Shown: positions 1 through 64,000 of the stretch, piece after piece | How positions within the stretch are numbered: the first letter of the stretch is position 1 | Layout: every line of letters starts with the position of its first letter | Assembly (NCBI GenBank): GCA_947501605.1 | Contig: CANMWZ010000001.1 | Coordinates: forward strand, 160,001-224,000 | DNA: 64,000 nt | DNA from: Planctomycetota bacterium | GTDB taxonomy: Bacteria > Planctomycetota > UBA1135 > UBA2386 | Reading direction: 5' to 3' | Notes under the pieces: model-generated | Told to the model about the DNA's origin: nothing | The model's input: the letters and a program-made list of their open reading frames with translations, nothing else | Database searches by the model: none | Made by a program: the position numbers and the translations under genes

Positions 1-177
1 GACCGCGCACAGCAGCGGCGTCAACTGCAGCGTGCCGACGCCGCCGCGACCGCCTACCATGAGCATGGGGTGCGGCTCGCACCACAGCGCTTCGTGACCA
101 AGAAGGGCGAGATCCTGGCGCAGCCAGGCCACTTCGCGGCGGCTGCGCACTTCGACAAAGCCCGCAGGCACGCCCAT
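1..177 (-). CDS. Partial CDS (N-terminus only; runs off the window), possibly a Kdo/LPS kinase family protein
   Basis: Not in the ORF track. Minus frame from ATG at 177 is open to base 1: MGVPAGFVEVRSRREVAWLRQDLALLGHEALWCEPHPMLMVGGRGGVGTLQLTPLLCAV. The GGRGG motif followed by beta strands resembles the N-lobe of KdkA-type kinases, and the gene is divergent from an LPS glycosyltransferase. Confidence 0.4.
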   Translation of the reverse strand, partial: MGVPAGFVEVRSRREVAWLRQDLALLGHEALWCEPHPMLMVGGRGGVGTLQLTPLLCAV

Positions 178-281
178 GGCCCGTTGGCATACGTGGGTCC
201 TTCCCTCGACGCAAGCGAACGCTCGGCATCGGCGTGTACTTCGCTGTTCCACCGACCCGCTGCGCTCGCGAAGATCCGGCG

Positions 282-1364
282 ATGCCGACTGCAGCGAAAC
301 CCGCGACCACCACCGCGACGCTCGCCATGCCCCCCGCGCCGGTGGTGCCACTGCCCCGCGGCGCGCGCGTGCTCATCATCCGTCTGTCGGCGCTCGGGGA
401 TGTGCTGTTCGGACTCGAGACCGTCGCGGCACTGGCGACTGCGCGGCCCGACGTACAAATCGACTTCTTGGTCGAGGACCGGTTTGCGAGCCTCCTGCAG
501 GGCCACCCACAGCTCGCGAACGTGCACGTCTACCCGCGCCAGACCAAGTGGAAGATCCCGGCCCATCTCTTGTCCCTGCGTCGCACGAAGTACGACGCCG
601 TGCTCGACCTCCACGGCATCCTGAAGAGCGTGGTGCACGTCGTGGCCGCCCGCGCGGTCCGCAAACTCGGCTTCGATGCGCCTGGCTCTCGTGAGGGAAG
701 CGCGTGGTTCTACCGCGAAGCCGTGCCGGTGCCGACGCCACTGCCCCACCGCGCCGACCTCGGCTACCTGTTGCTCGAACGACTCGGTATCCGTGCCCCG
801 CGGACACGTCCGCAGCTGTCGGTGATCGAACCGCCGGCGCGCCTGTTCGCTGGTCTGCCGCGTCCCCTCGTGCTGCTGCATCCGGGGACCTCCGCCTTTG
901 CGGCGTTCAAGCGGTGGCCGATCGACCGCTTCGTCGAACTCGCCCGCCGACTCGCCGCGCGCGGCATCAGCATCGCTGTCAGCTACGGCCCCGGGGAGAT
1001 CGAGCTCGCAGCTCCGGTTCTCGCCGCCGTCAAGCAGGCTCGTGCCGTGGATGGTCGAGCGCTCTCGCTCCGTGGCCTCGCCGGTGCGATGCAGCACGTC
1101 GACGTCGTCGTCGCCGCCGACACTGGTCCCCTGCACATCGCCGCCGCAGTCGGCGCGCACTGCGTTGCGTTGTTCGGCCCCAAGGACTCGCTCCGTTACG
1201 GGCCGCGCGCCTTCGACCAAGTGGGCCACGAAGTGCTGTTCGCCGATGTTCCGTGCCGTCCCTGCAAGCTCCGCGACTGCGTCACGCCGCAGTGCGTGCT
1301 CGGGCTTGCCGTCGAGCGGGTCGAGGCTGCCGTACTGCGCACCCTCGCGAGGGCAGGCGCATGA
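282..1364 (+). CDS. Glycosyltransferase family 9 (LPS heptosyltransferase, WaaC/WaaF-like)
   Basis: Motifs RVLIIRLSALGDV, YDAVLDLHG, HPGTS..KRWP, DTGPLHIAAAVG, ALFGP. Start moved to ATG 282 (ORF track starts at 234). Confidence 0.9.
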   Translation: MPTAAKPATTTATLAMPPAPVVPLPRGARVLIIRLSALGDVLFGLETVAALATARPDVQIDFLVEDRFASLLQGHPQLANVHVYPRQTKWKIPAHLLSLRRTKYDAVLDLHGILKSVVHVVAARAVRKLGFDAPGSREGSAWFYREAVPVPTPLPHRADLGYLLLERLGIRAPRTRPQLSVIEPPARLFAGLPRPLVLLHPGTSAFAAFKRWPIDRFVELARRLAARGISIAVSYGPGEIELAAPVLAAVKQARAVDGRALSLRGLAGAMQHVDVVVAADTGPLHIAAAVGAHCVALFGPKDSLRYGPRAFDQVGHEVLFADVPCRPCKLRDCVTPQCVLGLAVERVEAAVLRTLARAGA

Positions 1365-1831
1365 ACTCCGTGCCGACGACCGTCATCCGGCACCCGAAGG
1401 AACGGATCAGCAAGTGTTCACTGCGCTTCCTGCACGATCGCGGCGAGATGACGTTTCTCCGCGGCAAGCCCGGTTTCCGGTTCGACGCCACAGGGTTCAC
1501 GCTGCTCGCGGTCGATGGCGAGCCGCTGTCCGAGCGCGACCGCGACCGCCCGCTGTTGCTGCTCGACTCGACGTGGCGTTGGTTGCCGCAGTTGATGGCG
1601 TGCATCAGCGGCCAACCAATTCGGCGCTCGATCCCCGGCAGAGTCGTTACCGCCTACCCGCGGGCCAGCAAGGTCTTCGACGACCCAGAACAGGGGTTGG
1701 CCTCGATCGAGGCGCTGTACCTCGCGCGCAGGATCCTCGGGGACGACGATCCGACGCTGCTGCTGGGCTACCACTGGAAGGACCAGTTTCTCGCGAGCCT
1801 GCCGCCACTGCGAACGACCGGCGACCGTTAG
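1361..1831 (+). CDS. Tsr3/DTW-like (TDD superfamily) putative SAM-dependent aminocarboxypropyltransferase
   Basis: C-terminal part of ORF 704..1831 from ATG 1361 (ATGA overlap with the GT9 stop). Motifs HPKE..KCS, LLLDSTW, RRSIP, TAYPR, LASIEAL. Confidence 0.7.
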   Translation: MNSVPTTVIRHPKERISKCSLRFLHDRGEMTFLRGKPGFRFDATGFTLLAVDGEPLSERDRDRPLLLLDSTWRWLPQLMACISGQPIRRSIPGRVVTAYPRASKVFDDPEQGLASIEALYLARRILGDDDPTLLLGYHWKDQFLASLPPLRTTGDR

Positions 1832-1843
1832 CATCCCGCGCCC

Positions 1844-2173
1844 ATGTCATCGCCGCCCAAGGACTCGCCGCCCGACAATGCGCGCGTGCGCGCCGCCATC
1901 GATCGTTACTGGCGCATGAACCGCCTCGTCGTGGTTGTGCTGCTCGTGCTTTGGGCAGCGGTGTCGTTGGGTTGTGGCGTGCTCTTCGCCGATGCGCTCA
2001 ACCAGTTCTCGATTGGCGGCTGCCCGCTCGGTTTCTGGTTCGCGCAGCAAGGTGCCATCCTCGGCTTCGTGGTGCTGATCTTCACGTATGCGGTGCTGAT
2101 GGCGCAGCTCGATCGCCGCTACCGAAGCGAACTCGCTGCCATTCAGAACGCTGACATGGAGAAGCCCTCGTGA
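1844..2173 (+). CDS. DUF4212-type small membrane subunit of a sodium:solute symporter
   Basis: YWR.N..L..W, G.PLGFWFAQQGA motif; two TM helices; GTGA overlap with the downstream symporter. Confidence 0.85.
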   Translation: MSSPPKDSPPDNARVRAAIDRYWRMNRLVVVVLLVLWAAVSLGCGVLFADALNQFSIGGCPLGFWFAQQGAILGFVVLIFTYAVLMAQLDRRYRSELAAIQNADMEKPS

Positions 2174-4002
2174 CCGTTCGCGAGTGGACGCTGCTCTTGG
2201 TGTCCTCGACCTTTGCCCTCTATCTGTGGATTGCGTGGCGGGCCCGCGTCCGGGACACGCGCGGGTTCTACGTCGCCGGCCAAGGCGTGCCGTCGATCTA
2301 CAACGGCATGGCCACCGCCGCCGACTGGATGTCGGCGGCATCGTTCCTGTCGATGGCAGGCACGATCTCGTTCCTGGGCTATGCCGGCGGCGTCTATCTG
2401 ATGGGGTGGACCGGCGGCTTCGTGCTGCTGGCATTGCTGCTCGCGCCCTACCTGCGCAAGTTCGGCCACTACACGGTGCCCGATTTCGTCGGCGACCGCT
2501 TCGAGTCGCCAATCGCGCGACTCTGTGCCGTGTTCTGCGCGCTCTTCATCAGCTTCACCTACGTCGCCGGCCAGATGCGTGGTGTCGGCATCGTGTTCGC
2601 GCGCTTCCTCGAAGTGGACGTCGACGTCGGAGTCGGGCTCGGCATGGCGATCGTGTTCGTCTACAGCACGCTCGGGGGCATGAAGGGGATCACCTGGACG
2701 CAGGTGGCGCAGTACTGGGTGTTGATCACCGCCTTCTTGGTTCCGGCCATCGCCATCAGCATTCAACTGACCGGGCACGCGATCCCGTCCGCGGGGCTGT
2801 GCGGCGATCTCCTCGAGCACGGTGTGCCGCTGCTGCAGAAGCTCGACGAGGTGCAGAAGGAACTCGGCTTTGCGTCGTACACCGAAGCCTTCCAAGGCGG
2901 CTTTGGTCGCCTCGAGGTGTTCTGCACGGCGCTCGCGCTGATGGCCGGAACCGCCGGCTTGCCGCACGTGATCGTGCGCTTCTACACGGTCAAGAACGTC
3001 GCCGCCGCGCGCTGGTCGGGCTTCTGGGCACTGTTGTTCATCGCGCTGCTCTACCTCACGGCCCCGGCAACCGCGGCCTTCGCCCGCTGGTACATGATCG
3101 ACAGTCTGCACGGCAAGACCGCGGCGCAGCTCCCGCAGTGGTTCCACAGTTGGGAGTCGACGGGCCTGATCACCTGGCTCGATGACGGCGACGGCAAGGT
3201 GGCCTACCACGGCGGCGCCCAACGAGACGACAACGAGCTGTTTCGCATCGGCTCGATCTCGCGCGCCAGTTTCACCGCGCTGCGCGATGAGCACCGCACC
3301 TGGATCGACAGTCGCGGCGCCCGTGGCACCGACTCACGCATCGAGTTGCGGTCCAAGGGTCTCGACGCGCCGGACGCCGACATCCTCGTGTTGGCGACGC
3401 CGGAGATGGCACGGCTCGCAAGTTGGATGATCGCCTTGGTCGCGGCCGGCGGCCTCGCCGCGGCACTGTCGACGGCGTCAGGGCTGCTCCTCGTGATCTC
3501 CAGCAGCGTTGCGCACGACGTCTACTACAAGCTGCTGCGGCCAGCAGCGAGCGAGGCCCAGCGGCTGCGCGTCGGACGTGCGGCGATCGGCGTCGCCGTC
3601 ATCTTGGCCGGCGTGATCGGCATCTTCCCACCCGGCTTCGTCTCACAGGTCGTCGCGTTCGCGTTCGGCCTCGCGGCCTCGAGCTTCTTCCCGGTCCTCG
3701 TCCTCGGGGTGTTCAGCAAGCGCGTCGGCACAGTGCCGGCGATGGCCGGCATGATCGTCGGCATCGGCTTCACCGCGACCTACATCCTCGGCAACCTCTA
3801 CTTCGGCATGCCGCGCTGGTGCCTGGGGCTCGGGCCACAGGGCATCGGGGCCATCGGCATGGTGCTGAACTTCGCCGTCGCCCTCGGACTCACGCCCTTC
3901 TGCGCGCCGCCGTCCGCCGAGGTCCAGCGCATGGTTGAGCGGATCCGCGAACCCGAAGACGCGGGTGCAGCACGTCTCGTCGAGACCACTCGCGAGCACT
4001 GA
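2170..4002 (+). CDS. Sodium:solute symporter (ActP-like / VC_2705 subfamily)
   Basis: NGMATAADWMSAASF, LRKFG.YTVPDF, GGMKGITWTQVAQY, GTAGLPHVIVRFYTV, AAALSTASGLLL; many TM segments. Confidence 0.92.
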   Translation: MTVREWTLLLVSSTFALYLWIAWRARVRDTRGFYVAGQGVPSIYNGMATAADWMSAASFLSMAGTISFLGYAGGVYLMGWTGGFVLLALLLAPYLRKFGHYTVPDFVGDRFESPIARLCAVFCALFISFTYVAGQMRGVGIVFARFLEVDVDVGVGLGMAIVFVYSTLGGMKGITWTQVAQYWVLITAFLVPAIAISIQLTGHAIPSAGLCGDLLEHGVPLLQKLDEVQKELGFASYTEAFQGGFGRLEVFCTALALMAGTAGLPHVIVRFYTVKNVAAARWSGFWALLFIALLYLTAPATAAFARWYMIDSLHGKTAAQLPQWFHSWESTGLITWLDDGDGKVAYHGGAQRDDNELFRIGSISRASFTALRDEHRTWIDSRGARGTDSRIELRSKGLDAPDADILVLATPEMARLASWMIALVAAGGLAAALSTASGLLLVISSSVAHDVYYKLLRPAASEAQRLRVGRAAIGVAVILAGVIGIFPPGFVSQVVAFAFGLAASSFFPVLVLGVFSKRVGTVPAMAGMIVGIGFTATYILGNLYFGMPRWCLGLGPQGIGAIGMVLNFAVALGLTPFCAPPSAEVQRMVERIREPEDAGAARLVETTREH

Positions 4003-4125
4003 CCCTGCAGTCCCGCGCCGGAAGGGCCTGAGCACTTCGCGTCCTCGACCGCGACGCGGCTCGTGCGACGCAGAGATCGGACCGGCTACCGCGCGCGCAG
4101 GCAGGATGCGCTCTTCAACAGGCTG

Positions 4126-4809
4126 CTAGACCACGTTCTTGCGCTGCCGATCCGTGATCGGCCACACGCCTTCCTGCTGCAGCCTTGCGACCAACACCTT
4201 CTGATCCGTGGCCCGCGCGAACGTCACGTCGGCCTCGGTCACACCGACGAGCAGAAGCCACTCGACCTGGCCCGACGGCAGTTCAAACGTCGGTTCGATG
4301 TGCGTCGGCGCTTCCACCAGCGCCCAGGTGACCGCGCAGTCCTTGTCGCCATCGATGGGACCGCCGAGCGGAACGCGCTGCGTCGGGGCCATTGGCTGCC
4401 CCTGCACGGCGCCAGTGGCGACCAGGAGCTGCCACGCCATCAAGTGGTGCAGCACCGGAATCGCCCAGTCAGCGCGGTCGTTGGTGCACAGCAGCAACTC
4501 GAAGCCGATGCCGGAATGGCCAGAAGGGTCGCGGCCCTCTGACTCCAGGTTCCACGGATTGCTCAGGCCTGACGTGACGTAGGCCCAGTGGGCACGGGCC
4601 CCGTGCGGTGGGCAGGCGAAGACACCATGGTGCAGCCAGCCGGGATGACGTGGCGTCTGCTTCAACCTTGCGAAGTGTGCGGCCGTCGCCGGGAACACGC
4701 CGTTGCCGAGGTCGCCGAACAGCGCGCGATAGACGCGATCCTCGCGATCCGCCCACACACCTTCGAACCACTTCTGCCATGCCTGGCCGCCGTCTGGAGC
4801 ATTGCTCAT
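4126..4809 (-). CDS. Suppressor-of-fused (SUFU)-like domain protein
   Basis: HWAYVTSGLSNPW, GIGFEL, W..LL, F.LPSG.V.WL.LVGVT.E pattern typical of bacterial SUFU domains. Confidence 0.7.
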   Translation of the reverse strand: MSNAPDGGQAWQKWFEGVWADREDRVYRALFGDLGNGVFPATAAHFARLKQTPRHPGWLHHGVFACPPHGARAHWAYVTSGLSNPWNLESEGRDPSGHSGIGFELLLCTNDRADWAIPVLHHLMAWQLLVATGAVQGQPMAPTQRVPLGGPIDGDKDCAVTWALVEAPTHIEPTFELPSGQVEWLLLVGVTEADVTFARATDQKVLVARLQQEGVWPITDRQRKNVV

Positions 4810-5052
4810 CGGTCACAGCCTCGCCGTTCGCCAGCCGCGCTGCAACAGCCCGTCGCGACCGTTGGCTGGCGGCTCGCGGGTGGCGGCCTCCGATCTAGCC
4901 CGCCGGTGCGGCCAAGCGACGGCGAGAGAGGGCAACCAACGAATTCAGCGCAAACACGGAGGCTCCCGCTCGGACGGGTGCGGGAACGCGGCTGTCGGAC
5001 TTCGAGGCCGACCGCTGGTGCTTGGCGCCGCCACTTCTACAGTCCCGCGCCG

Positions 5053-5742
5053 ATGAACAAGAAGGCAAGAGCGGAGCGCATTGCCTCGATCCTCGACGAG
5101 CACTTTCCGCACCCGCCGGTGCCCCTGCAGCACGAGGACCCGTTCACGTTGCTGATCGCCGTGCTGCTGTCGGCGCAGTGCACGGACGCACGCGTGAACC
5201 AAGTCACACCGGCCCTGTTCGCGTTGGCGCGCACGCCCGAGGCCATGCGGCACCTACCGATCGAGACTATTCGCGGCATCGTGCGCCCGTGCGGTCTGTC
5301 GCCGCAGAAATCGACGGCGATCTCAGGCCTCAGTGCCATCCTCGTGCGCGAGCACGGGGGCCTGGTGCCCAACGACCTCGACGCTCTGGAGCGACTTCCT
5401 GGTGTCGGCCACAAGACGGCGAGCGTCGTATTGGCGCAGGCATTCGGTGTCCCGACGTTTCCGATCGACACCCACATCCACCGACTCGCATGGCGCTGGG
5501 GGCTGTCGTCAGGGCACAGCGTCGAACGGACGGAACGCGACCTGCGGCGCACGTTTGGCAAGCAGCACTGGAACAAGCTGCACCTGCAGATCATCCACTT
5601 CGGCCGCGCCTATTGCCCGGCGATCCAACATGTGGTGACGTCGTGCCCGATCTGCTCCTTTGCGATGAGTGCTTCGCGGCAACAGCAGGAAACCAAGCGA
5701 CGCGCCGCCGCGCGCGGCCGACGTGGCGGCCGCAGCCGCTAG
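5053..5742 (+). CDS. nth: Endonuclease III (HhH-GPD DNA glycosylase)
   Basis: PFTLLIAVLLSAQCTD..VN, LPGVGHKTA, PIDTHIHR. Start at ATG 5053 within ORF 4588..5742. Confidence 0.92.
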   Translation: MNKKARAERIASILDEHFPHPPVPLQHEDPFTLLIAVLLSAQCTDARVNQVTPALFALARTPEAMRHLPIETIRGIVRPCGLSPQKSTAISGLSAILVREHGGLVPNDLDALERLPGVGHKTASVVLAQAFGVPTFPIDTHIHRLAWRWGLSSGHSVERTERDLRRTFGKQHWNKLHLQIIHFGRAYCPAIQHVVTSCPICSFAMSASRQQQETKRRAAARGRRGGRSR

Positions 5743-5835
5743 GGCGTGGGCAAACCACTGCTAGGGCATCGACGAGCCCCGTCGAGCCAAGGTCCGTTGC
5801 GCGACTCGCGGGCAGCGGGCGCCGCACCCGCCACG

Positions 5836-8391
5836 TCAGTCCTCGGAACTCCGCGGCGCGCGCGACGCCCGAGCCGGTGCGGGGGCCAGCGCCTTCTGCG
5901 GCCGGATCGCCGGCGTCGCTGGGACTTTCTTCGCGGCCCCGAACACGATCGGGAAGACGTCGTCGAAGGTGCTCGCGTAGTGGAACGTGAGTCCGGCGAC
6001 GAGGTCCGACTTGAGTTCGAGCACCTCGGCCTCGTTGCCCTTGGGCAGCAACACGCGCTTCAGGCCGAAATTCTTCGCGGCCAGCACCTTCTCGCGGACA
6101 CCGCCGATCGGCAGCACTTCACCGACCACCGTGAGTTCGCCAGTCATCGCCAGATCCATGGCAGCCACGCGCCCGGTCACAAACCCGAGGAGCCCACACG
6201 CGATGGTGATTCCCGCCGACGGACCATCCTTCGGGATCGCACCGGCCGGGAAGTGCAGATGCAGGTCGGTCTCGCAGAGCTTTGGCAGATCCACGCCAAA
6301 TGCCTCGGCATGACTCTTCAGGTAGCTGAGCGCAAGGCGCGCAGACTCCGACATCACGTCGCCGAGACTGCCGGTGATCTGCAACCCGCCCTTACCCTTG
6401 CTGCCGGTGACTTCGACATAGAGCACGTCACCGCCGACGGGAGTCCAGGCGAGACCCTGGACGACGCCCGGAATGCGCTGGCGGCGCCGTTCATCGGGCT
6501 TGTACTTCGGTCGTCCGAGGAACGTCTCCATCTCTTGCTTGGTGAGGCGCGCCGGACCACTGCCACCCTTGGCGACGGCGAGTGCAGTCTTGCGGCATAG
6601 TCGCTGGATCACGCGATCGAGCCCGCGCACACCAGCTTCGCGCGTGTGCTGCGCAATCATGCGCTTCATCACCTCAGGCGGGATGGAGAGGTGCTTCTTC
6701 AGCAAGCCGTGGCGCTCGAGTTGCTTTGGCAGCAAGTGGCGCAAGCCGATCTGCACCTTCTCCTCCAGGAGATAGCCCGGGATCTCGAGCACTTCCATGC
6801 GATCGCGCAGCGGTTCCGGGATCTGCGACAGCACGTTCGCAGTGGCCAAGAACATGACCTTCGACAAGTCGAACGACACATCGAGGTAGTGGTCGGAAAA
6901 GCCGTGGTTCTGCTCGGGGTCGAGGACTTCGAGCAACGCGGAACTAGGGTCGCCGCGGAAGTCACTGCCGAGCTTGTCGACTTCGTCGAGCAGCAACACC
7001 GGGTTGTTGGAGCCGCACGCCTTGAGTCCTTGCAGGATTCGGCCTGGCATCGCGCCGACGTACGTGCGGCGGTGTCCCCTGATCTCGGCCTCGTCACGCA
7101 TCCCACCCAGAGAGAAGCGCCAGAACTTGCGTCCCATCGCCCGTGCGATGCTGCGGCCGAGGCTGGTCTTGCCGACGCCGGGAGGCCCCGAGAGGCACAG
7201 AATCGAGCCCTGGTGCCCTGGCTTCAGCTTGCGAACGGCGAGGAACTCGAGGATGCGGTCTTTGACCTCGTCGAGACCATAGTGGTCGTCGGTCAGCACC
7301 TGTGCGGCACGGCCGAGATCGGAATCATCGACCGTGCTCTTCGACCAGGGCAGGGTGGCGATCCAGTCGAGGTAGTTGCGGATCACTCCGTACTCGGCGG
7401 ATTCCATCGGCGTGGTCTTCAGCCGCAGCAATTCGTCGTCGGCACGTTTTTGCGCCAGCTCCGGCAGCTTGGCGGCCGCAATCGCGTCCTCGATGCGTTG
7501 CAGCTCACTACTGCGCGGGTCCTTCTCATCGCCCAGTTCGCGCCGGATCAGCTTGAGCTGCTCGCGCAGGAAGTAGTCCTTCTGCGCCTTCTCGGCCTTG
7601 CTCCGAATCTCTCCCTGCAGCTTGCGGTCGAGTTCGGCGAGATCCACCTCGGACATCACCAGTTCGAGCACGAGCTGCAATCGTTGCTCGACATCAGCGG
7701 TCGCCAGTACTCGTTGCCGGTCTTCGACACGACGCACGACACCGCCGGCAAAGTCGGCGAGCTGCGCTGGCTCCTCGACATTCAGCAGGGTCGCCGTGAA
7801 GCCCGGGTCCATCTGCTCCTGCATGTCCGCGAGCTTGCGGAGATTCTGTTGGAGCAGACGGACGAGGGACTCGGCTTTCGGCCCCTGGGCCGGGATCTCG
7901 ACGATCTCCTTCACGCGGACGACGAGGTGCGGCTTCTGACGAACGACCTTTTGCCGACGCGCGCGACGCAGCCCCTGCGTCATCGCCGACATGCTGCCGT
8001 CGGGCAACCGGAGCGTCTTGAGGATGCGCGCCACGACGCCTTCTTCGTGGAGATCGTCGATACCGGGCGACTCCTGGTCCCCGTTCTTCTGCAGCACCAC
8101 GAACAAGTGGCCGTTGTGCGCCTCGGCCTTGGCGACGATGTCGCGAGTCTGCTCGGAGTCGAGCAGCAGCGGCATCATCAACGCCGGGAAGGGCACGGCG
8201 CGGCGCAGGGGGAACGCGAAAAGCGTGTCCGGCACCTGCTGCTGCACCACGACCTTTCCTTGGTCCGGTGGCGGAGTTTCTACGACGATGCTCGGGCCGC
8301 CGGTATCGGCGTCAGGAGCCTTGAGCGGATCCTCTGGATCTGCGTCCTTGCGCATGCGACGGTTAGTAAACCACGACGCAAGGCTACGCAC
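5836..8391 (-). CDS. lon: ATP-dependent Lon protease
   Basis: Walker A GPPGVGKTS, IRGHRRTYVGAMPG, LLDEVDK, catalytic PKDGPSAG and PIGGVREK. Alternative start at ATG 8355. Confidence 0.97.
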   Translation of the reverse strand: MRSLASWFTNRRMRKDADPEDPLKAPDADTGGPSIVVETPPPDQGKVVVQQQVPDTLFAFPLRRAVPFPALMMPLLLDSEQTRDIVAKAEAHNGHLFVVLQKNGDQESPGIDDLHEEGVVARILKTLRLPDGSMSAMTQGLRRARRQKVVRQKPHLVVRVKEIVEIPAQGPKAESLVRLLQQNLRKLADMQEQMDPGFTATLLNVEEPAQLADFAGGVVRRVEDRQRVLATADVEQRLQLVLELVMSEVDLAELDRKLQGEIRSKAEKAQKDYFLREQLKLIRRELGDEKDPRSSELQRIEDAIAAAKLPELAQKRADDELLRLKTTPMESAEYGVIRNYLDWIATLPWSKSTVDDSDLGRAAQVLTDDHYGLDEVKDRILEFLAVRKLKPGHQGSILCLSGPPGVGKTSLGRSIARAMGRKFWRFSLGGMRDEAEIRGHRRTYVGAMPGRILQGLKACGSNNPVLLLDEVDKLGSDFRGDPSSALLEVLDPEQNHGFSDHYLDVSFDLSKVMFLATANVLSQIPEPLRDRMEVLEIPGYLLEEKVQIGLRHLLPKQLERHGLLKKHLSIPPEVMKRMIAQHTREAGVRGLDRVIQRLCRKTALAVAKGGSGPARLTKQEMETFLGRPKYKPDERRRQRIPGVVQGLAWTPVGGDVLYVEVTGSKGKGGLQITGSLGDVMSESARLALSYLKSHAEAFGVDLPKLCETDLHLHFPAGAIPKDGPSAGITIACGLLGFVTGRVAAMDLAMTGELTVVGEVLPIGGVREKVLAAKNFGLKRVLLPKGNEAEVLELKSDLVAGLTFHYASTFDDVFPIVFGAAKKVPATPAIRPQKALAPAPARASRAPRSSED

Positions 8392-8654
8392 GCGTCTCCG
8401 TCCACGAGGATCGTGGAACGGCCTGAGAAAAGACGTAGGGGACGACGCCGCGCCTGCCCGACAACGACGTCATCCCCTACGGAAAGAAGGTGCGGGTGCG
8501 AGGCCCCGCGCAACACACGCGGGTTGTTTCTGCAGCCAGTTCCTGCCTGCCCCAATGTCTGAGGGAACGGCTGCAGTATTCGGTGCCACGCACCCGTGCA
8601 GCGAACGCCACCTTGCGGTTGCGGCCGTTGCAAGTTCGGTTGAGAGAGAGCAAC

Positions 8655-10376
8655 TCAGCGAGTGCTGAGGAGGTGCAGGCGGACCACGGCAGCGCGACCG
8701 TCGGCAGCAGCCTCGACATCGACGAATCCCGTGTGCAGCGCCGGCACGTCGAACGCAGCGCTGCCACGCAACGCCGAGCCGCGGCCCACAGTGCCGCCGT
8801 CGCCAACTGGGCCGCCGTCGCCAACTGGGCCGCCATCAGCAGCTGGCGTGCGCAAGCGCGACAACCAGCTGTGGAGATCAAGATGGACGATCCCGCCGTG
8901 GCGGTCGCCGCGATCGGGGGTCAGCGCCCGCACTGCGCGCTGCACCGCCACCTCGAGCTGCCCTCGCGAGCGGGTCCGGTCGCGGCGCGCAGTCGACAAC
9001 GCCGTGATTGCGGCACTGTTCTGAGCAAAAACAAGCCAGTCGTCGACCGCGCCGACGTGGAGGTGGTCGAAGCCGTCGAGTCCCCTGAGTTCGACTGCTT
9101 CGCCCTCCCGCTCTAACGGCTTGCGATCCTCGGAGTGTACGGCGCGGGCAAACTCGGCGACGATGTCGCTCGCGGCCTTTCGGCTCTCTGCCTGCAGCGC
9201 AAATGCCGGGGCCAGCTCGAACTCCAGCGCCGGCAGCAAGAGCATCTGCATCGAGCCGCGGTGACCGAGGCGATGGACCAGTCGCTCGAAGTCGAGTCCG
9301 TGCTGCCGGCAGCCGCCGTGAATGCGATGGCCGAAGCCGGGCTCGTGGTGATGCCCCTGCGGCAGATCGCGCGGCGACTCGGAGCCAGAGGCAGGCTCAA
9401 GCACGGCGAGCAGACGCTCAGGCGCAACCGAAAAGACAAAGCCACCGAGGCCGCCGACGGGCACTTCGTCGAGCATTTGCCGAATCGGCGCAGCGGCGAG
9501 CAGCGACAGCCAGCCATCGACGGCCGACTTGTCTGGCATCGAGAGGACGATCTGCGAACGGAACGACAGTTCTGCTGGCTCGACCCCGCGTCGCTCTCCG
9601 CGGTGCGGCATCACGGCGATCGCAAGGGCATCCGCACCCCCGAGTCCGGACCACTGGAGCAAGGTCCCGGGGATCCCCGGCAGAGCGGACAACCGAGGCC
9701 CACAGCGAAGCCAGTCGGCGTAGACAACCAGTGCTCCGACACCGGGCCGCAAATCCTCCATGAGCCGGCGAAAGCGCTCGTCCTCGGCAAGACTGCGGCG
9801 ACTCGCCGAAGTGCTCAGGTCAAGGGCCTCTTCGAGTCCTCGAGCATTGTTGGCCACCACCAGGTCGCGATCGAGGAGGGCGATCTCGAGCGGCAACCGA
9901 GCCGCAGCACCATCCCCAGCCACCAACATGTGCGTCTGGCGGCCATGGACCACTCGCTCCGGACGAGCGATTCGAGGGTCGCTGAGCACCTCGCGCAGCT
10001 TTGCAACATCGCCTTCGGCGAGCTGCGTGCGCAGGACCACGAGGGGAGTTCCAGCACTGTCAGCATCGAGGCCCGAAGGCATGACTCCGAGCACCGCCAG
10101 CTCAACCTCACCGCGAGCGCGGGTCAGCAGGCCGCGCACGAACGCAAAGGAACTGCTCGTGTCCGTCGAGCCCAGCGCGGGCGACATCAATAGCGCCAGC
10201 AGCGGGTTCGGGGCCGCCGCGTCTCCGGTCACACTGGCGTCGATCGCGACGTAGGCCATCGGCGCCGAGAGCGAGTTACGCAGCCTCACATCGGAGAGGG
10301 CGCTCGTCGGTGACTGACCCCGGGCTGGAACGCACAGGGCGGTCAGCAGGGCGACGAGAACACAGCGAGCCGGCAT
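8655..10376 (-). CDS. Secreted hypothetical protein (DUF3352-like)
   Basis: Signal peptide MPARCVLVALLTALCVPARG from ATG 10376. LVVAN...SLA....F...LVVYAD pattern recalls DUF3352-type proteins. Confidence 0.55.
   Translation of the reverse strand: MPARCVLVALLTALCVPARGQSPTSALSDVRLRNSLSAPMAYVAIDASVTGDAAAPNPLLALLMSPALGSTDTSSSFAFVRGLLTRARGEVELAVLGVMPSGLDADSAGTPLVVLRTQLAEGDVAKLREVLSDPRIARPERVVHGRQTHMLVAGDGAAARLPLEIALLDRDLVVANNARGLEEALDLSTSASRRSLAEDERFRRLMEDLRPGVGALVVYADWLRCGPRLSALPGIPGTLLQWSGLGGADALAIAVMPHRGERRGVEPAELSFRSQIVLSMPDKSAVDGWLSLLAAAPIRQMLDEVPVGGLGGFVFSVAPERLLAVLEPASGSESPRDLPQGHHHEPGFGHRIHGGCRQHGLDFERLVHRLGHRGSMQMLLLPALEFELAPAFALQAESRKAASDIVAEFARAVHSEDRKPLEREGEAVELRGLDGFDHLHVGAVDDWLVFAQNSAAITALSTARRDRTRSRGQLEVAVQRAVRALTPDRGDRHGGIVHLDLHSWLSRLRTPAADGGPVGDGGPVGDGGTVGRGSALRGSAAFDVPALHTGFVDVEAAADGRAAVVRLHLLSTR
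8793..8837. repeat. In-frame 18-bp tandem repeat (about 2.5 copies)
   Basis: gccgccgtcgccaactgg x2 plus gccgccatc; encodes DGGPVG-DGGPVG-DGGTVG on the minus strand. Confidence 0.85.
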
Positions 10377-10477
10377 CGTTGCCGCCGCGTTGGCAAGCCC
10401 CGTGCCGTCGGCGGTTGCCCCCCTTCCTCTGGGGTCCTCCCAAGCCACACGACGACGACGCGGACCCGAGGCGCGCA

Positions 10478-10498
10478 ACTGTGCAAGAACTGCACAGT
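10478..10498. promoter_or_regulatory. Perfect inverted repeat ACTGTGCA-N5-TGCACAGT (operator or RNA hairpin)
   Basis: Lies 13 nt past the EF-G2 stop and about 100 nt upstream of the next gene; no U-tract. Confidence 0.4.
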
Positions 10499-10511
10499 GC
10501 GCCGGGCGAAA

Positions 10512-12545
10512 TCAGGCGTGCTGCTCCGACTGCAGTGCCGCCTTGCGGCGTTGCGAGACTTCGGCCACCACGTGCGGCGGCGCCGCCTCATAGTGCGCGT
10601 GCTTCATGGCGAATGAGCCCTCTCCCGCGGTGATCGACCGCAGCAAGGTCGAGTAGTCGAGCATCGTCGACAACGGCACCTGAGCACGGATGCGCTGAAT
10701 GCCGTCCTCGACTTCCATCCCCAACAGTCGCCCGCGCATTCCCGAGAGGTTGCCCGCCACATCCCCCGTGAAGCGCTCCGGCACATGGATCTCGACGTCC
10801 ATGATCGGCTCCAGCAGGATCGGCCGAGCCCTCATGTAGCCATCGTGAAAGGCCCGCTCCCCGGCGATCTGAAAGCTCATCTGGTCGCTATCGACGTCGT
10901 GGTACTTGCCCTCGTGCAGTTCATATTGGAGGTCGACGACGGGGAAGCCGGCCAGAGCGCCCTGCGCCAAAAATCTGCGGGCGCCCTTCTCGACCTCCGG
11001 AATGAAGTGCCGCGGCACCGAGCCACCGACAACGGCGTCCACAAACACGAAACCCTGGCCCGGAGCAAGCGGTGCGAGGCGGGCTGACACCTCTGCGAAC
11101 TGCCCTCGGCCACCGGTCTGTTTCTTGTGGCGATGGTGTCCTTCGCTCGGCGCTGTGATGGTCTCGCGATACGGGATCGTCGGCGGTCCGTGCTCGACGC
11201 CGACTCGGTAACGACGCTGCATCCGCTGAAACTGAACCTCGAGGTGCAACGGGCTCATGCCATCGACCAGCAGTTCGCCGCTGTTCTTGTCGCGGCGATG
11301 ATGCAGGGTCGGATCTTCGGTGCAGAGCTTGTCGAGCGCTTGTCCGATCTTGGCTTCATCGCCGCGGCTCTTTGGCCACACGTGTCGGCTGTAGGTGGGC
11401 GCTGGAAAGACCTGACGCGGCAGCTCGAGCTGCGCGGTCTCGGCTGCGAGCGTGTCGCCGAGTTGGAGGTCGTCGAGTTTGCTGAGGCCGAACACATCCC
11501 CGGCGTTGACCTGGTTGATCTCCTTCGCCTCCTTACCATCGACATCGAGGATGTGCACGAGCTTGTGTGTCTTGCGAGTCGTCACATCAACGACCGGGTC
11601 CGCAGCGTTCAGGGTGCCGCGCAAGCAGCGCAGCCACGCAACACGACCGACGTAGGGATCGATGGCGATCTTGAACACCTGCGCCAAGAACGGACCGTCC
11701 GTGGTCGGAGCAACAAGTTCCGAGTGGACGTCTCTTCCCAGTTCGCGCGCGCCTCGGGGGCCGAACTCGACCGGCGATGGGAAGTGCTCCGCGACAAAGG
11801 TGAGGAACGTGTCGACCCCGACACCCGTCGTGGGCGCGATGGCGAACACCGGCACGAACTTGCCTCGTGCCATCGCGCGACCGAGGTTCTGCTCGAACTC
11901 ATCCGCCTCGAGGTGCCCCTGCGCCAGGTAGTGCGACAGCAGTGTGTCGTCGACCTCGGCTTCGTCCTCCTCGATCCACTCGTGGTACTTGTCGGCCCGC
12001 GGGCCATGGTGTGTCAGCACGTTGCGGATTGCCTTGAAGTCGTGCCCGGGGGCCTCTGGATAGGTCACTGGCGCGACCGCGTGGCCAAACAGCGCGCGCA
12101 ACTCGACGATCCGTTGTTCGAAGCTGGTGCCGTCCTGGTCGAGGTGCGTCACGAGGATCGCCCGGGCGAGCCCCATTTCTCCGGCGCGTTGCCACAGTCG
12201 CCGCGCATGGAAGGAGATCGGTGCCGCGGCGTTGAGCACGAGGCACGCAACCTCGACGGCCTGCAAGGACGACAACGCGTCGGCGACAAAATCTGGGTGA
12301 CCCGGCGTGTCGAGCACGTTGACGCGCACCTTGCCCACCGGAATGCGAAACAGGTGCGAGACCAACGTGTGCTTTCGCTCTCGCTCCTCCGGTTCGGCAC
12401 TGCCGCCGCCGGGCGCATCGCTGGCAGCGCCAGCCCGAGGACCAGACTTCGTGAGCCGGATCAGGGAATCGACAATCGCCGTCTTACCGCTGTGCCCGTG
12501 GCCGATCAGCGCAATGTTGCGCAAGTCTTCCGAACGATGTGCCAT
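10512..12545 (-). CDS. Elongation factor G-like protein (EF-G2)
   Basis: LRNIALIGHGHSGKT, DTPGHPDF, HKKQTGGRGQFAEV, YHDVDS, LLEPIM, LRSITAG.GSF. Start at ATG 12545 (MAHRSEDLRN). Confidence 0.9.
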   Translation of the reverse strand: MAHRSEDLRNIALIGHGHSGKTAIVDSLIRLTKSGPRAGAASDAPGGGSAEPEERERKHTLVSHLFRIPVGKVRVNVLDTPGHPDFVADALSSLQAVEVACLVLNAAAPISFHARRLWQRAGEMGLARAILVTHLDQDGTSFEQRIVELRALFGHAVAPVTYPEAPGHDFKAIRNVLTHHGPRADKYHEWIEEDEAEVDDTLLSHYLAQGHLEADEFEQNLGRAMARGKFVPVFAIAPTTGVGVDTFLTFVAEHFPSPVEFGPRGARELGRDVHSELVAPTTDGPFLAQVFKIAIDPYVGRVAWLRCLRGTLNAADPVVDVTTRKTHKLVHILDVDGKEAKEINQVNAGDVFGLSKLDDLQLGDTLAAETAQLELPRQVFPAPTYSRHVWPKSRGDEAKIGQALDKLCTEDPTLHHRRDKNSGELLVDGMSPLHLEVQFQRMQRRYRVGVEHGPPTIPYRETITAPSEGHHRHKKQTGGRGQFAEVSARLAPLAPGQGFVFVDAVVGGSVPRHFIPEVEKGARRFLAQGALAGFPVVDLQYELHEGKYHDVDSDQMSFQIAGERAFHDGYMRARPILLEPIMDVEIHVPERFTGDVAGNLSGMRGRLLGMEVEDGIQRIRAQVPLSTMLDYSTLLRSITAGEGSFAMKHAHYEAAPPHVVAEVSQRRKAALQSEQHA

Positions 12546-13111
12546 GTGCCGCTCCGTAGGGGATCGAAGGAAACCACCGACGTGGAGTCGGTGGAGGCGA
12601 TCCTCGCGGCAGTCAGTGGGCGGGCATCGTGCACACCCACGGGCCGTTCGCGTGGGTCGCGTGCAGCCGGTTGTCGCGGGCCAGCAAGCGCATAGCTCGC
12701 GGCAACATGCAGTAGGGTAACCACTCTCGAGGAGAGCACAATTGCCACCCCATTGGCCCGTTTGACGAGGCTTTCCTACCCTGAAGGGTCGGTCCTTTGG
12801 CGTAGACGGGTCCCGACAGGCCGACACGGAGCCCGCCAAAAAGACCTCGAGTCGAGCGGCGACCGAGGTGTTGGACAACCTCGGCCCCCCCACTGAGACA
12901 CCGCACCGGCCTGCCGCGAGCGCCAGCAGCATCGAAGGACCACGAGTACCGATGGCTGCGTCACAGACACTCGGCGGAATCTCCGCTTCCACGGCGACTC
13001 CGCTCCTCGCTCTTGTTGGCCGTCGCTTGGCCTCGCAGGCAAGCCACTTCTGAAACCACTCCTACGAACACGCAATCGGGGGATCGCAGCGGTGCGCGCA
13101 GGCCTCGACGA

Positions 13112-13750
13112 TCACTGCCGTGCCGGAACAATCTCGACGCGGCGGTTGCGTTCCTTCGACTTCGTGTCGCGCGGATCGAACTGACCGTAGCCGACGATGA
13201 CGATGTTGCGTTCCGACATGCCTTGCTCGATGAGGAACCGAGCGACCGCATTGGCCCGCTTGGCCGACAGCTCGCGATTGTCGAGGTAGTTCGACTTCTT
13301 GATCGGGTCGCTGTCCGTGTGACCCTCGATGTAGATCTTGCAGTCGCCGTAGTCTCGCTTCAGCACCGTGACGATCGACTTCAGCACGCGAGATGCGCTG
13401 CTCTTGAGCTTGTCGCTGCCTGAGTCAAAGGTGACCGTATCATCTACCCCAAGCGAGAGTCGGCCCTTGCGATAATCGACCGTCACGTCAGGACCGAGTT
13501 CTTCCTGCAGGCCTTTCGTGTCGTTCTCGAACCCGGCGTTCTTGGGTTCGGTGGCAGAAGGCGCCGATCGCTCGCTCGCCATCTGGCGCTCGAGGTCATC
13601 CTTCTGCGCCCGCAGGGACGCGAGGCTGCCATTGAGGTTGCGGATCTCGGCATCGCGATCGCGAAGCAGATCCTGGTAGCGGGATGTGCAGCCGCCCAAG
13701 AGGGTCAGTGCGGCCAAAGAAACGAGCATCTTGATGGAACGGAATTGCAT
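13112..13750 (-). CDS. OmpA/MotB-family peptidoglycan-binding lipoprotein with coiled coil
   Basis: Lipobox LLGGC; FDSGS, IEGHTDSDP, N.ELSAKRA.AV, NRRVEI; GGAGG RBS. Confidence 0.9.
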   Translation of the reverse strand: MQFRSIKMLVSLAALTLLGGCTSRYQDLLRDRDAEIRNLNGSLASLRAQKDDLERQMASERSAPSATEPKNAGFENDTKGLQEELGPDVTVDYRKGRLSLGVDDTVTFDSGSDKLKSSASRVLKSIVTVLKRDYGDCKIYIEGHTDSDPIKKSNYLDNRELSAKRANAVARFLIEQGMSERNIVIVGYGQFDPRDTKSKERNRRVEIVPARQ

Positions 13751-13771
13751 TGGTGCCTCCCTAACGTGGTT

Positions 13772-14746
13772 TCATCCGTTGCGTCGCCCACGACGGACGA
13801 CCAGAACTAGCGCGAGAATACTAATGAGTGCGGCCCCGCCCAGGAACGGCACGGCCATCGGCGACGATCGTTGCCATTCGGGCCAAGTGCGGAACACGAA
13901 CTCGTGGATCGGTGCCTTGTAGAACATCACCAAGAGGGCGCCGATCGCCAGGAACGGCCCGAAGGGAACGTACGAGTCCTTGGTGACAAGTCGATGCAGC
14001 AGCCCACCAATTGCGCCGGTGAAGCTGCCCAGAAAAAAGGTCCAGAGGGCCCCGTCCCAGCCCACGAAAGCGCCGATCGCGCCCATGAACTTGACGTCGC
14101 CGAACCCCATCGCTTCGCGGCCGAAGATCGGACGCGCGCCGTTTCGGATGGCAAGGCAAAGGCCGTAGCCCGCGGCCAACCCGAACACGCTCGCGAGAAT
14201 GCTGTCCAACTCGGGCGACATGGAGCCAGGAGCAATCGTGCCGGCGAAGCCAGGACACGTGAAGGCAACCAACGTGCAACCGATAGCCATGAACGGGATC
14301 GTCAACGCGTCCGGAAGGATGCGGTGATCCCAGTCGATGAATGTGCTCGCGATCAAGAACGACACGAACGCTGCATCGAACAACGTCGGCAGCAGCAGCG
14401 ACCAATCGAGAGAAACGCCGAGTTCGGTCGTCACCAGCATCGCCCCGTGCGGCGAAGCGCGAAGCAAGACAGCAAACATCACTGCGGTCAGTAGCTCTAC
14501 CAGCGGATAGCGGACCGAGATGCGTTGACGACAGCAGCGCGAGCGACCGCGGAGCATCAGCCAACCGAACACCGGGACGTTGTCGCGCCACGAGATCGAC
14601 TTCTTGCAGTGAGGGCACTTCGACCGGCCGCCGAGGGAGCGTTGACTTGGCTCCTCCTGCGGCAGTCGATAGATGACGACGTTCAAGAACGAGCCAATGC
14701 ACGCGCCGAACCCAGCGGCGGCAAGCTCGTACGCGGATACCGACAT
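13772..14746 (-). CDS. pilD: Prepilin peptidase / N-methyltransferase
   Basis: GSFLNVVIYRLP, RSKCPHC, NVPVFGW..LRGRSRCC, YPLVE, ID..H.ILPD, MGFGDVK, PFGPFL. Start at ATG 14746. Confidence 0.93.
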   Translation of the reverse strand: MSVSAYELAAAGFGACIGSFLNVVIYRLPQEEPSQRSLGGRSKCPHCKKSISWRDNVPVFGWLMLRGRSRCCRQRISVRYPLVELLTAVMFAVLLRASPHGAMLVTTELGVSLDWSLLLPTLFDAAFVSFLIASTFIDWDHRILPDALTIPFMAIGCTLVAFTCPGFAGTIAPGSMSPELDSILASVFGLAAGYGLCLAIRNGARPIFGREAMGFGDVKFMGAIGAFVGWDGALWTFFLGSFTGAIGGLLHRLVTKDSYVPFGPFLAIGALLVMFYKAPIHEFVFRTWPEWQRSSPMAVPFLGGAALISILALVLVVRRGRRNG

Positions 14747-14949
14747 CGTCGAACCGACCCACGATCGCCATCGCGGCGAACACCAGCAGAAGACCCGTCG
14801 CCGCGAACTGCGAATCGTTCTGGCACTGACCGGTGCCGAACTGCGACTGGGACGCGACAGCTTACGAACGACTCGCAACCTGTCCAGATGCAAGGAAAGG
14901 CCGCGGATGGGCAGCTAGTGCAGAGTTCTCCACAGCTGACGCTTTCGCG

Positions 14950-16842
14950 TCAGCGGTCCAGCGCGCGTACGGATAGGAGTTCTGACAGCGGCACCCCACC
15001 TCGGACTTCCGTCTGCAGGCGGAGCCGCAAGAACGAACCGGGCGGCGCAAAGATGCGCTGACTGCCGACCACGTCGCGCGGCGGTGCTGCCCGCGAAGGA
15101 TCGAGATCAGGCTGCGTTCGCAGGAGCGGATCTGCCGGAAGCAGCTGCCACTGCACCCGCAACGATGAGCTACCACCCTGCACCCGTAGCTGCGCCGCCG
15201 CGCGGTCGGCGGGCATCGCAGCGAATGGGGTGTAGCCACTCGCAACACAACGGACATCGGCAGGCAGGCCAGGCTCAAGTCGCACGCGCACCCCGACACA
15301 CCCATCGAGTTCGCCCGGTAGGAGCAGCGTCCCGCGCTCGGTTGCGAGCAGCGTCCGAACCGGGACCGAACCCGACACATCCAGCAGGCCAGCAGTGACA
15401 ATCGCAAACGGCAACGCCGTTCCTGTCGGAGCCTCCACGTGCCCCCGCACTTCGACCCCAGAGGCCGCGACCAGGGTTAGAGCCGCACTGTTGCAGATCG
15501 CGCTGAAATCGACCAGCTGCCCAGGCACCAAAGCCAGGACTGCACCGGCCGACGCAATCTCCAACGTGCCATCGAGTCGGACGCGGCCGCGCGCTCGTAA
15601 CTGAACTCGCTGGCCCGGCGCGACAACGCGAACCGTGATTCCCGAAGGCACGTCAATGGCGGCGAAGTCAAACACCGGCCGATCGACCACACGCAGCTCG
15701 CCGTCACCCCGATCGAAGGGGACGCCCACCGCCAGGGTCGTGTCCCGCTGCGGACGGAACGTACCCAGACTGCCATCCCCAGCTTCCACTCGTACGAGTG
15801 GGCGCACGCTGCGATGCCCGGTGATTTCGAAGCCAGGGGCGGCGAGGTCGGCGTCGAGCCACGGCCGCTCTTCCTCCGCGGCGGGCCACTCAGCGACGGC
15901 CACCGCATCTCCTGGCACCACGTAGCACCACTGCATCTGCATGGGCACGGAACGGCCGGCGTAGTCGAGCAAGCCCTGCGTCCCCACTAGCAGCTTGACA
16001 CACAAGAAGTCGTCCGGCTGAAGGGGCACGGCGCGATTCGACCCCGCCACCCGAACCTGATTCCCGAACTCCAACTCGACCGTTGCGCCCCAGAACTCAT
16101 CGACCGCCTGCTGCGACAAGAGACGCACCGCTCGCGGTTCGATCCGTTCGACATGCCCAACGGGAGCGCCGCGGCGCAGGAGAGTGATTTCGAAGGCCGC
16201 AGGCGTGGCGCTCGCAGGCAGGACCGGCAGCGTGAAATGAAGCTGCAGGCGCGGATCGTCGGCCGGCATCGGAACCGAACCGAGTTCGCTCGGCCGCAGC
16301 ATGAAGGGCCGGGAATCGGCGTGTACTGGCCGCAGCGGCGCCGGTAGCCCGCGCAGCGAGCTGCCGAGTCCGGCTGTGCGGAAGGTGCGACGGACACCTT
16401 CCTGCAGCAGGTGTCCAGAGATCGAGCGAATGCCATCGGCCCGTGGATACCCCTGCACGGCAAGCCGGTAGACCGCAGAAGGCTGCATCGACCCGTCGAG
16501 TAGATCTGGACTCAGAGGCGCTTCGGGCTCGAAGGTCACCCAAGAACCATCGACGTGCAACTTGCCACGGACCGGGTGCCCCTCCGCATCGACAACAGCG
16601 AAGCTGTCACGCGTGACCGTCAGTGCATCAACCGGCTCGCTGAAGTAGACGGTGATCGCATCGTTGAGCATCAGCGGCTGCGAATCGACCGCCAACAAAG
16701 GGAACACGCTCGTCGCTTCGAAGGCAGGAGGCAGGACGCGGGTCCCTCGGCCGCAAGCGCAAAACCCGAACGCCACAATCGCCAAGAACCAGCCCCGGCG
16801 GGGATCCGGGTGGGCGCTCGCGGGCTCAAGACACAACGACAT
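14950..16842 (-). CDS. Ig-like (Big_5-type) domain lipoprotein, family B (short paralog of 21156..24563)
   Basis: Lipoprotein-like signal ending FGFCAC; LND.I.V.FSEPVD..TV..DSF and F.P..P...DG..P...Y.L; FDFAAIDVPSG.TV. Start at ATG 16842. Confidence 0.65.
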   Translation of the reverse strand: MSLCLEPASAHPDPRRGWFLAIVAFGFCACGRGTRVLPPAFEATSVFPLLAVDSQPLMLNDAITVYFSEPVDALTVTRDSFAVVDAEGHPVRGKLHVDGSWVTFEPEAPLSPDLLDGSMQPSAVYRLAVQGYPRADGIRSISGHLLQEGVRRTFRTAGLGSSLRGLPAPLRPVHADSRPFMLRPSELGSVPMPADDPRLQLHFTLPVLPASATPAAFEITLLRRGAPVGHVERIEPRAVRLLSQQAVDEFWGATVELEFGNQVRVAGSNRAVPLQPDDFLCVKLLVGTQGLLDYAGRSVPMQMQWCYVVPGDAVAVAEWPAAEEERPWLDADLAAPGFEITGHRSVRPLVRVEAGDGSLGTFRPQRDTTLAVGVPFDRGDGELRVVDRPVFDFAAIDVPSGITVRVVAPGQRVQLRARGRVRLDGTLEIASAGAVLALVPGQLVDFSAICNSAALTLVAASGVEVRGHVEAPTGTALPFAIVTAGLLDVSGSVPVRTLLATERGTLLLPGELDGCVGVRVRLEPGLPADVRCVASGYTPFAAMPADRAAAQLRVQGGSSSLRVQWQLLPADPLLRTQPDLDPSRAAPPRDVVGSQRIFAPPGSFLRLRLQTEVRGGVPLSELLSVRALDR

Positions 16843-17129
16843 GCGGTGAAGATGGTAGCGGACCTGGAGGGGCGAACCTACGCAACGCACTCCTGGAACC
16901 TCCCAGAACGGTCGGGTCGCTACAAATGGCCTCCCCATTGGACCGCTCGCGCGGCAGAGCCAAGACGGCCGACAGCACGGAACGCATTCCTAGAGCATTC
17001 TGGAGAGCCCGCGGCGAGTCCGCGACGCATTCCCCCAAGGTCAGGCCAGACCTGCGCCGCTGGCGCCTTGGGCAATCGCTACTACGGAGGGTCCATGGAG
17101 ACACGAGCCTCCAGAGTCACACCTCCTCC

Positions 17130-17164
17130 AAATGGTGCGAGGCAGCCTCAACTGCCTCGCATCA
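17130..17164 (-). terminator. Probable intrinsic terminator/hairpin after the 1291-aa lipoprotein gene
   Basis: Minus strand TGATGCGAGGCAG-TTGAGG-CTGCCTCGCACCA followed by TTT, about 40 nt past the stop. Confidence 0.5.
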
Positions 17165-17187
17165 CTCACGTGCTCTGCGCCCCACCC

Positions 17188-17218
17188 CTTCAGTCAGGAC
17201 GGCACTTCAGTCAGGACG
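17188..17218. repeat. 14-bp direct duplication containing a stop codon
   Basis: cttcagtcaggacg at 17188-17201 and 17205-17218; the second copy holds the TGA of 17207..21082. Confidence 0.8.
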
Positions 17219-20200
17219 ACGCATGCGATAGACGACGCTCATGCTTCGCAGCGACGGCGAAACCGCAGGGGTCACGTCCAAGTTGTTGCTCATGACCAAC
17301 CGGAAGTTGATGTACCGCGGCAGCAGGCCAGTCAGCGGGTTGCGGATCGTAGAGAGCCGATCCTCCGTGACGTAGGGCGTGAGACCCGTGGCCAGTACGC
17401 GCGGGGTCGTGAAGGCAGCACCCGAGTTGGCCGTCGAGTAGCGGTACGCCTCACAGGCGTAGTTCGGGTTGAGCAGGTTGCCTCGTCCAGCGACCGTGTT
17501 GTCAACGCCCGGATTGTAGAGCGTGCCCGAGTTTGCGAAGTCATCCGCACCACGAATCTCGAGCACAGTCGACGTCCCAGCGGGCTGCTGAGCAAGCGGC
17601 GGGTCGAGCAGCGAGGCGAAGTCCACAATTCGCAAGTTGCCGAGTTGGTTGCTGCCGCCGAACGTAGCGTCTGGGTAGCCGTTCGGCACCACAGCGCCGA
17701 CGCGCTGGTTGGGCCGCATGGTGTCGTAGAAGCCGAACGTCACGGTCGAGACACGACGCACGAAGTCGGCAGCAGCCCAGTGCAGCATGCCGTCGCCAGC
17801 GGGGGCGCGGATGATGCCATTGGGACCGTTGCCATTCAGACCGTTCTGAACCAGGATGATCGCGCCCGAGTCCTTGATCCAACCACCCGTAGCGTTCGTA
17901 TCCGTAGCTGGATCGACGAGGATGTCGGCTCCGGTCGTCGGATCGAGACCGCCAGTTGTGTGCACGCGCAGCGAAGGCCACGGGGCTGGCTGCGGGCAGC
18001 CGGAGCCGGTCGCATTGTAGTAGCCGCCCGGAGCATTGGCCCCCAAAGGTGGGTTCGGGAAGCTGCTTGGCGGCCCCATCATTGCGACTTGGAAGCCGTT
18101 GATGCCAGCCGCGATGGTGTTGGCCGCGCCATCTGGGAACATCTTGAAGTCGACCAACATGGGCATGGCGATCGGGTCCAGATCGCGTTTGCGATCGCCG
18201 CGGAAGTCGCCTTCGTCGAGAGCAAAGATACCGCTCGTAGGAACGGGGTTTGGGAACACGCTCGGGACCCACGGCGAGTCGACGTCCGAGGTCCAGTCGT
18301 TGGATACACCAACCAGTGGCTGGGGATCGCGGGCGCCGCCAAGACCAATCACGTTGCCGTCTTGAATGGTCACGAGGCGCGGGTCGCGCCAAGTGTAGGA
18401 ACGGTCAAAACGAGGGTAGGCGATGTACTTGATCTGGCCAGGCGAGCGGAACTGGTCGTTGGGGTCGATGCGATAGACCTTGTCCTCGAACACCGAACGC
18501 ATGGAGGAGCCACGCAGGATGTTGTCCGCATAGTTGGTCGTGAGACCACTGAGGACCGAGGGGCAGTTGAGGAAACACTGCGGCGCGGGCGGAACGCCGA
18601 CCTGACGCAGCGACCACTTGAGATCGGGGCGCTTGTCGGCATGACCGAGCGACATCGAGTATCGATCGAACACGTCGAAACGCACATCGAAGTCAGCAAA
18701 TGGCGACCAGTAGAGTTGCTCGACGTCGAGCACCATGTCGCTAGCCTGACGGTTGCTCAGCCCGAAATCGTCTTCGAGGTACCGCATCTGCATGCGCGAC
18801 CCACGAGGCTGGTGTGGCTCAATGACCTGCCCGACCGGCTGGGCAAAGGCTCCACCCTCAAACGGATTCGGCACGTTTGGTGGTTGCACGGTGTCCAGCA
18901 TGCGCGGCGACCAGTAGAGCACGCCGCCGTTGTTCGGGGCGAAGTTCGTAACGGTTGCTGGGCACTCACCGCGATTCGAACGGTTGATGCCGGCGAGGTT
19001 GCCAGAATCGGCCGTGCGGTTGAACCTCACGGCCTCGGCAGCGACTAGGCGGCCGTTCAGCAAACGATACTGACCGAACAGGTCGATGGAGCCGGAGGCC
19101 GTGCCATCCTCGTCGGCACTCTCGAACGGGTAGACGCGCCAGAGGACTAGGTTGTCCTGGCGGTCCGGATCGACGGTCATCTGGGCCGACCAGTTATTGA
19201 CAACGTTGCTCGGATCGTCATTGAAGATCTGGACTGAGTTGCCAGACAGATCCGTCAGTCCCTCGCTGCCGAGCAGCAGGTGGAACCAGTAGATGTCATT
19301 GGTCGAGGCGTTTCGGTGAAACAACCCCATCGGCGGCTTCAACTGAAGCACCGTTCCGTCGCCAGCCTGATCCGACCAACGAACTGGAACAATGCTCGAC
19401 GCAACCACTTTTGGGTCCGTCAGCTGTTGGAAAAACGAGGCACCCGGCATGGTCGCCGAGGTCAGCACAAAGTTGCGGGTCGCGTCGATGCGATCGAAGT
19501 CCATCGGCTCCGAGAACTCGAGCGCCACGGACGCATTGGGATCGACGCGCTGCCCCGGCGGCACCGGAATGCCATTGATGGTGGTCGGTGGGGCCGGGTC
19601 AATCTTCAAGAACTGGTAGCGCTGTGCCGCGTCGCTCACAACATCGGCACCGGCGCTGAATCGAAGGTTCTCGTAATAGACGCGGCGAACTGCGCAGTCG
19701 GAGCCGAGCGGATCGAGCGCGTTCGCTTGGAAGGAAACCGGGCGACCAAGGGAGTCGGTGCCGCGGATGGCATCGACACGCACGCGCATGGTCGGGGCCT
19801 GTGCACCCTGCGAGCCATCGACCGCGAGGCCAAGGCCAGGAAACGCTGGGTCGCCCCTCACTGTACCGACATCGAGGTTCTGAATGATCTCGGCCCGGAT
19901 ACGGACTGTCTCCGTGGTGAGATCTGGCAACTGAACCGTCACGGTTTGCAGCAGCACGTCGCCCGCTCGCAGCGGCCGAGTCGTGGGCACACTGGACGGA
20001 CCCAAGACGAAACCTGTGTTACGGTCGATCGATCCACCGACAAACGGATAGCGCGCACGGATGGGCACTAGATTGCCGCGCTTGTTCAGGGTGATGGTGC
20101 CGTCAACCGCGATATCGGTGATTCCCATCGCAACCGTGCCGAGCAGTGCCGGCGGCTCAACGTCGCGCAGTACCCCCGCCGCGCCATCCAGCTGGTTACC

Positions 20201-21082
20201 GGAGCGGAAGTCACGGATGACCGAATCGCGACCGAAGCTATCGACATCATTCAGTTCCTCGACCGCGTCCTGCCGGACATAGAAAGCTGAAGACACGCTG
20301 CCGCGACTTGGCAGCGCAATGCGAATGTTGGCCGTACGGCTGTCGAGGCTCGTCGGCAAGCCGGACGCCAAGAAGCCGCCCCGCGCTTCGCCACCCAGGA
20401 TCGTCGGGTCAAGGATGATCGTGTTGCCGCGCGTGATGAGCCGGTACGGAACCGAACGGAAGGCCTCAGCAGGAGATACCAACTGTGGGTCACCGGCAAA
20501 CTCGAGCAGTTGTACCGACGACGGGTTGACGTCGAAGAAGCTCGATGCGAGGCCGAGGCTGGAGGAGAAGCGCAGGACGAATGCAGCATCGCGCGGCACC
20601 ACCGGGATCGGCTGCTGTGCCGTGTTCTGGTTGCGGAAGGATGGCGGTAGGACCGACAGCCCTGCCTGTGCGGCGATCAACGCCGTATCAAAACGCTCCG
20701 CCTCGGCCCCACGGTTGTCCCAGAGGATGAGGAGCTCCTCGTGCCCTGTCGTGACGTCGAAGCTCAAGAACTGATAGTTCGCCGACACCACGACCTCGCC
20801 CGCTGGATCGTAGAGCGACTGGCTCTCGATGTTGGAGCGTACGACCACATTGGTCTGCACCAAAACGCGTCGCCGATTCAACTGGTCGCGACGGTCGCCC
20901 CGGGCATCGTCGATGCGCTGGTATGCGTAGACGTCGACCAAGCGGCCGTAGGTGACGTCCAGCAACTCCGGTCGGCTGGAGTCGATGGCATTGCCACCAA
21001 CTGTGTTGCTCGAGCCGTCGCAGGCGACGGGCAGCAGCAGGAACAGCGGTGCAGCCAGGAGGAATGCGTGCTTCATGTTCAT
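17207..21082 (-). CDS. Large lipoprotein (1291 aa), family A, with Ig-like segments
   Basis: Lipobox LLPVAC; Ig-like VDPNASVALEFSEPMD...GLTDLSGN; collinear paralog of 24665..28585. Confidence 0.8.
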   Translation of the reverse strand: MNMKHAFLLAAPLFLLLPVACDGSSNTVGGNAIDSSRPELLDVTYGRLVDVYAYQRIDDARGDRRDQLNRRRVLVQTNVVVRSNIESQSLYDPAGEVVVSANYQFLSFDVTTGHEELLILWDNRGAEAERFDTALIAAQAGLSVLPPSFRNQNTAQQPIPVVPRDAAFVLRFSSSLGLASSFFDVNPSSVQLLEFAGDPQLVSPAEAFRSVPYRLITRGNTIILDPTILGGEARGGFLASGLPTSLDSRTANIRIALPSRGSVSSAFYVRQDAVEELNDVDSFGRDSVIRDFRSGNQLDGAAGVLRDVEPPALLGTVAMGITDIAVDGTITLNKRGNLVPIRARYPFVGGSIDRNTGFVLGPSSVPTTRPLRAGDVLLQTVTVQLPDLTTETVRIRAEIIQNLDVGTVRGDPAFPGLGLAVDGSQGAQAPTMRVRVDAIRGTDSLGRPVSFQANALDPLGSDCAVRRVYYENLRFSAGADVVSDAAQRYQFLKIDPAPPTTINGIPVPPGQRVDPNASVALEFSEPMDFDRIDATRNFVLTSATMPGASFFQQLTDPKVVASSIVPVRWSDQAGDGTVLQLKPPMGLFHRNASTNDIYWFHLLLGSEGLTDLSGNSVQIFNDDPSNVVNNWSAQMTVDPDRQDNLVLWRVYPFESADEDGTASGSIDLFGQYRLLNGRLVAAEAVRFNRTADSGNLAGINRSNRGECPATVTNFAPNNGGVLYWSPRMLDTVQPPNVPNPFEGGAFAQPVGQVIEPHQPRGSRMQMRYLEDDFGLSNRQASDMVLDVEQLYWSPFADFDVRFDVFDRYSMSLGHADKRPDLKWSLRQVGVPPAPQCFLNCPSVLSGLTTNYADNILRGSSMRSVFEDKVYRIDPNDQFRSPGQIKYIAYPRFDRSYTWRDPRLVTIQDGNVIGLGGARDPQPLVGVSNDWTSDVDSPWVPSVFPNPVPTSGIFALDEGDFRGDRKRDLDPIAMPMLVDFKMFPDGAANTIAAGINGFQVAMMGPPSSFPNPPLGANAPGGYYNATGSGCPQPAPWPSLRVHTTGGLDPTTGADILVDPATDTNATGGWIKDSGAIILVQNGLNGNGPNGIIRAPAGDGMLHWAAADFVRRVSTVTFGFYDTMRPNQRVGAVVPNGYPDATFGGSNQLGNLRIVDFASLLDPPLAQQPAGTSTVLEIRGADDFANSGTLYNPGVDNTVAGRGNLLNPNYACEAYRYSTANSGAAFTTPRVLATGLTPYVTEDRLSTIRNPLTGLLPRYINFRLVMSNNLDVTPAVSPSLRSMSVVYRMRRPD

Positions 21083-21155
21083 GACCGTGTCGAGTTTCGG
21101 GGCTCGCCGCTATCAGTGGTTTTCTGTGGCGGCGAGCGGAGTCCAGTGCACAACC

Positions 21156-24100
21156 TCAGAAGCGGAACGGCAGGCGGAGGAACTGCAGTTCCGGACGCGG
21201 GGAATTCGGGCCGAATGGCCGCGGGTTTACATCCGTTAGCTCCGCCTTGTAGGCGGAGTTGAACTGGACGTCGTACTGCACAAAGGCCGCACCGAGTTGG
21301 CGGATCTGTTGCTGGACCTGAGTGTCGGTGAGGTTGTAGGCGAAGGCATCACCTGCCGGGAACCGCACCGCCCCCACAACCGTGGGGTCCGGATTTTGGT
21401 GGAAGGCGAATCCGATTCGGACGCTCGAGAGCGGAACGATTGCACCACCGGTGCCGACATAGGTGCCGCCGAGTCCCTCTGCACCGTCGGTGCGAACCTT
21501 GAAGAACTTGGAGCGGACCTGAAGCGAGGTCGCGGTTCCGTCCAGCAACCCGTCGACGCTGCAGAGCAGCACTCGATCGGTGTGCGTGAGGATGCGGAAG
21601 CTGCTTCGAACCGAACCAGCGTTGTTGCGCAGTTCGGCCTCGTAGCCGACGTAGCGATCCAGCTCATTGCCAAGCTGGGAGGTGGTCAATTCGATGCGAT
21701 AAGCGGGTTGCCCACGGAACGTGGCCCCAGCAGTGGCCGAGAGGATTGGCACCCCGGAAGAACCAAACAGCGCCGGGTATGACACCACCGCGGACGCACC
21801 CTGCACACTGTACCGTGCATAGCCGTTCTGGAGCGGCTTGCTGACATCATCAGTGATTGCCGCAAACTCGTAGCGCGGCCCGGTCAGGTCTCCTAGCGGG
21901 TCGGTGACACCGCGCGGGAGTCCGTCTGGAGCAATCACCGAACGGCGCCTCGCGGCACCCATATCGAGCCACTTCGAACGCACGCGGGTTACCGAGTTGA
22001 AGGGCACGGGCAGAAGGAGTGGCGCAGGGCGGATGTCGCCTTCGTTCGACAGGATGTTAGTCGCGTTACCAGCGTCATCGACGGGTGTGCCGAGGGCATT
22101 GGGGAAGCCGCGCCACGCCAGCAACTGCTGCTTTTGAGTCCCGGACGTGATCACGCCAGCGCGTCGCACGACGATGTTGTCGTCCAAGACGGTGTTGGTG
22201 CCATCGCTGTTCGGGGCCGACGGATCACCGGGAGGGGCCATCAACTGAACGACGCCCATGCCACCAAAGCCGCCGAGCGGTCGAATGTCGTACTGGGACC
22301 CTTGGAGCACTGTCCCCTGGCCCGAGAGCGGATACTTCGACTGGACGTCCGGGGAAAGGAACTGACCAGTGCGGCAGATGCCGCCATCCGCCGAGATCGC
22401 GAAAGTGTATTCGTTCTCGGGCGCGGCATAACGGAAGTTGGCACCGGAGCCGCGCGCATTGAATTCAATGCGCGTGGCCGACATCAGGATGACCATGCCA
22501 CCCGATCCGGCACCACCACCTGCGCCCTGATTGCACGAACCGGCCTGTTCACCACCACCACCGTGACCGCCATCGGCCTCGATGCGCCCGCGTGGGCCAA
22601 TGATGATCGGACCAAGTGCCTTGACGATCAGGATGCCACCGCCACCACCGCCACCGCCGCCCTTGTTGTCGTTGACGAAGCTCGTGGCGTTGATCGCACA
22701 GTCCGGCGCCGGAGCTAGGTCACCGCCACCGCCGCCGCCCGCGCCACCAACAGGAGCGGCTAGTTCGCCACGGATTCGAATCTGACGCTGACGGTTGATA
22801 CCGACACCCCAGAAGTCGTTGTCGGTGCGCGCGTCGGTGAAGACGCGCGGGCCCGCCGCACCGCCAGCCAGCGAGCGGGATCCTGCACCAGCTGCACCAG
22901 TGCAACCGGCGCCACCAAGACCTTCCTGTTGCTGGAAGAGGGAGCCCTGGCCCCGCAGTTCCTTGTACCAAGGATCGCCCTGGGTAGCGAGTGAGCCGCC
23001 GCCACCACCAGAGCCGATGTTGCACGCCGAGTTGCAAGACATCAGGCCAGCACCACCGCCACCCAGCGGACGCTGGCCGGCCCCAAACCCAGCTTCGCCC
23101 GTAGGCGAGCGCTGCGTCGAACTCGGGCTGCCGCGACCACCGTTACCGCCACCGCAAACACCGACACCACCGGCCGTGGGGAAGTTGGCAGAGTTCAAGG
23201 TGTTGACGCGATCGCCATCACCGCCGCGGACAGACAGCAGGCCGTTGACTTCGAAGGAATCACGCACCAGCCAGACCATCGGCCGGGTGCCTACACCTCT
23301 GACGATTACGTTCTCTGGAATGCGAACGCTTCGGAAGTTGAACTGACCGCCCGAGACATTGAATGGCGGGCCGTTGCTCGGCGACACCTGCGTGAAGTTG
23401 GTGTCCAAGATCACGCTCGCAGTCGCCGGCTCGAACTGGAGCTCCGTCGAGCCACCTTCGAAGTTGAACCCGGCGCGAACGAACCCCGACCCGACCTCGG
23501 CCTGCGGCTCGAGGAAGGCCGCATCGAAGTCAATCTGGCTTGAGGTCGCAAAGGCCTCGACCAGGACGTCAAACTGGGGGTCGTAGGACACCTGAGTGCG
23601 GAACGTGGCGAAGATGCGCTGGAAGGCAGCGTTGGCAACGTTGGACTCACCCGAGATGTCTTCCACCGTGCTCTCGACGATGACGCGGATCGTGGCGTTG
23701 TTCGGCAACACACCGACGGGCCGCAGCACGAGGGTCGACCCACTAAGACCGTTGACCTCGAGGTCCACGTCAGCCGGGACCCATGTGCTCACCGGGTTTC
23801 CGGAGCCGAAGTCGTCATACTCAAGGAACACGCGACCGCGATTGACACTCGCGCGGATGCGCGGGTCGGTATCGAGCGAGGTCGGAACATTGCCACTGTT
23901 GGGGTTGAGCGCCTGGTCGAAGCTCACCCGAATCTCGACTGGCGGGGCGCCGAACTTGTTGAGGGACACCAACCCGCCCTCCGGCGCTGGTGTTACCTGG
24001 AAGCCCGTCCTCCGCGGACCGCCAGCCTGAACGTTTCGGAACAACTGCGTCGGCGTAGTACCGTCGGCCGTCGAGAAGCGGAACGTCTGAGGATTGCTGA

Positions 24101-24563
24101 GGCCTTTGCCCGTGGTCGACAACAGCACAGAATCGTTGCGGCGGTCGCCACCGATCAGACGCACGAGGTAGGTACGACCAGGGCGGAAGCCGCCGTCGTC
24201 ATAGTTGTCGTTGGTCGGCAAGGTCGGCACGAACAGGAGTCGGCGTCCGATGTCATTGTCACCCGGACGCTTGCTCAGTTCGAAGCGGCCAGTCGGCTGC
24301 TCCGCAACTGGGTTGCCGTTCAAGTCCAACACCGAGAAACTGACGGTGTTCAGACTCGCACTGCGGAGGTCCACCGGTGTCGAAAAATCGAACCGGATCG
24401 GATCGTTGAGGAAGAGTCGACCTCCATTGAGCGGTTCCGTCGACAGCACATCAAACGTGCCGGAGAAAACGCTGCCGGTGTCGCTCGAGCCACCAGAGCA
24501 AGCCGCTGCTACCGCAGCAAAAGCGAGGAGGAACGAAGTCCGCACGTTGGCAAATGGGTTCAT
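21156..24563 (-). CDS. Large lipoprotein (1135 aa), family B, with Ig-like domains and a glycine-rich region
   Basis: Lipobox AVAAAC; LNDPIRFDFSTPVD; second Ig-like unit (VSFDQALNP...VEDISG); long GGGGG-rich segment; C-terminal FVQYDVQF...PELQFLRLPFRF. Confidence 0.8.
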   Translation of the reverse strand: MNPFANVRTSFLLAFAAVAAACSGGSSDTGSVFSGTFDVLSTEPLNGGRLFLNDPIRFDFSTPVDLRSASLNTVSFSVLDLNGNPVAEQPTGRFELSKRPGDNDIGRRLLFVPTLPTNDNYDDGGFRPGRTYLVRLIGGDRRNDSVLLSTTGKGLSNPQTFRFSTADGTTPTQLFRNVQAGGPRRTGFQVTPAPEGGLVSLNKFGAPPVEIRVSFDQALNPNSGNVPTSLDTDPRIRASVNRGRVFLEYDDFGSGNPVSTWVPADVDLEVNGLSGSTLVLRPVGVLPNNATIRVIVESTVEDISGESNVANAAFQRIFATFRTQVSYDPQFDVLVEAFATSSQIDFDAAFLEPQAEVGSGFVRAGFNFEGGSTELQFEPATASVILDTNFTQVSPSNGPPFNVSGGQFNFRSVRIPENVIVRGVGTRPMVWLVRDSFEVNGLLSVRGGDGDRVNTLNSANFPTAGGVGVCGGGNGGRGSPSSTQRSPTGEAGFGAGQRPLGGGGAGLMSCNSACNIGSGGGGGSLATQGDPWYKELRGQGSLFQQQEGLGGAGCTGAAGAGSRSLAGGAAGPRVFTDARTDNDFWGVGINRQRQIRIRGELAAPVGGAGGGGGGDLAPAPDCAINATSFVNDNKGGGGGGGGGILIVKALGPIIIGPRGRIEADGGHGGGGEQAGSCNQGAGGGAGSGGMVILMSATRIEFNARGSGANFRYAAPENEYTFAISADGGICRTGQFLSPDVQSKYPLSGQGTVLQGSQYDIRPLGGFGGMGVVQLMAPPGDPSAPNSDGTNTVLDDNIVVRRAGVITSGTQKQQLLAWRGFPNALGTPVDDAGNATNILSNEGDIRPAPLLLPVPFNSVTRVRSKWLDMGAARRRSVIAPDGLPRGVTDPLGDLTGPRYEFAAITDDVSKPLQNGYARYSVQGASAVVSYPALFGSSGVPILSATAGATFRGQPAYRIELTTSQLGNELDRYVGYEAELRNNAGSVRSSFRILTHTDRVLLCSVDGLLDGTATSLQVRSKFFKVRTDGAEGLGGTYVGTGGAIVPLSSVRIGFAFHQNPDPTVVGAVRFPAGDAFAYNLTDTQVQQQIRQLGAAFVQYDVQFNSAYKAELTDVNPRPFGPNSPRPELQFLRLPFRF

Positions 24564-24664
24564 GGCACAGGTTCTGGCCGGCGAGAGGGCACCGGCACGC
24601 TTTCAAGACAATGCAGAAGACTACTTTGAGTCGCGGGAGGAACTCGGGGTCTGATCAGCGAGCT

Positions 24665-27600
24665 CTATTGGACGCGCTGGAACCGATAGGAAAGGGCGAA
24701 GGTGTCGATCGCGGGAGCCACCGGTGGCGACGCGTCGATGTTGTTGCTCATCAGGTAGCGCCAGTTGATGTAGCGCACGTCGCTTGGAGTGAATCCCTCG
24801 TTGGGACCGTTAAACCGGCTTAGGTAGCCGGCATCCAAGAGCTGGTTCGGATCGAGCACGTAGGACGTCACCGTCCGGTTGTAGAAGTACGTCCACCAGT
24901 TCCGCGCCACGCCATTGTTTTGGCGGTCGTCAAACTTGCGGATGTGAGCGTCACAGGCCTTGAACGGGTCCAGCGCAAAGTTGGCCGCCGTCGTCTGGAG
25001 CTGAGCGGTGTAAGCCGGCGGGTAGACCGTTTGCCCCGTGCCTTGCGCCCATTCGCGCCAGTACCACGGGTTCGCATCAACCTGGCTGGCACCGCGGAAC
25101 TGCGCAATGATTGAGGTGCCGCCCGGCAACTGAGTGGTAGGCGGATCAAACTCGTACAGAAACTGCGCGCGCACACCTGCCGGCACCGCGATCGAGCCGT
25201 TCTGTGGGTTCGTGAAGTACGGGCCGAGGCGCGAATCCGCGAAGCCGTTCGGAACGCGGTGCGGGTTGTAAAGATCGATGAAGCCGTTCGTGACCACGCT
25301 GGCACGCTTCAGGAAGTCGATCATGACCCAGTAGAAGGTGTTGTCACCTGGAATGGTCGTCCCGCCCGTCCCAAGAGGCGGAGGCGGCGCATACCCACCC
25401 TGACCAGTCGGCGAAGCGGTGGGCTCGCGGCAGATCGGATTCAGGTTCGGGAAGGGCGGACGACCCGCCGTGTACATGCGGAAGTTGGGAGTGCTACTCG
25501 ACGTGAGAGCGATCGAGGTCTGCCAACCGGTGAGGCCGAACGCAACGTAGCCATTGCCCGCAGGCAACTGAGACGAATCGCATTCGACCAAGAAGTCGGC
25601 GAGCAGTGGCAACGCGATGTTGCCAACCAACCCTTCGGTTACGCGGTCCTGGGTTGTGTTGACGCGAATCAGATAGTTGTTCCCGCTGTGCCAGAATCCG
25701 TTGAGGAAGGCAATCGGGCCGGTCACACCGTTGTCCTGCACCGCGCGGCGCGCGACACCGTGATTCCACGGGGACAGGATCCACGGCAGGAAGCTGACCG
25801 CAGTGTTGTTCACGTCAGCGCCGATGCCGCAGTTGGCACCCTGCTCGACGAGAGTCTCATCGCGATAGACGAAGTAGGGTCGACGCATTGCCGGCAGCGG
25901 CAAGAAGCGGTTCCGCTGGTTTGGCTCGAGGACCGTCTGTTGCGCATCGATGCGCAGGTTTGACGGGCTGTTGACAAAGGCGCTGTGCGGCAAAGGGCGA
26001 GTCTCGACCGAGTTGACACTCGAGTTGGCCCGCAGGTTACGGACGTAATTGTCGTCGAATGTCGTCAACAGACCCGAGTCGGGGAAGGTCGGCAGCGCGC
26101 CGAAGTTGCCGACGCAGGGCTCCGGGCGGCGCTCGCTGTGACCGAGTCGCAGCGTGACCTTGTCGAACTCGTCGAACTCGATCGGAGCCCCCGTGAAAGG
26201 CGCCCAGTACATGCGCTCGATGTCGAGATTGAAGTCGAAGGGATCGGTGCGCGACAGGCTCAGGTCGATCTCGCGCCATACGGTCTGCAAACGACATCCG
26301 TAGGGGTTGAAGGGGTTCTGCAGACCCAGACCCAGCGGAGCAGTAGAAGTGTTTGCAGCAATCTGGTTCTCGCCCGCAGCCTGTTCCGGACACCAACGCA
26401 AAACCGAGGATTGCGGATCGACTGGAGCTTGATTGAGGTTGTCCGCCACCCGGCGAAGCCGCGTGGTGGGACGCCCTTCGAGGCGGCCACCTGTACGAGA
26501 GAACGCGCCGAAGACGTCTGCTAGCGGCAGAGCTCGCGCGTTCGGTGTTGCGCCGTTGCCTTGAACCTCTTCGGGAAGGTAGTAGGACGGGTTTGGATCC
26601 TCGTCCGCGTTGTTCATCGGGCGGACGACGTAAACCGGCAGATTGTCTTCGAACTGCGCACGGCCCGCGACCGAGCGTGTGTCGAGCGTGAAGGGGATGA
26701 CCAGACCGCTCGCACGGTTTGGATCGTTGGTCTGAAGATCAATCGGATTGCCAGCAAGGTCGCGAATGCCATCGACACCACTGACCAAGTGCAGGAAGTA
26801 AGGACGAGGACCGTCCTGTCGCATCGCTGCGTCTAGGTAGAAACCCTGGAGAGGTTGGAGACGCAGCGTCGTCTGCGAACCGTCCTCGTCGAGCACGCGC
26901 GATCCAATGAGATGCGGAGTGCGGAACTTCGCCAAGTTGAACGACGAGGGCGCCATACCAACTCCGCTAGGGGCACCCGTTGCATCAGCAACTCGCCACG
27001 GCCGAGTCGCAATGAACTCGTCGATCGCGACCTGATCCACGAGGTTTCGCGTCGCGAAGAAGAAAGTGTCCGCCCACTTGACCGTGGTGCGATCGACGGG
27101 CTTGGTGAAGCGGATGACGGCGCCGGCGAAAGGCGAGATGTTCTCGTTCGGCTGGCTCGGTGTGCCATCGAACTGCGCCAAGGGCGTGGGTGTGAACAGG
27201 CCGAAATAGCGCGGATCATCGCCCTGGACCAGCACGGTGCCTGTCGCAGGATCGATGCGTCCGCCCTGATACTCGGTGACCAACAGGGCACGCGGCGCGT
27301 TTGCAGCCAGCCACGCATCAATCTGAGCGGGATCCGACGGGTAGTCGGGGCGATTGCTCGGATCGATGGTCTCAAGTCCCGGAACCAACCGGACCAGCAC
27401 ATCGACGTGCTGAACGCCGGGCTGCCCCGCGTCGTCGGTCGGCTCTACAACGACCTCACTCGATCCGAACGGCGCATTGCTGTTATCCACGAGGAAACGG
27501 AAGACATCACCGCGATCAATCTCCTGAGAGATGCCGCCCTTGAAGACCCGCACTCGCATCGTGAGGCTGTTCACTTCATCGACGCGCTCCAGATACATCG

Positions 27601-28585
27601 GCATCTGCCCGACGAGGCGAGGCGGCTCATTGTCGAGCACGAAGCCTCGCGCAAGATCCGGACTACTATCGGAGTCGTTGCCGGAGCGGAAGTCGCGGAC
27701 GATCGCGCTACGACCGCCGTTGTTGAGCCCCGTCCAGCTGTCGGAGCGCAGACGCGGAATCGCCAACGGACCATCGAGGGCCAAGGCAATACGGATGTTG
27801 GCGCCGAAGCTGTCTGGTGACGCCGGCAGGCCGGAAGCATTGTTGCTGGTCTGGTATTGTCGACCCTCGCTACCGAGAAGGACAGGGTCTAGGATCAGGC
27901 TGCTGCCATCGACGATGACGCGAACGTCCAAAGGCACGAAGTTGCCCGCCACGGTGGGGTCGCCCGCAATCTGCAGCAACTGCACCGCATCGGTGTTGCG
28001 TAGTGCAGTCACTTCTCCGTTGGCATCGCGGACGACGAAAAAGTCGTCGCTCACACCGAGCGCGCGGGTGAAGTTGAGCCGGATTGCCGCGTTACGCGGA
28101 ACAATCGAAAACGGTTGCCCGGCGCCACCCTGCCCAAACAGCAGCGGGGTGACCAGACTAACTTCGTTGTCGAGATCGTCGAAGAGCTGCTGGAACGCCG
28201 CAGAACCGATCTCGCGCGGAATGAAGATTCGCGGCTGAAGCGTGTCGGCGTCGGCACTCAGGAAGTCGTAGCGGATCTCGGAATCCGCCTTGCCCTCGGT
28301 GGAAGTCCCTGGGACACGCTCATCGCGGATATCGCGACCGACCAGGACATCTTTGCGCACGAGGTCGCGAGTCTGCCCTTCGCTGGTCGTGCGGATGCCG
28401 TACACGTCCACGATTCGACCGAACTCAACGCTACTGATGGATGTGGTCGCAACTGCGGGCCCTGCTCCCGACGGTGCAACGGAGCCCCCACTGCCACAAG
28501 AGGCAGTGAACACCCCGAACAGGGCGAAACCGGAAGCAACGAGGGCGACACGGGCCGTAGACCGGCCTGACGTGGTGCTTGCCAT
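24665..28585 (-). CDS. Large lipoprotein (about 1306 aa), family A
   Basis: Start at ATG 28585 (MASTTSGRS), lipobox VFTASC; FGRIVDVYG, VRDFRSGN, GIRDLAGN; paralog of 17207..21082. Confidence 0.8.
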   Translation of the reverse strand: MASTTSGRSTARVALVASGFALFGVFTASCGSGGSVAPSGAGPAVATTSISSVEFGRIVDVYGIRTTSEGQTRDLVRKDVLVGRDIRDERVPGTSTEGKADSEIRYDFLSADADTLQPRIFIPREIGSAAFQQLFDDLDNEVSLVTPLLFGQGGAGQPFSIVPRNAAIRLNFTRALGVSDDFFVVRDANGEVTALRNTDAVQLLQIAGDPTVAGNFVPLDVRVIVDGSSLILDPVLLGSEGRQYQTSNNASGLPASPDSFGANIRIALALDGPLAIPRLRSDSWTGLNNGGRSAIVRDFRSGNDSDSSPDLARGFVLDNEPPRLVGQMPMYLERVDEVNSLTMRVRVFKGGISQEIDRGDVFRFLVDNSNAPFGSSEVVVEPTDDAGQPGVQHVDVLVRLVPGLETIDPSNRPDYPSDPAQIDAWLAANAPRALLVTEYQGGRIDPATGTVLVQGDDPRYFGLFTPTPLAQFDGTPSQPNENISPFAGAVIRFTKPVDRTTVKWADTFFFATRNLVDQVAIDEFIATRPWRVADATGAPSGVGMAPSSFNLAKFRTPHLIGSRVLDEDGSQTTLRLQPLQGFYLDAAMRQDGPRPYFLHLVSGVDGIRDLAGNPIDLQTNDPNRASGLVIPFTLDTRSVAGRAQFEDNLPVYVVRPMNNADEDPNPSYYLPEEVQGNGATPNARALPLADVFGAFSRTGGRLEGRPTTRLRRVADNLNQAPVDPQSSVLRWCPEQAAGENQIAANTSTAPLGLGLQNPFNPYGCRLQTVWREIDLSLSRTDPFDFNLDIERMYWAPFTGAPIEFDEFDKVTLRLGHSERRPEPCVGNFGALPTFPDSGLLTTFDDNYVRNLRANSSVNSVETRPLPHSAFVNSPSNLRIDAQQTVLEPNQRNRFLPLPAMRRPYFVYRDETLVEQGANCGIGADVNNTAVSFLPWILSPWNHGVARRAVQDNGVTGPIAFLNGFWHSGNNYLIRVNTTQDRVTEGLVGNIALPLLADFLVECDSSQLPAGNGYVAFGLTGWQTSIALTSSSTPNFRMYTAGRPPFPNLNPICREPTASPTGQGGYAPPPPLGTGGTTIPGDNTFYWVMIDFLKRASVVTNGFIDLYNPHRVPNGFADSRLGPYFTNPQNGSIAVPAGVRAQFLYEFDPPTTQLPGGTSIIAQFRGASQVDANPWYWREWAQGTGQTVYPPAYTAQLQTTAANFALDPFKACDAHIRKFDDRQNNGVARNWWTYFYNRTVTSYVLDPNQLLDAGYLSRFNGPNEGFTPSDVRYINWRYLMSNNIDASPPVAPAIDTFALSYRFQRVQ

Positions 28586-28919
28586 GGTGTGCACTGAGTT
28601 TGGATGCGCGGGCGCGCCGCGCTTGCTGCGAGCTTCGCCATTCACCGCTCGCGAGCCACCGCAGACCAAAGTACGGAGGCAGTGGATCACATGCAGCATG
28701 GGAAGCTACTGGAGGTTACAACAGGAAAACCGATTGAGGACCGCGACCAAACGCGAGCGTCTCGGCGAGGGGCACTCCGACGGAATCAACTATCATGCCG
28801 TAGTCGGCGTCCGACACAAGCCTCCCCAACACCCTGTATCTTCGGCACTTGGCGCATCGTTCCGAAAGTGCAGGCGAGCGCTCCAGCCCGCAGTCGGGCA
28901 TGGGCTGGTGCGGATTCGC

Positions 28920-30320
28920 TCACTGACCCACTGCATCGCTGGGCTTCCTTGGTTCGAAACCGGCGGCACGCGCCTGTTCCTCGGACTCGAACCAGACTCG
29001 TTCGCTCGGTGGCACTGCGGCCACGAGTTGCTCGGAGCAACCATCAAACCAGCGCCGGGTCAGGTGCCCGACACAGCGAACCTCGAGCTCTCGTTCGCAA
29101 TACGCGCACTCGAGGCTCGGCGCTTCGCCCACACCCTGGCGGATTCGGAAATCGCGCTCGAGGTACCGCACGCCTTCCCCGTTGGTGATGCAGCGCTCGT
29201 TCCGGCACCGCATTGAACTGCGCGAGTCCACTCCGGGATTCGTCGCATGATCAGCTCGGGGGCGCGACCGGAGCTGAATCCGACCAAGGAGATAGGCCAT
29301 GAGCGCCATGCGCATCGGCACCCCAAGCTCGGCCTGCCGGAAGTAAACAGACCTAGGGTCAGCATCGACGTCGTAGTCGATCTCGTCGACGCGAGGCAAG
29401 GGGTGCATCACGCGCGCGTCCTTGGCTGCAGCCGCGCGCAAGGTCTGGGAGGAGAGTCGGGGGTAGTTCTTGGTCTCCTCGCCCGAGTGCCGCTCTCGTT
29501 GCGCCCGCGTCATGTAGATCGCATCGATGCGGTTCACCTCAACAGGCCCGAGCTGCGTGAACAAGGCCAACTGGTGAGGTTCACTCGCAGTCAGGTAAGC
29601 AGCGGCATTGCTGCTACCTGCGAGTCCCGGAAGATCGGCAACCGAGGCGGCGCCGGTCTTGACCCCAAAATCGCGACGGAGACGGCGCAAAACGTAATCC
29701 GGCAGCTCGAAGCCCGGATACGGCATCGTCACGATGTTCGCCCGGAAGCGGGCCAATGCGTAGCAGAACGAGTGGATCGTCCGCGAGTAGCGAAGGTCGC
29801 CGCAGAGCACGACCTCGAGACCCTCGAGCTTGCCCTTCTCCTTCCACAGCGTGTAGAGATCGCAGAGGGTCTGAGTCGGATGTTCATGCGAACCGTCACC
29901 CCCGTTGATGACCGGCACCCGCGCGTAGCGTGCGGCGACTCGGGCGGCGCCGTCCTCGGGGTGTCGCACGACAAGGATGTCCGCGTAGCTACCACCGACG
30001 ACTCGGACAGTGTCTGCAAGGGACTCGCCCTTGCTGCGACTGCTTGACTTCTCGTCCGCGGCGGTAATCACGCCGCCACCGAGACGGAGCATGGCCGACT
30101 CGAAGCTGAGTCGAGTCCGGGTACTCGGCTCGAAAAACAGCGTTGCCATGATCGTGCCACGACATAAATCCGACCAAGCTCGGAGGTTGTCGCGGAACTC
30201 GTCGGCGTGCTGGAAGAGCTCGAGGATCTCTTCGGTACTCAGGTCCTCGATCGAAACCAGGTCGCGCTTCTCGCTACCGCTCGGGCCCGGGCGTGGACTG
30301 CTTGGGTTCGCAGAACTCAT
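28920..30320 (-). CDS. pyrB: Aspartate carbamoyltransferase catalytic chain with a C-terminal PyrI-like Zn-binding extension
   Basis: FFEPSTRTR.SF, KGES..DT, HPTQTL.D, GDLRYSRT, YMTR.Q.ER, MHPLPR; extension contains CRNERCIT and CAYCE. Confidence 0.9.
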   Translation of the reverse strand: MSSANPSSPRPGPSGSEKRDLVSIEDLSTEEILELFQHADEFRDNLRAWSDLCRGTIMATLFFEPSTRTRLSFESAMLRLGGGVITAADEKSSSRSKGESLADTVRVVGGSYADILVVRHPEDGAARVAARYARVPVINGGDGSHEHPTQTLCDLYTLWKEKGKLEGLEVVLCGDLRYSRTIHSFCYALARFRANIVTMPYPGFELPDYVLRRLRRDFGVKTGAASVADLPGLAGSSNAAAYLTASEPHQLALFTQLGPVEVNRIDAIYMTRAQRERHSGEETKNYPRLSSQTLRAAAAKDARVMHPLPRVDEIDYDVDADPRSVYFRQAELGVPMRMALMAYLLGRIQLRSRPRADHATNPGVDSRSSMRCRNERCITNGEGVRYLERDFRIRQGVGEAPSLECAYCERELEVRCVGHLTRRWFDGCSEQLVAAVPPSERVWFESEEQARAAGFEPRKPSDAVGQ

Positions 30321-30374
30321 GGATCCTCGGCATCTGGGCGACAGCGCGGATTGCGCAGCAGGAGCCCACCGCGA

Positions 30375-31409
30375 TCATGCCCGCGGAAGCCCCGCCGCGG
30401 AAGCAAGCTGCTGGAGCGTGTTGAGATCGCCGGAGCAGAGAGCCGCCGGACCACCCACCGGACCAGCAGGCGGCAAGCAGCGCCGATCTCGCAAGAGGGC
30501 GCCAATCGCGGCTCGCACGAGACCGGAACCAGCCGTGTCCGCACAAGCCACGGTTGCATCGAGGCGAAGCTCAGGCGGCCAGTGGGCCTGCGGCAGGTCC
30601 CCCTTCGTTGCTACCACGAGCACGTCTGACTCGAACATAGAGTGATCGATCGCACTTGGCCCGACGCTGCCATCCACCACAAGAATCACCAAGTCACCGC
30701 GCGCGCGTTCGACGTGAGCACGATCCATCGCCCGTTGGTCGACCGGTGAACTCGCATGGCCTTCGCCGGCGGTATCGACGATTTCGTACGGATAGCCGTC
30801 GAGAGACGCCGCGTCCGAGATCGGATCTCTGGTCAGGCCGGCGACCGGCCCAGCCAGCGCGCGTTCGCGAAACAGGAGCCTATTGAACAGGGTCGACTTG
30901 CCAGCGTTTTGTCGTCCGACGAGCACGAGGCGGCAGGGCAGCACATGCGCCATGGCGACACGCGACCGCTGCAGCGCAAGTTCGAGTTCGCGCCGCTGCC
31001 ATTCTGCTGGTTGCCCTGCCAGCACTCGCAGGTAGGCCGGGACATCGAATGCCCTCTGCTCGAGAGCAAGGTGCAGCTGTTCACGACTGATGGCGCGCTG
31101 CAGAAGCTCATCGGCCGCGCTGACAGCGGGGATACGGGGTTCGCCAAACCGAATCGCCAGCAGATCGATCACGGCTGGACTTCCGTGGAGGTGCAACTCA
31201 AGACCCCTTGTCGCCCGGTCGACCATCAACACATCGTCAACGACAACTTGATCGAGCACGAGGTTCGCTCGCAGCGGCGGGGCGCCAGCAACAGCACCCA
31301 CAACACCACCATCGCGACCGCGAAGGCACGCGAGTAGAGCAGAGCGCTCGCTCGGGGCGAAGGTCACGACCGCGACTCCGCCGTGACCTGCGGGGGTCAG
31401 CAACTCCAT
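30375..31409 (-). CDS. Short MnmE/TrmE-like GTPase
   Basis: N-terminal LLTP.G.GGVAV and ELHLHGS; G1 GRQNAGKST, G2 GLTRD, G3 DTAG, G4 TKGD; no C-terminal FCxGK. Confidence 0.7.
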   Translation of the reverse strand: MELLTPAGHGGVAVVTFAPSERSALLACLRGRDGGVVGAVAGAPPLRANLVLDQVVVDDVLMVDRATRGLELHLHGSPAVIDLLAIRFGEPRIPAVSAADELLQRAISREQLHLALEQRAFDVPAYLRVLAGQPAEWQRRELELALQRSRVAMAHVLPCRLVLVGRQNAGKSTLFNRLLFRERALAGPVAGLTRDPISDAASLDGYPYEIVDTAGEGHASSPVDQRAMDRAHVERARGDLVILVVDGSVGPSAIDHSMFESDVLVVATKGDLPQAHWPPELRLDATVACADTAGSGLVRAAIGALLRDRRCLPPAGPVGGPAALCSGDLNTLQQLASAAGLPRA

Positions 31410-32116
31410 CCTGACTCCACTGCGCAGAGATGGAGCCCCTGGTGGACAAGGTCAGGTGCAACTACGGGTCGCAATCGGCCGCGCCGGAGATAGTCCTCTG
31501 CATGGCCGCCGGTAATCACCACCGTGCACGGCCCGCGCGCCACGGCGACGGTATCTGCGACCATTCGTTCGATTGCGCCGCAGTAGGACAGCAGCAGGCC
31601 TGTGTGAACCGCAGTGGCCGAGGATCGCGGCGGCACGTCGCTCGCCGACCGCACGTCGGCCTCCGGGAGGTGAGGGGTAATGACACTCATGCCATGTGAG
31701 AGTGCGCGCAGACCCGGCGCGATGGCCCCCCCGCGAAACGTGCCGTCGTCCTCGATGAGGTTTACCGTCGTGGCACTGCCGCAGTCGACCACCACAGCTC
31801 GACCCCAACGGCGATGCGCTGCCAGGGCAGACAACCAACGATCTGCGCCGAGAGTCTCCGGCGTGTCATAGTCGAGCGGTAGTGGGCATCGAAGGTCGAT
31901 GCCGATCTGCGCCACTGGAACCCCGAGCTGCTGCAGCTCTGCAAGCGCAGTTGCGAGGGCATTCGGCACAACTGTGACCGCAACGGCGGCACTCGGTCGA
32001 TCTCGGCCGAGGAACGCAACGAGCGGTTCTCGGGGCTCCAATCGAGCCCGACGCGGCACGGGTCCGTGCAGCATCACATCAAGAGTCGTGTTGCCGCGAT
32101 CCAGGGTGAGCAACAT
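31397..32116 (-). CDS. coaX: Type III pantothenate kinase
   Basis: LTLDRGNT, LGADR, VVDCGSATT, GGAIAPG, ITGG, DLV..GL. Confidence 0.92.
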   Translation of the reverse strand: MLLTLDRGNTTLDVMLHGPVPRRARLEPREPLVAFLGRDRPSAAVAVTVVPNALATALAELQQLGVPVAQIGIDLRCPLPLDYDTPETLGADRWLSALAAHRRWGRAVVVDCGSATTVNLIEDDGTFRGGAIAPGLRALSHGMSVITPHLPEADVRSASDVPPRSSATAVHTGLLLSYCGAIERMVADTVAVARGPCTVVITGGHAEDYLRRGRLRPVVAPDLVHQGLHLCAVESGWSC

Positions 32117-32137
32117 ACGCCGGGTGCGAACTGTCGG

Positions 32138-33418
32138 TCAGCGATCCGGCGCTTCGATGATGCGGTCGACTTCCCGGCCGTCAGACAACAGGCGCAGCAC
32201 GAAGGTGCGAACCCCACGATTGTATTGGCGCCTGCCGACGGCGATGGCGTCGGCCTTGGTCGAAACCGGTTCGCCATTCAATGACAGAATCAGATCGTTT
32301 GACTGAACGCCGATGCGGGAGGAGATCTCAGGCGCGATGTTCATCACCCGCAAACCGCGAACACCGCTCCCGGTGCGGCTGACATACGTATTCACTTGGA
32401 TGCGATCGAGAAACGACTCAGGAGACTCCTGCAGCTTGGTCTGGTCCTGCCTGCTGATCATGACCTGGTTGCCCACCAACCTAGTCTCTTCGACGTCCGT
32501 CCAGCGATTGGCCACTGGCGCCGACGACTTCTCCGTGCGCACGTTGCCGCTGCGGTTTGGATCTGTCCGCTGGATCTCGACGACCGCGCGCATGACGTCC
32601 TCACTGATCTCCATGGACGACTTGAACAGCTCCTCCTCCGCCGGCGGCGTTGCCTCAGGCGCCTGACCCTCTGCCGTCACCGCTGGAGCCGCGCCTCGGA
32701 CGAAGTATGCAGAGCGCGCATCGCCAGCGACGCGAACTAGCCGAATGTCCTGGAACGGGGGCCACAGCGTGGCCTCGTTGCGCGGGGTCCCGGCACCGGC
32801 GACCCAGACTCGCTGGAGATACTCTTCCCCAGCTGTAGACGTCGGGACCGGCGTCGCCGTCCCAGGTCGAACGCCGCCGCGATTACCAGCGCCTTGGGGA
32901 CGTTGACGCCCAACCCCGTCTGCTGGCCCCGACGACTGGGTGGTGGCGCTCGCGACCTGGTTCTCGAGCAGGTACCAGCTCGGCGGCTGGACGTTTGCTG
33001 TGTCCTTGTAGCGGACGATGACGTGCGACTGGCCGGCCTTGCCGTCGGTCGACGTGTCGCACATCAGCGAGACGAGCTCGATGATCTCGTGAAGCGGGCG
33101 AACGTCCGCGCGCTGAGCTTGCTGGGCTGGGTTAACGACCGGCTGTTCGCTGTCGGGCCTTCGCAGCTCCTTGCCAACGAGGTTGGGGGCTAGAAACCGC
33201 GCCTTCCACGGGGCGGTCTGGTAGTTCCAACTGGAGCCGCTCGGGCCCGTGCCTTTGCCCTCGCTCAACCGGTCCTCCGCATCGCGGCGACCAGTTTCGG
33301 AGATCGCCGTGCGCGCTGCGTTCGTGCTCTCCTTCTGCGATTGGAAAAACGTGTAGCCAGCGAGCCCAAGCAGCCCAGCCGTGGCGACGTACAGAAAGAG
33401 GTTGACCGGCAGTCTCAT
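32138..33418 (-). CDS. Single-TM protein with C-terminal PDZ-like domain (GspC/PulC-like)
   Basis: N-terminal TM helix; C-terminal GLRV.NI....RIGVQSNDLILSLNGEPV resembles the GspC PDZ domain; lies downstream of pilT. Confidence 0.55.
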   Translation of the reverse strand: MRLPVNLFLYVATAGLLGLAGYTFFQSQKESTNAARTAISETGRRDAEDRLSEGKGTGPSGSSWNYQTAPWKARFLAPNLVGKELRRPDSEQPVVNPAQQAQRADVRPLHEIIELVSLMCDTSTDGKAGQSHVIVRYKDTANVQPPSWYLLENQVASATTQSSGPADGVGRQRPQGAGNRGGVRPGTATPVPTSTAGEEYLQRVWVAGAGTPRNEATLWPPFQDIRLVRVAGDARSAYFVRGAAPAVTAEGQAPEATPPAEEELFKSSMEISEDVMRAVVEIQRTDPNRSGNVRTEKSSAPVANRWTDVEETRLVGNQVMISRQDQTKLQESPESFLDRIQVNTYVSRTGSGVRGLRVMNIAPEISSRIGVQSNDLILSLNGEPVSTKADAIAVGRRQYNRGVRTFVLRLLSDGREVDRIIEAPDR

Positions 33419-33564
33419 CGGCGAGTTCGCATCCTAGCCCTCGGGCGGCCGCGAGGACATAGCACATGTCCGAGCAAGGCATGCGACGCGCAGGCCGGCA
33501 GTTCCTTCCCGCCGGTTCCCGCCGAAGCGACGCCACGTTGACGACTCGACGCCGACTTCGTGCC

Positions 33565-34704
33565 TCAGGACTGGAAAGTGCGGATCTGCCCGCCCTGGGT
33601 GATGCCCCGCATCTGCATCTTGAGTTCGTCGGGGCTATCCGAGGCCACGAGAGCCTCCTCAAGGCTGATGTTGCCGGCCTGGAACAGCCGGATCAGCGAC
33701 TGGTTGAACGTCATCGTGCCGTAGTAGCTGCCTTCGGCAAGCGCCTTTGGCAAGCTGCGGGTGCTGCCCTGCTCCAGCAGTTCGCGGACAGTCGGCGTGT
33801 TGATGAGCAACTCCACCGCTGGGACCATCGCCGTGCCCTCCTTGTTCTTCACCAGGCGAAGCGAAACGACGCCGGCCAAGTTCAAGGCCAGCTGCAGGCG
33901 CACGAGCTCATGTTGGTGCGGCGGGAAGAACGTGATGATGCGTTCCACGGTCTGGACCGCGTTGACCGTATGCAGCGTCGAGAAGACCAAGTGCCCCGTC
34001 TCCGCCGCCGAGATCGCTGCTTGAACGGTCTCCGCGTCACGCATCTCGCCGATCAAGATCACGTCGGGCGACTGTCGCACCGCTTGACGGAGAGCCGACG
34101 AGAAGTCACCGACGTCGACGCCCACTTCGCGTTGGTTCACAATCGAGCGCTTGTCTTCGAAGCGAAACTCGATCGGGTCCTCGATCGTGATGATGTGCTT
34201 GTTCATGTTCCGGTTGACGTACTCGAGCATCGCTGCGAGCGTCGTCGACTTGCCGGAACCAGCGGTGCCCGTAGCGAGCACCAGCCCTCGCTTCATCGAG
34301 GCAAGTCGCTTCAGCGACTCCACCGGGAGGTTGAGTTCCTTGAATGAAGGGATCTCCTCCTTGATGGCGCGAAAGACGAACCCGGTTTCGCCCGACTGGT
34401 TGAACACGTTGCAGCGGAACCGGCCGACGCCGGGCAGTCCAACCGCCAAGTCACACGCACCCGTCGCGCGGTACTCGTCCTTGTGACGATCCGTCAGCAC
34501 CTCCTCGAGGTAGCCACGCATGATGGCGCGAGTGAGCGGTTGATCGCCGACGAATCGGATCACACCCGATTGACGAATCGCAGGGCAACCTCCGGTCTTG
34601 AGGACCAGGTCGGAAGCACCCTCCTTCACCATCATGCGCAAGAAATCGCGCAGCTTGGGTTCGTTGTCCGTGGGTTTCTGCGTGATGACGTTGTCCGGTT
34701 CCAT
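33565..34704 (-). CDS. pilT: PilT/PilU-family type IV pilus retraction ATPase
   Basis: ASDL, RFRCNVF, GTAGSGKSTT, TIEDPIE, QREVG, RQSPDVILIGEMRD, ETGHLVFSTLH. Start at ATG 34704. Confidence 0.88.
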   Translation of the reverse strand: MEPDNVITQKPTDNEPKLRDFLRMMVKEGASDLVLKTGGCPAIRQSGVIRFVGDQPLTRAIMRGYLEEVLTDRHKDEYRATGACDLAVGLPGVGRFRCNVFNQSGETGFVFRAIKEEIPSFKELNLPVESLKRLASMKRGLVLATGTAGSGKSTTLAAMLEYVNRNMNKHIITIEDPIEFRFEDKRSIVNQREVGVDVGDFSSALRQAVRQSPDVILIGEMRDAETVQAAISAAETGHLVFSTLHTVNAVQTVERIITFFPPHQHELVRLQLALNLAGVVSLRLVKNKEGTAMVPAVELLINTPTVRELLEQGSTRSLPKALAEGSYYGTMTFNQSLIRLFQAGNISLEEALVASDSPDELKMQMRGITQGGQIRTFQS

Positions 34705-34818
34705 TCTTCCCAGCCCTCCGAATCCCGGATCTATCGGCAGGAAGGCACCGGCAATCCTCGCGCGCGACGGATGCGCCGATGCCATGGCCGAAGATGGCGC
34801 GGGGTCCAGGCCCCCGAG

Positions 34819-35835
34819 TCAGCTGTCGCTGTCGGGGGCGCCTTGGCGCTCTTCAGCAATCGCCTGGCTGACGACAATCACGAGATCTCGAAGACCCTTC
34901 TGTGTCGCCGCCGAGATGCGTAGCACTTCGTGCCCCAGCGACTGCTCGAGATCGGACGCACACTGCTCGGATGCCTCGTCCTCGATCTTCGTCGCGACGA
35001 CGATCGACGGCCGCGCTGCCAGCGCTTCCGAGTGTGCCGCGAGTTCGCCGCGCACGGTGCGGTATGCATCCACGGGAGGCTGAAGTGCCAACTCACTGCA
35101 GTCGACGAGGTGCAGCAAAAGGCGCGTACGCTCGATGTGCTTCAGAAACTTGTCACCGAGACCCTTGCCGAGATGGGCGCCCTCGATCAGGCCAGGGATG
35201 TCGGCGATGACGAACGTGCCACCACCCGGCCCCTCGGCAATTCCGAGCATCGGCTCGAGCGTCGTAAACGGGTACCCGGCGATCTTCGGCCGCGCTCGCG
35301 TCAACGTTGCCAACAGCGTGGACTTACCCGCATTCGGCAACCCCAGAAGACCGACGTCGGCGATCAGCTTGAGACTCAGCAGAACGCGGCGATCCTCGCC
35401 CTGCGTCCCCTTCTCCGCTTCCCGTGGCGTGCGGTGAGTCGAAGTGGCGAAACGCGCATTGCCGCGACCACCAAACCCGCCGCGAGCGACCACGAACGGC
35501 TCCTTCGGGTCGATGAGGTCCTTCAGCACGTTGCCGTGCTCGACATCGATCACCATCGTCCCAATCGGAATCTCGAGTACGAGATCGCCCGCCTTCTTGC
35601 CGTAGCAGTCCTTGCTACCGCCCTGATCCCCGCTCTGGGCCGCGAACTGGCCTTGGCCAGTCAAGTGGTAGAGGGTGTTCACGTGCGTCGATGGCTGCAG
35701 GATAACGCTGCCGCCATCACCACCGTCGCCACCATCCGGGCCGCCGCGCTGGACATTCTTGTCGCGCAAAAACGACACGCAGCCGTCGCCACCTTTGCCG
35801 CCGCGCACCGAGATCTGCAGTTCGTCAACGAACAT
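34819..35835 (-). CDS. obgE: GTPase Obg/CgtA
   Basis: MFVD..GGKGGDG, GGPDGGDGG, GLPNAGKST, YPFTTL, DIPGLIEGA. Confidence 0.97.
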   Translation of the reverse strand: MFVDELQISVRGGKGGDGCVSFLRDKNVQRGGPDGGDGGDGGSVILQPSTHVNTLYHLTGQGQFAAQSGDQGGSKDCYGKKAGDLVLEIPIGTMVIDVEHGNVLKDLIDPKEPFVVARGGFGGRGNARFATSTHRTPREAEKGTQGEDRRVLLSLKLIADVGLLGLPNAGKSTLLATLTRARPKIAGYPFTTLEPMLGIAEGPGGGTFVIADIPGLIEGAHLGKGLGDKFLKHIERTRLLLHLVDCSELALQPPVDAYRTVRGELAAHSEALAARPSIVVATKIEDEASEQCASDLEQSLGHEVLRISAATQKGLRDLVIVVSQAIAEERQGAPDSDS

Positions 35836-35912
35836 GGCGGCGGGGCGAGCTCTCCTCGGGGCGGTATCGCGCTACACAGGCGCGACGAACAGACGTCAGT
35901 CGAGAGGCGAAC

Positions 35913-36170
35913 TCAGTTGGCGCTGGGCGCCACTGGCTCGACATCGACGCGACGGTTCTTTTGGAACCGAACGACGCCGGGTGCGACCGCAAACAACGAG
36001 TCATCGCCAGCGCGACGGACGTTGCGGCCCGGGGTGAACTTGGTGCCCACCTGACGGACGATGATCGACCCGCTGGTGACAACTTGACCGCCGTAGACCT
36101 TAACGCCGCGAAACTGCGGGTTGCTGTCACGGCCGTTCTTGGTGGAGCCTTGCCCCTTCTTGTGAGCCAT
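35913..36170 (-). CDS. rpmA: 50S ribosomal protein L27
   Basis: [16 protein letters not shown]...RGVK. Confidence 0.98.
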
Positions 36171-36190
36171 TGCTGAAGTCCTCTAGGGGA

Positions 36191-36508
36191 TCAGGCGAGA
36201 ATCGCCTCAATCTGGATCTCGGTATAGCGCGCACGGAATCCATTCCGGCGCCGGCTGTTTTTGCGCCGACGGAACTTTCCGATCACCACCTTCTCGGCCT
36301 GGAAGTTCGGCCGCAGGACCTTGGCGGTGACCTTCACCCCAGCGACGTAGGGAGCACCGATGCGACCCAGGCCTTCACCGCCGACGAGGCAGACCTTGTC
36401 GAACGTCAGCATCCCGCCTTCCTGGGCGCCTTCGTGCAGGTGGATCTGGATGCGGTCGCCGGGCTGGACCCGGTACTGCTGATTGCGGTCTTCGACGACG
36501 GCGTACAT
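36191..36508 (-). CDS. rplU: 50S ribosomal protein L21
   Basis: MYAVV....QYRV, IGAPYV, KFRRRK.SRRRNG.R; upstream of rpmA. Confidence 0.95.
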   Translation of the reverse strand: MYAVVEDRNQQYRVQPGDRIQIHLHEGAQEGGMLTFDKVCLVGGEGLGRIGAPYVAGVKVTAKVLRPNFQAEKVVIGKFRRRKNSRRRNGFRARYTEIQIEAILA

Positions 36509-36559
36509 GTAGAAATCCGAGGTTGGGCACGCCGAACTCGGCGTGGGAAAGGGCGGGGC

Positions 36560-36587
36560 AAGATACCGCCCGGCAAGTGGGTTTCAA
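36560..36587 (-). promoter_or_regulatory. Putative sigma70 promoter of rplU-rpmA-obgE
   Basis: Minus strand TTGAAA-16 nt-TATCTT, followed by leader hairpin CACGCCG-AGTT-CGGCGTG (36528-36545). Confidence 0.45.
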
Positions 36588-36689
36588 GACCCCCTTTTCG
36601 GGCAGGTCGTCACGTGCAACGGGGAAAACAGGGGGGCCGCGTCGGGGACCACGCGGGGGCCAGCGTGCGCCACCCCCACGTCCCAGTGG

Positions 36690-38795
36690 TCATGCTTTCA
36701 CGCCGAGCCCGGCGGGAATCGCGATACGAGCTGCCTGGCCGTCGCCGGTAAGGAAGCGGTAGTGCACGACATCGATCGGGTAGGTCGGCTCAGGCCGGAA
36801 CACGACCGTCTTCCCGACCGCGTCCTCGAGATCGAGGATCGACCGCCGCTTGTAGTTCGAGAGGTAGTCGTTCACGCCCGGGTTGGCGAACACCTGGAGC
36901 ATCGAGTAGCCCTTGAGATTCAGCAACGCCCGAACTTCACGCAGCACGGAGAGCGCCTTGCTCTGCACGGTGCGCGACCATCCCGACCCCTTGCAGTGGG
37001 TGCACTGCATGAACACGGTGCGCTTGAGGCCTGGCCCGACGCGCTGCCGGGTGATCTCCAGCATGCCGAACGGCGAGATGCGACCCACCTTGATGCGGGC
37101 GCGGTCGCCGCGGAGCTCCTCGATCAGCTTCTTCTCGACGGTGCGCCGGTGCTTTTCCTGCGCCATGTCGATGAAGTCGATGATGATCAGTCCACCGAGG
37201 TCGCGCAAACGCAGCTGCAGCACGATGTCCGGGATCGCATCGAGGTTCGTGCGATACGCGGTCTCGTCGAGGTCAGAGCCCGGCTTGAACTTGCCCGAGT
37301 TGACGTCAATCGCGACGAGCGCTTCGGTTTGGTCGATGACAATCGAGGCGCCGCTCGAGAGATCGACCTTTGGCTGGTAGAGAGCCTCGACGTCTTTCTC
37401 AATGCCAAAGCTGTGGAACAACGGCGTTGTCTGCTCGTGCCGCTTGATCCGATCGGCCATGTGCGGCATCAGCTTTTCGGCGAAGTCGCGGATGCGTAGA
37501 TAGACATCCTCGCTATCCACCACGACCTCAGCAATGTCGGGCGTGAACAGGTCGCGCATCGCCTTCAGAACGAGGTCGGACTCCTGATAGAGCAGGGCAG
37601 GTGCGCGCGTGACCTTGAGTCTTGCTGCGACCATCTCCCAGATCTTCTTGAGGTAGTCGCGGTCGCGCTGCAGGTCCGCGAGTGACTTGTTGACGCCAGC
37701 AGTGCGCACGATGAAGCCAATGCCGCCGTGCCCCGTCTCGTCGAGTTCGCGCACGATGCGCTTGAGGCGCTTGCGCTCCTTCGGGTCCTCGATTTTCCGC
37801 GACACGCCGCACTTCGGCAGACTCGGCATGACCACGAGGCAGCGACCCGGCATCGACACGTAGGTCGTCAGCGTCGGTCCCTTGGTGCCGATCCCTTCCT
37901 TGGTGATCTGGACGACGACTTCTTGCCCTCTCTTGAGCAGTTGGTCGATCGTTGGGCGCTGGCGACGCGCGACCGGCTGGGGCCGTTCGCGGCCGCGGCC
38001 GCGGCGGCGACCGCGGCGACCCTTGACGGCCGCGACGCCATCGCCCGCCTCGGCATTGTCGTTGTCATGGGCAGCATCCGTGCCATCGGGATCGCCCGCA
38101 GCAGCGCCGTCCGTCAGTGACTCCACACCTTCACCGTCGTCGGCTCGGGCTGTCGCGTGACCATCGGCATGGTCTTCGCCGTGCCCGCCTGCTGGTTCGG
38201 CGTCCGAAGGAACGGTGTCACTACCGTGGTCGTCGTGATCGTGGCTGTCGTGGGAATGCGCTTCGTCGCCGGCATGTGGGCCGGCGAACTCAGCGTGATC
38301 TTCAGCATGGTCGCCGTGGTCGTGCCCATCCCCATGCGACTCATGCTCCACACTACCAACCGATTCGGCATGCGCCGTCGGCGAAGTGGAAGCGTGGTCG
38401 TCATCGGCGTGCGCAGGCTCGGCACCATCCGTCTCAGTAGTCGAGGCAGGGCCGTCGTCGTCCTCGTCGTCTGCGAGCGCCTGCTGAACCGACTCCGGTC
38501 CATCATCGACGTCGACACGAGCGCGGCCTTCGATCACATCCTCGAGCTGAAAGTCGGGGCGACCGTAGGCCGGCAACACGTCGCTGACATGCAAGAAGCC
38601 GTTGACGCGACCGCCAAAGCTGACAAACGCCGCGCCGATGCTCGGCTCGATGTTGACAACTTTGCCCTTATAGACGTTACCGAGATAGGCCTCCCGGTTC
38701 GCCAACTCGACGTGCAACTCCTGCAGCACGCCATTCTCGACCACTGCAATCCGGCTCTCCTCCGGATCCAGGGCGTTCACCAACATCCTCTTCAA
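36690..38795 (-). CDS. rne: Ribonuclease E/G family
   Basis: Start at TTG 38795 with AGGAG RBS gives MKRMLVNA; GNVYKGKV, AAFV..G...GFLH, KGPTLTT, IDVNSG, LRLRDLGGLIIIDFIDM, CTHCKG. Confidence 0.9.
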   Translation of the reverse strand: MKRMLVNALDPEESRIAVVENGVLQELHVELANREAYLGNVYKGKVVNIEPSIGAAFVSFGGRVNGFLHVSDVLPAYGRPDFQLEDVIEGRARVDVDDGPESVQQALADDEDDDGPASTTETDGAEPAHADDDHASTSPTAHAESVGSVEHESHGDGHDHGDHAEDHAEFAGPHAGDEAHSHDSHDHDDHGSDTVPSDAEPAGGHGEDHADGHATARADDGEGVESLTDGAAAGDPDGTDAAHDNDNAEAGDGVAAVKGRRGRRRGRGRERPQPVARRQRPTIDQLLKRGQEVVVQITKEGIGTKGPTLTTYVSMPGRCLVVMPSLPKCGVSRKIEDPKERKRLKRIVRELDETGHGGIGFIVRTAGVNKSLADLQRDRDYLKKIWEMVAARLKVTRAPALLYQESDLVLKAMRDLFTPDIAEVVVDSEDVYLRIRDFAEKLMPHMADRIKRHEQTTPLFHSFGIEKDVEALYQPKVDLSSGASIVIDQTEALVAIDVNSGKFKPGSDLDETAYRTNLDAIPDIVLQLRLRDLGGLIIIDFIDMAQEKHRRTVEKKLIEELRGDRARIKVGRISPFGMLEITRQRVGPGLKRTVFMQCTHCKGSGWSRTVQSKALSVLREVRALLNLKGYSMLQVFANPGVNDYLSNYKRRSILDLEDAVGKTVVFRPEPTYPIDVVHYRFLTGDGQAARIAIPAGLGVKA

Positions 38796-39276
38796 GGGAA
38801 TCTCCTGGGAAGCGAACACCGCGACGATGCGCGGTGGTCCGGGGAGTCGAGCCACGCGCCATGGCGCGCGCATTCGCGGTCCGAGCTTCTGCCGACGGCA
38901 GGCGGACCGGACGACCCCCACAGAACAAGACCAAAACCGATCCACGGTGCACTCGCCGACAGTCGCGAGCGCTGAACCGCGGCGTGTTCGCCGCAGCGCT
39001 TGCTGCTGGTTCGACCGATTGACAGTGCACCATGGGCATTCCTTGTGGAACGGACCCGCCAGGTGGCGGTCCGAGCCTGCGACCCCCGGCCGCAGGCGGC
39101 GAGATCCTAGGGCTCCGGGAGATCCGGCTCAACGCTACAGTCGCAGCCGTTCGAAACGACCGCGTGCGGAGCTCGCCATAGTCGGCCTGGTTCGCGCGGC
39201 CCAGCCGCTACCCCACCACCAACCAAGACCCGTTGTCGGTGGCTGCTCAACCCGAGGCAGCCACCGATCGGCCGGC

Positions 39277-41181
39277 TCAGCGGTCCTTGCCGAAGACGGC
39301 GTCGCGCTCGCGACCGAAGTCCTGCATGCGCTCCTTGAGAGCGTTCTGGAAGTGCAGGTCCGTGTCCTCAGCGCTGCGAATCAGGTTCGGCGTGATGAAG
39401 ACGATCAGGTTCGACTTCACGTCCTGCGTCTGCTTGTTCTTGAACAAGTAGCCGAGGATCGGGATATCGCCGAGCAGCGGCAGCTTGATCTCGGTCTCCG
39501 TCTGCGTCTCGCTGACGAGGCCGCCGAGCACGGCGGTCTGACCACTGCGCAGCAGGACCTTCGTGGCGATCGTGCTCGAGCCGACGCGCGGCAGTGCGAT
39601 CGTGCCTTCCTGGCCACCCGAGCCGAGCTGGAAGATGTCGAAGCCAGCCGGCGACGTCGCCGAGCCCGTGCCGGTGCCCGTGAGCGCCGTGCGCTGCGGG
39701 ATGACCTCGAGAATCACCTTGTCCGTGCCCGGGACGACATGCGGCGTTGCCAGCAGCTGGAAGCCGACGTTGACGGGAGAGTCATCGCCTTCTTCGAGCG
39801 CCAGCAATAGGCCACCGGCCTGCCCCTGCTCGACACGCGACTGCGCGTAACGCACGGCTTCGCCAACGAAAATGGTCGCGGGCTGGTGATCCAGTGCGAC
39901 GATCTTCGGTGCCTGCGTGATTTCGGACCGCGCATCCTTCTTCAGCAGACGAAGCGTCGCCGTCACCTGCGTGAAGTCGAGCTTGCCGAACACGACGTTC
40001 GGGACGGTCGTCGCCACGTTGCCGTTGGCCACTGGATCGACGAACGGACCCGTGCCGGTGTCGTTGGCAATCACACTGTCGTCCCAGCCACCAGCGCCCA
40101 AGTCGAACGGCAGGCGCGTCGGAATCTGGCCGAGGCCGAGAATCGCCGTGTAGCCGTTGCCACCTGGTGAGATTCCGATGTCGAGAACGTCCTCGTTCGT
40201 GGTCGTCACGAACTTGATGTCGAGGTAGATCTGGGCCGGCTCGATGTCGATCAGCGCAACGATGCGCTTGATCTCGTCGACGACGGGTCGCGTGTCCTTG
40301 ATCAACATGACGTTCTGAACGTCGTCGTAGTCGATCGTGCCGATTTCCGGGGTCGTCAGGCGCTTGAGCGAATCGAGGAGCGTGAACTCGATGCGATTCT
40401 GCCCCTGACCCTGCTGCATGACGTTGTTGCCCTGACGGTTCTGGACGTACTCCGACGTCAGAAACGGCACGTAGATCGAGCGCGGACGCACGTAGCGCAG
40501 CGGAATCGCCTCGAAGACGAGGTCCTGCTGCACCTTCGCCGAAGAGACCACGCGGAGGATGCCGCGATCTTCCACCACGACAAAGCCAAGCGTCTTGACG
40601 GCCGCGTCAAGTGTATCGCGCCAGGGGATGTTCTTCAGACGCAGCGAGATCTGCCCCTTCACCTCGGGTGCAGTCATGATGTTCGCGCCACTGATCTTGC
40701 TGATCGTGTCGATCACCATGCCGATGTCAGCGTTCTCGAAAGCGAACGTGCAGCGCGGCGGCTTCTCCACCTTCAACACCCCGCCGTCGAGCTCCGTCAC
40801 CACGCAGTCAGCCTGCTCGGCGACGAGATCAAGAGCCTGGCGCCAGTGCACATCGGAGAGGTCGATCGACACAGTCGACTCGATGCCCGGCTCCATGATG
40901 ATGTTGACGTTCGCCTTCCGGCGAATGCTCGCGATGACATCGCGCAGATCGCGGTCCTTCAGGCGCAGCGTGAGCCTGCTGGACCGATCGCCCATCGCCT
41001 GGGTCTCGATGTCATCACCGACACCCTGCGGCTTCTGCGCGGCCGGCTCCTTCGCTGGAACCGGGTCTTGGGGCTTCGGCGCGTCCTGAGCCGGGGAGGC
41101 CGCCATTCCAGCGGCAAGAAGGGCAAGAGCGCCCGTGGTCAACGAACGGCCGAGGGGCCGGAGCCAAGTGAATGCCTGCAT
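39277..41181 (-). CDS. pilQ: Secretin (PilQ/GspD family)
   Basis: Signal peptide; two N0-like units (W..ALD..; ISLRLKNIPW); QI.L..KFV; P.I...D...A.I.VG; KLPLLGDIPILGYLFK; LIVFITP; follows pilMNO. Start at ATG 41181 preferred (alternatives 41226, 41271). Confidence 0.85.
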   Translation of the reverse strand: MQAFTWLRPLGRSLTTGALALLAAGMAASPAQDAPKPQDPVPAKEPAAQKPQGVGDDIETQAMGDRSSRLTLRLKDRDLRDVIASIRRKANVNIIMEPGIESTVSIDLSDVHWRQALDLVAEQADCVVTELDGGVLKVEKPPRCTFAFENADIGMVIDTISKISGANIMTAPEVKGQISLRLKNIPWRDTLDAAVKTLGFVVVEDRGILRVVSSAKVQQDLVFEAIPLRYVRPRSIYVPFLTSEYVQNRQGNNVMQQGQGQNRIEFTLLDSLKRLTTPEIGTIDYDDVQNVMLIKDTRPVVDEIKRIVALIDIEPAQIYLDIKFVTTTNEDVLDIGISPGGNGYTAILGLGQIPTRLPFDLGAGGWDDSVIANDTGTGPFVDPVANGNVATTVPNVVFGKLDFTQVTATLRLLKKDARSEITQAPKIVALDHQPATIFVGEAVRYAQSRVEQGQAGGLLLALEEGDDSPVNVGFQLLATPHVVPGTDKVILEVIPQRTALTGTGTGSATSPAGFDIFQLGSGGQEGTIALPRVGSSTIATKVLLRSGQTAVLGGLVSETQTETEIKLPLLGDIPILGYLFKNKQTQDVKSNLIVFITPNLIRSAEDTDLHFQNALKERMQDFGRERDAVFGKDR

Positions 41182-41373
41182 CTTCGATCCTTTTCCCGCA
41201 GCCGGGAAGTCGGGTTGATTCGCCATTGCGGTCGGCGCCGCAGCGGCACCGACCAGGGGGTCCGTCTCCATCGTCGCAGCGCCTACCAGCCCTTTAGGGG
41301 ATTTGCGCTACAGCGTCGTTCGCTTACGTCGACGCGCGACTGCCGTGGCAGTCGCTCCTTCCTGCTCACGCGC

Positions 41374-42798
41374 TCACAGGGTCCTGATCAGCGTCAGGCC
41401 ACGGAACACGAACCAGACCTGCTCCTCTTCGACGCGGCGCAGCATCAACTCATCGCTGATGTACTCACCTTCCTCGAAGACGTTGCCATTGAGCAGCACG
41501 CCCGAACGCCCACCCTCGTGGTTGACGACGACGCCCTGGATCTTGAGGTCCAGCGCGCTGAAGTCGATCGCCGTCTGCACCCGGACCTGCAGGACCTTGG
41601 CAGCAACTGCCAACGAGTACCGCGGATCCGACTCGGGCACCAAAAGGCGCGGGGAGATCGCCTCGAATCGATCGCTCGCCGACTGCAGGTCACCCTCGGT
41701 GAGGAGCTGTGACATGCTGTCGACCAGTTGCTGCATCTCGTCGGCGGAGAGGTAGGGGTCACGCATTTCGCGCTCGCTCTTCCCACCGCGCGTGCTCTTC
41801 ATGTCCGCAAGCGGCTCGACAACCTCATTGACCCAGCGCTGGCGCAAGGTCGGCGAGGTGATCTGCTGCTTCTGGGTCACTTCCTGCACAGCTTCTTCGA
41901 GCTTGGTCAGACCTTCCTTCAGTTCGCGCTCGAACGTGAACTGATCGAAGATCGTGAGGTCAGGCTTCGCCAGCTTGAGATTGACCGCGCGCAGGCGCTG
42001 AACCTCGCCGAGATAGCGCTCGAGGATCGCACGCTGCTCTTCGATCGGCGCACCCTCCGCCTGACCTTCGCGCTCGCGTGGATCGACGAAGATGTCGCGA
42101 CGACCGCGGCTGCCGCGATGCTCGTAGCGATCGAGACGAATCGGCTGCATGCGCTTGACGATCTCTTCGCGCAGCAGGTCCTTCTTGTCGTTGTAGTCCG
42201 GGATGGTGACGTCCTGACCCGTGCTAGCCGGGTTGTAGGTGTACGTCTCCATCGTCAGTTTGATCGAGTGCACGACATCGCCGTCCCGAGTCTCGGACTC
42301 ACGCGCCGTCACCGGAGTGATCGCGAAGTCCGTGATCGAAACCAAGCGCTCGTAGTTCTCGATGCTGTTGATGAACTTCATGAACTGCCAGAGCGTGGCA
42401 GTCAGTTCGTACTGGTACTCGATGCGCTCGAAGCGTTCGACCACCTTGCCGTCCTTGCGGGCGGGGCGACTCGGTTGGAAGTTGATCGTCTGGATGCCCG
42501 AGCTGCGCTCGAACTGGTTGAGCATCTTGACGAAGTCCTCGAGGCCCTGGTCCTCGGGCAGGATCTTCACGTACTCACCCAAGTTCTCGCGCAAGATCAC
42601 TACTTCCTTCTCGGTCGAAGGGACCTTGGCGATCTTCGCCTCGGCTGCAGCGATCTCGGTTCGCTTCTGTTCGATGGTCTGTTCGAGTTCTTCGATCAGG
42701 CCACTCGCCCAAACCACTCCAGCACCGGCGATCAGGCAAATGCCGAGGGCGGCACCGCCGACAGCGAGCATCTTTTGCTTCTCAGTCAATTTGGCCAC
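41374..42798 (-). CDS. pilO: PilO-like protein with C-terminal PilP-like region (apparent fusion)
   Basis: TM plus coiled coil; ILP; F.KFINSIENYERLVSI (PilO); then RRDIF motif and terminal LKIQGVV...VLLNG...GE beta domain. Confidence 0.7.
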   Translation of the reverse strand: MAKLTEKQKMLAVGGAALGICLIAGAGVVWASGLIEELEQTIEQKRTEIAAAEAKIAKVPSTEKEVVILRENLGEYVKILPEDQGLEDFVKMLNQFERSSGIQTINFQPSRPARKDGKVVERFERIEYQYELTATLWQFMKFINSIENYERLVSITDFAITPVTARESETRDGDVVHSIKLTMETYTYNPASTGQDVTIPDYNDKKDLLREEIVKRMQPIRLDRYEHRGSRGRRDIFVDPREREGQAEGAPIEEQRAILERYLGEVQRLRAVNLKLAKPDLTIFDQFTFERELKEGLTKLEEAVQEVTQKQQITSPTLRQRWVNEVVEPLADMKSTRGGKSEREMRDPYLSADEMQQLVDSMSQLLTEGDLQSASDRFEAISPRLLVPESDPRYSLAVAAKVLQVRVQTAIDFSALDLKIQGVVVNHEGGRSGVLLNGNVFEEGEYISDELMLRRVEEEQVWFVFRGLTLIRTL

Positions 42799-42810
42799 GG
42801 GTCACCTCCG

Positions 42811-43461
42811 TCACTTCGGGGTTTTGGGGGCGGGCTTCTTCTTCGGGGCTTCCGCGACCATGGGTTTGAGCTGCATCTGCAGCTGGTACACGAACGAGTC
42901 GCCCGGCACGCGGTCCTTGTCGAAAGCGTACTTGCCGCCAGGAGCGGTCTTCGAGGCAACGTCCGCGAAGAACGGGGCGCGCTGGATGTCCTCGTGCAGA
43001 TTGGCGACCTTCGCCATTTCGGTTCCTACGACGGCGCCAGGCAGCGTGATCGTTGCCGCGCGGTTCTTCTTGTCGGTCTTGACCGTCAAGCTGCTGAACC
43101 ACGCAAGATGGCGTTCGCTCTCGCCGCTGCTGTTCACGACGTCCACCATCTCATCCATGAACTTCGACCACGCGCGACGCGACTTGCCGATGTCCTGAAT
43201 GGTCTGGACGCGCGCCGAGTAGTCTTGGCGGTTGACCTCGAGCTTGTCGTAGTAGGCGCCCTTGACTGACTTCTGCGCCAGCTCTTCTGAGATCGCGACG
43301 TCGGTGCGCTCAAGCTGACCGAGCTCGCCGAAGTAGACGATGCCGAACCAGCCGATGCTGGCCGCGACGGCAAGGGCAGAACCGAAGGCCGTTGCCAGCA
43401 CCTTCGGCGGGATGCGATTGCCGCGCCGGTAGTCGGCGGGCAGCAGGTTGATGCGAATCAT
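42811..43461 (-). CDS. pilN: Type IV pilus assembly protein PilN
   Basis: MIRINLLP motif, TM, coiled coil; start at ATG 43461 with GGAGG RBS. Confidence 0.85.
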   Translation of the reverse strand: MIRINLLPADYRRGNRIPPKVLATAFGSALAVAASIGWFGIVYFGELGQLERTDVAISEELAQKSVKGAYYDKLEVNRQDYSARVQTIQDIGKSRRAWSKFMDEMVDVVNSSGESERHLAWFSSLTVKTDKKNRAATITLPGAVVGTEMAKVANLHEDIQRAPFFADVASKTAPGGKYAFDKDRVPGDSFVYQLQMQLKPMVAEAPKKKPAPKTPK

Positions 43462-43480
43462 TGTCTTGGTTCCTCCCGGA

Positions 43481-44503
43481 TCAGGCGCCGGCCGCAAGGC
43501 CGACTGCGACCGCGAGCTGGGGCGCAAACTGGTTGAGTGCTTCGACGTCGACGTTGTCCGACCGGACCTTCAGGCCCTCGATCGGGTTCCAGACGCGGGT
43601 GCGTTTCTCGAAGATCTTCTCGAGGCCTTCCTCGAGGAACGGCAGCAACACCGCGCCACCCGTCAGCAGCACTTCCTGAACCTCACCGTCGTTCTGGTTC
43701 TCGAAGAAGTCGAAGGACAGGTTGATCTCGTTGCCCAGGTCCTCAAGCACCTGTGCGACAGCCTCCTGAACGACGGACATCTGCTCGCCGGGATCCCGCT
43801 TCAGCGCCTCAGCCGCCGCCGTCTCGATGCCGACGCGACGCGTGATCGCCTGCGTCAGGTCATCGCCACCCATCGGAACCTCTCGTGCGAAGCACGAGAT
43901 GTTGTTCCGCAGGATGTTGATGCTCGCCTTGGTTGCTCCGATGTCGATCAGCGCCACCGTGCGGCCACCTTCTCGAACGCCGGGGTTGACGACATCCGAC
44001 AGCTCGTAGGCATTGCCGAGTGCGAAGCCATCGATGCCGACGCTGACGGGTTGCAGACCGATCTCGGTCAGCATCCGTGCATGGTCGTCGAGCACCGTGC
44101 GCTTGGCGGCGGTCAGAAGCACCTTCGCTTCGGACTTACCGCCTTCGCCGGTCGTGGAGGACAGCTTTTGTGCGTCCATCTCGACTTCGCTGACATCGAA
44201 CGGGATGTACTTGTCCGCTTCGAACCGCACGGCCTGCTGCAGGCGATCGTCCGGCACATCCACCATGGTGATGTAGCGAAAGATCACGCTCTTGCCGCTA
44301 ACCGCCGTGGCGACTCGCTTGGTGCGGAATCGACCAGCGCGGAACAGCTCCGCTACGGCCTCGTTCCGCCCTTGCTCGTCAGGGACCTCGATCTGGGCAT
44401 AGCCCGTGATGACGAAGTCGTACTTGTCTTGGGTGATCTCGACGGCCTTGATGCAGCTCGTACCGATGTCGAGACCGACGATGCTCTTGCGCTGCTTCAG
44501 CAT
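43481..44503 (-). CDS. pilM: Type IV pilus assembly protein PilM
   Basis: IVGLDIGTSCIKAVE, EA.KYIPF, ALIDIGA, GG.DLT, LTGG, AVAVGLA; start at ATG 44503. Confidence 0.92.
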   Translation of the reverse strand: MLKQRKSIVGLDIGTSCIKAVEITQDKYDFVITGYAQIEVPDEQGRNEAVAELFRAGRFRTKRVATAVSGKSVIFRYITMVDVPDDRLQQAVRFEADKYIPFDVSEVEMDAQKLSSTTGEGGKSEAKVLLTAAKRTVLDDHARMLTEIGLQPVSVGIDGFALGNAYELSDVVNPGVREGGRTVALIDIGATKASINILRNNISCFAREVPMGGDDLTQAITRRVGIETAAAEALKRDPGEQMSVVQEAVAQVLEDLGNEINLSFDFFENQNDGEVQEVLLTGGAVLLPFLEEGLEKIFEKRTRVWNPIEGLKVRSDNVDVEALNQFAPQLAVAVGLAAGA

Positions 44504-44659
44504 TGCGTCCTGCGCTCCTTTGCGCGCTCCGTTGCGGGGTGGACCGATCCATGGCACCTATCGGCCAAGAGCCCGTCGCGTATTGAGCCGCGTTCGATTC
44601 GCCGAGCGGCGGCCCTCCCCGGAACCGCGGGATCGACGCCCTCCTGCACCACCCGGAAC

Positions 44660-44725
44660 GACCCCTCAGTTGGGCCTAGGCTTGCCCTCAGTTTTGCCAA
44701 GGCTTGCCCGCAGCTGTGCCAAGGC
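44660..44725. repeat. Three degenerate 22-bp direct repeats upstream of pilM
   Basis: gacccctcagttgggcctaggc / ttgccctcagttttgccaaggc / ttgcccgcagctgtgccaaggc. Confidence 0.75.
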
Positions 44726-44859
44726 CTGAAGGGAGCCCAACTTCCGCAACGACCGCTGGTAGCGCACCGGCTTCCGTGACGCCCAAGTCCATCGCCGCAT
44801 CGACTCGAGATTTCCCAGGCTGGGACTTCTCGGCCAGCGCCGGGAATGCGACCGAGTTC

Positions 44860-45150
44860 CTACTCTTCGCCGAAGCCGGCTTCGACCAACTCGACGAGCG
44901 CCCGCACCTGCTGATCGGCGTCGGGTCCCTCGGCGTGCAGTTCCAGCATCGCGCCGCGCTCGGCGGCGAGCATCATCATCCCCATGATCGACTTCCCATC
45001 GACCTGTTCGTCTTCACCCTGACGGCGAACATGGATGCGGCTGGCGTAAGCATTGGCCGTCTGGACAAACAGGTGCGCCGGTCGAGCATGCAGCCCGTCG
45101 CGGTTGCGCAGCGCAACCTGCACCTTGCAGATCTTCTCAGCGTCAGCCAT
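44860..45150 (-). CDS. HPr/NPr phosphocarrier protein
   Basis: GLHARPA (phospho-His), VDGKSIMGMMML (regulatory Ser); start at ATG 45150. Confidence 0.93.
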   Translation of the reverse strand: MADAEKICKVQVALRNRDGLHARPAHLFVQTANAYASRIHVRRQGEDEQVDGKSIMGMMMLAAERGAMLELHAEGPDADQQVRALVELVEAGFGEE

Positions 45151-45157
45151 GCGAGCC

Positions 45158-45622
45158 CTACTTCTTTGGCGACAACTCGCGGAGCAGTTCCCGCATCTGG
45201 TCGACACCGCGGGCGTCAGTCAGGAAGCGGCGGAAGTCGGGGTTGCGTGCGAGCGTTGAGATCCACCGCAGGCACTGCAGATGGGACTCCGGGTCACCCG
45301 CTGGGGAGACCACCAGAAACATTATCGAAACCGGGCGGCCGTCGATCGCCTGCCACTCGATCGGCACGGTGGCACGAGCCAACACCATCGATGGAGCGAC
45401 GATGTCCTCGTGCTTCAAGTGCGGGACCGCGACGCCATTGCCAAGCCCGGTGCTCCCGATCGCTTCCCGATCGAGGAGCTTCTTCCCGAGAACAGCCACC
45501 AATTTCTTGGCAACCACGCCTTCGGCCTGGGCGGCGCCGAGCAACTCCTTGAGTGCGGCGTCCTTGGTCTTGGCCTTCACCTCCGCCAGGATGGTGGCGG
45601 ACGTTACCAGCGTGTCGATCAT
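45158..45622 (-). CDS. ptsN: PTS EIIA (Ntr/Fru-type) component
   Basis: REAIGSTGLGNGVAVPH, IEW.AIDG.PV; downstream of rpoN and hpf. Confidence 0.85.
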   Translation of the reverse strand: MIDTLVTSATILAEVKAKTKDAALKELLGAAQAEGVVAKKLVAVLGKKLLDREAIGSTGLGNGVAVPHLKHEDIVAPSMVLARATVPIEWQAIDGRPVSIMFLVVSPAGDPESHLQCLRWISTLARNPDFRRFLTDARGVDQMRELLRELSPKK

Positions 45623-45720
45623 GTTCAGGTAGGCTGCGGGCAGGGGCGGCCGGTGGCGCCGACGAATGTCGGCGCGTTGGGCCTCGGGGTCCCGGTGGCC
45701 CGGCCACCGGGCCTAGGGTC

Positions 45721-46140
45721 TTACCCCCGCAGAGTCTTGCGGACAACTTCCTCGTAGGTCTCCTCTGCGGCAGCCTTCTTCTTGGCCTTAGCCTTCTCCG
45801 GCTTTGCGGAGCCTTCTTTGCCTCCAGGGATCTTGTGGTCCTTCAAGATCTCCTTCGCCTTTTTCAGCTGCTTCTCCATCTTGGCGACGAGCAAATCGAT
45901 GGTGGCGGCAAAGGTCTTGCCCTGGTCCTTCGCGATCAGAGGCTTGCCCCGGCGCATGTGCACGATCAGCTCCACTTCGGGCGATTCGTGGGCATGGTCG
46001 GCCACCACTTCGATGCGCGCAATGCGGTCATTGTAGCGCCCTAGCTTGTCCAGCTTCTTGGCAGCATGCTCCTGCATGCGCTCGGAGATGTGGTCGTGGC
46101 GGCCCTTGAACTCGATCGTCACTTCGTCATCGTTGGTCAT
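45721..46140 (-). CDS. hpf: Ribosome hibernation promoting factor (HPF/RaiA family) with basic C-terminal tail
   Basis: I..KGRH...M..HA.KKL.KL..Y, F.A.ID....K.EKQLKK.K; start at ATG 46140. Confidence 0.85.
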   Translation of the reverse strand: MTNDDEVTIEFKGRHDHISERMQEHAAKKLDKLGRYNDRIARIEVVADHAHESPEVELIVHMRRGKPLIAKDQGKTFAATIDLLVAKMEKQLKKAKEILKDHKIPGGKEGSAKPEKAKAKKKAAAEETYEEVVRKTLRG

Positions 46141-46168
46141 CAGTACTCCTGCGGCTGTGCCGCGAGAC

Positions 46169-46978
46169 CTAGGAAAGAGGGTCACCGGGCACCGTGCAAG
46201 CAGCCGCTTTCACGAGTGGATCCGGATACAGAACGGAAAGCAGATACAGCCCGCACGCGGGCGCGGTCGGGCCCGCCTCGCGCCGATCCCGGCGCCGCAA
46301 GATCTCGCCAAACTGGTCGACGGATCGTCGGCCCGAACCGACGTCGATCAGGGTGCCGGCGATGGTGCGCACCATGTTGTAGAGAAAGCCATCGCCTTGC
46401 ACGGCGAGATCGAAACCCCAGCTCCGCTGCACGATCTGCACATGCCTCAGCGTGCGGACGGTACCGCGCTTCCGCTCGTAGCCAGGGTTGGTGGCGAACG
46501 AAGCAAAGTCGTGGCGGCCGATCAGCAAGCGACCAGCGCGCCGCATCGCCTGTAGATCGAGAGGGCGCCTGACCCAGTGGTAGTAACCGCGCCCCACGGC
46601 TGGCCGCACCTTGCTGGTCACGCAGCGATACACATAGCGCTTGCCGATCGCGCAGAAGCGGGCATGGAAACCCTCCGGTGCGGGGCGCACCGAGCGCACA
46701 GAGATGTCGTCCGGAAGGTTGCCGTTCAACGCCGGTACGAGCTTCGGCAACAGAAAGGGCTTTGGCAGGACAACGTGCGCCGCTTGTCCGAAGGCATGCA
46801 CACCAGCATCGGTGCGGCCAGAACCTTCGACGGGCACGCGAGTGCCGAAGATGGTTGTGAGAGCTCGCTCCAAGGCCTCCTGCACGGTGCTCTCGCCGAG
46901 TTGGCGTTGCCAACCCGCGTAGTGCGTCCCGTCGTAGGCGATCGTCAGCAGGCACGTGGACACGTAGGCAGACAACAT
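46169..46978 (-). CDS. truA: tRNA pseudouridine(38-40) synthase
   Basis: YDGT.Y.GWQ.Q, GSGRTDAGVHA, FHARF, G.HDF.SF, FLYNMVR, TAP..GL.L. Start at ATG 46978 or GTG 46963. Confidence 0.95.
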   Translation of the reverse strand: MLSAYVSTCLLTIAYDGTHYAGWQRQLGESTVQEALERALTTIFGTRVPVEGSGRTDAGVHAFGQAAHVVLPKPFLLPKLVPALNGNLPDDISVRSVRPAPEGFHARFCAIGKRYVYRCVTSKVRPAVGRGYYHWVRRPLDLQAMRRAGRLLIGRHDFASFATNPGYERKRGTVRTLRHVQIVQRSWGFDLAVQGDGFLYNMVRTIAGTLIDVGSGRRSVDQFGEILRRRDRREAGPTAPACGLYLLSVLYPDPLVKAAACTVPGDPLS

Positions 46979-47001
46979 AGCCCGCAGAGCAAGCGGAAAC
47001 C

Positions 47002-47544
47002 TCAGCGACGGAGGGCGCACCAGCTCATTGCTGCGAGGCCCAAACCAAACGCTGCAGCGAGACCGGCCATTACCGGGTTCTGCTGCCCGAGCCACAGCCA
47101 GCCGGCGAGACTCTCGACCACGAGCAGCACTACGAATGGTGCCGCGGCCGTGAGCGCCCCGCTTTGCTGCGGCGATCCAAGGCCGATCGTCTGGGCCTCT
47201 CGCGTCGAGGCGGCGACCACCACCGCCTTCTGGCGCGTCCCCCTGTCACTGGTCTTCCCCGCTGACGAAGCAGGCGTGGTCGAGGCCACCGCGTCTCCCT
47301 TCATCCCCGGCACTGTCGGTGGGGCCGGATCCACGAGCTCAGGTCCCATGGCCAGGGCGGTCACGAAGTTCGAAGTCGAGGTCTCGGAAAACTGCTCGGG
47401 CGCGGCCCAGTTGCCACTGCCACCGCTAGCCACCGAAGACGCCGCCTTCTCGTCAAACAGGAGGTCCTCGGCGGACTCCTTTGCCTTGTTGGCACCGCCA
47501 AGACTGACTTGGCCGTAGCTGAGTGGGTCGTAGCCCTTGTTCAT
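47002..47544 (-). CDS. Hypothetical membrane protein (disordered N-terminus, two C-terminal TM helices)
   Basis: ATG 47544 overlaps the rpoN stop (ATGA) and has a GAGGA RBS; hydrophobic C-terminal hairpin. Confidence 0.65.
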   Translation of the reverse strand: MNKGYDPLSYGQVSLGGANKAKESAEDLLFDEKAASSVASGGSGNWAAPEQFSETSTSNFVTALAMGPELVDPAPPTVPGMKGDAVASTTPASSAGKTSDRGTRQKAVVVAASTREAQTIGLGSPQQSGALTAAAPFVVLLVVESLAGWLWLGQQNPVMAGLAAAFGLGLAAMSWCALRR

Positions 47545-48917
47545 GTCGTCCTCTCTCCGTGCTGCCGACGCCGATAGCTCGACGGGATGTCCAACTCGTC
47601 GCGTAGCTTCGCTACGGTCCGACGGGCAACCTGAATACCCTCCTCGGCGAGCTTCTCGACCAGAGCATCGTCCGACCACGGCTTGGACTTGTCCTCGGCT
47701 TCGAGGAGCCCTTGCAAACGCTCGGCCACCGCACCGCGAGCGTGACCAGCTGCAGCGATACCATCAGCACTGCCGCTGCTGCAGAAATCGCGCAGCAACA
47801 TCGTGCCCATCGTGGTCGCCACATACTTGCCCGCAATCGCGCGGCTGATCGTCGACGGGTGCATGGCGAGTTCCGCAGCGATGTCCATCATCCGCAGCGG
47901 CCGCAACGCAACGCGCCCTCGCACGAGGAAGTCGCGCTGGTGCTCAAACACGACTTGCACGACGCGCAACAGAGTCGACTGACGGTGCGCAATCGCTTCC
48001 ATCAGCTCCTTGGCAGCTCGAACGCGTGAACGCAGGTGCTCGCGCACGGCGACGTCCACGGAACGGTCGCTCGCCATGCTCGCGTAGAGTTCATTGACCG
48101 CAAGCTGCGGCACACCATCCTCGGCAAGAGCCACCTGGATCGCACCGTCGAACAGCCATACGGCGACATCTGCCGCGATCGAAGGCTCGGCCTCCGAGCG
48201 CAGTGAGTCCGCAGGTGCCGGCGAAAGTTCGCGCATGCGCTCGATCAAGGCCGCAAGTTCAGCGACTTCGAGCCGCACAGCGCGAGCGACCTCGGGCCAC
48301 TTGTTTGCAGCGAGTGCTTCGAGGTGCCGGGTGAGCAACTGCTCGATGACGGCGTAGTCAGGGTCGCCCTTCGCTTGCAGCAGCATCGCTTCGATGCCAG
48401 TCGAAGCACCCAGCCCCTTTGGCTCCATGGACTGCAACTCGACGAGCGCTCGCTGTAGCAGCGACAACTGCAGGCACGCGGATTCCGCCACCACATCGAG
48501 TGGATACGCGAGCAGCCCGCGTTCATCGAGGTGCTCGCACAGCGTCCCGATCGCTTCCGTCATCTCCCCAGGAAGACCGCGCAGCGATGCCTGCAAACGG
48601 ACGGATGACAGTAGCTCGTCCGCGGGGGCGGGGTGGTTCTCGAGCAACGCGCGTCGACCATCGACCTCATCGCTGGAAGCGCGCACTCCGGCGGCATCCC
48701 ACTCGGCGGCCGTCCGCATCGTCGAGTCGACGATCTCGGCGCTGAGCGCCGCCGTCTCAGCCGCCGGCGCGAGCTCCAGAACCTCGTTGGTCTCCATCTG
48801 CTGGGCAACCAGCTGCAGGAGATCCGTCGTTGCGAGCTGCAAGATCTCGATCGACTGCAGCATCTGCGGCAGCAATCGTTGTTCGAGTCGCTGAGAAGTC
48901 TTGGCTTGCAGTTGCAT
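47541..48917 (-). CDS. rpoN: RNA polymerase sigma-54 factor
   Basis: Q-rich region I (PQMLQSIEILQL), LDERG.L, EP.G.GA, H.STISRA..GKY, SD..L, RpoN box VARRTVAKLR. Confidence 0.95.
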   Translation of the reverse strand: MQLQAKTSQRLEQRLLPQMLQSIEILQLATTDLLQLVAQQMETNEVLELAPAAETAALSAEIVDSTMRTAAEWDAAGVRASSDEVDGRRALLENHPAPADELLSSVRLQASLRGLPGEMTEAIGTLCEHLDERGLLAYPLDVVAESACLQLSLLQRALVELQSMEPKGLGASTGIEAMLLQAKGDPDYAVIEQLLTRHLEALAANKWPEVARAVRLEVAELAALIERMRELSPAPADSLRSEAEPSIAADVAVWLFDGAIQVALAEDGVPQLAVNELYASMASDRSVDVAVREHLRSRVRAAKELMEAIAHRQSTLLRVVQVVFEHQRDFLVRGRVALRPLRMMDIAAELAMHPSTISRAIAGKYVATTMGTMLLRDFCSSGSADGIAAAGHARGAVAERLQGLLEAEDKSKPWSDDALVEKLAEEGIQVARRTVAKLRDELDIPSSYRRRQHGERTT

Positions 48918-49024
48918 CGTACGAAGCGCGTTCGCGGACGGTTTCGTCACGAACCAGGGTGCGCTTGAGACGCACAGGCTCAGCGTTGGGCATGCCCCGT
49001 CCCGGGAAACTCCGCGCCCGAAAC

Positions 49025-51511
49025 TCAGCTTCGCCGACGCGGGCGCGGGCGGGACTCGGCCGCCGCTGCGAGCGGGTTCTCGGGCCAGCTGTGCCGGGGA
49101 TACCGCCGAGCCAGTTCACGGCGCACGTCCGGATAGACGTTCTGCCAGAAGCTGGCAAGGTCAGTCGTCACTTGCACCGGCTGGTGGTTTGGCGCGAGCA
49201 ACTCGAGGACCAACCGAACCCGCCCGCCAGCGAGAGCCGACACCGAAGGCAAGCCGAAGAACTCCTGGAGCCGGGCACGGACTGTCGGTCCTGCCGGTGC
49301 CCCGTAGTCGATCATGGCATGGCGCGCAGAGGGCAGTTCGACGCGCTCTGGTGCATGTTGACGCAGTGCGTGCAACTGCGAACCCGTTAGACGCGAGGAC
49401 AACTGCGGCGTGAGGTCCGCATCGCGAAGCGAGCGCAGTTCGGTTCGCGTACCCAACGACTCGATTGCCGCACCGACGATCTGATCGTGGTCGAACGTGG
49501 GCAATCCGAGCTCGGGCATTCGTTCGCGAAGGAACGCAACTCGAGCCAGGAAGGCCTGAGTCGCCATGGACTCACCAAGCCATCGTTGCGGGTCACGACG
49601 GAGCACCGGCAACAGCAATGCGTGGGCACGTTCTGGCTGAAGCTCCCCCCCGCGAGCGCTCGACAACCGCAGGTCGCGGTAGCAGCGCGCCCGCACGGCG
49701 ACGACGCGTCCCTGTTCCGAGTCGAGTTCGGCGTCCATCAGACTCTCGACCAGATTGGCCCGTTCGAGCACTGCGAGGTCGAATGGCGCGACCACCGTCG
49801 CCTGCGACCGCTGCTGCCGGCCGGTCTCGTGCAACCGGAGCGCGATGGCAAGGTCGTGCCCATCGACGGCTGCCGGCAGCATCACGCCGCGGCCGCCGAC
49901 CATAGTCCCTTCTCGCCCGTCCTTCCCAGACCTTGCCACCACGCGATCCGGAAAGCCCGCGAGCAGACAGGATGCCAAGTCCTCGCCGTCGTCGCCGCGG
50001 ACGTCCTGGCCGCGTGGAAGGAGCCGCTCGACAGTGCGCGCAATCTGCCTCGCCTGCTGCGGCGTTGTGCCCGCTTCGCGGCAGAGGTGCGGTGGGTAGC
50101 CGCGCTCGACCGCCTGCACGAACGCGGTCGTCGCCACGAGCAGATCAAGGCCCGCGGTTCCGCCGAGTTGATCGACCTCGCTCAGCAGCGCCGCGGCCAC
50201 CGCTGCCGACAGAGCGCAACCTCGAAGGCGACCCGCGAGTACGACCGCGCCGAGACGTGGATGCAACGGCATCGTGAGCAACTCCTGCCCGCGCGCCGTC
50301 ACCTGACCGCGGGCGTCGACGGCGCCGAGTTCGGCAAGGAGCGCATCGGCCGATTGCATCGCCGACTCGGGCGGCACTTCGAACCAGCCAAATCCGCGCG
50401 GATCGCGACCTGCGAAGGCGCGGACCGACAGCAACGCAGCGCATAGGTCGACACGCTGCACATCCGGCGTCGTTCGTGCACTCATGCCGCGCTCCTCACC
50501 CGCCGTCCACAACCGGTAGCAGATGCCCGGGCCGGTGCGTCCTGCGCGCCCCGCCCGCTGGGTCGCCGAGGCCAAGCTGATGCGCGACAGCTCGAGTACG
50601 TCGACACCACGCCCCCGGTCAAAGCGCAGTTCGCGGCAGAGTCCGGTATCCACTACTGCAGTCACGCCTGGGATCGTCAAGGAGCTCTCGGCGACGTTCG
50701 TCGAGAGAACGATCTTGCGTTGATTCTGCGATCGAATCGCGCGGTCCTGGTCTTGCGACGAGAGCCGGCCGTGAAGCGGCAGTACGAGCACCGACAGTCG
50801 CCGTGCGAGATTCAGGAGAGCATGTTCGCAGCGGTCGATCTCGCCAGCACCAGGCAAGAACACGAGCACATCGCCCGCGGTCTCCGCCAGTGCCCGTTCG
50901 ACCGCAGTTCGTACGCGCTGTTCGAGAGCCGAGTCATCGCGCCGCAGCTCATGTTCGACATGGACCGGATACAGGCGCCCGTCGCTCTCGATCTCGGCAG
51001 CCCCAGGCAAGAACGCGCGCAAGGGCCCCGGATCGAGCGTCGCCGACATCACACACAACCGGAGATCGGGGCGCACGGTCTCGCGCACTTCGCGCAGCAT
51101 CGCGAGCGCGAGGTCTCCTTCGAGGTGACGCTCGTGGAACTCATCGAGCACGACGGCGGCCGTGCCCTCGAGGAACGGATCCTGAACCAAGCGGCGCACC
51201 AGCACGCCCTCGGTCAGGAAGCACAATCTGGTGTCGCGCCCCACCCGCCGCTCACCGCGAACCTGATAGCCGACGAAACCGCCGATCTCGCTGCCGAGTT
51301 CTTGCGCCACGCGCGTCGCGGCCGCGCGGGCAGCGAGCCGTCGAGGTTCGAGCACAAGGACCTCGCCGCCGAGACTTGCCTGCGCCAGCGCCGACGGCAC
51401 GCGTGTCGTCTTGCCAGAGCCAGGCGGGGCCGCCAGCAGCAGCAGACCGCGATCTCGCATCGCCGCCACCACTGCAGGCAACAGTGGATCGATCGGCAGC
51501 GGGTCGATCAT
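49025..51511 (-). CDS. hrpB: ATP-dependent RNA helicase HrpB
   Basis: APPGSGKTT, EPRRLAA, DEFHER, MSAT, TNVAESSLTI, QRAGRAGR, FW...Y......RYPRH.WP; start at ATG 51511. Confidence 0.95.
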   Translation of the reverse strand: MIDPLPIDPLLPAVVAAMRDRGLLLLAAPPGSGKTTRVPSALAQASLGGEVLVLEPRRLAARAAATRVAQELGSEIGGFVGYQVRGERRVGRDTRLCFLTEGVLVRRLVQDPFLEGTAAVVLDEFHERHLEGDLALAMLREVRETVRPDLRLCVMSATLDPGPLRAFLPGAAEIESDGRLYPVHVEHELRRDDSALEQRVRTAVERALAETAGDVLVFLPGAGEIDRCEHALLNLARRLSVLVLPLHGRLSSQDQDRAIRSQNQRKIVLSTNVAESSLTIPGVTAVVDTGLCRELRFDRGRGVDVLELSRISLASATQRAGRAGRTGPGICYRLWTAGEERGMSARTTPDVQRVDLCAALLSVRAFAGRDPRGFGWFEVPPESAMQSADALLAELGAVDARGQVTARGQELLTMPLHPRLGAVVLAGRLRGCALSAAVAAALLSEVDQLGGTAGLDLLVATTAFVQAVERGYPPHLCREAGTTPQQARQIARTVERLLPRGQDVRGDDGEDLASCLLAGFPDRVVARSGKDGREGTMVGGRGVMLPAAVDGHDLAIALRLHETGRQQRSQATVVAPFDLAVLERANLVESLMDAELDSEQGRVVAVRARCYRDLRLSSARGGELQPERAHALLLPVLRRDPQRWLGESMATQAFLARVAFLRERMPELGLPTFDHDQIVGAAIESLGTRTELRSLRDADLTPQLSSRLTGSQLHALRQHAPERVELPSARHAMIDYGAPAGPTVRARLQEFFGLPSVSALAGGRVRLVLELLAPNHQPVQVTTDLASFWQNVYPDVRRELARRYPRHSWPENPLAAAAESRPRPRRRS

Positions 51512-51518
51512 CGAGCAA

Positions 51519-52127
51519 TCACGCCGGTGGCACGAGCGGCCGACGGCCGTCGAGCGCATCCGCGAGGATCGAACGGCTCAACTGCGAAATCGAAGCGCCT
51601 GCCGGCATGCCGCGCGCGAGTCGCGTCACGTTGCCACATACGGGGCGCAGTTGTTCGGCGATCAAGTGTGCGGTGCCTTCGCCCTCGAGATCGGGGTTAT
51701 TGGCGAGACACACCTCCCGCGGCGATTCCCGCTGCACCCGCAGCACCAACGCAGCTGTCGTGAGATCGTCCGGCCCGATCCCTTCGACTTGACTCACACG
51801 TCCCTGCAGCACGTGGTAGAGACCTCGATAGCCCGCGTCTTCAAACCGTGCGACCTCGCGCGGATCTTCGAGCACGAGGATGGTGCCTCGGTCGCGCGTA
51901 GGATCACTGCAGATGGAGCAGGGGTCCTGAGCGTCGAGTTGGAAACATGACGAGCAGACTCGGACCGCGTCTCGCACAGTCGTGATCGCCGCCGCCAACT
52001 GCATCGCCTCATCGCGCGGAATGCGCAGCAGGTGGTAGGCAAAGCGCTCCGCGGTCTTCGGGCCGACGCCGGGCAACCGGCCGAGCAGTTCCATCAACCG
52101 CTCGATCGTTGGGTGGCGCTGGACCAT
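51519..52127 (-). CDS. recR: Recombination mediator RecR
   Basis: LPGVGPKTAER, C4 Zn finger CSSC...CSIC, YHVL.G, EGEGTA, VTRLARG. Confidence 0.96.
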   Translation of the reverse strand: MVQRHPTIERLMELLGRLPGVGPKTAERFAYHLLRIPRDEAMQLAAAITTVRDAVRVCSSCFQLDAQDPCSICSDPTRDRGTILVLEDPREVARFEDAGYRGLYHVLQGRVSQVEGIGPDDLTTAALVLRVQRESPREVCLANNPDLEGEGTAHLIAEQLRPVCGNVTRLARGMPAGASISQLSRSILADALDGRRPLVPPA

Positions 52128-52149
52128 GATCGCTCGACTTCGAGCTGGG

Positions 52150-52476
52150 CTAGAAGCCCATTCCCGGCAGGTTCATCCCGCCGGTGACCTTGCCCATCTC
52201 GCGATCGCGCAGTTCCTTGGCGGCAGCAAAGGCTTGCCGAACGGCGGCCGTCACGAGGTCCTCGAGGCCATCAACATCCTCGGAGTCGACAGCGCCCTTC
52301 TGGATCTTGACGGCCTGGATCTCCATGTTGCCGTTGACGTAGACCTTCACCGCGCCGCCCCCCGAGGTGCCTTCGACGATGCGCTCGCTGAGGGACTTCG
52401 TTGCGTCCTGCATGCGTCGCTGCATTTCTTGGGCCTGCTTGAGCAGGCTCTGCATGTCACCGAATCCGGAACTCAT
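52150..52476 (-). CDS. ybaB: YbaB/EbfC nucleoid-associated protein
   Basis: LLKQAQ.MQ, GGG.VKV, D...LEDLV.AA; between dnaX and recR. Confidence 0.93.
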   Translation of the reverse strand: MSSGFGDMQSLLKQAQEMQRRMQDATKSLSERIVEGTSGGGAVKVYVNGNMEIQAVKIQKGAVDSEDVDGLEDLVTAAVRQAFAAAKELRDREMGKVTGGMNLPGMGF

Positions 52477-52539
52477 GGGCCCGATCATGCCGCGCGCAGC
52501 AACGATGCGCCACCAGTGGGGCAAACGGCTGACGCGAGT

Positions 52540-54240
52540 TCAGGCGTCCGGATCGACGTCCGGCGGCGCGGGCGGCGGCGGTAGTGCTGGAGGACGATCG
52601 CGGGGATCGATCTCCACGACGAGACCACTGAACTTGTCCATCACGCGACGCGCGGCGGGACCTGGGGGCGGGGCCGAAATCGGACTCGGATGACTTGGAG
52701 CCTTGTCGACGATCTCCACCGCGAGGGTGACAGTGCGTCCGAGTCCACGCGACAGCCAAGCGACGATCTTCTGCTGCACCTGCGGCGATTGCACCCGATC
52801 GCGATGCAGCTTGCGCTCACTGTCGAGCGCCAGCACGACCTTGCCGGCGGCATCGGGCCCGCGAAAGGCGCAGAGTTCTAGCGTGCTCTGCAACATCGGC
52901 TCCTCGCGCGCAGCAGCCAGCACGATCGTGCGCAGATCGCCGGCCGCCGCGGCGGCAGCAATCGTCGGCGGCGGCGGCACGGCTCGTGAGCTCCCAGCCG
53001 CGACACCGACGGTGCGCGGTGTCGCGGCGGAATTGCCGCTTCCTTGGCCGGCGAGACCGCCGTCGCGCACCGCGGCAATCAACTCACCCAGACTCGGCAA
53101 CGTCCCCGCCTCGGCCATCCGGACGATCGTCAGTTCAAGAATCGCCGCACGGTCTTCGAGCCGGCGCAACCGGTCGCGACCGAGCACCGCGGCCTGAATC
53201 ATGGCTTCGACCTGTTGCCGACCCGAGGACCTTGCCAGCTGCTGCAGACGGTCACGAACGACACCGATGTAGCTGACCAAGCCAGTGTCATCGCCGTCGA
53301 CCTGCATCAGCAGCACGCCACGCAGCGAATCGACGAGTTCGCCCAGGGCCTCCCGCTCGTCACCGCCAGACTGCTGCAACTCCGCGCAAAACCGCAGACC
53401 GGCTGCGGCATCGCCCGACAGCAGCGCAGCGCAAACCTCGATCACACGGTCGGTGCCGAGGCGCTGCGTCAGTTCGCGATAGGCCGCGAGGTCGAACGGT
53501 CCCTTGTGGTCGCGGGCCAGTTGCAGCACACGCTCGAGCGCCGTCTCGGCGTCCCGCATGCCGCCCTTGCTCGTGGCCGCGATCTCGACGAGCACATCGT
53601 CGCCCACGGCGACGCCTTCGGTGTTCGCAATCATTCGCAGCCGCGACTGGATGTCGGCGTCGCCGATGCGCCGAAAATGGAGGACCTGACAGCGCGAACG
53701 AATCGTGTCCGGCACCTTGTGCAGCTCGGTCGTCGCGAGCACGAACACGACCCGGGGCGGCGGTTCCTCCAGCGTCTTCAGCAGGGCGTTCCATGCCCCC
53801 GTCGACAGCATGTGCGCCTCGTCCAGGATGTAGACCTTGTACCGGGAGCGCATGGCGGCGAACGCGACGCGGTCGCGCAGTGCGCGAACGCTTTCGACGC
53901 CATTGTTCGACGCCGCATCGACCTCGATCACATCCGGATTGCTACCATCGAGGATCGACTTGCATAGCGAGCACTCGCCACACGGCTCGGGGGTAGGCCC
54001 CTGCTCGCAGTTCAGGCAGCGGGCAAGGATGCGCGCAGTCGTGGTCTTGCCGACCCCGCGGCTGCCGGCGAATAGGAACGCGTGCGGCACGCGACCGCCG
54101 GTCAGTGCGGCTTTCAGAGTGGACTGGATCGCCTCCTGGCCCACGACCTCCGTGAAGGCCTTCGGACGGAAACGGCGGGCGACTACTTGGTAGGGTGCTT
54201 GCGGAGCCCGACCTGGGGCCTCGTTGCCATGCTCGACCAT
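52540..54240 (-). CDS. dnaX: DNA polymerase III subunit gamma/tau
   Basis: ARRFRP..F.EVVGQ, GSRGVGKTT, PCG.C..C, EVDAAS, ILDEAHML, ALLKTLEEPP, SRC. Confidence 0.97.
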   Translation of the reverse strand: MVEHGNEAPGRAPQAPYQVVARRFRPKAFTEVVGQEAIQSTLKAALTGGRVPHAFLFAGSRGVGKTTTARILARCLNCEQGPTPEPCGECSLCKSILDGSNPDVIEVDAASNNGVESVRALRDRVAFAAMRSRYKVYILDEAHMLSTGAWNALLKTLEEPPPRVVFVLATTELHKVPDTIRSRCQVLHFRRIGDADIQSRLRMIANTEGVAVGDDVLVEIAATSKGGMRDAETALERVLQLARDHKGPFDLAAYRELTQRLGTDRVIEVCAALLSGDAAAGLRFCAELQQSGGDEREALGELVDSLRGVLLMQVDGDDTGLVSYIGVVRDRLQQLARSSGRQQVEAMIQAAVLGRDRLRRLEDRAAILELTIVRMAEAGTLPSLGELIAAVRDGGLAGQGSGNSAATPRTVGVAAGSSRAVPPPPTIAAAAAAGDLRTIVLAAAREEPMLQSTLELCAFRGPDAAGKVVLALDSERKLHRDRVQSPQVQQKIVAWLSRGLGRTVTLAVEIVDKAPSHPSPISAPPPGPAARRVMDKFSGLVVEIDPRDRPPALPPPPAPPDVDPDA

Positions 54241-54393
54241 GCCGACAGCATGGGTCGGCGGGCCGTCCGACGGAAGTCCGCGGCAGCGGTCTCGACGACA
54301 AAGCTGTCAGCGCCGTTGCAGCCAGGCCATGGTGTCCTGTATGACCTCCCGCCCATCCCCGCCCAGGCGCAACAGCGAGCAAGCGGAAGGCAT

Positions 54394-54485
<92 letters not shown>

Positions 54486-54493
54486 GTTGTAGA

Positions 54494-54564
54494 AAGGCCA
54501 CGGCGACGTGGCACGTAGCAAGGCCACGCTGACGTGGCACGTAGCAAGGCCACGCTGACGTGGC
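54494..54564. repeat. 26-bp tandem repeat (about 2.7 copies), each with an internal palindrome
   Basis: Unit aaggccacgctgacgtggcacgtagc, containing GCCACG-N4-CGTGGC. Confidence 0.9.
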
Positions 54565-54571
54565 GCCTGTT

Positions 54572-54718
54572 CGCCTTCGGCGCGTGCAGGTGGTGTCTGC
54601 CGGGTCCCGAGCAAGGGAGCGGCGTGAACCTGGTCAGGCCCGGAAGGGAGCAGCCATAAGCGTGCGGCTTCTTGTGCCCGGGGTGCCTGTCGGACTCCAC
54701 CTGTGCGCGCCGAGGGCG
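54572..54718 (+). ncRNA. ffs: Signal recognition particle RNA (small bacterial 4.5S type)
   Basis: Conserved domain IV core GTCAGGCCCGGAAGGGAGCAGC (54633-54654) at the apex of a long hairpin whose ends pair; near dnaX and tadA as usual. Ends approximate. Confidence 0.92.
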
Positions 54719-54742
54719 CGCGGCCCATCGCCACGCGCGGGC

Positions 54743-55702
54743 TCAGCCGCCGTCGCGGGCACCGCCAGCGCCACCGCCAGCGGGATCTGCACCGCCGCCA
54801 CCGCCCGGTGCACCACCCGCACCGCGATTGCCGCGGGCTCGCTGCGCCCCACCGCGACCGCCGAGTCGCACCGCCGCCGCGGGGCGGGGCTGCAACTTCG
54901 CGGCCTCGAGCAGCTCGCGCTCCTCGGCGAACTGCTTCTTTTCTGCCGCCGCGAGGGCTTTGCGTTCGCGCGCGATTTCGGCTCGCTTCTCCTTGTCGCT
55001 GGCCTCGACTTTGTCCTCGTCGGCGTCGAGCGCAGCGGTCTGCTGTTCGAGCTTCTCGAGTTCGTGGACGACTTCGCCGTACTGCTTCACGAACTGCGGA
55101 AGACCAGGTTTCTGGTCCTTACCCACGGCCTTCGCGAGCATCTGCTCCAGGCTTCGCGCATTCGCCTTGTAGCCCGTGAGCGAGAGTTCTCCGACCTGCT
55201 TCTTGGTGGCGTCGAAGGCCACGAACAACGGCGCGTCCTTGCCGTAGCGCTCCTTCAAGCCTTTGCTGCTGGCAGCCGAGAGGTCGATGCGTGCGCACAC
55301 AAAGAAGCGCGTCGCGATTCCGACCTCATCCTGGAACAGCGTCCGTTCAAAAAGCTCGTGCTTGTCCGCGTCGGCCTGCGGGTCGTAGAGGTAAACCAGC
55401 GCGCGATTGCCGTCGGCCTTGGCTTGGTCGACAAACGGCAACGTCGACAGCATGTCCGGCTCCTTGGCCTCTGGGTCGGCGGGCTTCAGTTCCCCGTCGA
55501 TCCGCACATCGACGAACCAAGCACCGACGCGGTCATAGGTCGCCTCCGATCGGCGAGCGCCTGGTCGGCCCGAGGTGCTGGCACCGGCCGCGGCACCTCG
55601 ACCACCACCGCCGCCAGCACCACCACCTCCTTGGGCTAGCAGCGAAGCTGTCGTGGTCGCAACGAGCACAAGGGCAAGAGCGAAGGCGGGAGGACGGATC
55701 AC
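54743..55702 (-). CDS. Secreted hypothetical protein (possible thioredoxin-like fold without CxxC, coiled coil, Gly-rich ends)
   Basis: Signal peptide ending SLLA-Q; LVYLY...FFVCARID...PLFVAFD; E/K/A-rich helix; Gly-rich N- and C-termini. Confidence 0.6.
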   Translation of the reverse strand: MIRPPAFALALVLVATTTASLLAQGGGGAGGGGGRGAAAGASTSGRPGARRSEATYDRVGAWFVDVRIDGELKPADPEAKEPDMLSTLPFVDQAKADGNRALVYLYDPQADADKHELFERTLFQDEVGIATRFFVCARIDLSAASSKGLKERYGKDAPLFVAFDATKKQVGELSLTGYKANARSLEQMLAKAVGKDQKPGLPQFVKQYGEVVHELEKLEQQTAALDADEDKVEASDKEKRAEIARERKALAAAEKKQFAEERELLEAAKLQPRPAAAVRLGGRGGAQRARGNRGAGGAPGGGGGADPAGGGAGGARDGG

Positions 55703-55816
55703 GAATCACCTCGTGGGCAGAAGGGTGCTGGAGACCGACTATGGGCTCGGCCCGGTGAGCCAAGCTGGCAGGAACCAGTGTCTACGGCCGGCGGCAAGGC
55801 GCGCCCACCTTTCCGT

Positions 55817-55840
55817 ACCAGCTTCGTGACCAGCTTCGTG
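55817..55840. repeat. 12-bp tandem duplication
   Basis: accagcttcgtg x2 in the spacer downstream of tRNA-Ser(CGA). Confidence 0.75.
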
Positions 55841-55904
55841 CCGCGACCCACGCGCCGCAGTGCAGCGGCCCCGGCGGCAGCACGGTCGTGCGCGGCGGGG
55901 AAAG

Positions 55905-55994
<90 letters not shown>

Positions 55995-56135
55995 GCGAGG
56001 TCGTTTCGGGCTCGCTGGGAACCCGCCGGCCGATAGGGAGGGCGGATCGTGCCGAGCGGCCGTCGACATTGCAACGGAGAACACGCCCTGATCCGTCGCC
56101 TTCTCTCGGCGTGCGCACCACCCCACACCGTTGCT

Positions 56136-56597
56136 TCAGCGCCGCTTGCGGAAGAACGCGCGCAGCAACTCGGCACTGCGTTCGGCTTCACGGCCTTCGT
56201 CGACGGTGCACCGGTGATTCAACCGCTCGTCCTCCAGAATCTGCGCCAGCGAACGCACCGCGCCGAACTTCGGGTCGCGCGCACAGTAGACCACGCGACG
56301 GACGCGCGCGTGCAGGATCGCGCCAGCGCAGAGGAAACACGGCTCCAGCGAGCAGTACAGCGTCGTCAACGGCAGGCGCTTGTCCCCCGCCGCGACCAAG
56401 GCGCGCTGAATCGCCTCCATCTCGGCGTGAGCGAGTGGCGAGCGCAGCTCCTCGACGCGATTGCGTCCCTCACCCAACAGCCGATCTCCAAGCACCACGA
56501 CCGCGCCCACAGGAACTTCGCCAGCGGCGCCAGCTTCGGTGGCAAGTTCGAGGCAGCGCTCGATCCAGTGCGCGTCCCAGTCGATCGGATTGGTCAT
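56136..56597 (-). CDS. tadA: tRNA-specific adenosine deaminase
   Basis: GEVPVGAV, AHAEM, LEPCFLCAGA, DPKFGA, LNH, FF...R. Confidence 0.93.
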   Translation of the reverse strand: MTNPIDWDAHWIERCLELATEAGAAGEVPVGAVVVLGDRLLGEGRNRVEELRSPLAHAEMEAIQRALVAAGDKRLPLTTLYCSLEPCFLCAGAILHARVRRVVYCARDPKFGAVRSLAQILEDERLNHRCTVDEGREAERSAELLRAFFRKRR

Positions 56598-56724
56598 CGT
56601 CGGTTCCCGCGTGGCAAGCGCGCAGTCGGGTCATCATCGCGAGGCGCGCGCGGCGAGGCCACAGCCGCGTAGACTCGTGCAGGCCTGGAGCTACCATCCC
56701 GCTTTTCCACCAGTGCTGGGACAC

Positions 56725-57723
56725 GTGACCAAACGCGACTTCCTCTCGTCGATCGACATCAGCCGCCATCAACTCGAGGACATGCTCGAGCTGGCCGCGC
56801 GAGCCAAAGGCAAGCGTCCGGGCCAAGTTCTCGCCGGCAAGACTCTGGGCCTGTTGTTCTTCGATCCGAGCCTGCGCACGCGCGTCAGTTTCGACGTCGC
56901 AATGGTCCAGTTGGGTGGCAGCTGCATCAACCTGTCCCGCGACGACCTCTATGAGCTCGAGCCCAAGGAGCAGGCGGTCATGGATGGCATCGCGGAAGAA
57001 CACGTCATGGACGCCGCGCGCACGTTGTCGCGCTACGTCGATGCGCTGGGTGTCCGCTCGGTCACGCGAACGGGGTCCTGGGCTCGGGATCGCCAGGAGG
57101 TACTGCTGCGCAGCTACGCGCGCCACGCGACCGTGCCAGTCATCAACCTCGAGACCTGCTTCGAACACCCGTGCCAGGCGGTCGCCGACATCTTCACGAT
57201 GCGCGAGCAGTTGCTGCAGCTGAAAGGTCGTCGACTCACGCTCGCGTGGAGCATGCACCCCGACCCCAAACCGCTCGGCCCGACCCACTCGGTGCTCACG
57301 CTCGCTGCGATGATGGGCATGAACATCACGCTGGCCCACCCACTCGGTTTCGAGGTCGACGACGAAGTGCTGCAGCGCAGCCGGGGACTGGCGCAGGAGT
57401 CCGGCGGCTCGGTGCAGGTCGTCAACGACCTGCGCGCCGGCGCGCGCGACTCCGAGGTCCTGTATGTCCGCTCGTGGGGTTCGACCAAGTACTGGGAGGA
57501 TTCCGAGCGGGAGGCCATGGTCAAGCGCTCGCTTTCGGACTGGCGGGTCGATCGCGACCTGATGGCAACGACCCAGAACGCGCTGCTGATGCACCCTCTG
57601 CCTGTGCGTCGCAACGTAGTTGCAACCGACGAGGTGCTTGATGGCCCGCGCTCGGTCATCTACGACCAGGCTGCCAACCGAACCCACGTGCAAAAGGCAC
57701 TGCTGATGCAGTTGCTGAAGTGA
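56725..57723 (+). CDS. N-acetylornithine carbamoyltransferase (ArgF'-type)
   Basis: FFDPSLRTR.SF, EEH..DAAR.LSRY, VINLE...HPCQ, W..HP.PKP, MHPLPVRRNV; start at GTG 56725. Confidence 0.8.
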   Translation: MTKRDFLSSIDISRHQLEDMLELAARAKGKRPGQVLAGKTLGLLFFDPSLRTRVSFDVAMVQLGGSCINLSRDDLYELEPKEQAVMDGIAEEHVMDAARTLSRYVDALGVRSVTRTGSWARDRQEVLLRSYARHATVPVINLETCFEHPCQAVADIFTMREQLLQLKGRRLTLAWSMHPDPKPLGPTHSVLTLAAMMGMNITLAHPLGFEVDDEVLQRSRGLAQESGGSVQVVNDLRAGARDSEVLYVRSWGSTKYWEDSEREAMVKRSLSDWRVDRDLMATTQNALLMHPLPVRRNVVATDEVLDGPRSVIYDQAANRTHVQKALLMQLLK

Positions 57724-57740
57724 GACCGGCGGCTCGCTCC

Positions 57741-57786
57741 GCGTTCAGTTCGGTTTGGCGGCAGCGTTCAGTTCGGTTTGGAGGCA
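57741..57786. repeat. 23-bp direct duplication spanning a stop codon
   Basis: gcgttcagttcggtttggcggca / gcgttcagttcggtttggaggca; the second copy contains the TGA of 57768..58790. Confidence 0.85.
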
Positions 57787-58790
57787 GACGGTGGAGGACG
57801 GCAATAGCCCTCGGCGAGCGCAACTTGGCGCAAGCCCTCCATCAGACCGGTTTGGGGTCGGAAGCCAACGAGGCGTAGCGCCGCCGCGCCATCCGCAACC
57901 CATCCGGCGGCGCCCAACTCGCGAACTTTGTCGGCGTTGAAATAGCTAGCGCGACGAGTCACAGCAGCGATCAGGTCGCAAACCGAAGCGGCCGCTGCAG
58001 CGATCGGGAGCGGCACCGGCAGGAGCCGAGCCCTTCGATCGCACGCCGCCGCGATTGCTCGCAAGAAGGCGTGTGTGTCGGTGCGCTCCTTGCCATCGAG
58101 CGGCAACACTGCGCCTTCTGGTTGCGAACGTGCCACGGCAAGCAGCGCCAGCACGACGTCGCGCACATGGACCACCGAAAGCGGCTGCGCCCGCGGTGGT
58201 ACTGGGCACAGCATTCCCAGTGCTTGCCGAAAGACCAGCCGGGTCGCCGCATCAGCCGGACCGAACACCACGGGTGGTCGCACGATCGCGACACGAGCGC
58301 AACGCTGCAGCATTGCGATCTCGCCCAATCGCTTGCTGTCGCCGTACCAGGAGACGGTTCGGCACTGAGAGGGAGGTAGATCGGTGCCGCGGCCGTCGAT
58401 CGACGGGCCAGCGGCTGCCAGCGAGGACACGTGCACCACGAACGCCGAGGGTGCGTGCGCCGCAATTGCATCGGCAAGTATGGCCGTGCCATCGCGATTG
58501 ACGGCTAGGTAGTCGGCAGCTCGGACCGCCTTCAGGGTGCCGGCGAGATGGAACACGAGACTGACGCCAGCAACCGCGTCGCGCACAGCCAGAGCATCGC
58601 GCAGATCACCCCGGCAGACGGATACCGCGGGAATTCCGCGCGCCGTCATCGCGGCAGGATCGCGTACGAGGCAACGCAATCGCGAGGGCGGCAGACCCAG
58701 GCGCAACAGGCTGCGGACCAGCTCGGCGCCCAAGAAACCGGTCGCCCCAGTGACTAGGCACGAGGTCTCTTCGAGGAGCTGCACGGACAA
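57768..58790 (-). CDS. NAD-dependent epimerase/dehydratase (extended SDR) family oxidoreductase
   Basis: LVTGATGFLG, VFHLAG, VSSLAAAG, YGDSK, RPP.VFGP.D. Confidence 0.88.
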   Translation of the reverse strand: MSVQLLEETSCLVTGATGFLGAELVRSLLRLGLPPSRLRCLVRDPAAMTARGIPAVSVCRGDLRDALAVRDAVAGVSLVFHLAGTLKAVRAADYLAVNRDGTAILADAIAAHAPSAFVVHVSSLAAAGPSIDGRGTDLPPSQCRTVSWYGDSKRLGEIAMLQRCARVAIVRPPVVFGPADAATRLVFRQALGMLCPVPPRAQPLSVVHVRDVVLALLAVARSQPEGAVLPLDGKERTDTHAFLRAIAAACDRRARLLPVPLPIAAAAASVCDLIAAVTRRASYFNADKVRELGAAGWVADGAAALRLVGFRPQTGLMEGLRQVALAEGYCRPPPSASKPN

Positions 58791-58889
58791 AGAGTTTGTC
58801 AGGAGCCTTGCGAGAATCTAGCATTCCCCGCGCTTTACACGGCCGCGCCGAGCGGTGGCCCAGACCTGCGTAACCTCACAGCCAGCGAA

Positions 58890-60119
58890 GTGGATCTCTT
58901 TTCGAAGTGCGACGGGTTCACGCGGGCCCGCGATCTCCAGTCCATGGGGATGTACCCCTACTTCTTGCCGCTCTCAGGCAGCGAGGGAACCGAAGTCGAG
59001 ATCAACGGCCGCCGGTTGATCATGATCGGCAGCAACAACTATCTGGGCCTGACCCATCACCACAAGGTGTTGGAAGCGGCCCAGCAAGCACTGCTGAAGT
59101 TCGGGACATCGTGCTCGGGCTCCCGATTCTTGAACGGCACCCTCGAGTTGCACGAAGAGTTGGAGCGCCGACTTGCGCGCTTCATGGGCAAGGAAGCGGC
59201 CCTGTGCTTCTCCACCGGGTTCCAGACGAACCTAGGTGCGATCTCGTCGATCTGCGGCAAGGATGACGTCATCCTCTGCGATCGCGAGAACCACGCCTCG
59301 ATCATCGACGGCTGCCGCCTGAGCTTTGGCGACACGCGCAAGTGGCGGCACAACGACATGGCCGACCTCGAGGCCCAGCTTGCACGCGCCAAAGCGCAGG
59401 GCAAGGGCATGCTCATCGTGGTCGACGGACTCTATTCGATGATGGGCGACCTCGCAGATCTGCCGAGTATCGTCAAGCTGGCTCGTCACTACGGCGCGCG
59501 ATTGATGGTCGACGAAGCTCACTCGGTGGGCGTCCTCGGCAAGACGGGGCGCGGCGCGGCCGAGCACTTCGGGCTCGACGACGATGCCGACCTCGTGATG
59601 GGAACCTTCAGCAAGAGCTTCGCGAGCCTCGGAGGGTTCATCGCGGGCCCTGCGAACGTGATCCACTTCATGCGCCATCACGCGCGATCGCTGATCTTCT
59701 CCGCCGCCATCACGCCCGCATCGGCCGCCGCGGCGCTGGCGGCGCTCGATGTGATCGAGGCCGAACCGCAGCTGCGCACCCGTGTGCTCGACGTCGCCAA
59801 TCGCGTCCGAACCGGCCTGCGCAAGCTCGGTTTCACCGTCGGCGGCGCCCAGAACAGCCCGATTGTGCCCGTCATCGTCGGCGAACAAATTCGCATGCTG
59901 CGCATGTGGAAGATCCTGCTCGACTGCGGGCTGTTCACGAACCCGGTCACACAACCGGCCGTGCCGCCCGGTATGGATCTGATCCGCACGAGCTACATCG
60001 CGACGCACACCGACCGGCACATCGAGCAGATCCTGGAACGATTCGCCGAAGCCGGAGAGCGCGTCGGCGTACTCGGAGCGCTCGGTCAGCACAAAGGGCC
60101 GATCGAAGCGGCAGGCTAA
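58890..60119 (+). CDS. PLP-dependent alpha-oxoamine synthase, most similar to bacterial serine palmitoyltransferase
   Basis: YPYF, GSNNYLGLT, GSRFLNGT..LH..LE, D..NHASI, DG..SM.GD, DEAHS.G, GTFSKS.AS.GGF; GTG start. Confidence 0.75.
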   Translation: MDLFSKCDGFTRARDLQSMGMYPYFLPLSGSEGTEVEINGRRLIMIGSNNYLGLTHHHKVLEAAQQALLKFGTSCSGSRFLNGTLELHEELERRLARFMGKEAALCFSTGFQTNLGAISSICGKDDVILCDRENHASIIDGCRLSFGDTRKWRHNDMADLEAQLARAKAQGKGMLIVVDGLYSMMGDLADLPSIVKLARHYGARLMVDEAHSVGVLGKTGRGAAEHFGLDDDADLVMGTFSKSFASLGGFIAGPANVIHFMRHHARSLIFSAAITPASAAAALAALDVIEAEPQLRTRVLDVANRVRTGLRKLGFTVGGAQNSPIVPVIVGEQIRMLRMWKILLDCGLFTNPVTQPAVPPGMDLIRTSYIATHTDRHIEQILERFAEAGERVGVLGALGQHKGPIEAAG

Positions 60120-60121
60120 CC

Positions 60122-60712
60122 ATCGCCACGCACCGCGAGCAGCGGGATGCATTCGGCGCGGCCTACCTAGGCTCCGTGGCGCAGCAGATCCGGGCATGTC
60201 GGTTGTTCACGCAGAACAACCTGAACCGCGACTTCGTGGGCACTCGGGGGTTCTCGGTGGTGTTTCGCCGCGAACAGCGCGACCAAGTAACGACGACCTT
60301 CCCGTTCTTCACGCGCTACCTCGACCGCGTGCTGCACGACGAGTGCAACGCGTTTTATCTCAACCCCCTTCAACTCGGTGCCGGCTCACGCGTCGACCCC
60401 CACATTGACCGCAGCCTGCGTAGCTACTGCAAGGATGTTGCCACGCCCCTCTGGGTGAGCGTTCTCTACATCGAAGTTCCAACCGCGATGAAGGGCGGTG
60501 GATTGGTGCTTGCGCGCGGCAAACGCATTCTTGCGCGAATCGAGCCGCGTGCCGACCTGCTGATTGAGTTTGATGGCGACCTCACGCATTCCGTCGAACG
60601 AGTCGACACCGACGGCCTGCGGCTCAGCCTCGTCTGCGAGCAGTATGCGCTGCTGCCGGAGGAACTCGAAATGGTGCCCGATTACGGCGTCGAGTCGCGC
60701 GCGCGCTACTGA
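60122..60712 (+). CDS. 2OG-Fe(II) oxygenase family protein (start uncertain)
   Basis: 3' part of ORF 59342..60712; HID...GG.L...F.GDLTH.V...RLSLV gives the HxD...H...RxS signature. First canonical start is GTG 60176; an in-frame ATC is at 60122. Confidence 0.75.
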   Translation: MATHREQRDAFGAAYLGSVAQQIRACRLFTQNNLNRDFVGTRGFSVVFRREQRDQVTTTFPFFTRYLDRVLHDECNAFYLNPLQLGAGSRVDPHIDRSLRSYCKDVATPLWVSVLYIEVPTAMKGGGLVLARGKRILARIEPRADLLIEFDGDLTHSVERVDTDGLRLSLVCEQYALLPEELEMVPDYGVESRARY

Positions 60713-60768
60713 GCAGCCACCAAGAACGCGGCCTTTCGCCACTCCTGCTGCCGCGTAGATTGTGACCA

Positions 60769-63700
60769 ATGTCCGAGGCGCCCGATTTCGTCCACTTGCG
60801 CACGCGTTCGCACTACAGCCTGCTGAGTGCGCCCGTGAAGGTAGCCGACCTCGTCCAGGCGGCTGCGGCCGACGGGCAGAAGGCGCTGGCGCTGACTGAC
60901 AATGGCAACCTCTTCGGCGCGATCGAGTTCTACAAGAGCTGCAAAGAGCTAGGGCTCCGCTCGGTCATCGGCCAGACCACGTTTGTTGCTGCCAAGACTC
61001 GACGAACCACGGCCGGTGGTGACAACCCCACCTACGATCTCACCCTGCTAGCTGAGAACAACGAAGGCCTCGACAACCTGCGCACGCTCTCCTCTCTCGC
61101 CTACCTTGAGGGCTTCAGCTACAAGCCGCGCGTCGACTTCGAACTGTTGGCCCAGTACGGGAAGGGCCTCATCTGCCTCAGCGGCTCGACACACGGTTGG
61201 ATCGGCCAGGCGCTGCAGCAGAACGATGGCGCCGCGGCAGTCGCCGCCGCATCCCAACTGCGCGACCTGTTCGGCGTCGATCGGTTCTTCCTCGAGGTCG
61301 GGGAAAACGGCAGCGAGGTCATGCGCAAGGTCACAGCCGGCAAGCGCGAGGTGGGCAAGCGACTCGACATCCGGTGTGTCGCGACCAACGACGTTCACTA
61401 CCTCAAGCAGGACGACTGGCTCGCACATGACATCATGCTGTGCGTCCGCGGCGGCAAGACAGTCGCAGATCAAGATCGCTTCCGCATGGCATCGCGCGAG
61501 TTGTGGCTGAAGACCCGCGCCGAAATGGCCGCAGCGTTTCGTGACTGGCCGGATCCGCTCCAGCAGACCGTCACGATTGCGGAGCGCTGCAGCGTCGACA
61601 TCAAGTTTGGTGTCTACCACCTGCCCGCCTTCACGCCCGAGAGCGGCGAACCAACCGACGCCTACTTCGAGCGGCGCTGCCGCGAGGGCGCGCGGCAGCG
61701 CTACGGCACCATCTCCGAAGAGGTCCAGGCCCGACTCGACTATGAGATCGAGGTCGTCAAGAAACTCGGCTTCGTCAGCTACTTCCTGATCGTTCAGGAC
61801 TTCATCCTCAAGGCGAAGGAGCTGGGCATCCCGGTCGGACCGGGACGAGGCTCGGCAGCCGGTTCGATCGTCGCCTACGTGCTGCAGATCACTGCCGTCG
61901 ATCCTCTGCGCTACGCATTGCTCTTCGAGCGATTCCTAAACCCCGGCCGCATCTCCATGCCGGATATCGATATCGACTTCTGTGGAGAGCGGCGCGACGA
62001 GGTCATTCAATACGTCCGCCAGAAGTACGGCCACGACTGCGTGTGCCAGATCATCACGTTCGGCACGATGGCGAGCCGCGGGGTGCTGCGCGACGTCGGC
62101 CGAGTCCTCGACTTCGAGGTCTCCGAGATCGACAAGCTCTGCAAGAAAGTGCCGCAGGGACCCGGTGCATCGCTCGCAGCTGCTCTTGAGTCCGATGCGG
62201 AGCTCAAGCAGATCCGCGATAGTTCGGCCCCGCACAAGCGCCTGTTCGACCTATCGCTCAAGCTCGAAGGGCTTGCACGCCATTCGTCAGTCCACGCCGC
62301 AGGTGTCGTGATTGCCGACCGTCCGCTGCGCGACTACGCACCGCTCTGCAAGAACGGAGAAGACATCATCACGCAGTGGCAGATGACTGAACTCGAGGAG
62401 GTCGGCCTGCTGAAAATGGACTTCCTTGGTCTCAAGACGCTAACGATCTTGACCGAGGCAACGCGGCTCGTCGAACTGGTCCAAGGAAAGACGATCGATC
62501 TGGCGAAGCTGCCCCTCGACGACCCCGCCACCTACGCACTGATGACAAGGGGTGAGACGCAGGGCGTGTTCCAGTTGGAATCCTCGGGTATGCGCGAGTT
62601 GCTGTCGCGCCTCAAGCCCGACACCTTCGAGGATGTGATCGCCGTACTCGCGCTGTATCGACCCGGCCCACTCGGCTCAGGCATGGTCGACATGTTCTGT
62701 CGACGTAAGCACGGCGAAGAGGAAACCAAGTACCCCAACGATGACCTACGTCCCGTGCTCGAACCCACCTACGGGGTCATCGTCTACCAGGAACAGGTGA
62801 TGCAGATTGCCAACGTGATCGGCTCGTTCTCGATGAGCGATGCCGACAACCTTCGCAAAGCAATGGGCAAGAAGAAGCCGGAGGTCATGGCGAAGTTCAA
62901 AGACCAGTTCATCGCCGGCGCGGTATCGCGCGGCTATGGCGACAAGTTCGCCAAGGAACTGTTTGAGACAATGGAGTACTTCGCCGGCTACGGGTTCAAC
63001 AAGTCGCACTCGACGGCCTATGCCCTGGTCACCTATCAGACGGCGTGGCTCAAGGCGCACTATCCGATCGAGTTCATGGCCGCGAATCTGACCGTCGAGT
63101 CCGGCAACTCGGACAAGATCAAGGAGTTCGTCGACGAGGCACGGCGCGGAGGAATCCGCATCCTGCAGCCGAGCATCAACCACAGCATGCGCCGCTTCCA
63201 CGTCGAAGACGGGGCGATTCGCTATGGCATCGGCGCGATCAAGGGCCTCGGTGCACGCGCTGCGGACATGATGGTCGATACCAGACAGAAGACTGGGGCC
63301 TTCGGCTCGCTCGAAGAACTCTGCGAGCGGCTCGACGCCAATGTGGTGAACAAGACGGCCCTTGAGGCAATGGTCCAGGCTGGTGCCTTCGACGGCCTGG
63401 GCCGTAGTCGCCAAACGACGTTTGGCGCCATCGAGTCCGCGCTGCGTTCCTCCGCCCTCGCCCGCGAGGACAGGCGCCGCGGCCAAAAGATGCTGTTCGG
63501 CGCCCCTCCTCCCGAAGCCCATACGCCTGCCACCAGCGGTGGTCTGCAACGAACAGACGAGTGGCCGGAAGCGGATCGCCTGGCGCGCGAGAAGGAATCG
63601 CTGGGCTTCTACCTCTCCGGACATCCGTTTGAGAAGCGCGGTGCATTCCTTCGCCGTGTCGCAGGCCATACGACGGCGACTGCTGGTTCTATCTCTGGCG

Positions 63701-64000
63701 GCGAGACCGTACGAATTGCCGGCATGGTGAGCTCGGTTCGGGTTCTCCAGATCAAGCAGGGAAAGAACGCGGGCCAGAAGATGGCACGATTTCAACTGGA
63801 GGACCTCGACGGCCAGATCGCAGTCACCTGCTTCGCACGTGCGTATGCCCGACTCAAGGAACGCATCGTCGATGACGCCATCGTGTTCTTGTCCGGACGC
63901 ATCGACGAAAAGAGCGAGGAGAAGGCGCTGCTCCTCGACGAAATCGAGCCAGCCGCGGAAGTCGTCCGTCGTGAGGTGGCGGGGCTAGTCCTCTCGCTAC
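60769..64000 (+). CDS. dnaE: DNA polymerase III alpha subunit (3' end outside the window)
   Basis: Not in the ORF track (no stop). MSEAPDFVHL..YSLL, ATNDVHY, VGPGRGSAAGS, FERFLNP, MPDIDIDF, HAAGVV, LKMDFLGL, GVFQLES, YGFNKSH. Confidence 0.97.
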   Translation, partial: MSEAPDFVHLRTRSHYSLLSAPVKVADLVQAAAADGQKALALTDNGNLFGAIEFYKSCKELGLRSVIGQTTFVAAKTRRTTAGGDNPTYDLTLLAENNEGLDNLRTLSSLAYLEGFSYKPRVDFELLAQYGKGLICLSGSTHGWIGQALQQNDGAAAVAAASQLRDLFGVDRFFLEVGENGSEVMRKVTAGKREVGKRLDIRCVATNDVHYLKQDDWLAHDIMLCVRGGKTVADQDRFRMASRELWLKTRAEMAAAFRDWPDPLQQTVTIAERCSVDIKFGVYHLPAFTPESGEPTDAYFERRCREGARQRYGTISEEVQARLDYEIEVVKKLGFVSYFLIVQDFILKAKELGIPVGPGRGSAAGSIVAYVLQITAVDPLRYALLFERFLNPGRISMPDIDIDFCGERRDEVIQYVRQKYGHDCVCQIITFGTMASRGVLRDVGRVLDFEVSEIDKLCKKVPQGPGASLAAALESDAELKQIRDSSAPHKRLFDLSLKLEGLARHSSVHAAGVVIADRPLRDYAPLCKNGEDIITQWQMTELEEVGLLKMDFLGLKTLTILTEATRLVELVQGKTIDLAKLPLDDPATYALMTRGETQGVFQLESSGMRELLSRLKPDTFEDVIAVLALYRPGPLGSGMVDMFCRRKHGEEETKYPNDDLRPVLEPTYGVIVYQEQVMQIANVIGSFSMSDADNLRKAMGKKKPEVMAKFKDQFIAGAVSRGYGDKFAKELFETMEYFAGYGFNKSHSTAYALVTYQTAWLKAHYPIEFMAANLTVESGNSDKIKEFVDEARRGGIRILQPSINHSMRRFHVEDGAIRYGIGAIKGLGARAADMMVDTRQKTGAFGSLEELCERLDANVVNKTALEAMVQAGAFDGLGRSRQTTFGAIESALRSSALAREDRRRGQKMLFGAPPPEAHTPATSGGLQRTDEWPEADRLAREKESLGFYLSGHPFEKRGAFLRRVAGHTTATAGSISGGETVRIAGMVSSVRVLQIKQGKNAGQKMARFQLEDLDGQIAVTCFARAYARLKERIVDDAIVFLSGRIDEKSEEKALLLDEIEPAAEVVRREVAGLVLSL

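Follow-up and report, generated by a model that had tools for sequence, protein, structure and literature searches.

The question raised by this locus is what an uncultured planctomycete does with four large genes that follow one another in the order A-B-A-B, A and B being two families of proteins. Hardly anything is known of the surface of uncultured, early-branching Planctomycetota, and the cassette described here provides concrete targets for proteomics and cryo-ET. The genes lie in a window, the whole stretch of DNA that was analysed, of 64,000 nucleotides. A sequence-only reading of this window had proposed four co-oriented lipoprotein genes, and all four open reading frames are found on the minus strand:

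24665..28585, minus strand: A1 lipoprotein, 1306 residues, lipobox Cys30
21156..24563, minus strand: B1 lipoprotein, 1135 residues, lipobox Cys22
17207..21082, minus strand: A2 lipoprotein, 1291 residues, lipobox Cys21, paralog of A1
14950..16842, minus strand: B2 lipoprotein, 630 residues, lipobox Cys30

Lipoproteins were recognised with our own pattern scan, as a hydrophobic signal ending in a lipobox cysteine kept in homologs. In each of the three homolog alignments this cysteine shows no or almost no variation, and in the FGFCAC lipobox of B2 the second cysteine is the conserved one. As judged from these signatures, all four proteins are predicted to carry lipid anchors. Pfam finds in none of them the class III (N-methyl) prepilin signal, PF07963. 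A and B1 are poor in lysine and rich in asparagine, threonine and glycine, as extracellular proteins are. Every fully spelled motif of the sequence-only reading that was searched is present, D.EPP.L.G being visible in the A1/A2 alignment only. Pairwise alignment bears out that A1 and A2 are collinear paralogs (26% identity, 1433 columns, E 2e-82). The kinship of B1 with B2 is upheld by profile comparison (probability 99.8, E 1e-27, 373 columns) and faintly visible to BLASTP (40 bits, E 4e-7, the best among 100 shuffles reaching 25.8 bits), but homology ends after the N-terminal ~430 residues. The C-terminal strand thought to be common to all four is weak in sequence (A versus B1, E 5e-4 by profile comparison; no significant profile match of the B2 C-terminus to A or B1), while the A and B1 models do both finish in a split jelly-roll.

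To which families could such proteins belong? The Big_5-type Ig-like domains (PF13205, SbsA-type) evoked earlier stand above the Pfam cut-off of 23.6 bits in B1 and B2, with 27.8 and 29.6 bits, and also in two further paralogs, B3 and B4, but A1 and A2 have no such match. Some A homologs carry PF13205, and the A profile matches the Ig region of B at E 5-7e-5. Big_5 covers only ~100-300 residues, leaving most of each protein outside. For the cores, the statement that no characterised family is recognisable has held: they match nothing in Pfam beyond Big_5, nor in NCBIfam (searched with the four proteins and B3/B4), PHROGs (none of nine proteins) or PDB sequences (a single match for A at E 0.47, none for B). 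The Atlas search returned only 0.76 matches to small viral hypothetical proteins, under the useful range. The FimA/Mfa families of Pfam have no match in the four proteins, and no match named after a cultured strain appears among the 120 listed for a compact A homolog. The A profile matches 960 clusters at 50% identity. No description of the A and B families appears in the literature listings searched. The cassette, a feature found throughout the lineage and not described so far, is built of two protein families that have no solved relative.

Structure models suggest a common and modular design, in which two Ig-like stalk domains precede a split jelly-roll, or platform, holding a swappable head. 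The head is predicted to be a jelly-roll resembling carbohydrate-binding modules (CBM) in A and a beta-helix with ordered polyglycine runs in B1; in B2 it is eroded or absent. The layouts are as follows:

A1, from sequence and profiles: N-terminal domain; Ig-like domain 1, ~153-319; middle domain; Ig-like domain 2, ~460-641 (Ig boundaries drawn by profile similarity, with no structure model behind them)
A1 C-terminal half, from the model of homolog L026, 30% identical: split jelly-roll, ~654-704 and 1094-1304; CBM-like jelly-roll head, ~707-1093
B1, mature numbering, Ig part: Big_5 Ig1, 14-149; Ig2, 150-303
B1, mature numbering, platform and head: split jelly-roll, 304-330 and 835-1114; inserted beta-helix, 331-833
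B1, small beta-barrel insert: 907-996
B2: two Ig-like domains and an eroded, glycine-free head

The B1 model is of high quality (pLDDT 93.8, pTM 0.85). Its Ig1 matches the AmyB N-domain, CopC and SbsC with Z 10-11 (rmsd 2.1-2.8, 95-98 aligned). All other fold matches stay below Z 8 and, according to the tool, possibly reflect just a common arrangement: residues 331-833 resemble adhesin and ice-binding beta-helices (Z 6.5-7.3), the split jelly-roll resembles CBM16 and phage tail proteins (Z 6-7.5), and the inserted head of A resembles the N-terminal CBM-type domain of a carbohydrate esterase (Z 7.9, rmsd 3.2, 154 aligned) and Cwp84 (Z 6.0). Several chains are matched both by the split jelly-roll of B1 and by the outer one of A (9euf, 9nwi, 9h4p, 8jov, 2zew, 2e33). 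Capsid proteins found by Foldseek at TM-scores of 0.2 or less were dismissed as generic jelly-roll likeness. That the predicted domain content of A and B is that of surface proteins is supported. No catalytic domain was found in the array proteins.

In the genome, the array sits inside a type IV pilus super-cluster:

13112..13750, minus strand: OmpA/MotB-like peptidoglycan-binding lipoprotein, conserved neighbour
13772..14893, minus strand: PilD, a prepilin peptidase that probably starts near 14746, constant downstream neighbour
33565..34785, minus strand: PilT/PilU-family ATPase, upstream of the array
39277..44557, minus strand: pilM, an unassigned open reading frame in the position of pilN, a pilO-like gene and the pilQ secretin gene, same super-cluster

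Gene content was established by BLAST with markers. The array lies between coaX/mnmE/pyrB and pilD and, in contiguous genomes, between pilMNOPQ/pilT and pilD/pilT/pilB/pilC/pilA; synteny with pilD, pilT, pilB, pilC and pilA extends over the whole order and to distant families. It keeps a conserved place within the pilus gene cluster, the mark expected of an accessory of type IVa pili (T4aP). B3 and B4 come after pilA, and an N-methyl pilin (PF07963) is encoded elsewhere in the cluster. Wherever a locus has pilD, B2 is the last gene before it, with the exception of one A-only locus. In several distant families B2 is cut to its Ig pair; at three loci of families f30 and f93 this short B2 alone is left between coaX and pilD, and it still adjoins pilD where A has moved away (L094-L096 versus L046, L049, L052). 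Interspersed in the same region are obg, coaX, mnmE, pyrB, rne and efg2. The pilus context, the paralogs B3/B4 and the conserved promoter-like site described below were all absent from the sequence-only reading. Among annotated neighbours there are no phage genes.

Every genome sampled from the order (18 of 18) has full-length A, and 94 of the 301 Planctomycetota sampled carry B-like genes. The strict co-occurrence of A and B expected earlier holds in one direction: A is tightly linked to B and nearly always accompanied by it (37 of 38 A-positive genomes), but 57 of the 94 genomes with B have no A that could be detected. Across 10 relatives A1, B1 and A2 are 53-58% identical, level with PilD and EF-G2. 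With 10-14 kb maintained at one locus, order-wide and beyond, the cassette has to be seen as core rather than accessory.

How did the alternating order arise? Duplication of an obligate A+B pair, as first proposed, would find comfort in ABAB being the layout of 12 of the 14 fully flanked loci of the window's own family, in its independent appearance once more in family f10 (L064) and in A nearly always occurring together with B. Yet these 12 are the only ABAB cases among the 25 loci with both flanks, other layouts being ABB, AABB, BAB, BB and ABBAB. The clade uniting A1 and A2 is confined to three families (f1, f3, f7), and B2 forms a separate clade across the order. The tree required by pair duplication is rejected (p-AU 1.5e-166, LG+G4 model, with long branches present). 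In these phylogenies, B2 predates the split of A1 and A2, and A2 derives from a duplication of A only, common to the three families. Pair duplication is thus contradicted by layouts, clades and AU test, and we consider it very improbable. The ancestral array is A-B1-B2; A was duplicated independently several times, and extra copies of A or B were gained lineage by lineage.

Two features bear on the expression of the array:

28785..28800, minus strand: conserved -24/-12 element of sigma54 type, located upstream of A1, the first gene in the array
16957..28759: metatranscriptome contig of run X1, bridging A1, B1 and A2 and ending in the flanking intergenic regions

A sigma54-type site precedes 20 of 28 first genes and none of 92 internal genes, with 0.11 expected by shuffling. 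The pattern is absent upstream of pilA (0/7) and of the window's pilM. Scans for sigma70 promoters (1 versus 2.2) and terminators (13 versus 13.9) stay at chance. RNA libraries from lakes and sediments contain the array, and the bridging contig is consistent with joint transcription, a single RNA contig being no proof of a single transcript. Contig cover of B2 is patchy and shallow in X1 and X2; since X3 and X5 are patchy everywhere, this gives no ranking of expression, and ranking genes by abundance is in any case impossible from contigs, the form in which these RNA data come.

The reading that we favour, with a confidence somewhat short of even, is that of a constitutive, co-assembled structure for adhesion or glycan binding at the surface of the outer membrane, alongside the type IV pilus. 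The sigma54 promoter would drive A1, B1 and A2 jointly; the proteins would be exported by Sec, lipidated at their cysteine and transferred to the outer membrane. There, the Ig pair would raise the platform off the membrane and serve as assembly module, and the CBM-like head of A, together with the beta-helix/polyglycine-II head of B1, might bind polysaccharide, particles or cells. B2, reducible to its Ig pair and staying beside pilD, could be a low-copy anchor or adaptor. Cultured relatives from this part of the phylum encode type IV pili and were found mostly attached to particles (10.1101/817700). The genomes analysed here probably belong with these relatives. If the proteins do assemble with the pilus, they would amount to an accessory structure of a new kind for type IV pili. 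Against this favoured reading, pilus markers are missing within 20 kb of 13 of the 19 distant B-like loci, A and B-B copies also occur as orphans, the sigma54-type pattern is not shared with pilA or the window's pilM and the Ig pair resembles spacers of envelope enzymes. The link to the pilus may be inherited gene order, with housekeeping genes interspersed too. Heads are conserved about as much as stalks (58-61% versus 60-63%), unlike classical variable adhesin tips, and a fixed internal partner would fit equally well.

An alternative of lower standing, which we hold unlikely, makes the proteins dedicated parts or cargo of the pilus machine. They would either form a collar or platform that surrounds the PilQ secretin at the outer membrane, B2 being the adaptor, or be lipoproteins that this machine exports in the manner of type II secretion (T2SS). 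The position of the array between two sets of pil genes, the short B2 kept beside pilD and B3/B4 after pilA all speak for it, as does the way in which a domain is set into the split jelly-roll, reminiscent of podophage nozzle-type platforms (7z47: Z 6.2, rmsd 2.7, 100 aligned). The nozzle of SU10 is hexameric, with a propeller set into its split platform (PMC9509320). However, neither the B1 model nor that of the A C-terminal half contains a beta-propeller, the prepilin motif is absent, the sigma54-type site is not common to pilA or pilM, the same synteny involves housekeeping genes, and about two thirds of the sampled Planctomycetota have no match, yet Planctomycetes are reported to have type IV pili (10.1101/817700). 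More doubtful still is the further step in which the split jelly-roll platforms would link A, B1 and B2 into a polymer, a nozzle-like ring or lattice with lipid anchors around the pilus secretin; if true, this would be a new outer-membrane organelle defining a third of Planctomycetota, and it could underlie particle attachment or cell-contact behaviour. The podophage tail nozzle and baseplate proteins concerned (SU10 7z47, Pa223 9nwi, GP4 8jov, phi812 9euf) share with the array a jelly-roll whose N- and C-terminal parts enclose an inserted domain, but matches reach Z 5-8 only, the array encodes chromosomal lipoproteins without PHROG match, and its insert is a jelly-roll (A) or a beta-helix (B1) in place of the propeller.

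About as doubtful is an S-layer-like, lipid-anchored two-dimensional lattice of A and B subunits over the outer membrane. In its favour, the matches of Ig1 include the S-layer proteins SbsC (Z 10.1) and Sap (Z 6.0), Foldseek likens jelly-roll pairs to capsid proteins at low TM-score, the proteins have a suitable size and composition, and a promoter-like site of its own precedes the array. But CopC and AmyB are just as good matches of this Ig fold, and copy number and order vary freely. S-layer proteins are usually less conserved in sequence than the array proteins. The term S-layer is absent from the main text of the Saltatorellota paper. Even less probable, in our opinion, is a scaffold or spacer facing the periplasm together with the neighbouring OmpA/MotB-like lipoprotein. 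The top Foldseek matches of the Ig pair are indeed spacer domains of envelope enzymes (LdtMt2), tandem Ig of L,D-transpeptidases, VIA matches include bacterial alpha-2-macroglobulin, and the OmpA-like neighbour is conserved. Asp stands at position +2 in 11 of 25 A2 homologs, a residue that acts there as inner-membrane retention signal in E. coli. Yet the heads predicted here (beta-helix, polyglycine, CBM-like) are of kinds typical of exposed binding proteins, no catalytic domain was found, and several distant loci retain the array but show no match to the OmpA-like gene (L050, L051, L061).

Familiar surface systems resemble the array in part. Type V pili of Bacteroidota, with FimA/Mfa1 and the anchor FimB/Mfa2, also have tandem paralogous lipoprotein genes, conserve a C-terminal strand and include one member that has diverged and tends to be truncated, but the array proteins are much larger and the last strand of B1 completes, in the model, its own jelly-roll. 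PilY1-type T4aP tip adhesins end in a beta-propeller where B1 and the A C-terminal half end in jelly-rolls. Ig-repeat lipoprotein adhesins (Leptospira Lig, or Acinetobacter InvL, a T2SS substrate) combine lipid anchor, Ig stalk and distal head; they differ from the array by their long repeats in place of two Ig domains, and the array is a multi-gene cassette kept order-wide. A last, possible parallel concerns the glycine of B1, where GG-rich runs, about nine in number (27.5% Gly in mature 424-750), are modelled with high confidence as neither helix nor strand and have no counterpart in B2. Glycine-rich polyproline-II (PPII) bundles form a phage receptor-binding tip (S16 gp38) and occur in ALK/LTK (PMC13243192). 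The B1 runs, ordered in the model, differ by their place within a beta-helix that sits on an Ig stalk with a lipid anchor; gp38, ALK and type V pilin folds are absent among the fold matches listed, in lists of at most 50. Viral Foldseek matches of B1 do include collagen-like and glycine-rich proteins.

Four genes, all on the minus strand and standing behind a sigma54-type element, make up the array:

28800-28785, sigma54-type GG-N10-G element upstream of the first array gene
24665-28585, minus strand, A1, family A
21156-24563, minus strand, B1, family B
17207-21082, minus strand, A2, family A
14950-16842, minus strand, B2, family B

These coordinates, proposed in the sequence-only reading, hold; each of its fully spelled motifs that was searched is present, and the lipoprotein signals it had noted keep their lipobox cysteine within each family. 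Its two pairs of paralogs stand as well: A1 can be aligned with A2 over its full length (26% identity, E 2e-82), while the similarity of B1 to B2 is weak when the two sequences are compared singly (40 bits, the best of 100 shuffles giving 25.8 bits) and firm in a profile comparison (E 1e-27), over their first ~430 residues. Between A and B, sequence similarity is limited to the Ig-like stretch (E 5-7e-5) and to the C-terminal strand supposed to be common to all four proteins, which is weak by sequence (E 5e-4).

The cassette is real, undescribed and ancient. Its named relatives are Planctomycetota MAGs, one carrying the label CL500-15, which we take to belong to an OM190/UBA1135-type early-branching group. 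Among 41 related genomes, A1 finds a match in 38, B1 in 41 and B2 in 41, some of these through paralogs only. In a phylum sample of 301 genomes, the A profile matches 38, at full length in 18 of 18 from the same order (the window's own genome counted) and partially in 20 of the 283 others, and the B2 profile matches 94. A nearly always comes with B (37 of 38 genomes); 57 genomes have B without A at E<=1e-10. Weak A-like genes adjoin B in three of the examined genomes scored A-negative. Among sequence clusters formed at 50% identity, 960 match the A profile, and the database names seen for homologs are 'hypothetical' or 'Ig-like domain'.

The alternation had been attributed to duplication of an obligate A+B pair, an origin that we now regard as highly improbable. 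In 25 loci containing both pyrB and pilD, with genes assigned by BLAST, the layout is ABAB in 12, ABB in six, AABB in two, and BAB, BB, ABBAB, AB and AAB in one each; the AB and AAB loci each conceal a B1, which brings ABB to seven and AABB to three. All 12 ABAB loci of this set are confined to the window's own family, and one further case occurs in f10 (L064). In the A tree (40 rows, quick search, midpoint root), the A1 and A2 sequences group in a single clade (SH-aLRT 99) restricted to f1, f3 and f7, with separate duplications in f2, f9, f10 and f93. In the B tree, B2 is a clade of its own across the order, and a tree constrained to unite B1 and B2 of f1, f3 and f7 loses 147 log-likelihood units and is rejected by the AU test (p-AU 1.5e-166). 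As this test used LG+G4 with long branches, the B tree is backed by the constant place of B2 before pilD and is not independent of that position. Because the A1/A2 clade is limited to three families and the B2 clade is order-wide, the ancestral array was likely A-B1-B2, A2 having been inserted later.

What is new here is a combination of known folds, in putative stalk-and-head surface lipoproteins. B1 was modelled with high confidence (pLDDT 93.8, pTM 0.85). In structure comparison, its first Ig-like domain aligns with CopC, SbsC and the AmyB N-domain (Z 10-11). Residues 331-833 resemble the beta-helices found in EtpA, HMW1 and ice-binding proteins (Z 6.5-7.3); 304-330 and 835-1114 together build a jelly-roll similar to CBM16 and to phage tail proteins (Z 6-7.5), and 907-996 resemble small barrels in phage tail proteins (Z 6-6.9). 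Foldseek returns mostly tandem Ig domains and, against viral models, collagen-like and glycine-rich proteins. The glycine runs of B1 (27.5% Gly) are ordered in the model, neither helix nor strand, from which we infer a polyglycine-II bundle, such as that of S16 gp38 and ALK (PMC13243192). For A, the model covers the C-terminal half of L026, a compact homolog that shares 30% identity with A1 in this part (pLDDT 88.1). Model residues 51-351 form an inserted jelly-roll head, similar to the N-terminal domain of a carbohydrate esterase (Z 7.9) and to Cwp84 (Z 6.0), and are enclosed by a split jelly-roll; since several chains matched by the latter are those matched by the split jelly-roll of B1, A and B likely share one predicted scaffold carrying different heads. 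The Z values outside the first Ig-like domain, all <8, indicate fold type, not function.

In B2 the two Ig-like domains are retained along with eroded beta-helix strands; families f4, f6, f9 and f68 have a reduced version of 233-254 residues. In f68 (L050, L051, L056, L061), B1 homologs have grown to ~1600 aa mature, next to a B2 of ~235 aa. Elsewhere in the window's own genome, a standalone ~480-aa protein without lipobox or stalk (contig C17, 61504-63024, minus strand) has an A-type head and C-terminal domain on another N-terminal domain, and in a ~1090-aa ORF (contig C2, 21587-24859) the B profile finds several weak Ig-like matches.

Across 40 loci the array is flanked on one side by pyrB, ahead of which come mnmE-like, coaX, PDZ protein, pilT and obg genes, and on the other by pilD, followed by an OmpA/MotB-like lipoprotein gene and efg2; it occupies the same slot in the distant families f68, f26 and f41. 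In three loci of f30 and f93, a two-Ig B2 alone is left between coaX and pilD, with A copies elsewhere. Within the window, pilM...pilQ lie upstream. In contiguous genomes the cluster goes on with pilT-pilB-pilC-TPR-pilA, then one to three more B paralogs ~10 kb further; in the window's own genome that half sits on contig C20. There, behind pilT-pilB-pilC-TPR-pilA, are two B-family lipoproteins, B3 and B4 (862 and 891 aa mature; 9217-14807, minus strand, = L085:5218-10808), with their own sigma54-type site and a separate clade in the tree. In the window, PyrB (28920-30320) has a fused C-terminal PyrI_C-like metal-binding domain, kept across the order; the MnmE-like GTPase (30375-31409) is short (344 aa) and diverges faster than its neighbours; a protein without annotation, weakly matching PDZ (32138-33418), is kept between pilT and coaX, distant families included; and a PilO-like protein (41374-42798) with a long C-terminal extension and a weak T2SSB match is possibly a PilO-PilP-like fusion.

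Such company might suggest a dedicated type IV pilus component or cargo, which we consider rather unlikely. Counted against a tight functional link are the housekeeping genes in the same synteny, the 13 of 19 distant B-like loci with no pilus marker within 20 kb (a twentieth, a 2-kb stretch without match, being left out), and orphan A and B-B copies (L038-L040). We tentatively prefer to all rivals a putative co-assembled surface adhesion structure acting beside the pilus; an S-layer seems less probable than a pilus role, and a periplasmic scaffold less so again. Identity over 10 relatives is 57% for A1, 58% for B1, 53% for A2 and 40% for B2, compared with 77% for PyrB, 55% for EF-G2, 54% for PilD, 54% for the OmpA-like protein and 47% for the MnmE-like protein, some of these markers being partial. 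The heads are conserved to the same degree as the stalks, a level of conservation that suggests fixed partners or ligands and not adhesin tips that diversify.

The sigma54-type pattern, defined only after inspecting the sites themselves, stands ahead of the array's first gene in 20 of 28 loci (against 0.11 expected), and precedes 0 of 92 internal array genes and one of three orphans. It stands at a plausible distance upstream of B3-type genes in five of nine cases (gene starts approximate), and was not found before pilA (0/7) or the window's pilM. The rpoN (sigma54) gene itself, at 47541-48950, is directly upstream of pilM. The genome holds 180 matches, 51 of them stricter; ORFs downstream of the latter, identified from sequence, include dnaK, a small heat-shock-like gene and secreted proteins, which agrees with a report that in Planctomycetota sigma54 controls genes for chaperones and for secretion (PMC12316311).

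Part of the stretch is present as RNA in ten runs from four studies, and half or more of it in three. In metatranscriptome run X1, a single 11.8-kb contig covers 16957-28759 and joins A1-B1-A2, the cover in run X2 likewise stops at 28731, and pilM-pilQ are on a separate RNA contig of their own; being contigs, these are neither a ranking of genes nor proof of a transcript. The one other sigma54-type match in the window (10392-10407, minus strand) lies ahead of ORF 8655-10376, a 573-aa secreted-looking protein without match in a Pfam search; it is at this ORF, after efg2, that synteny with relatives ends.
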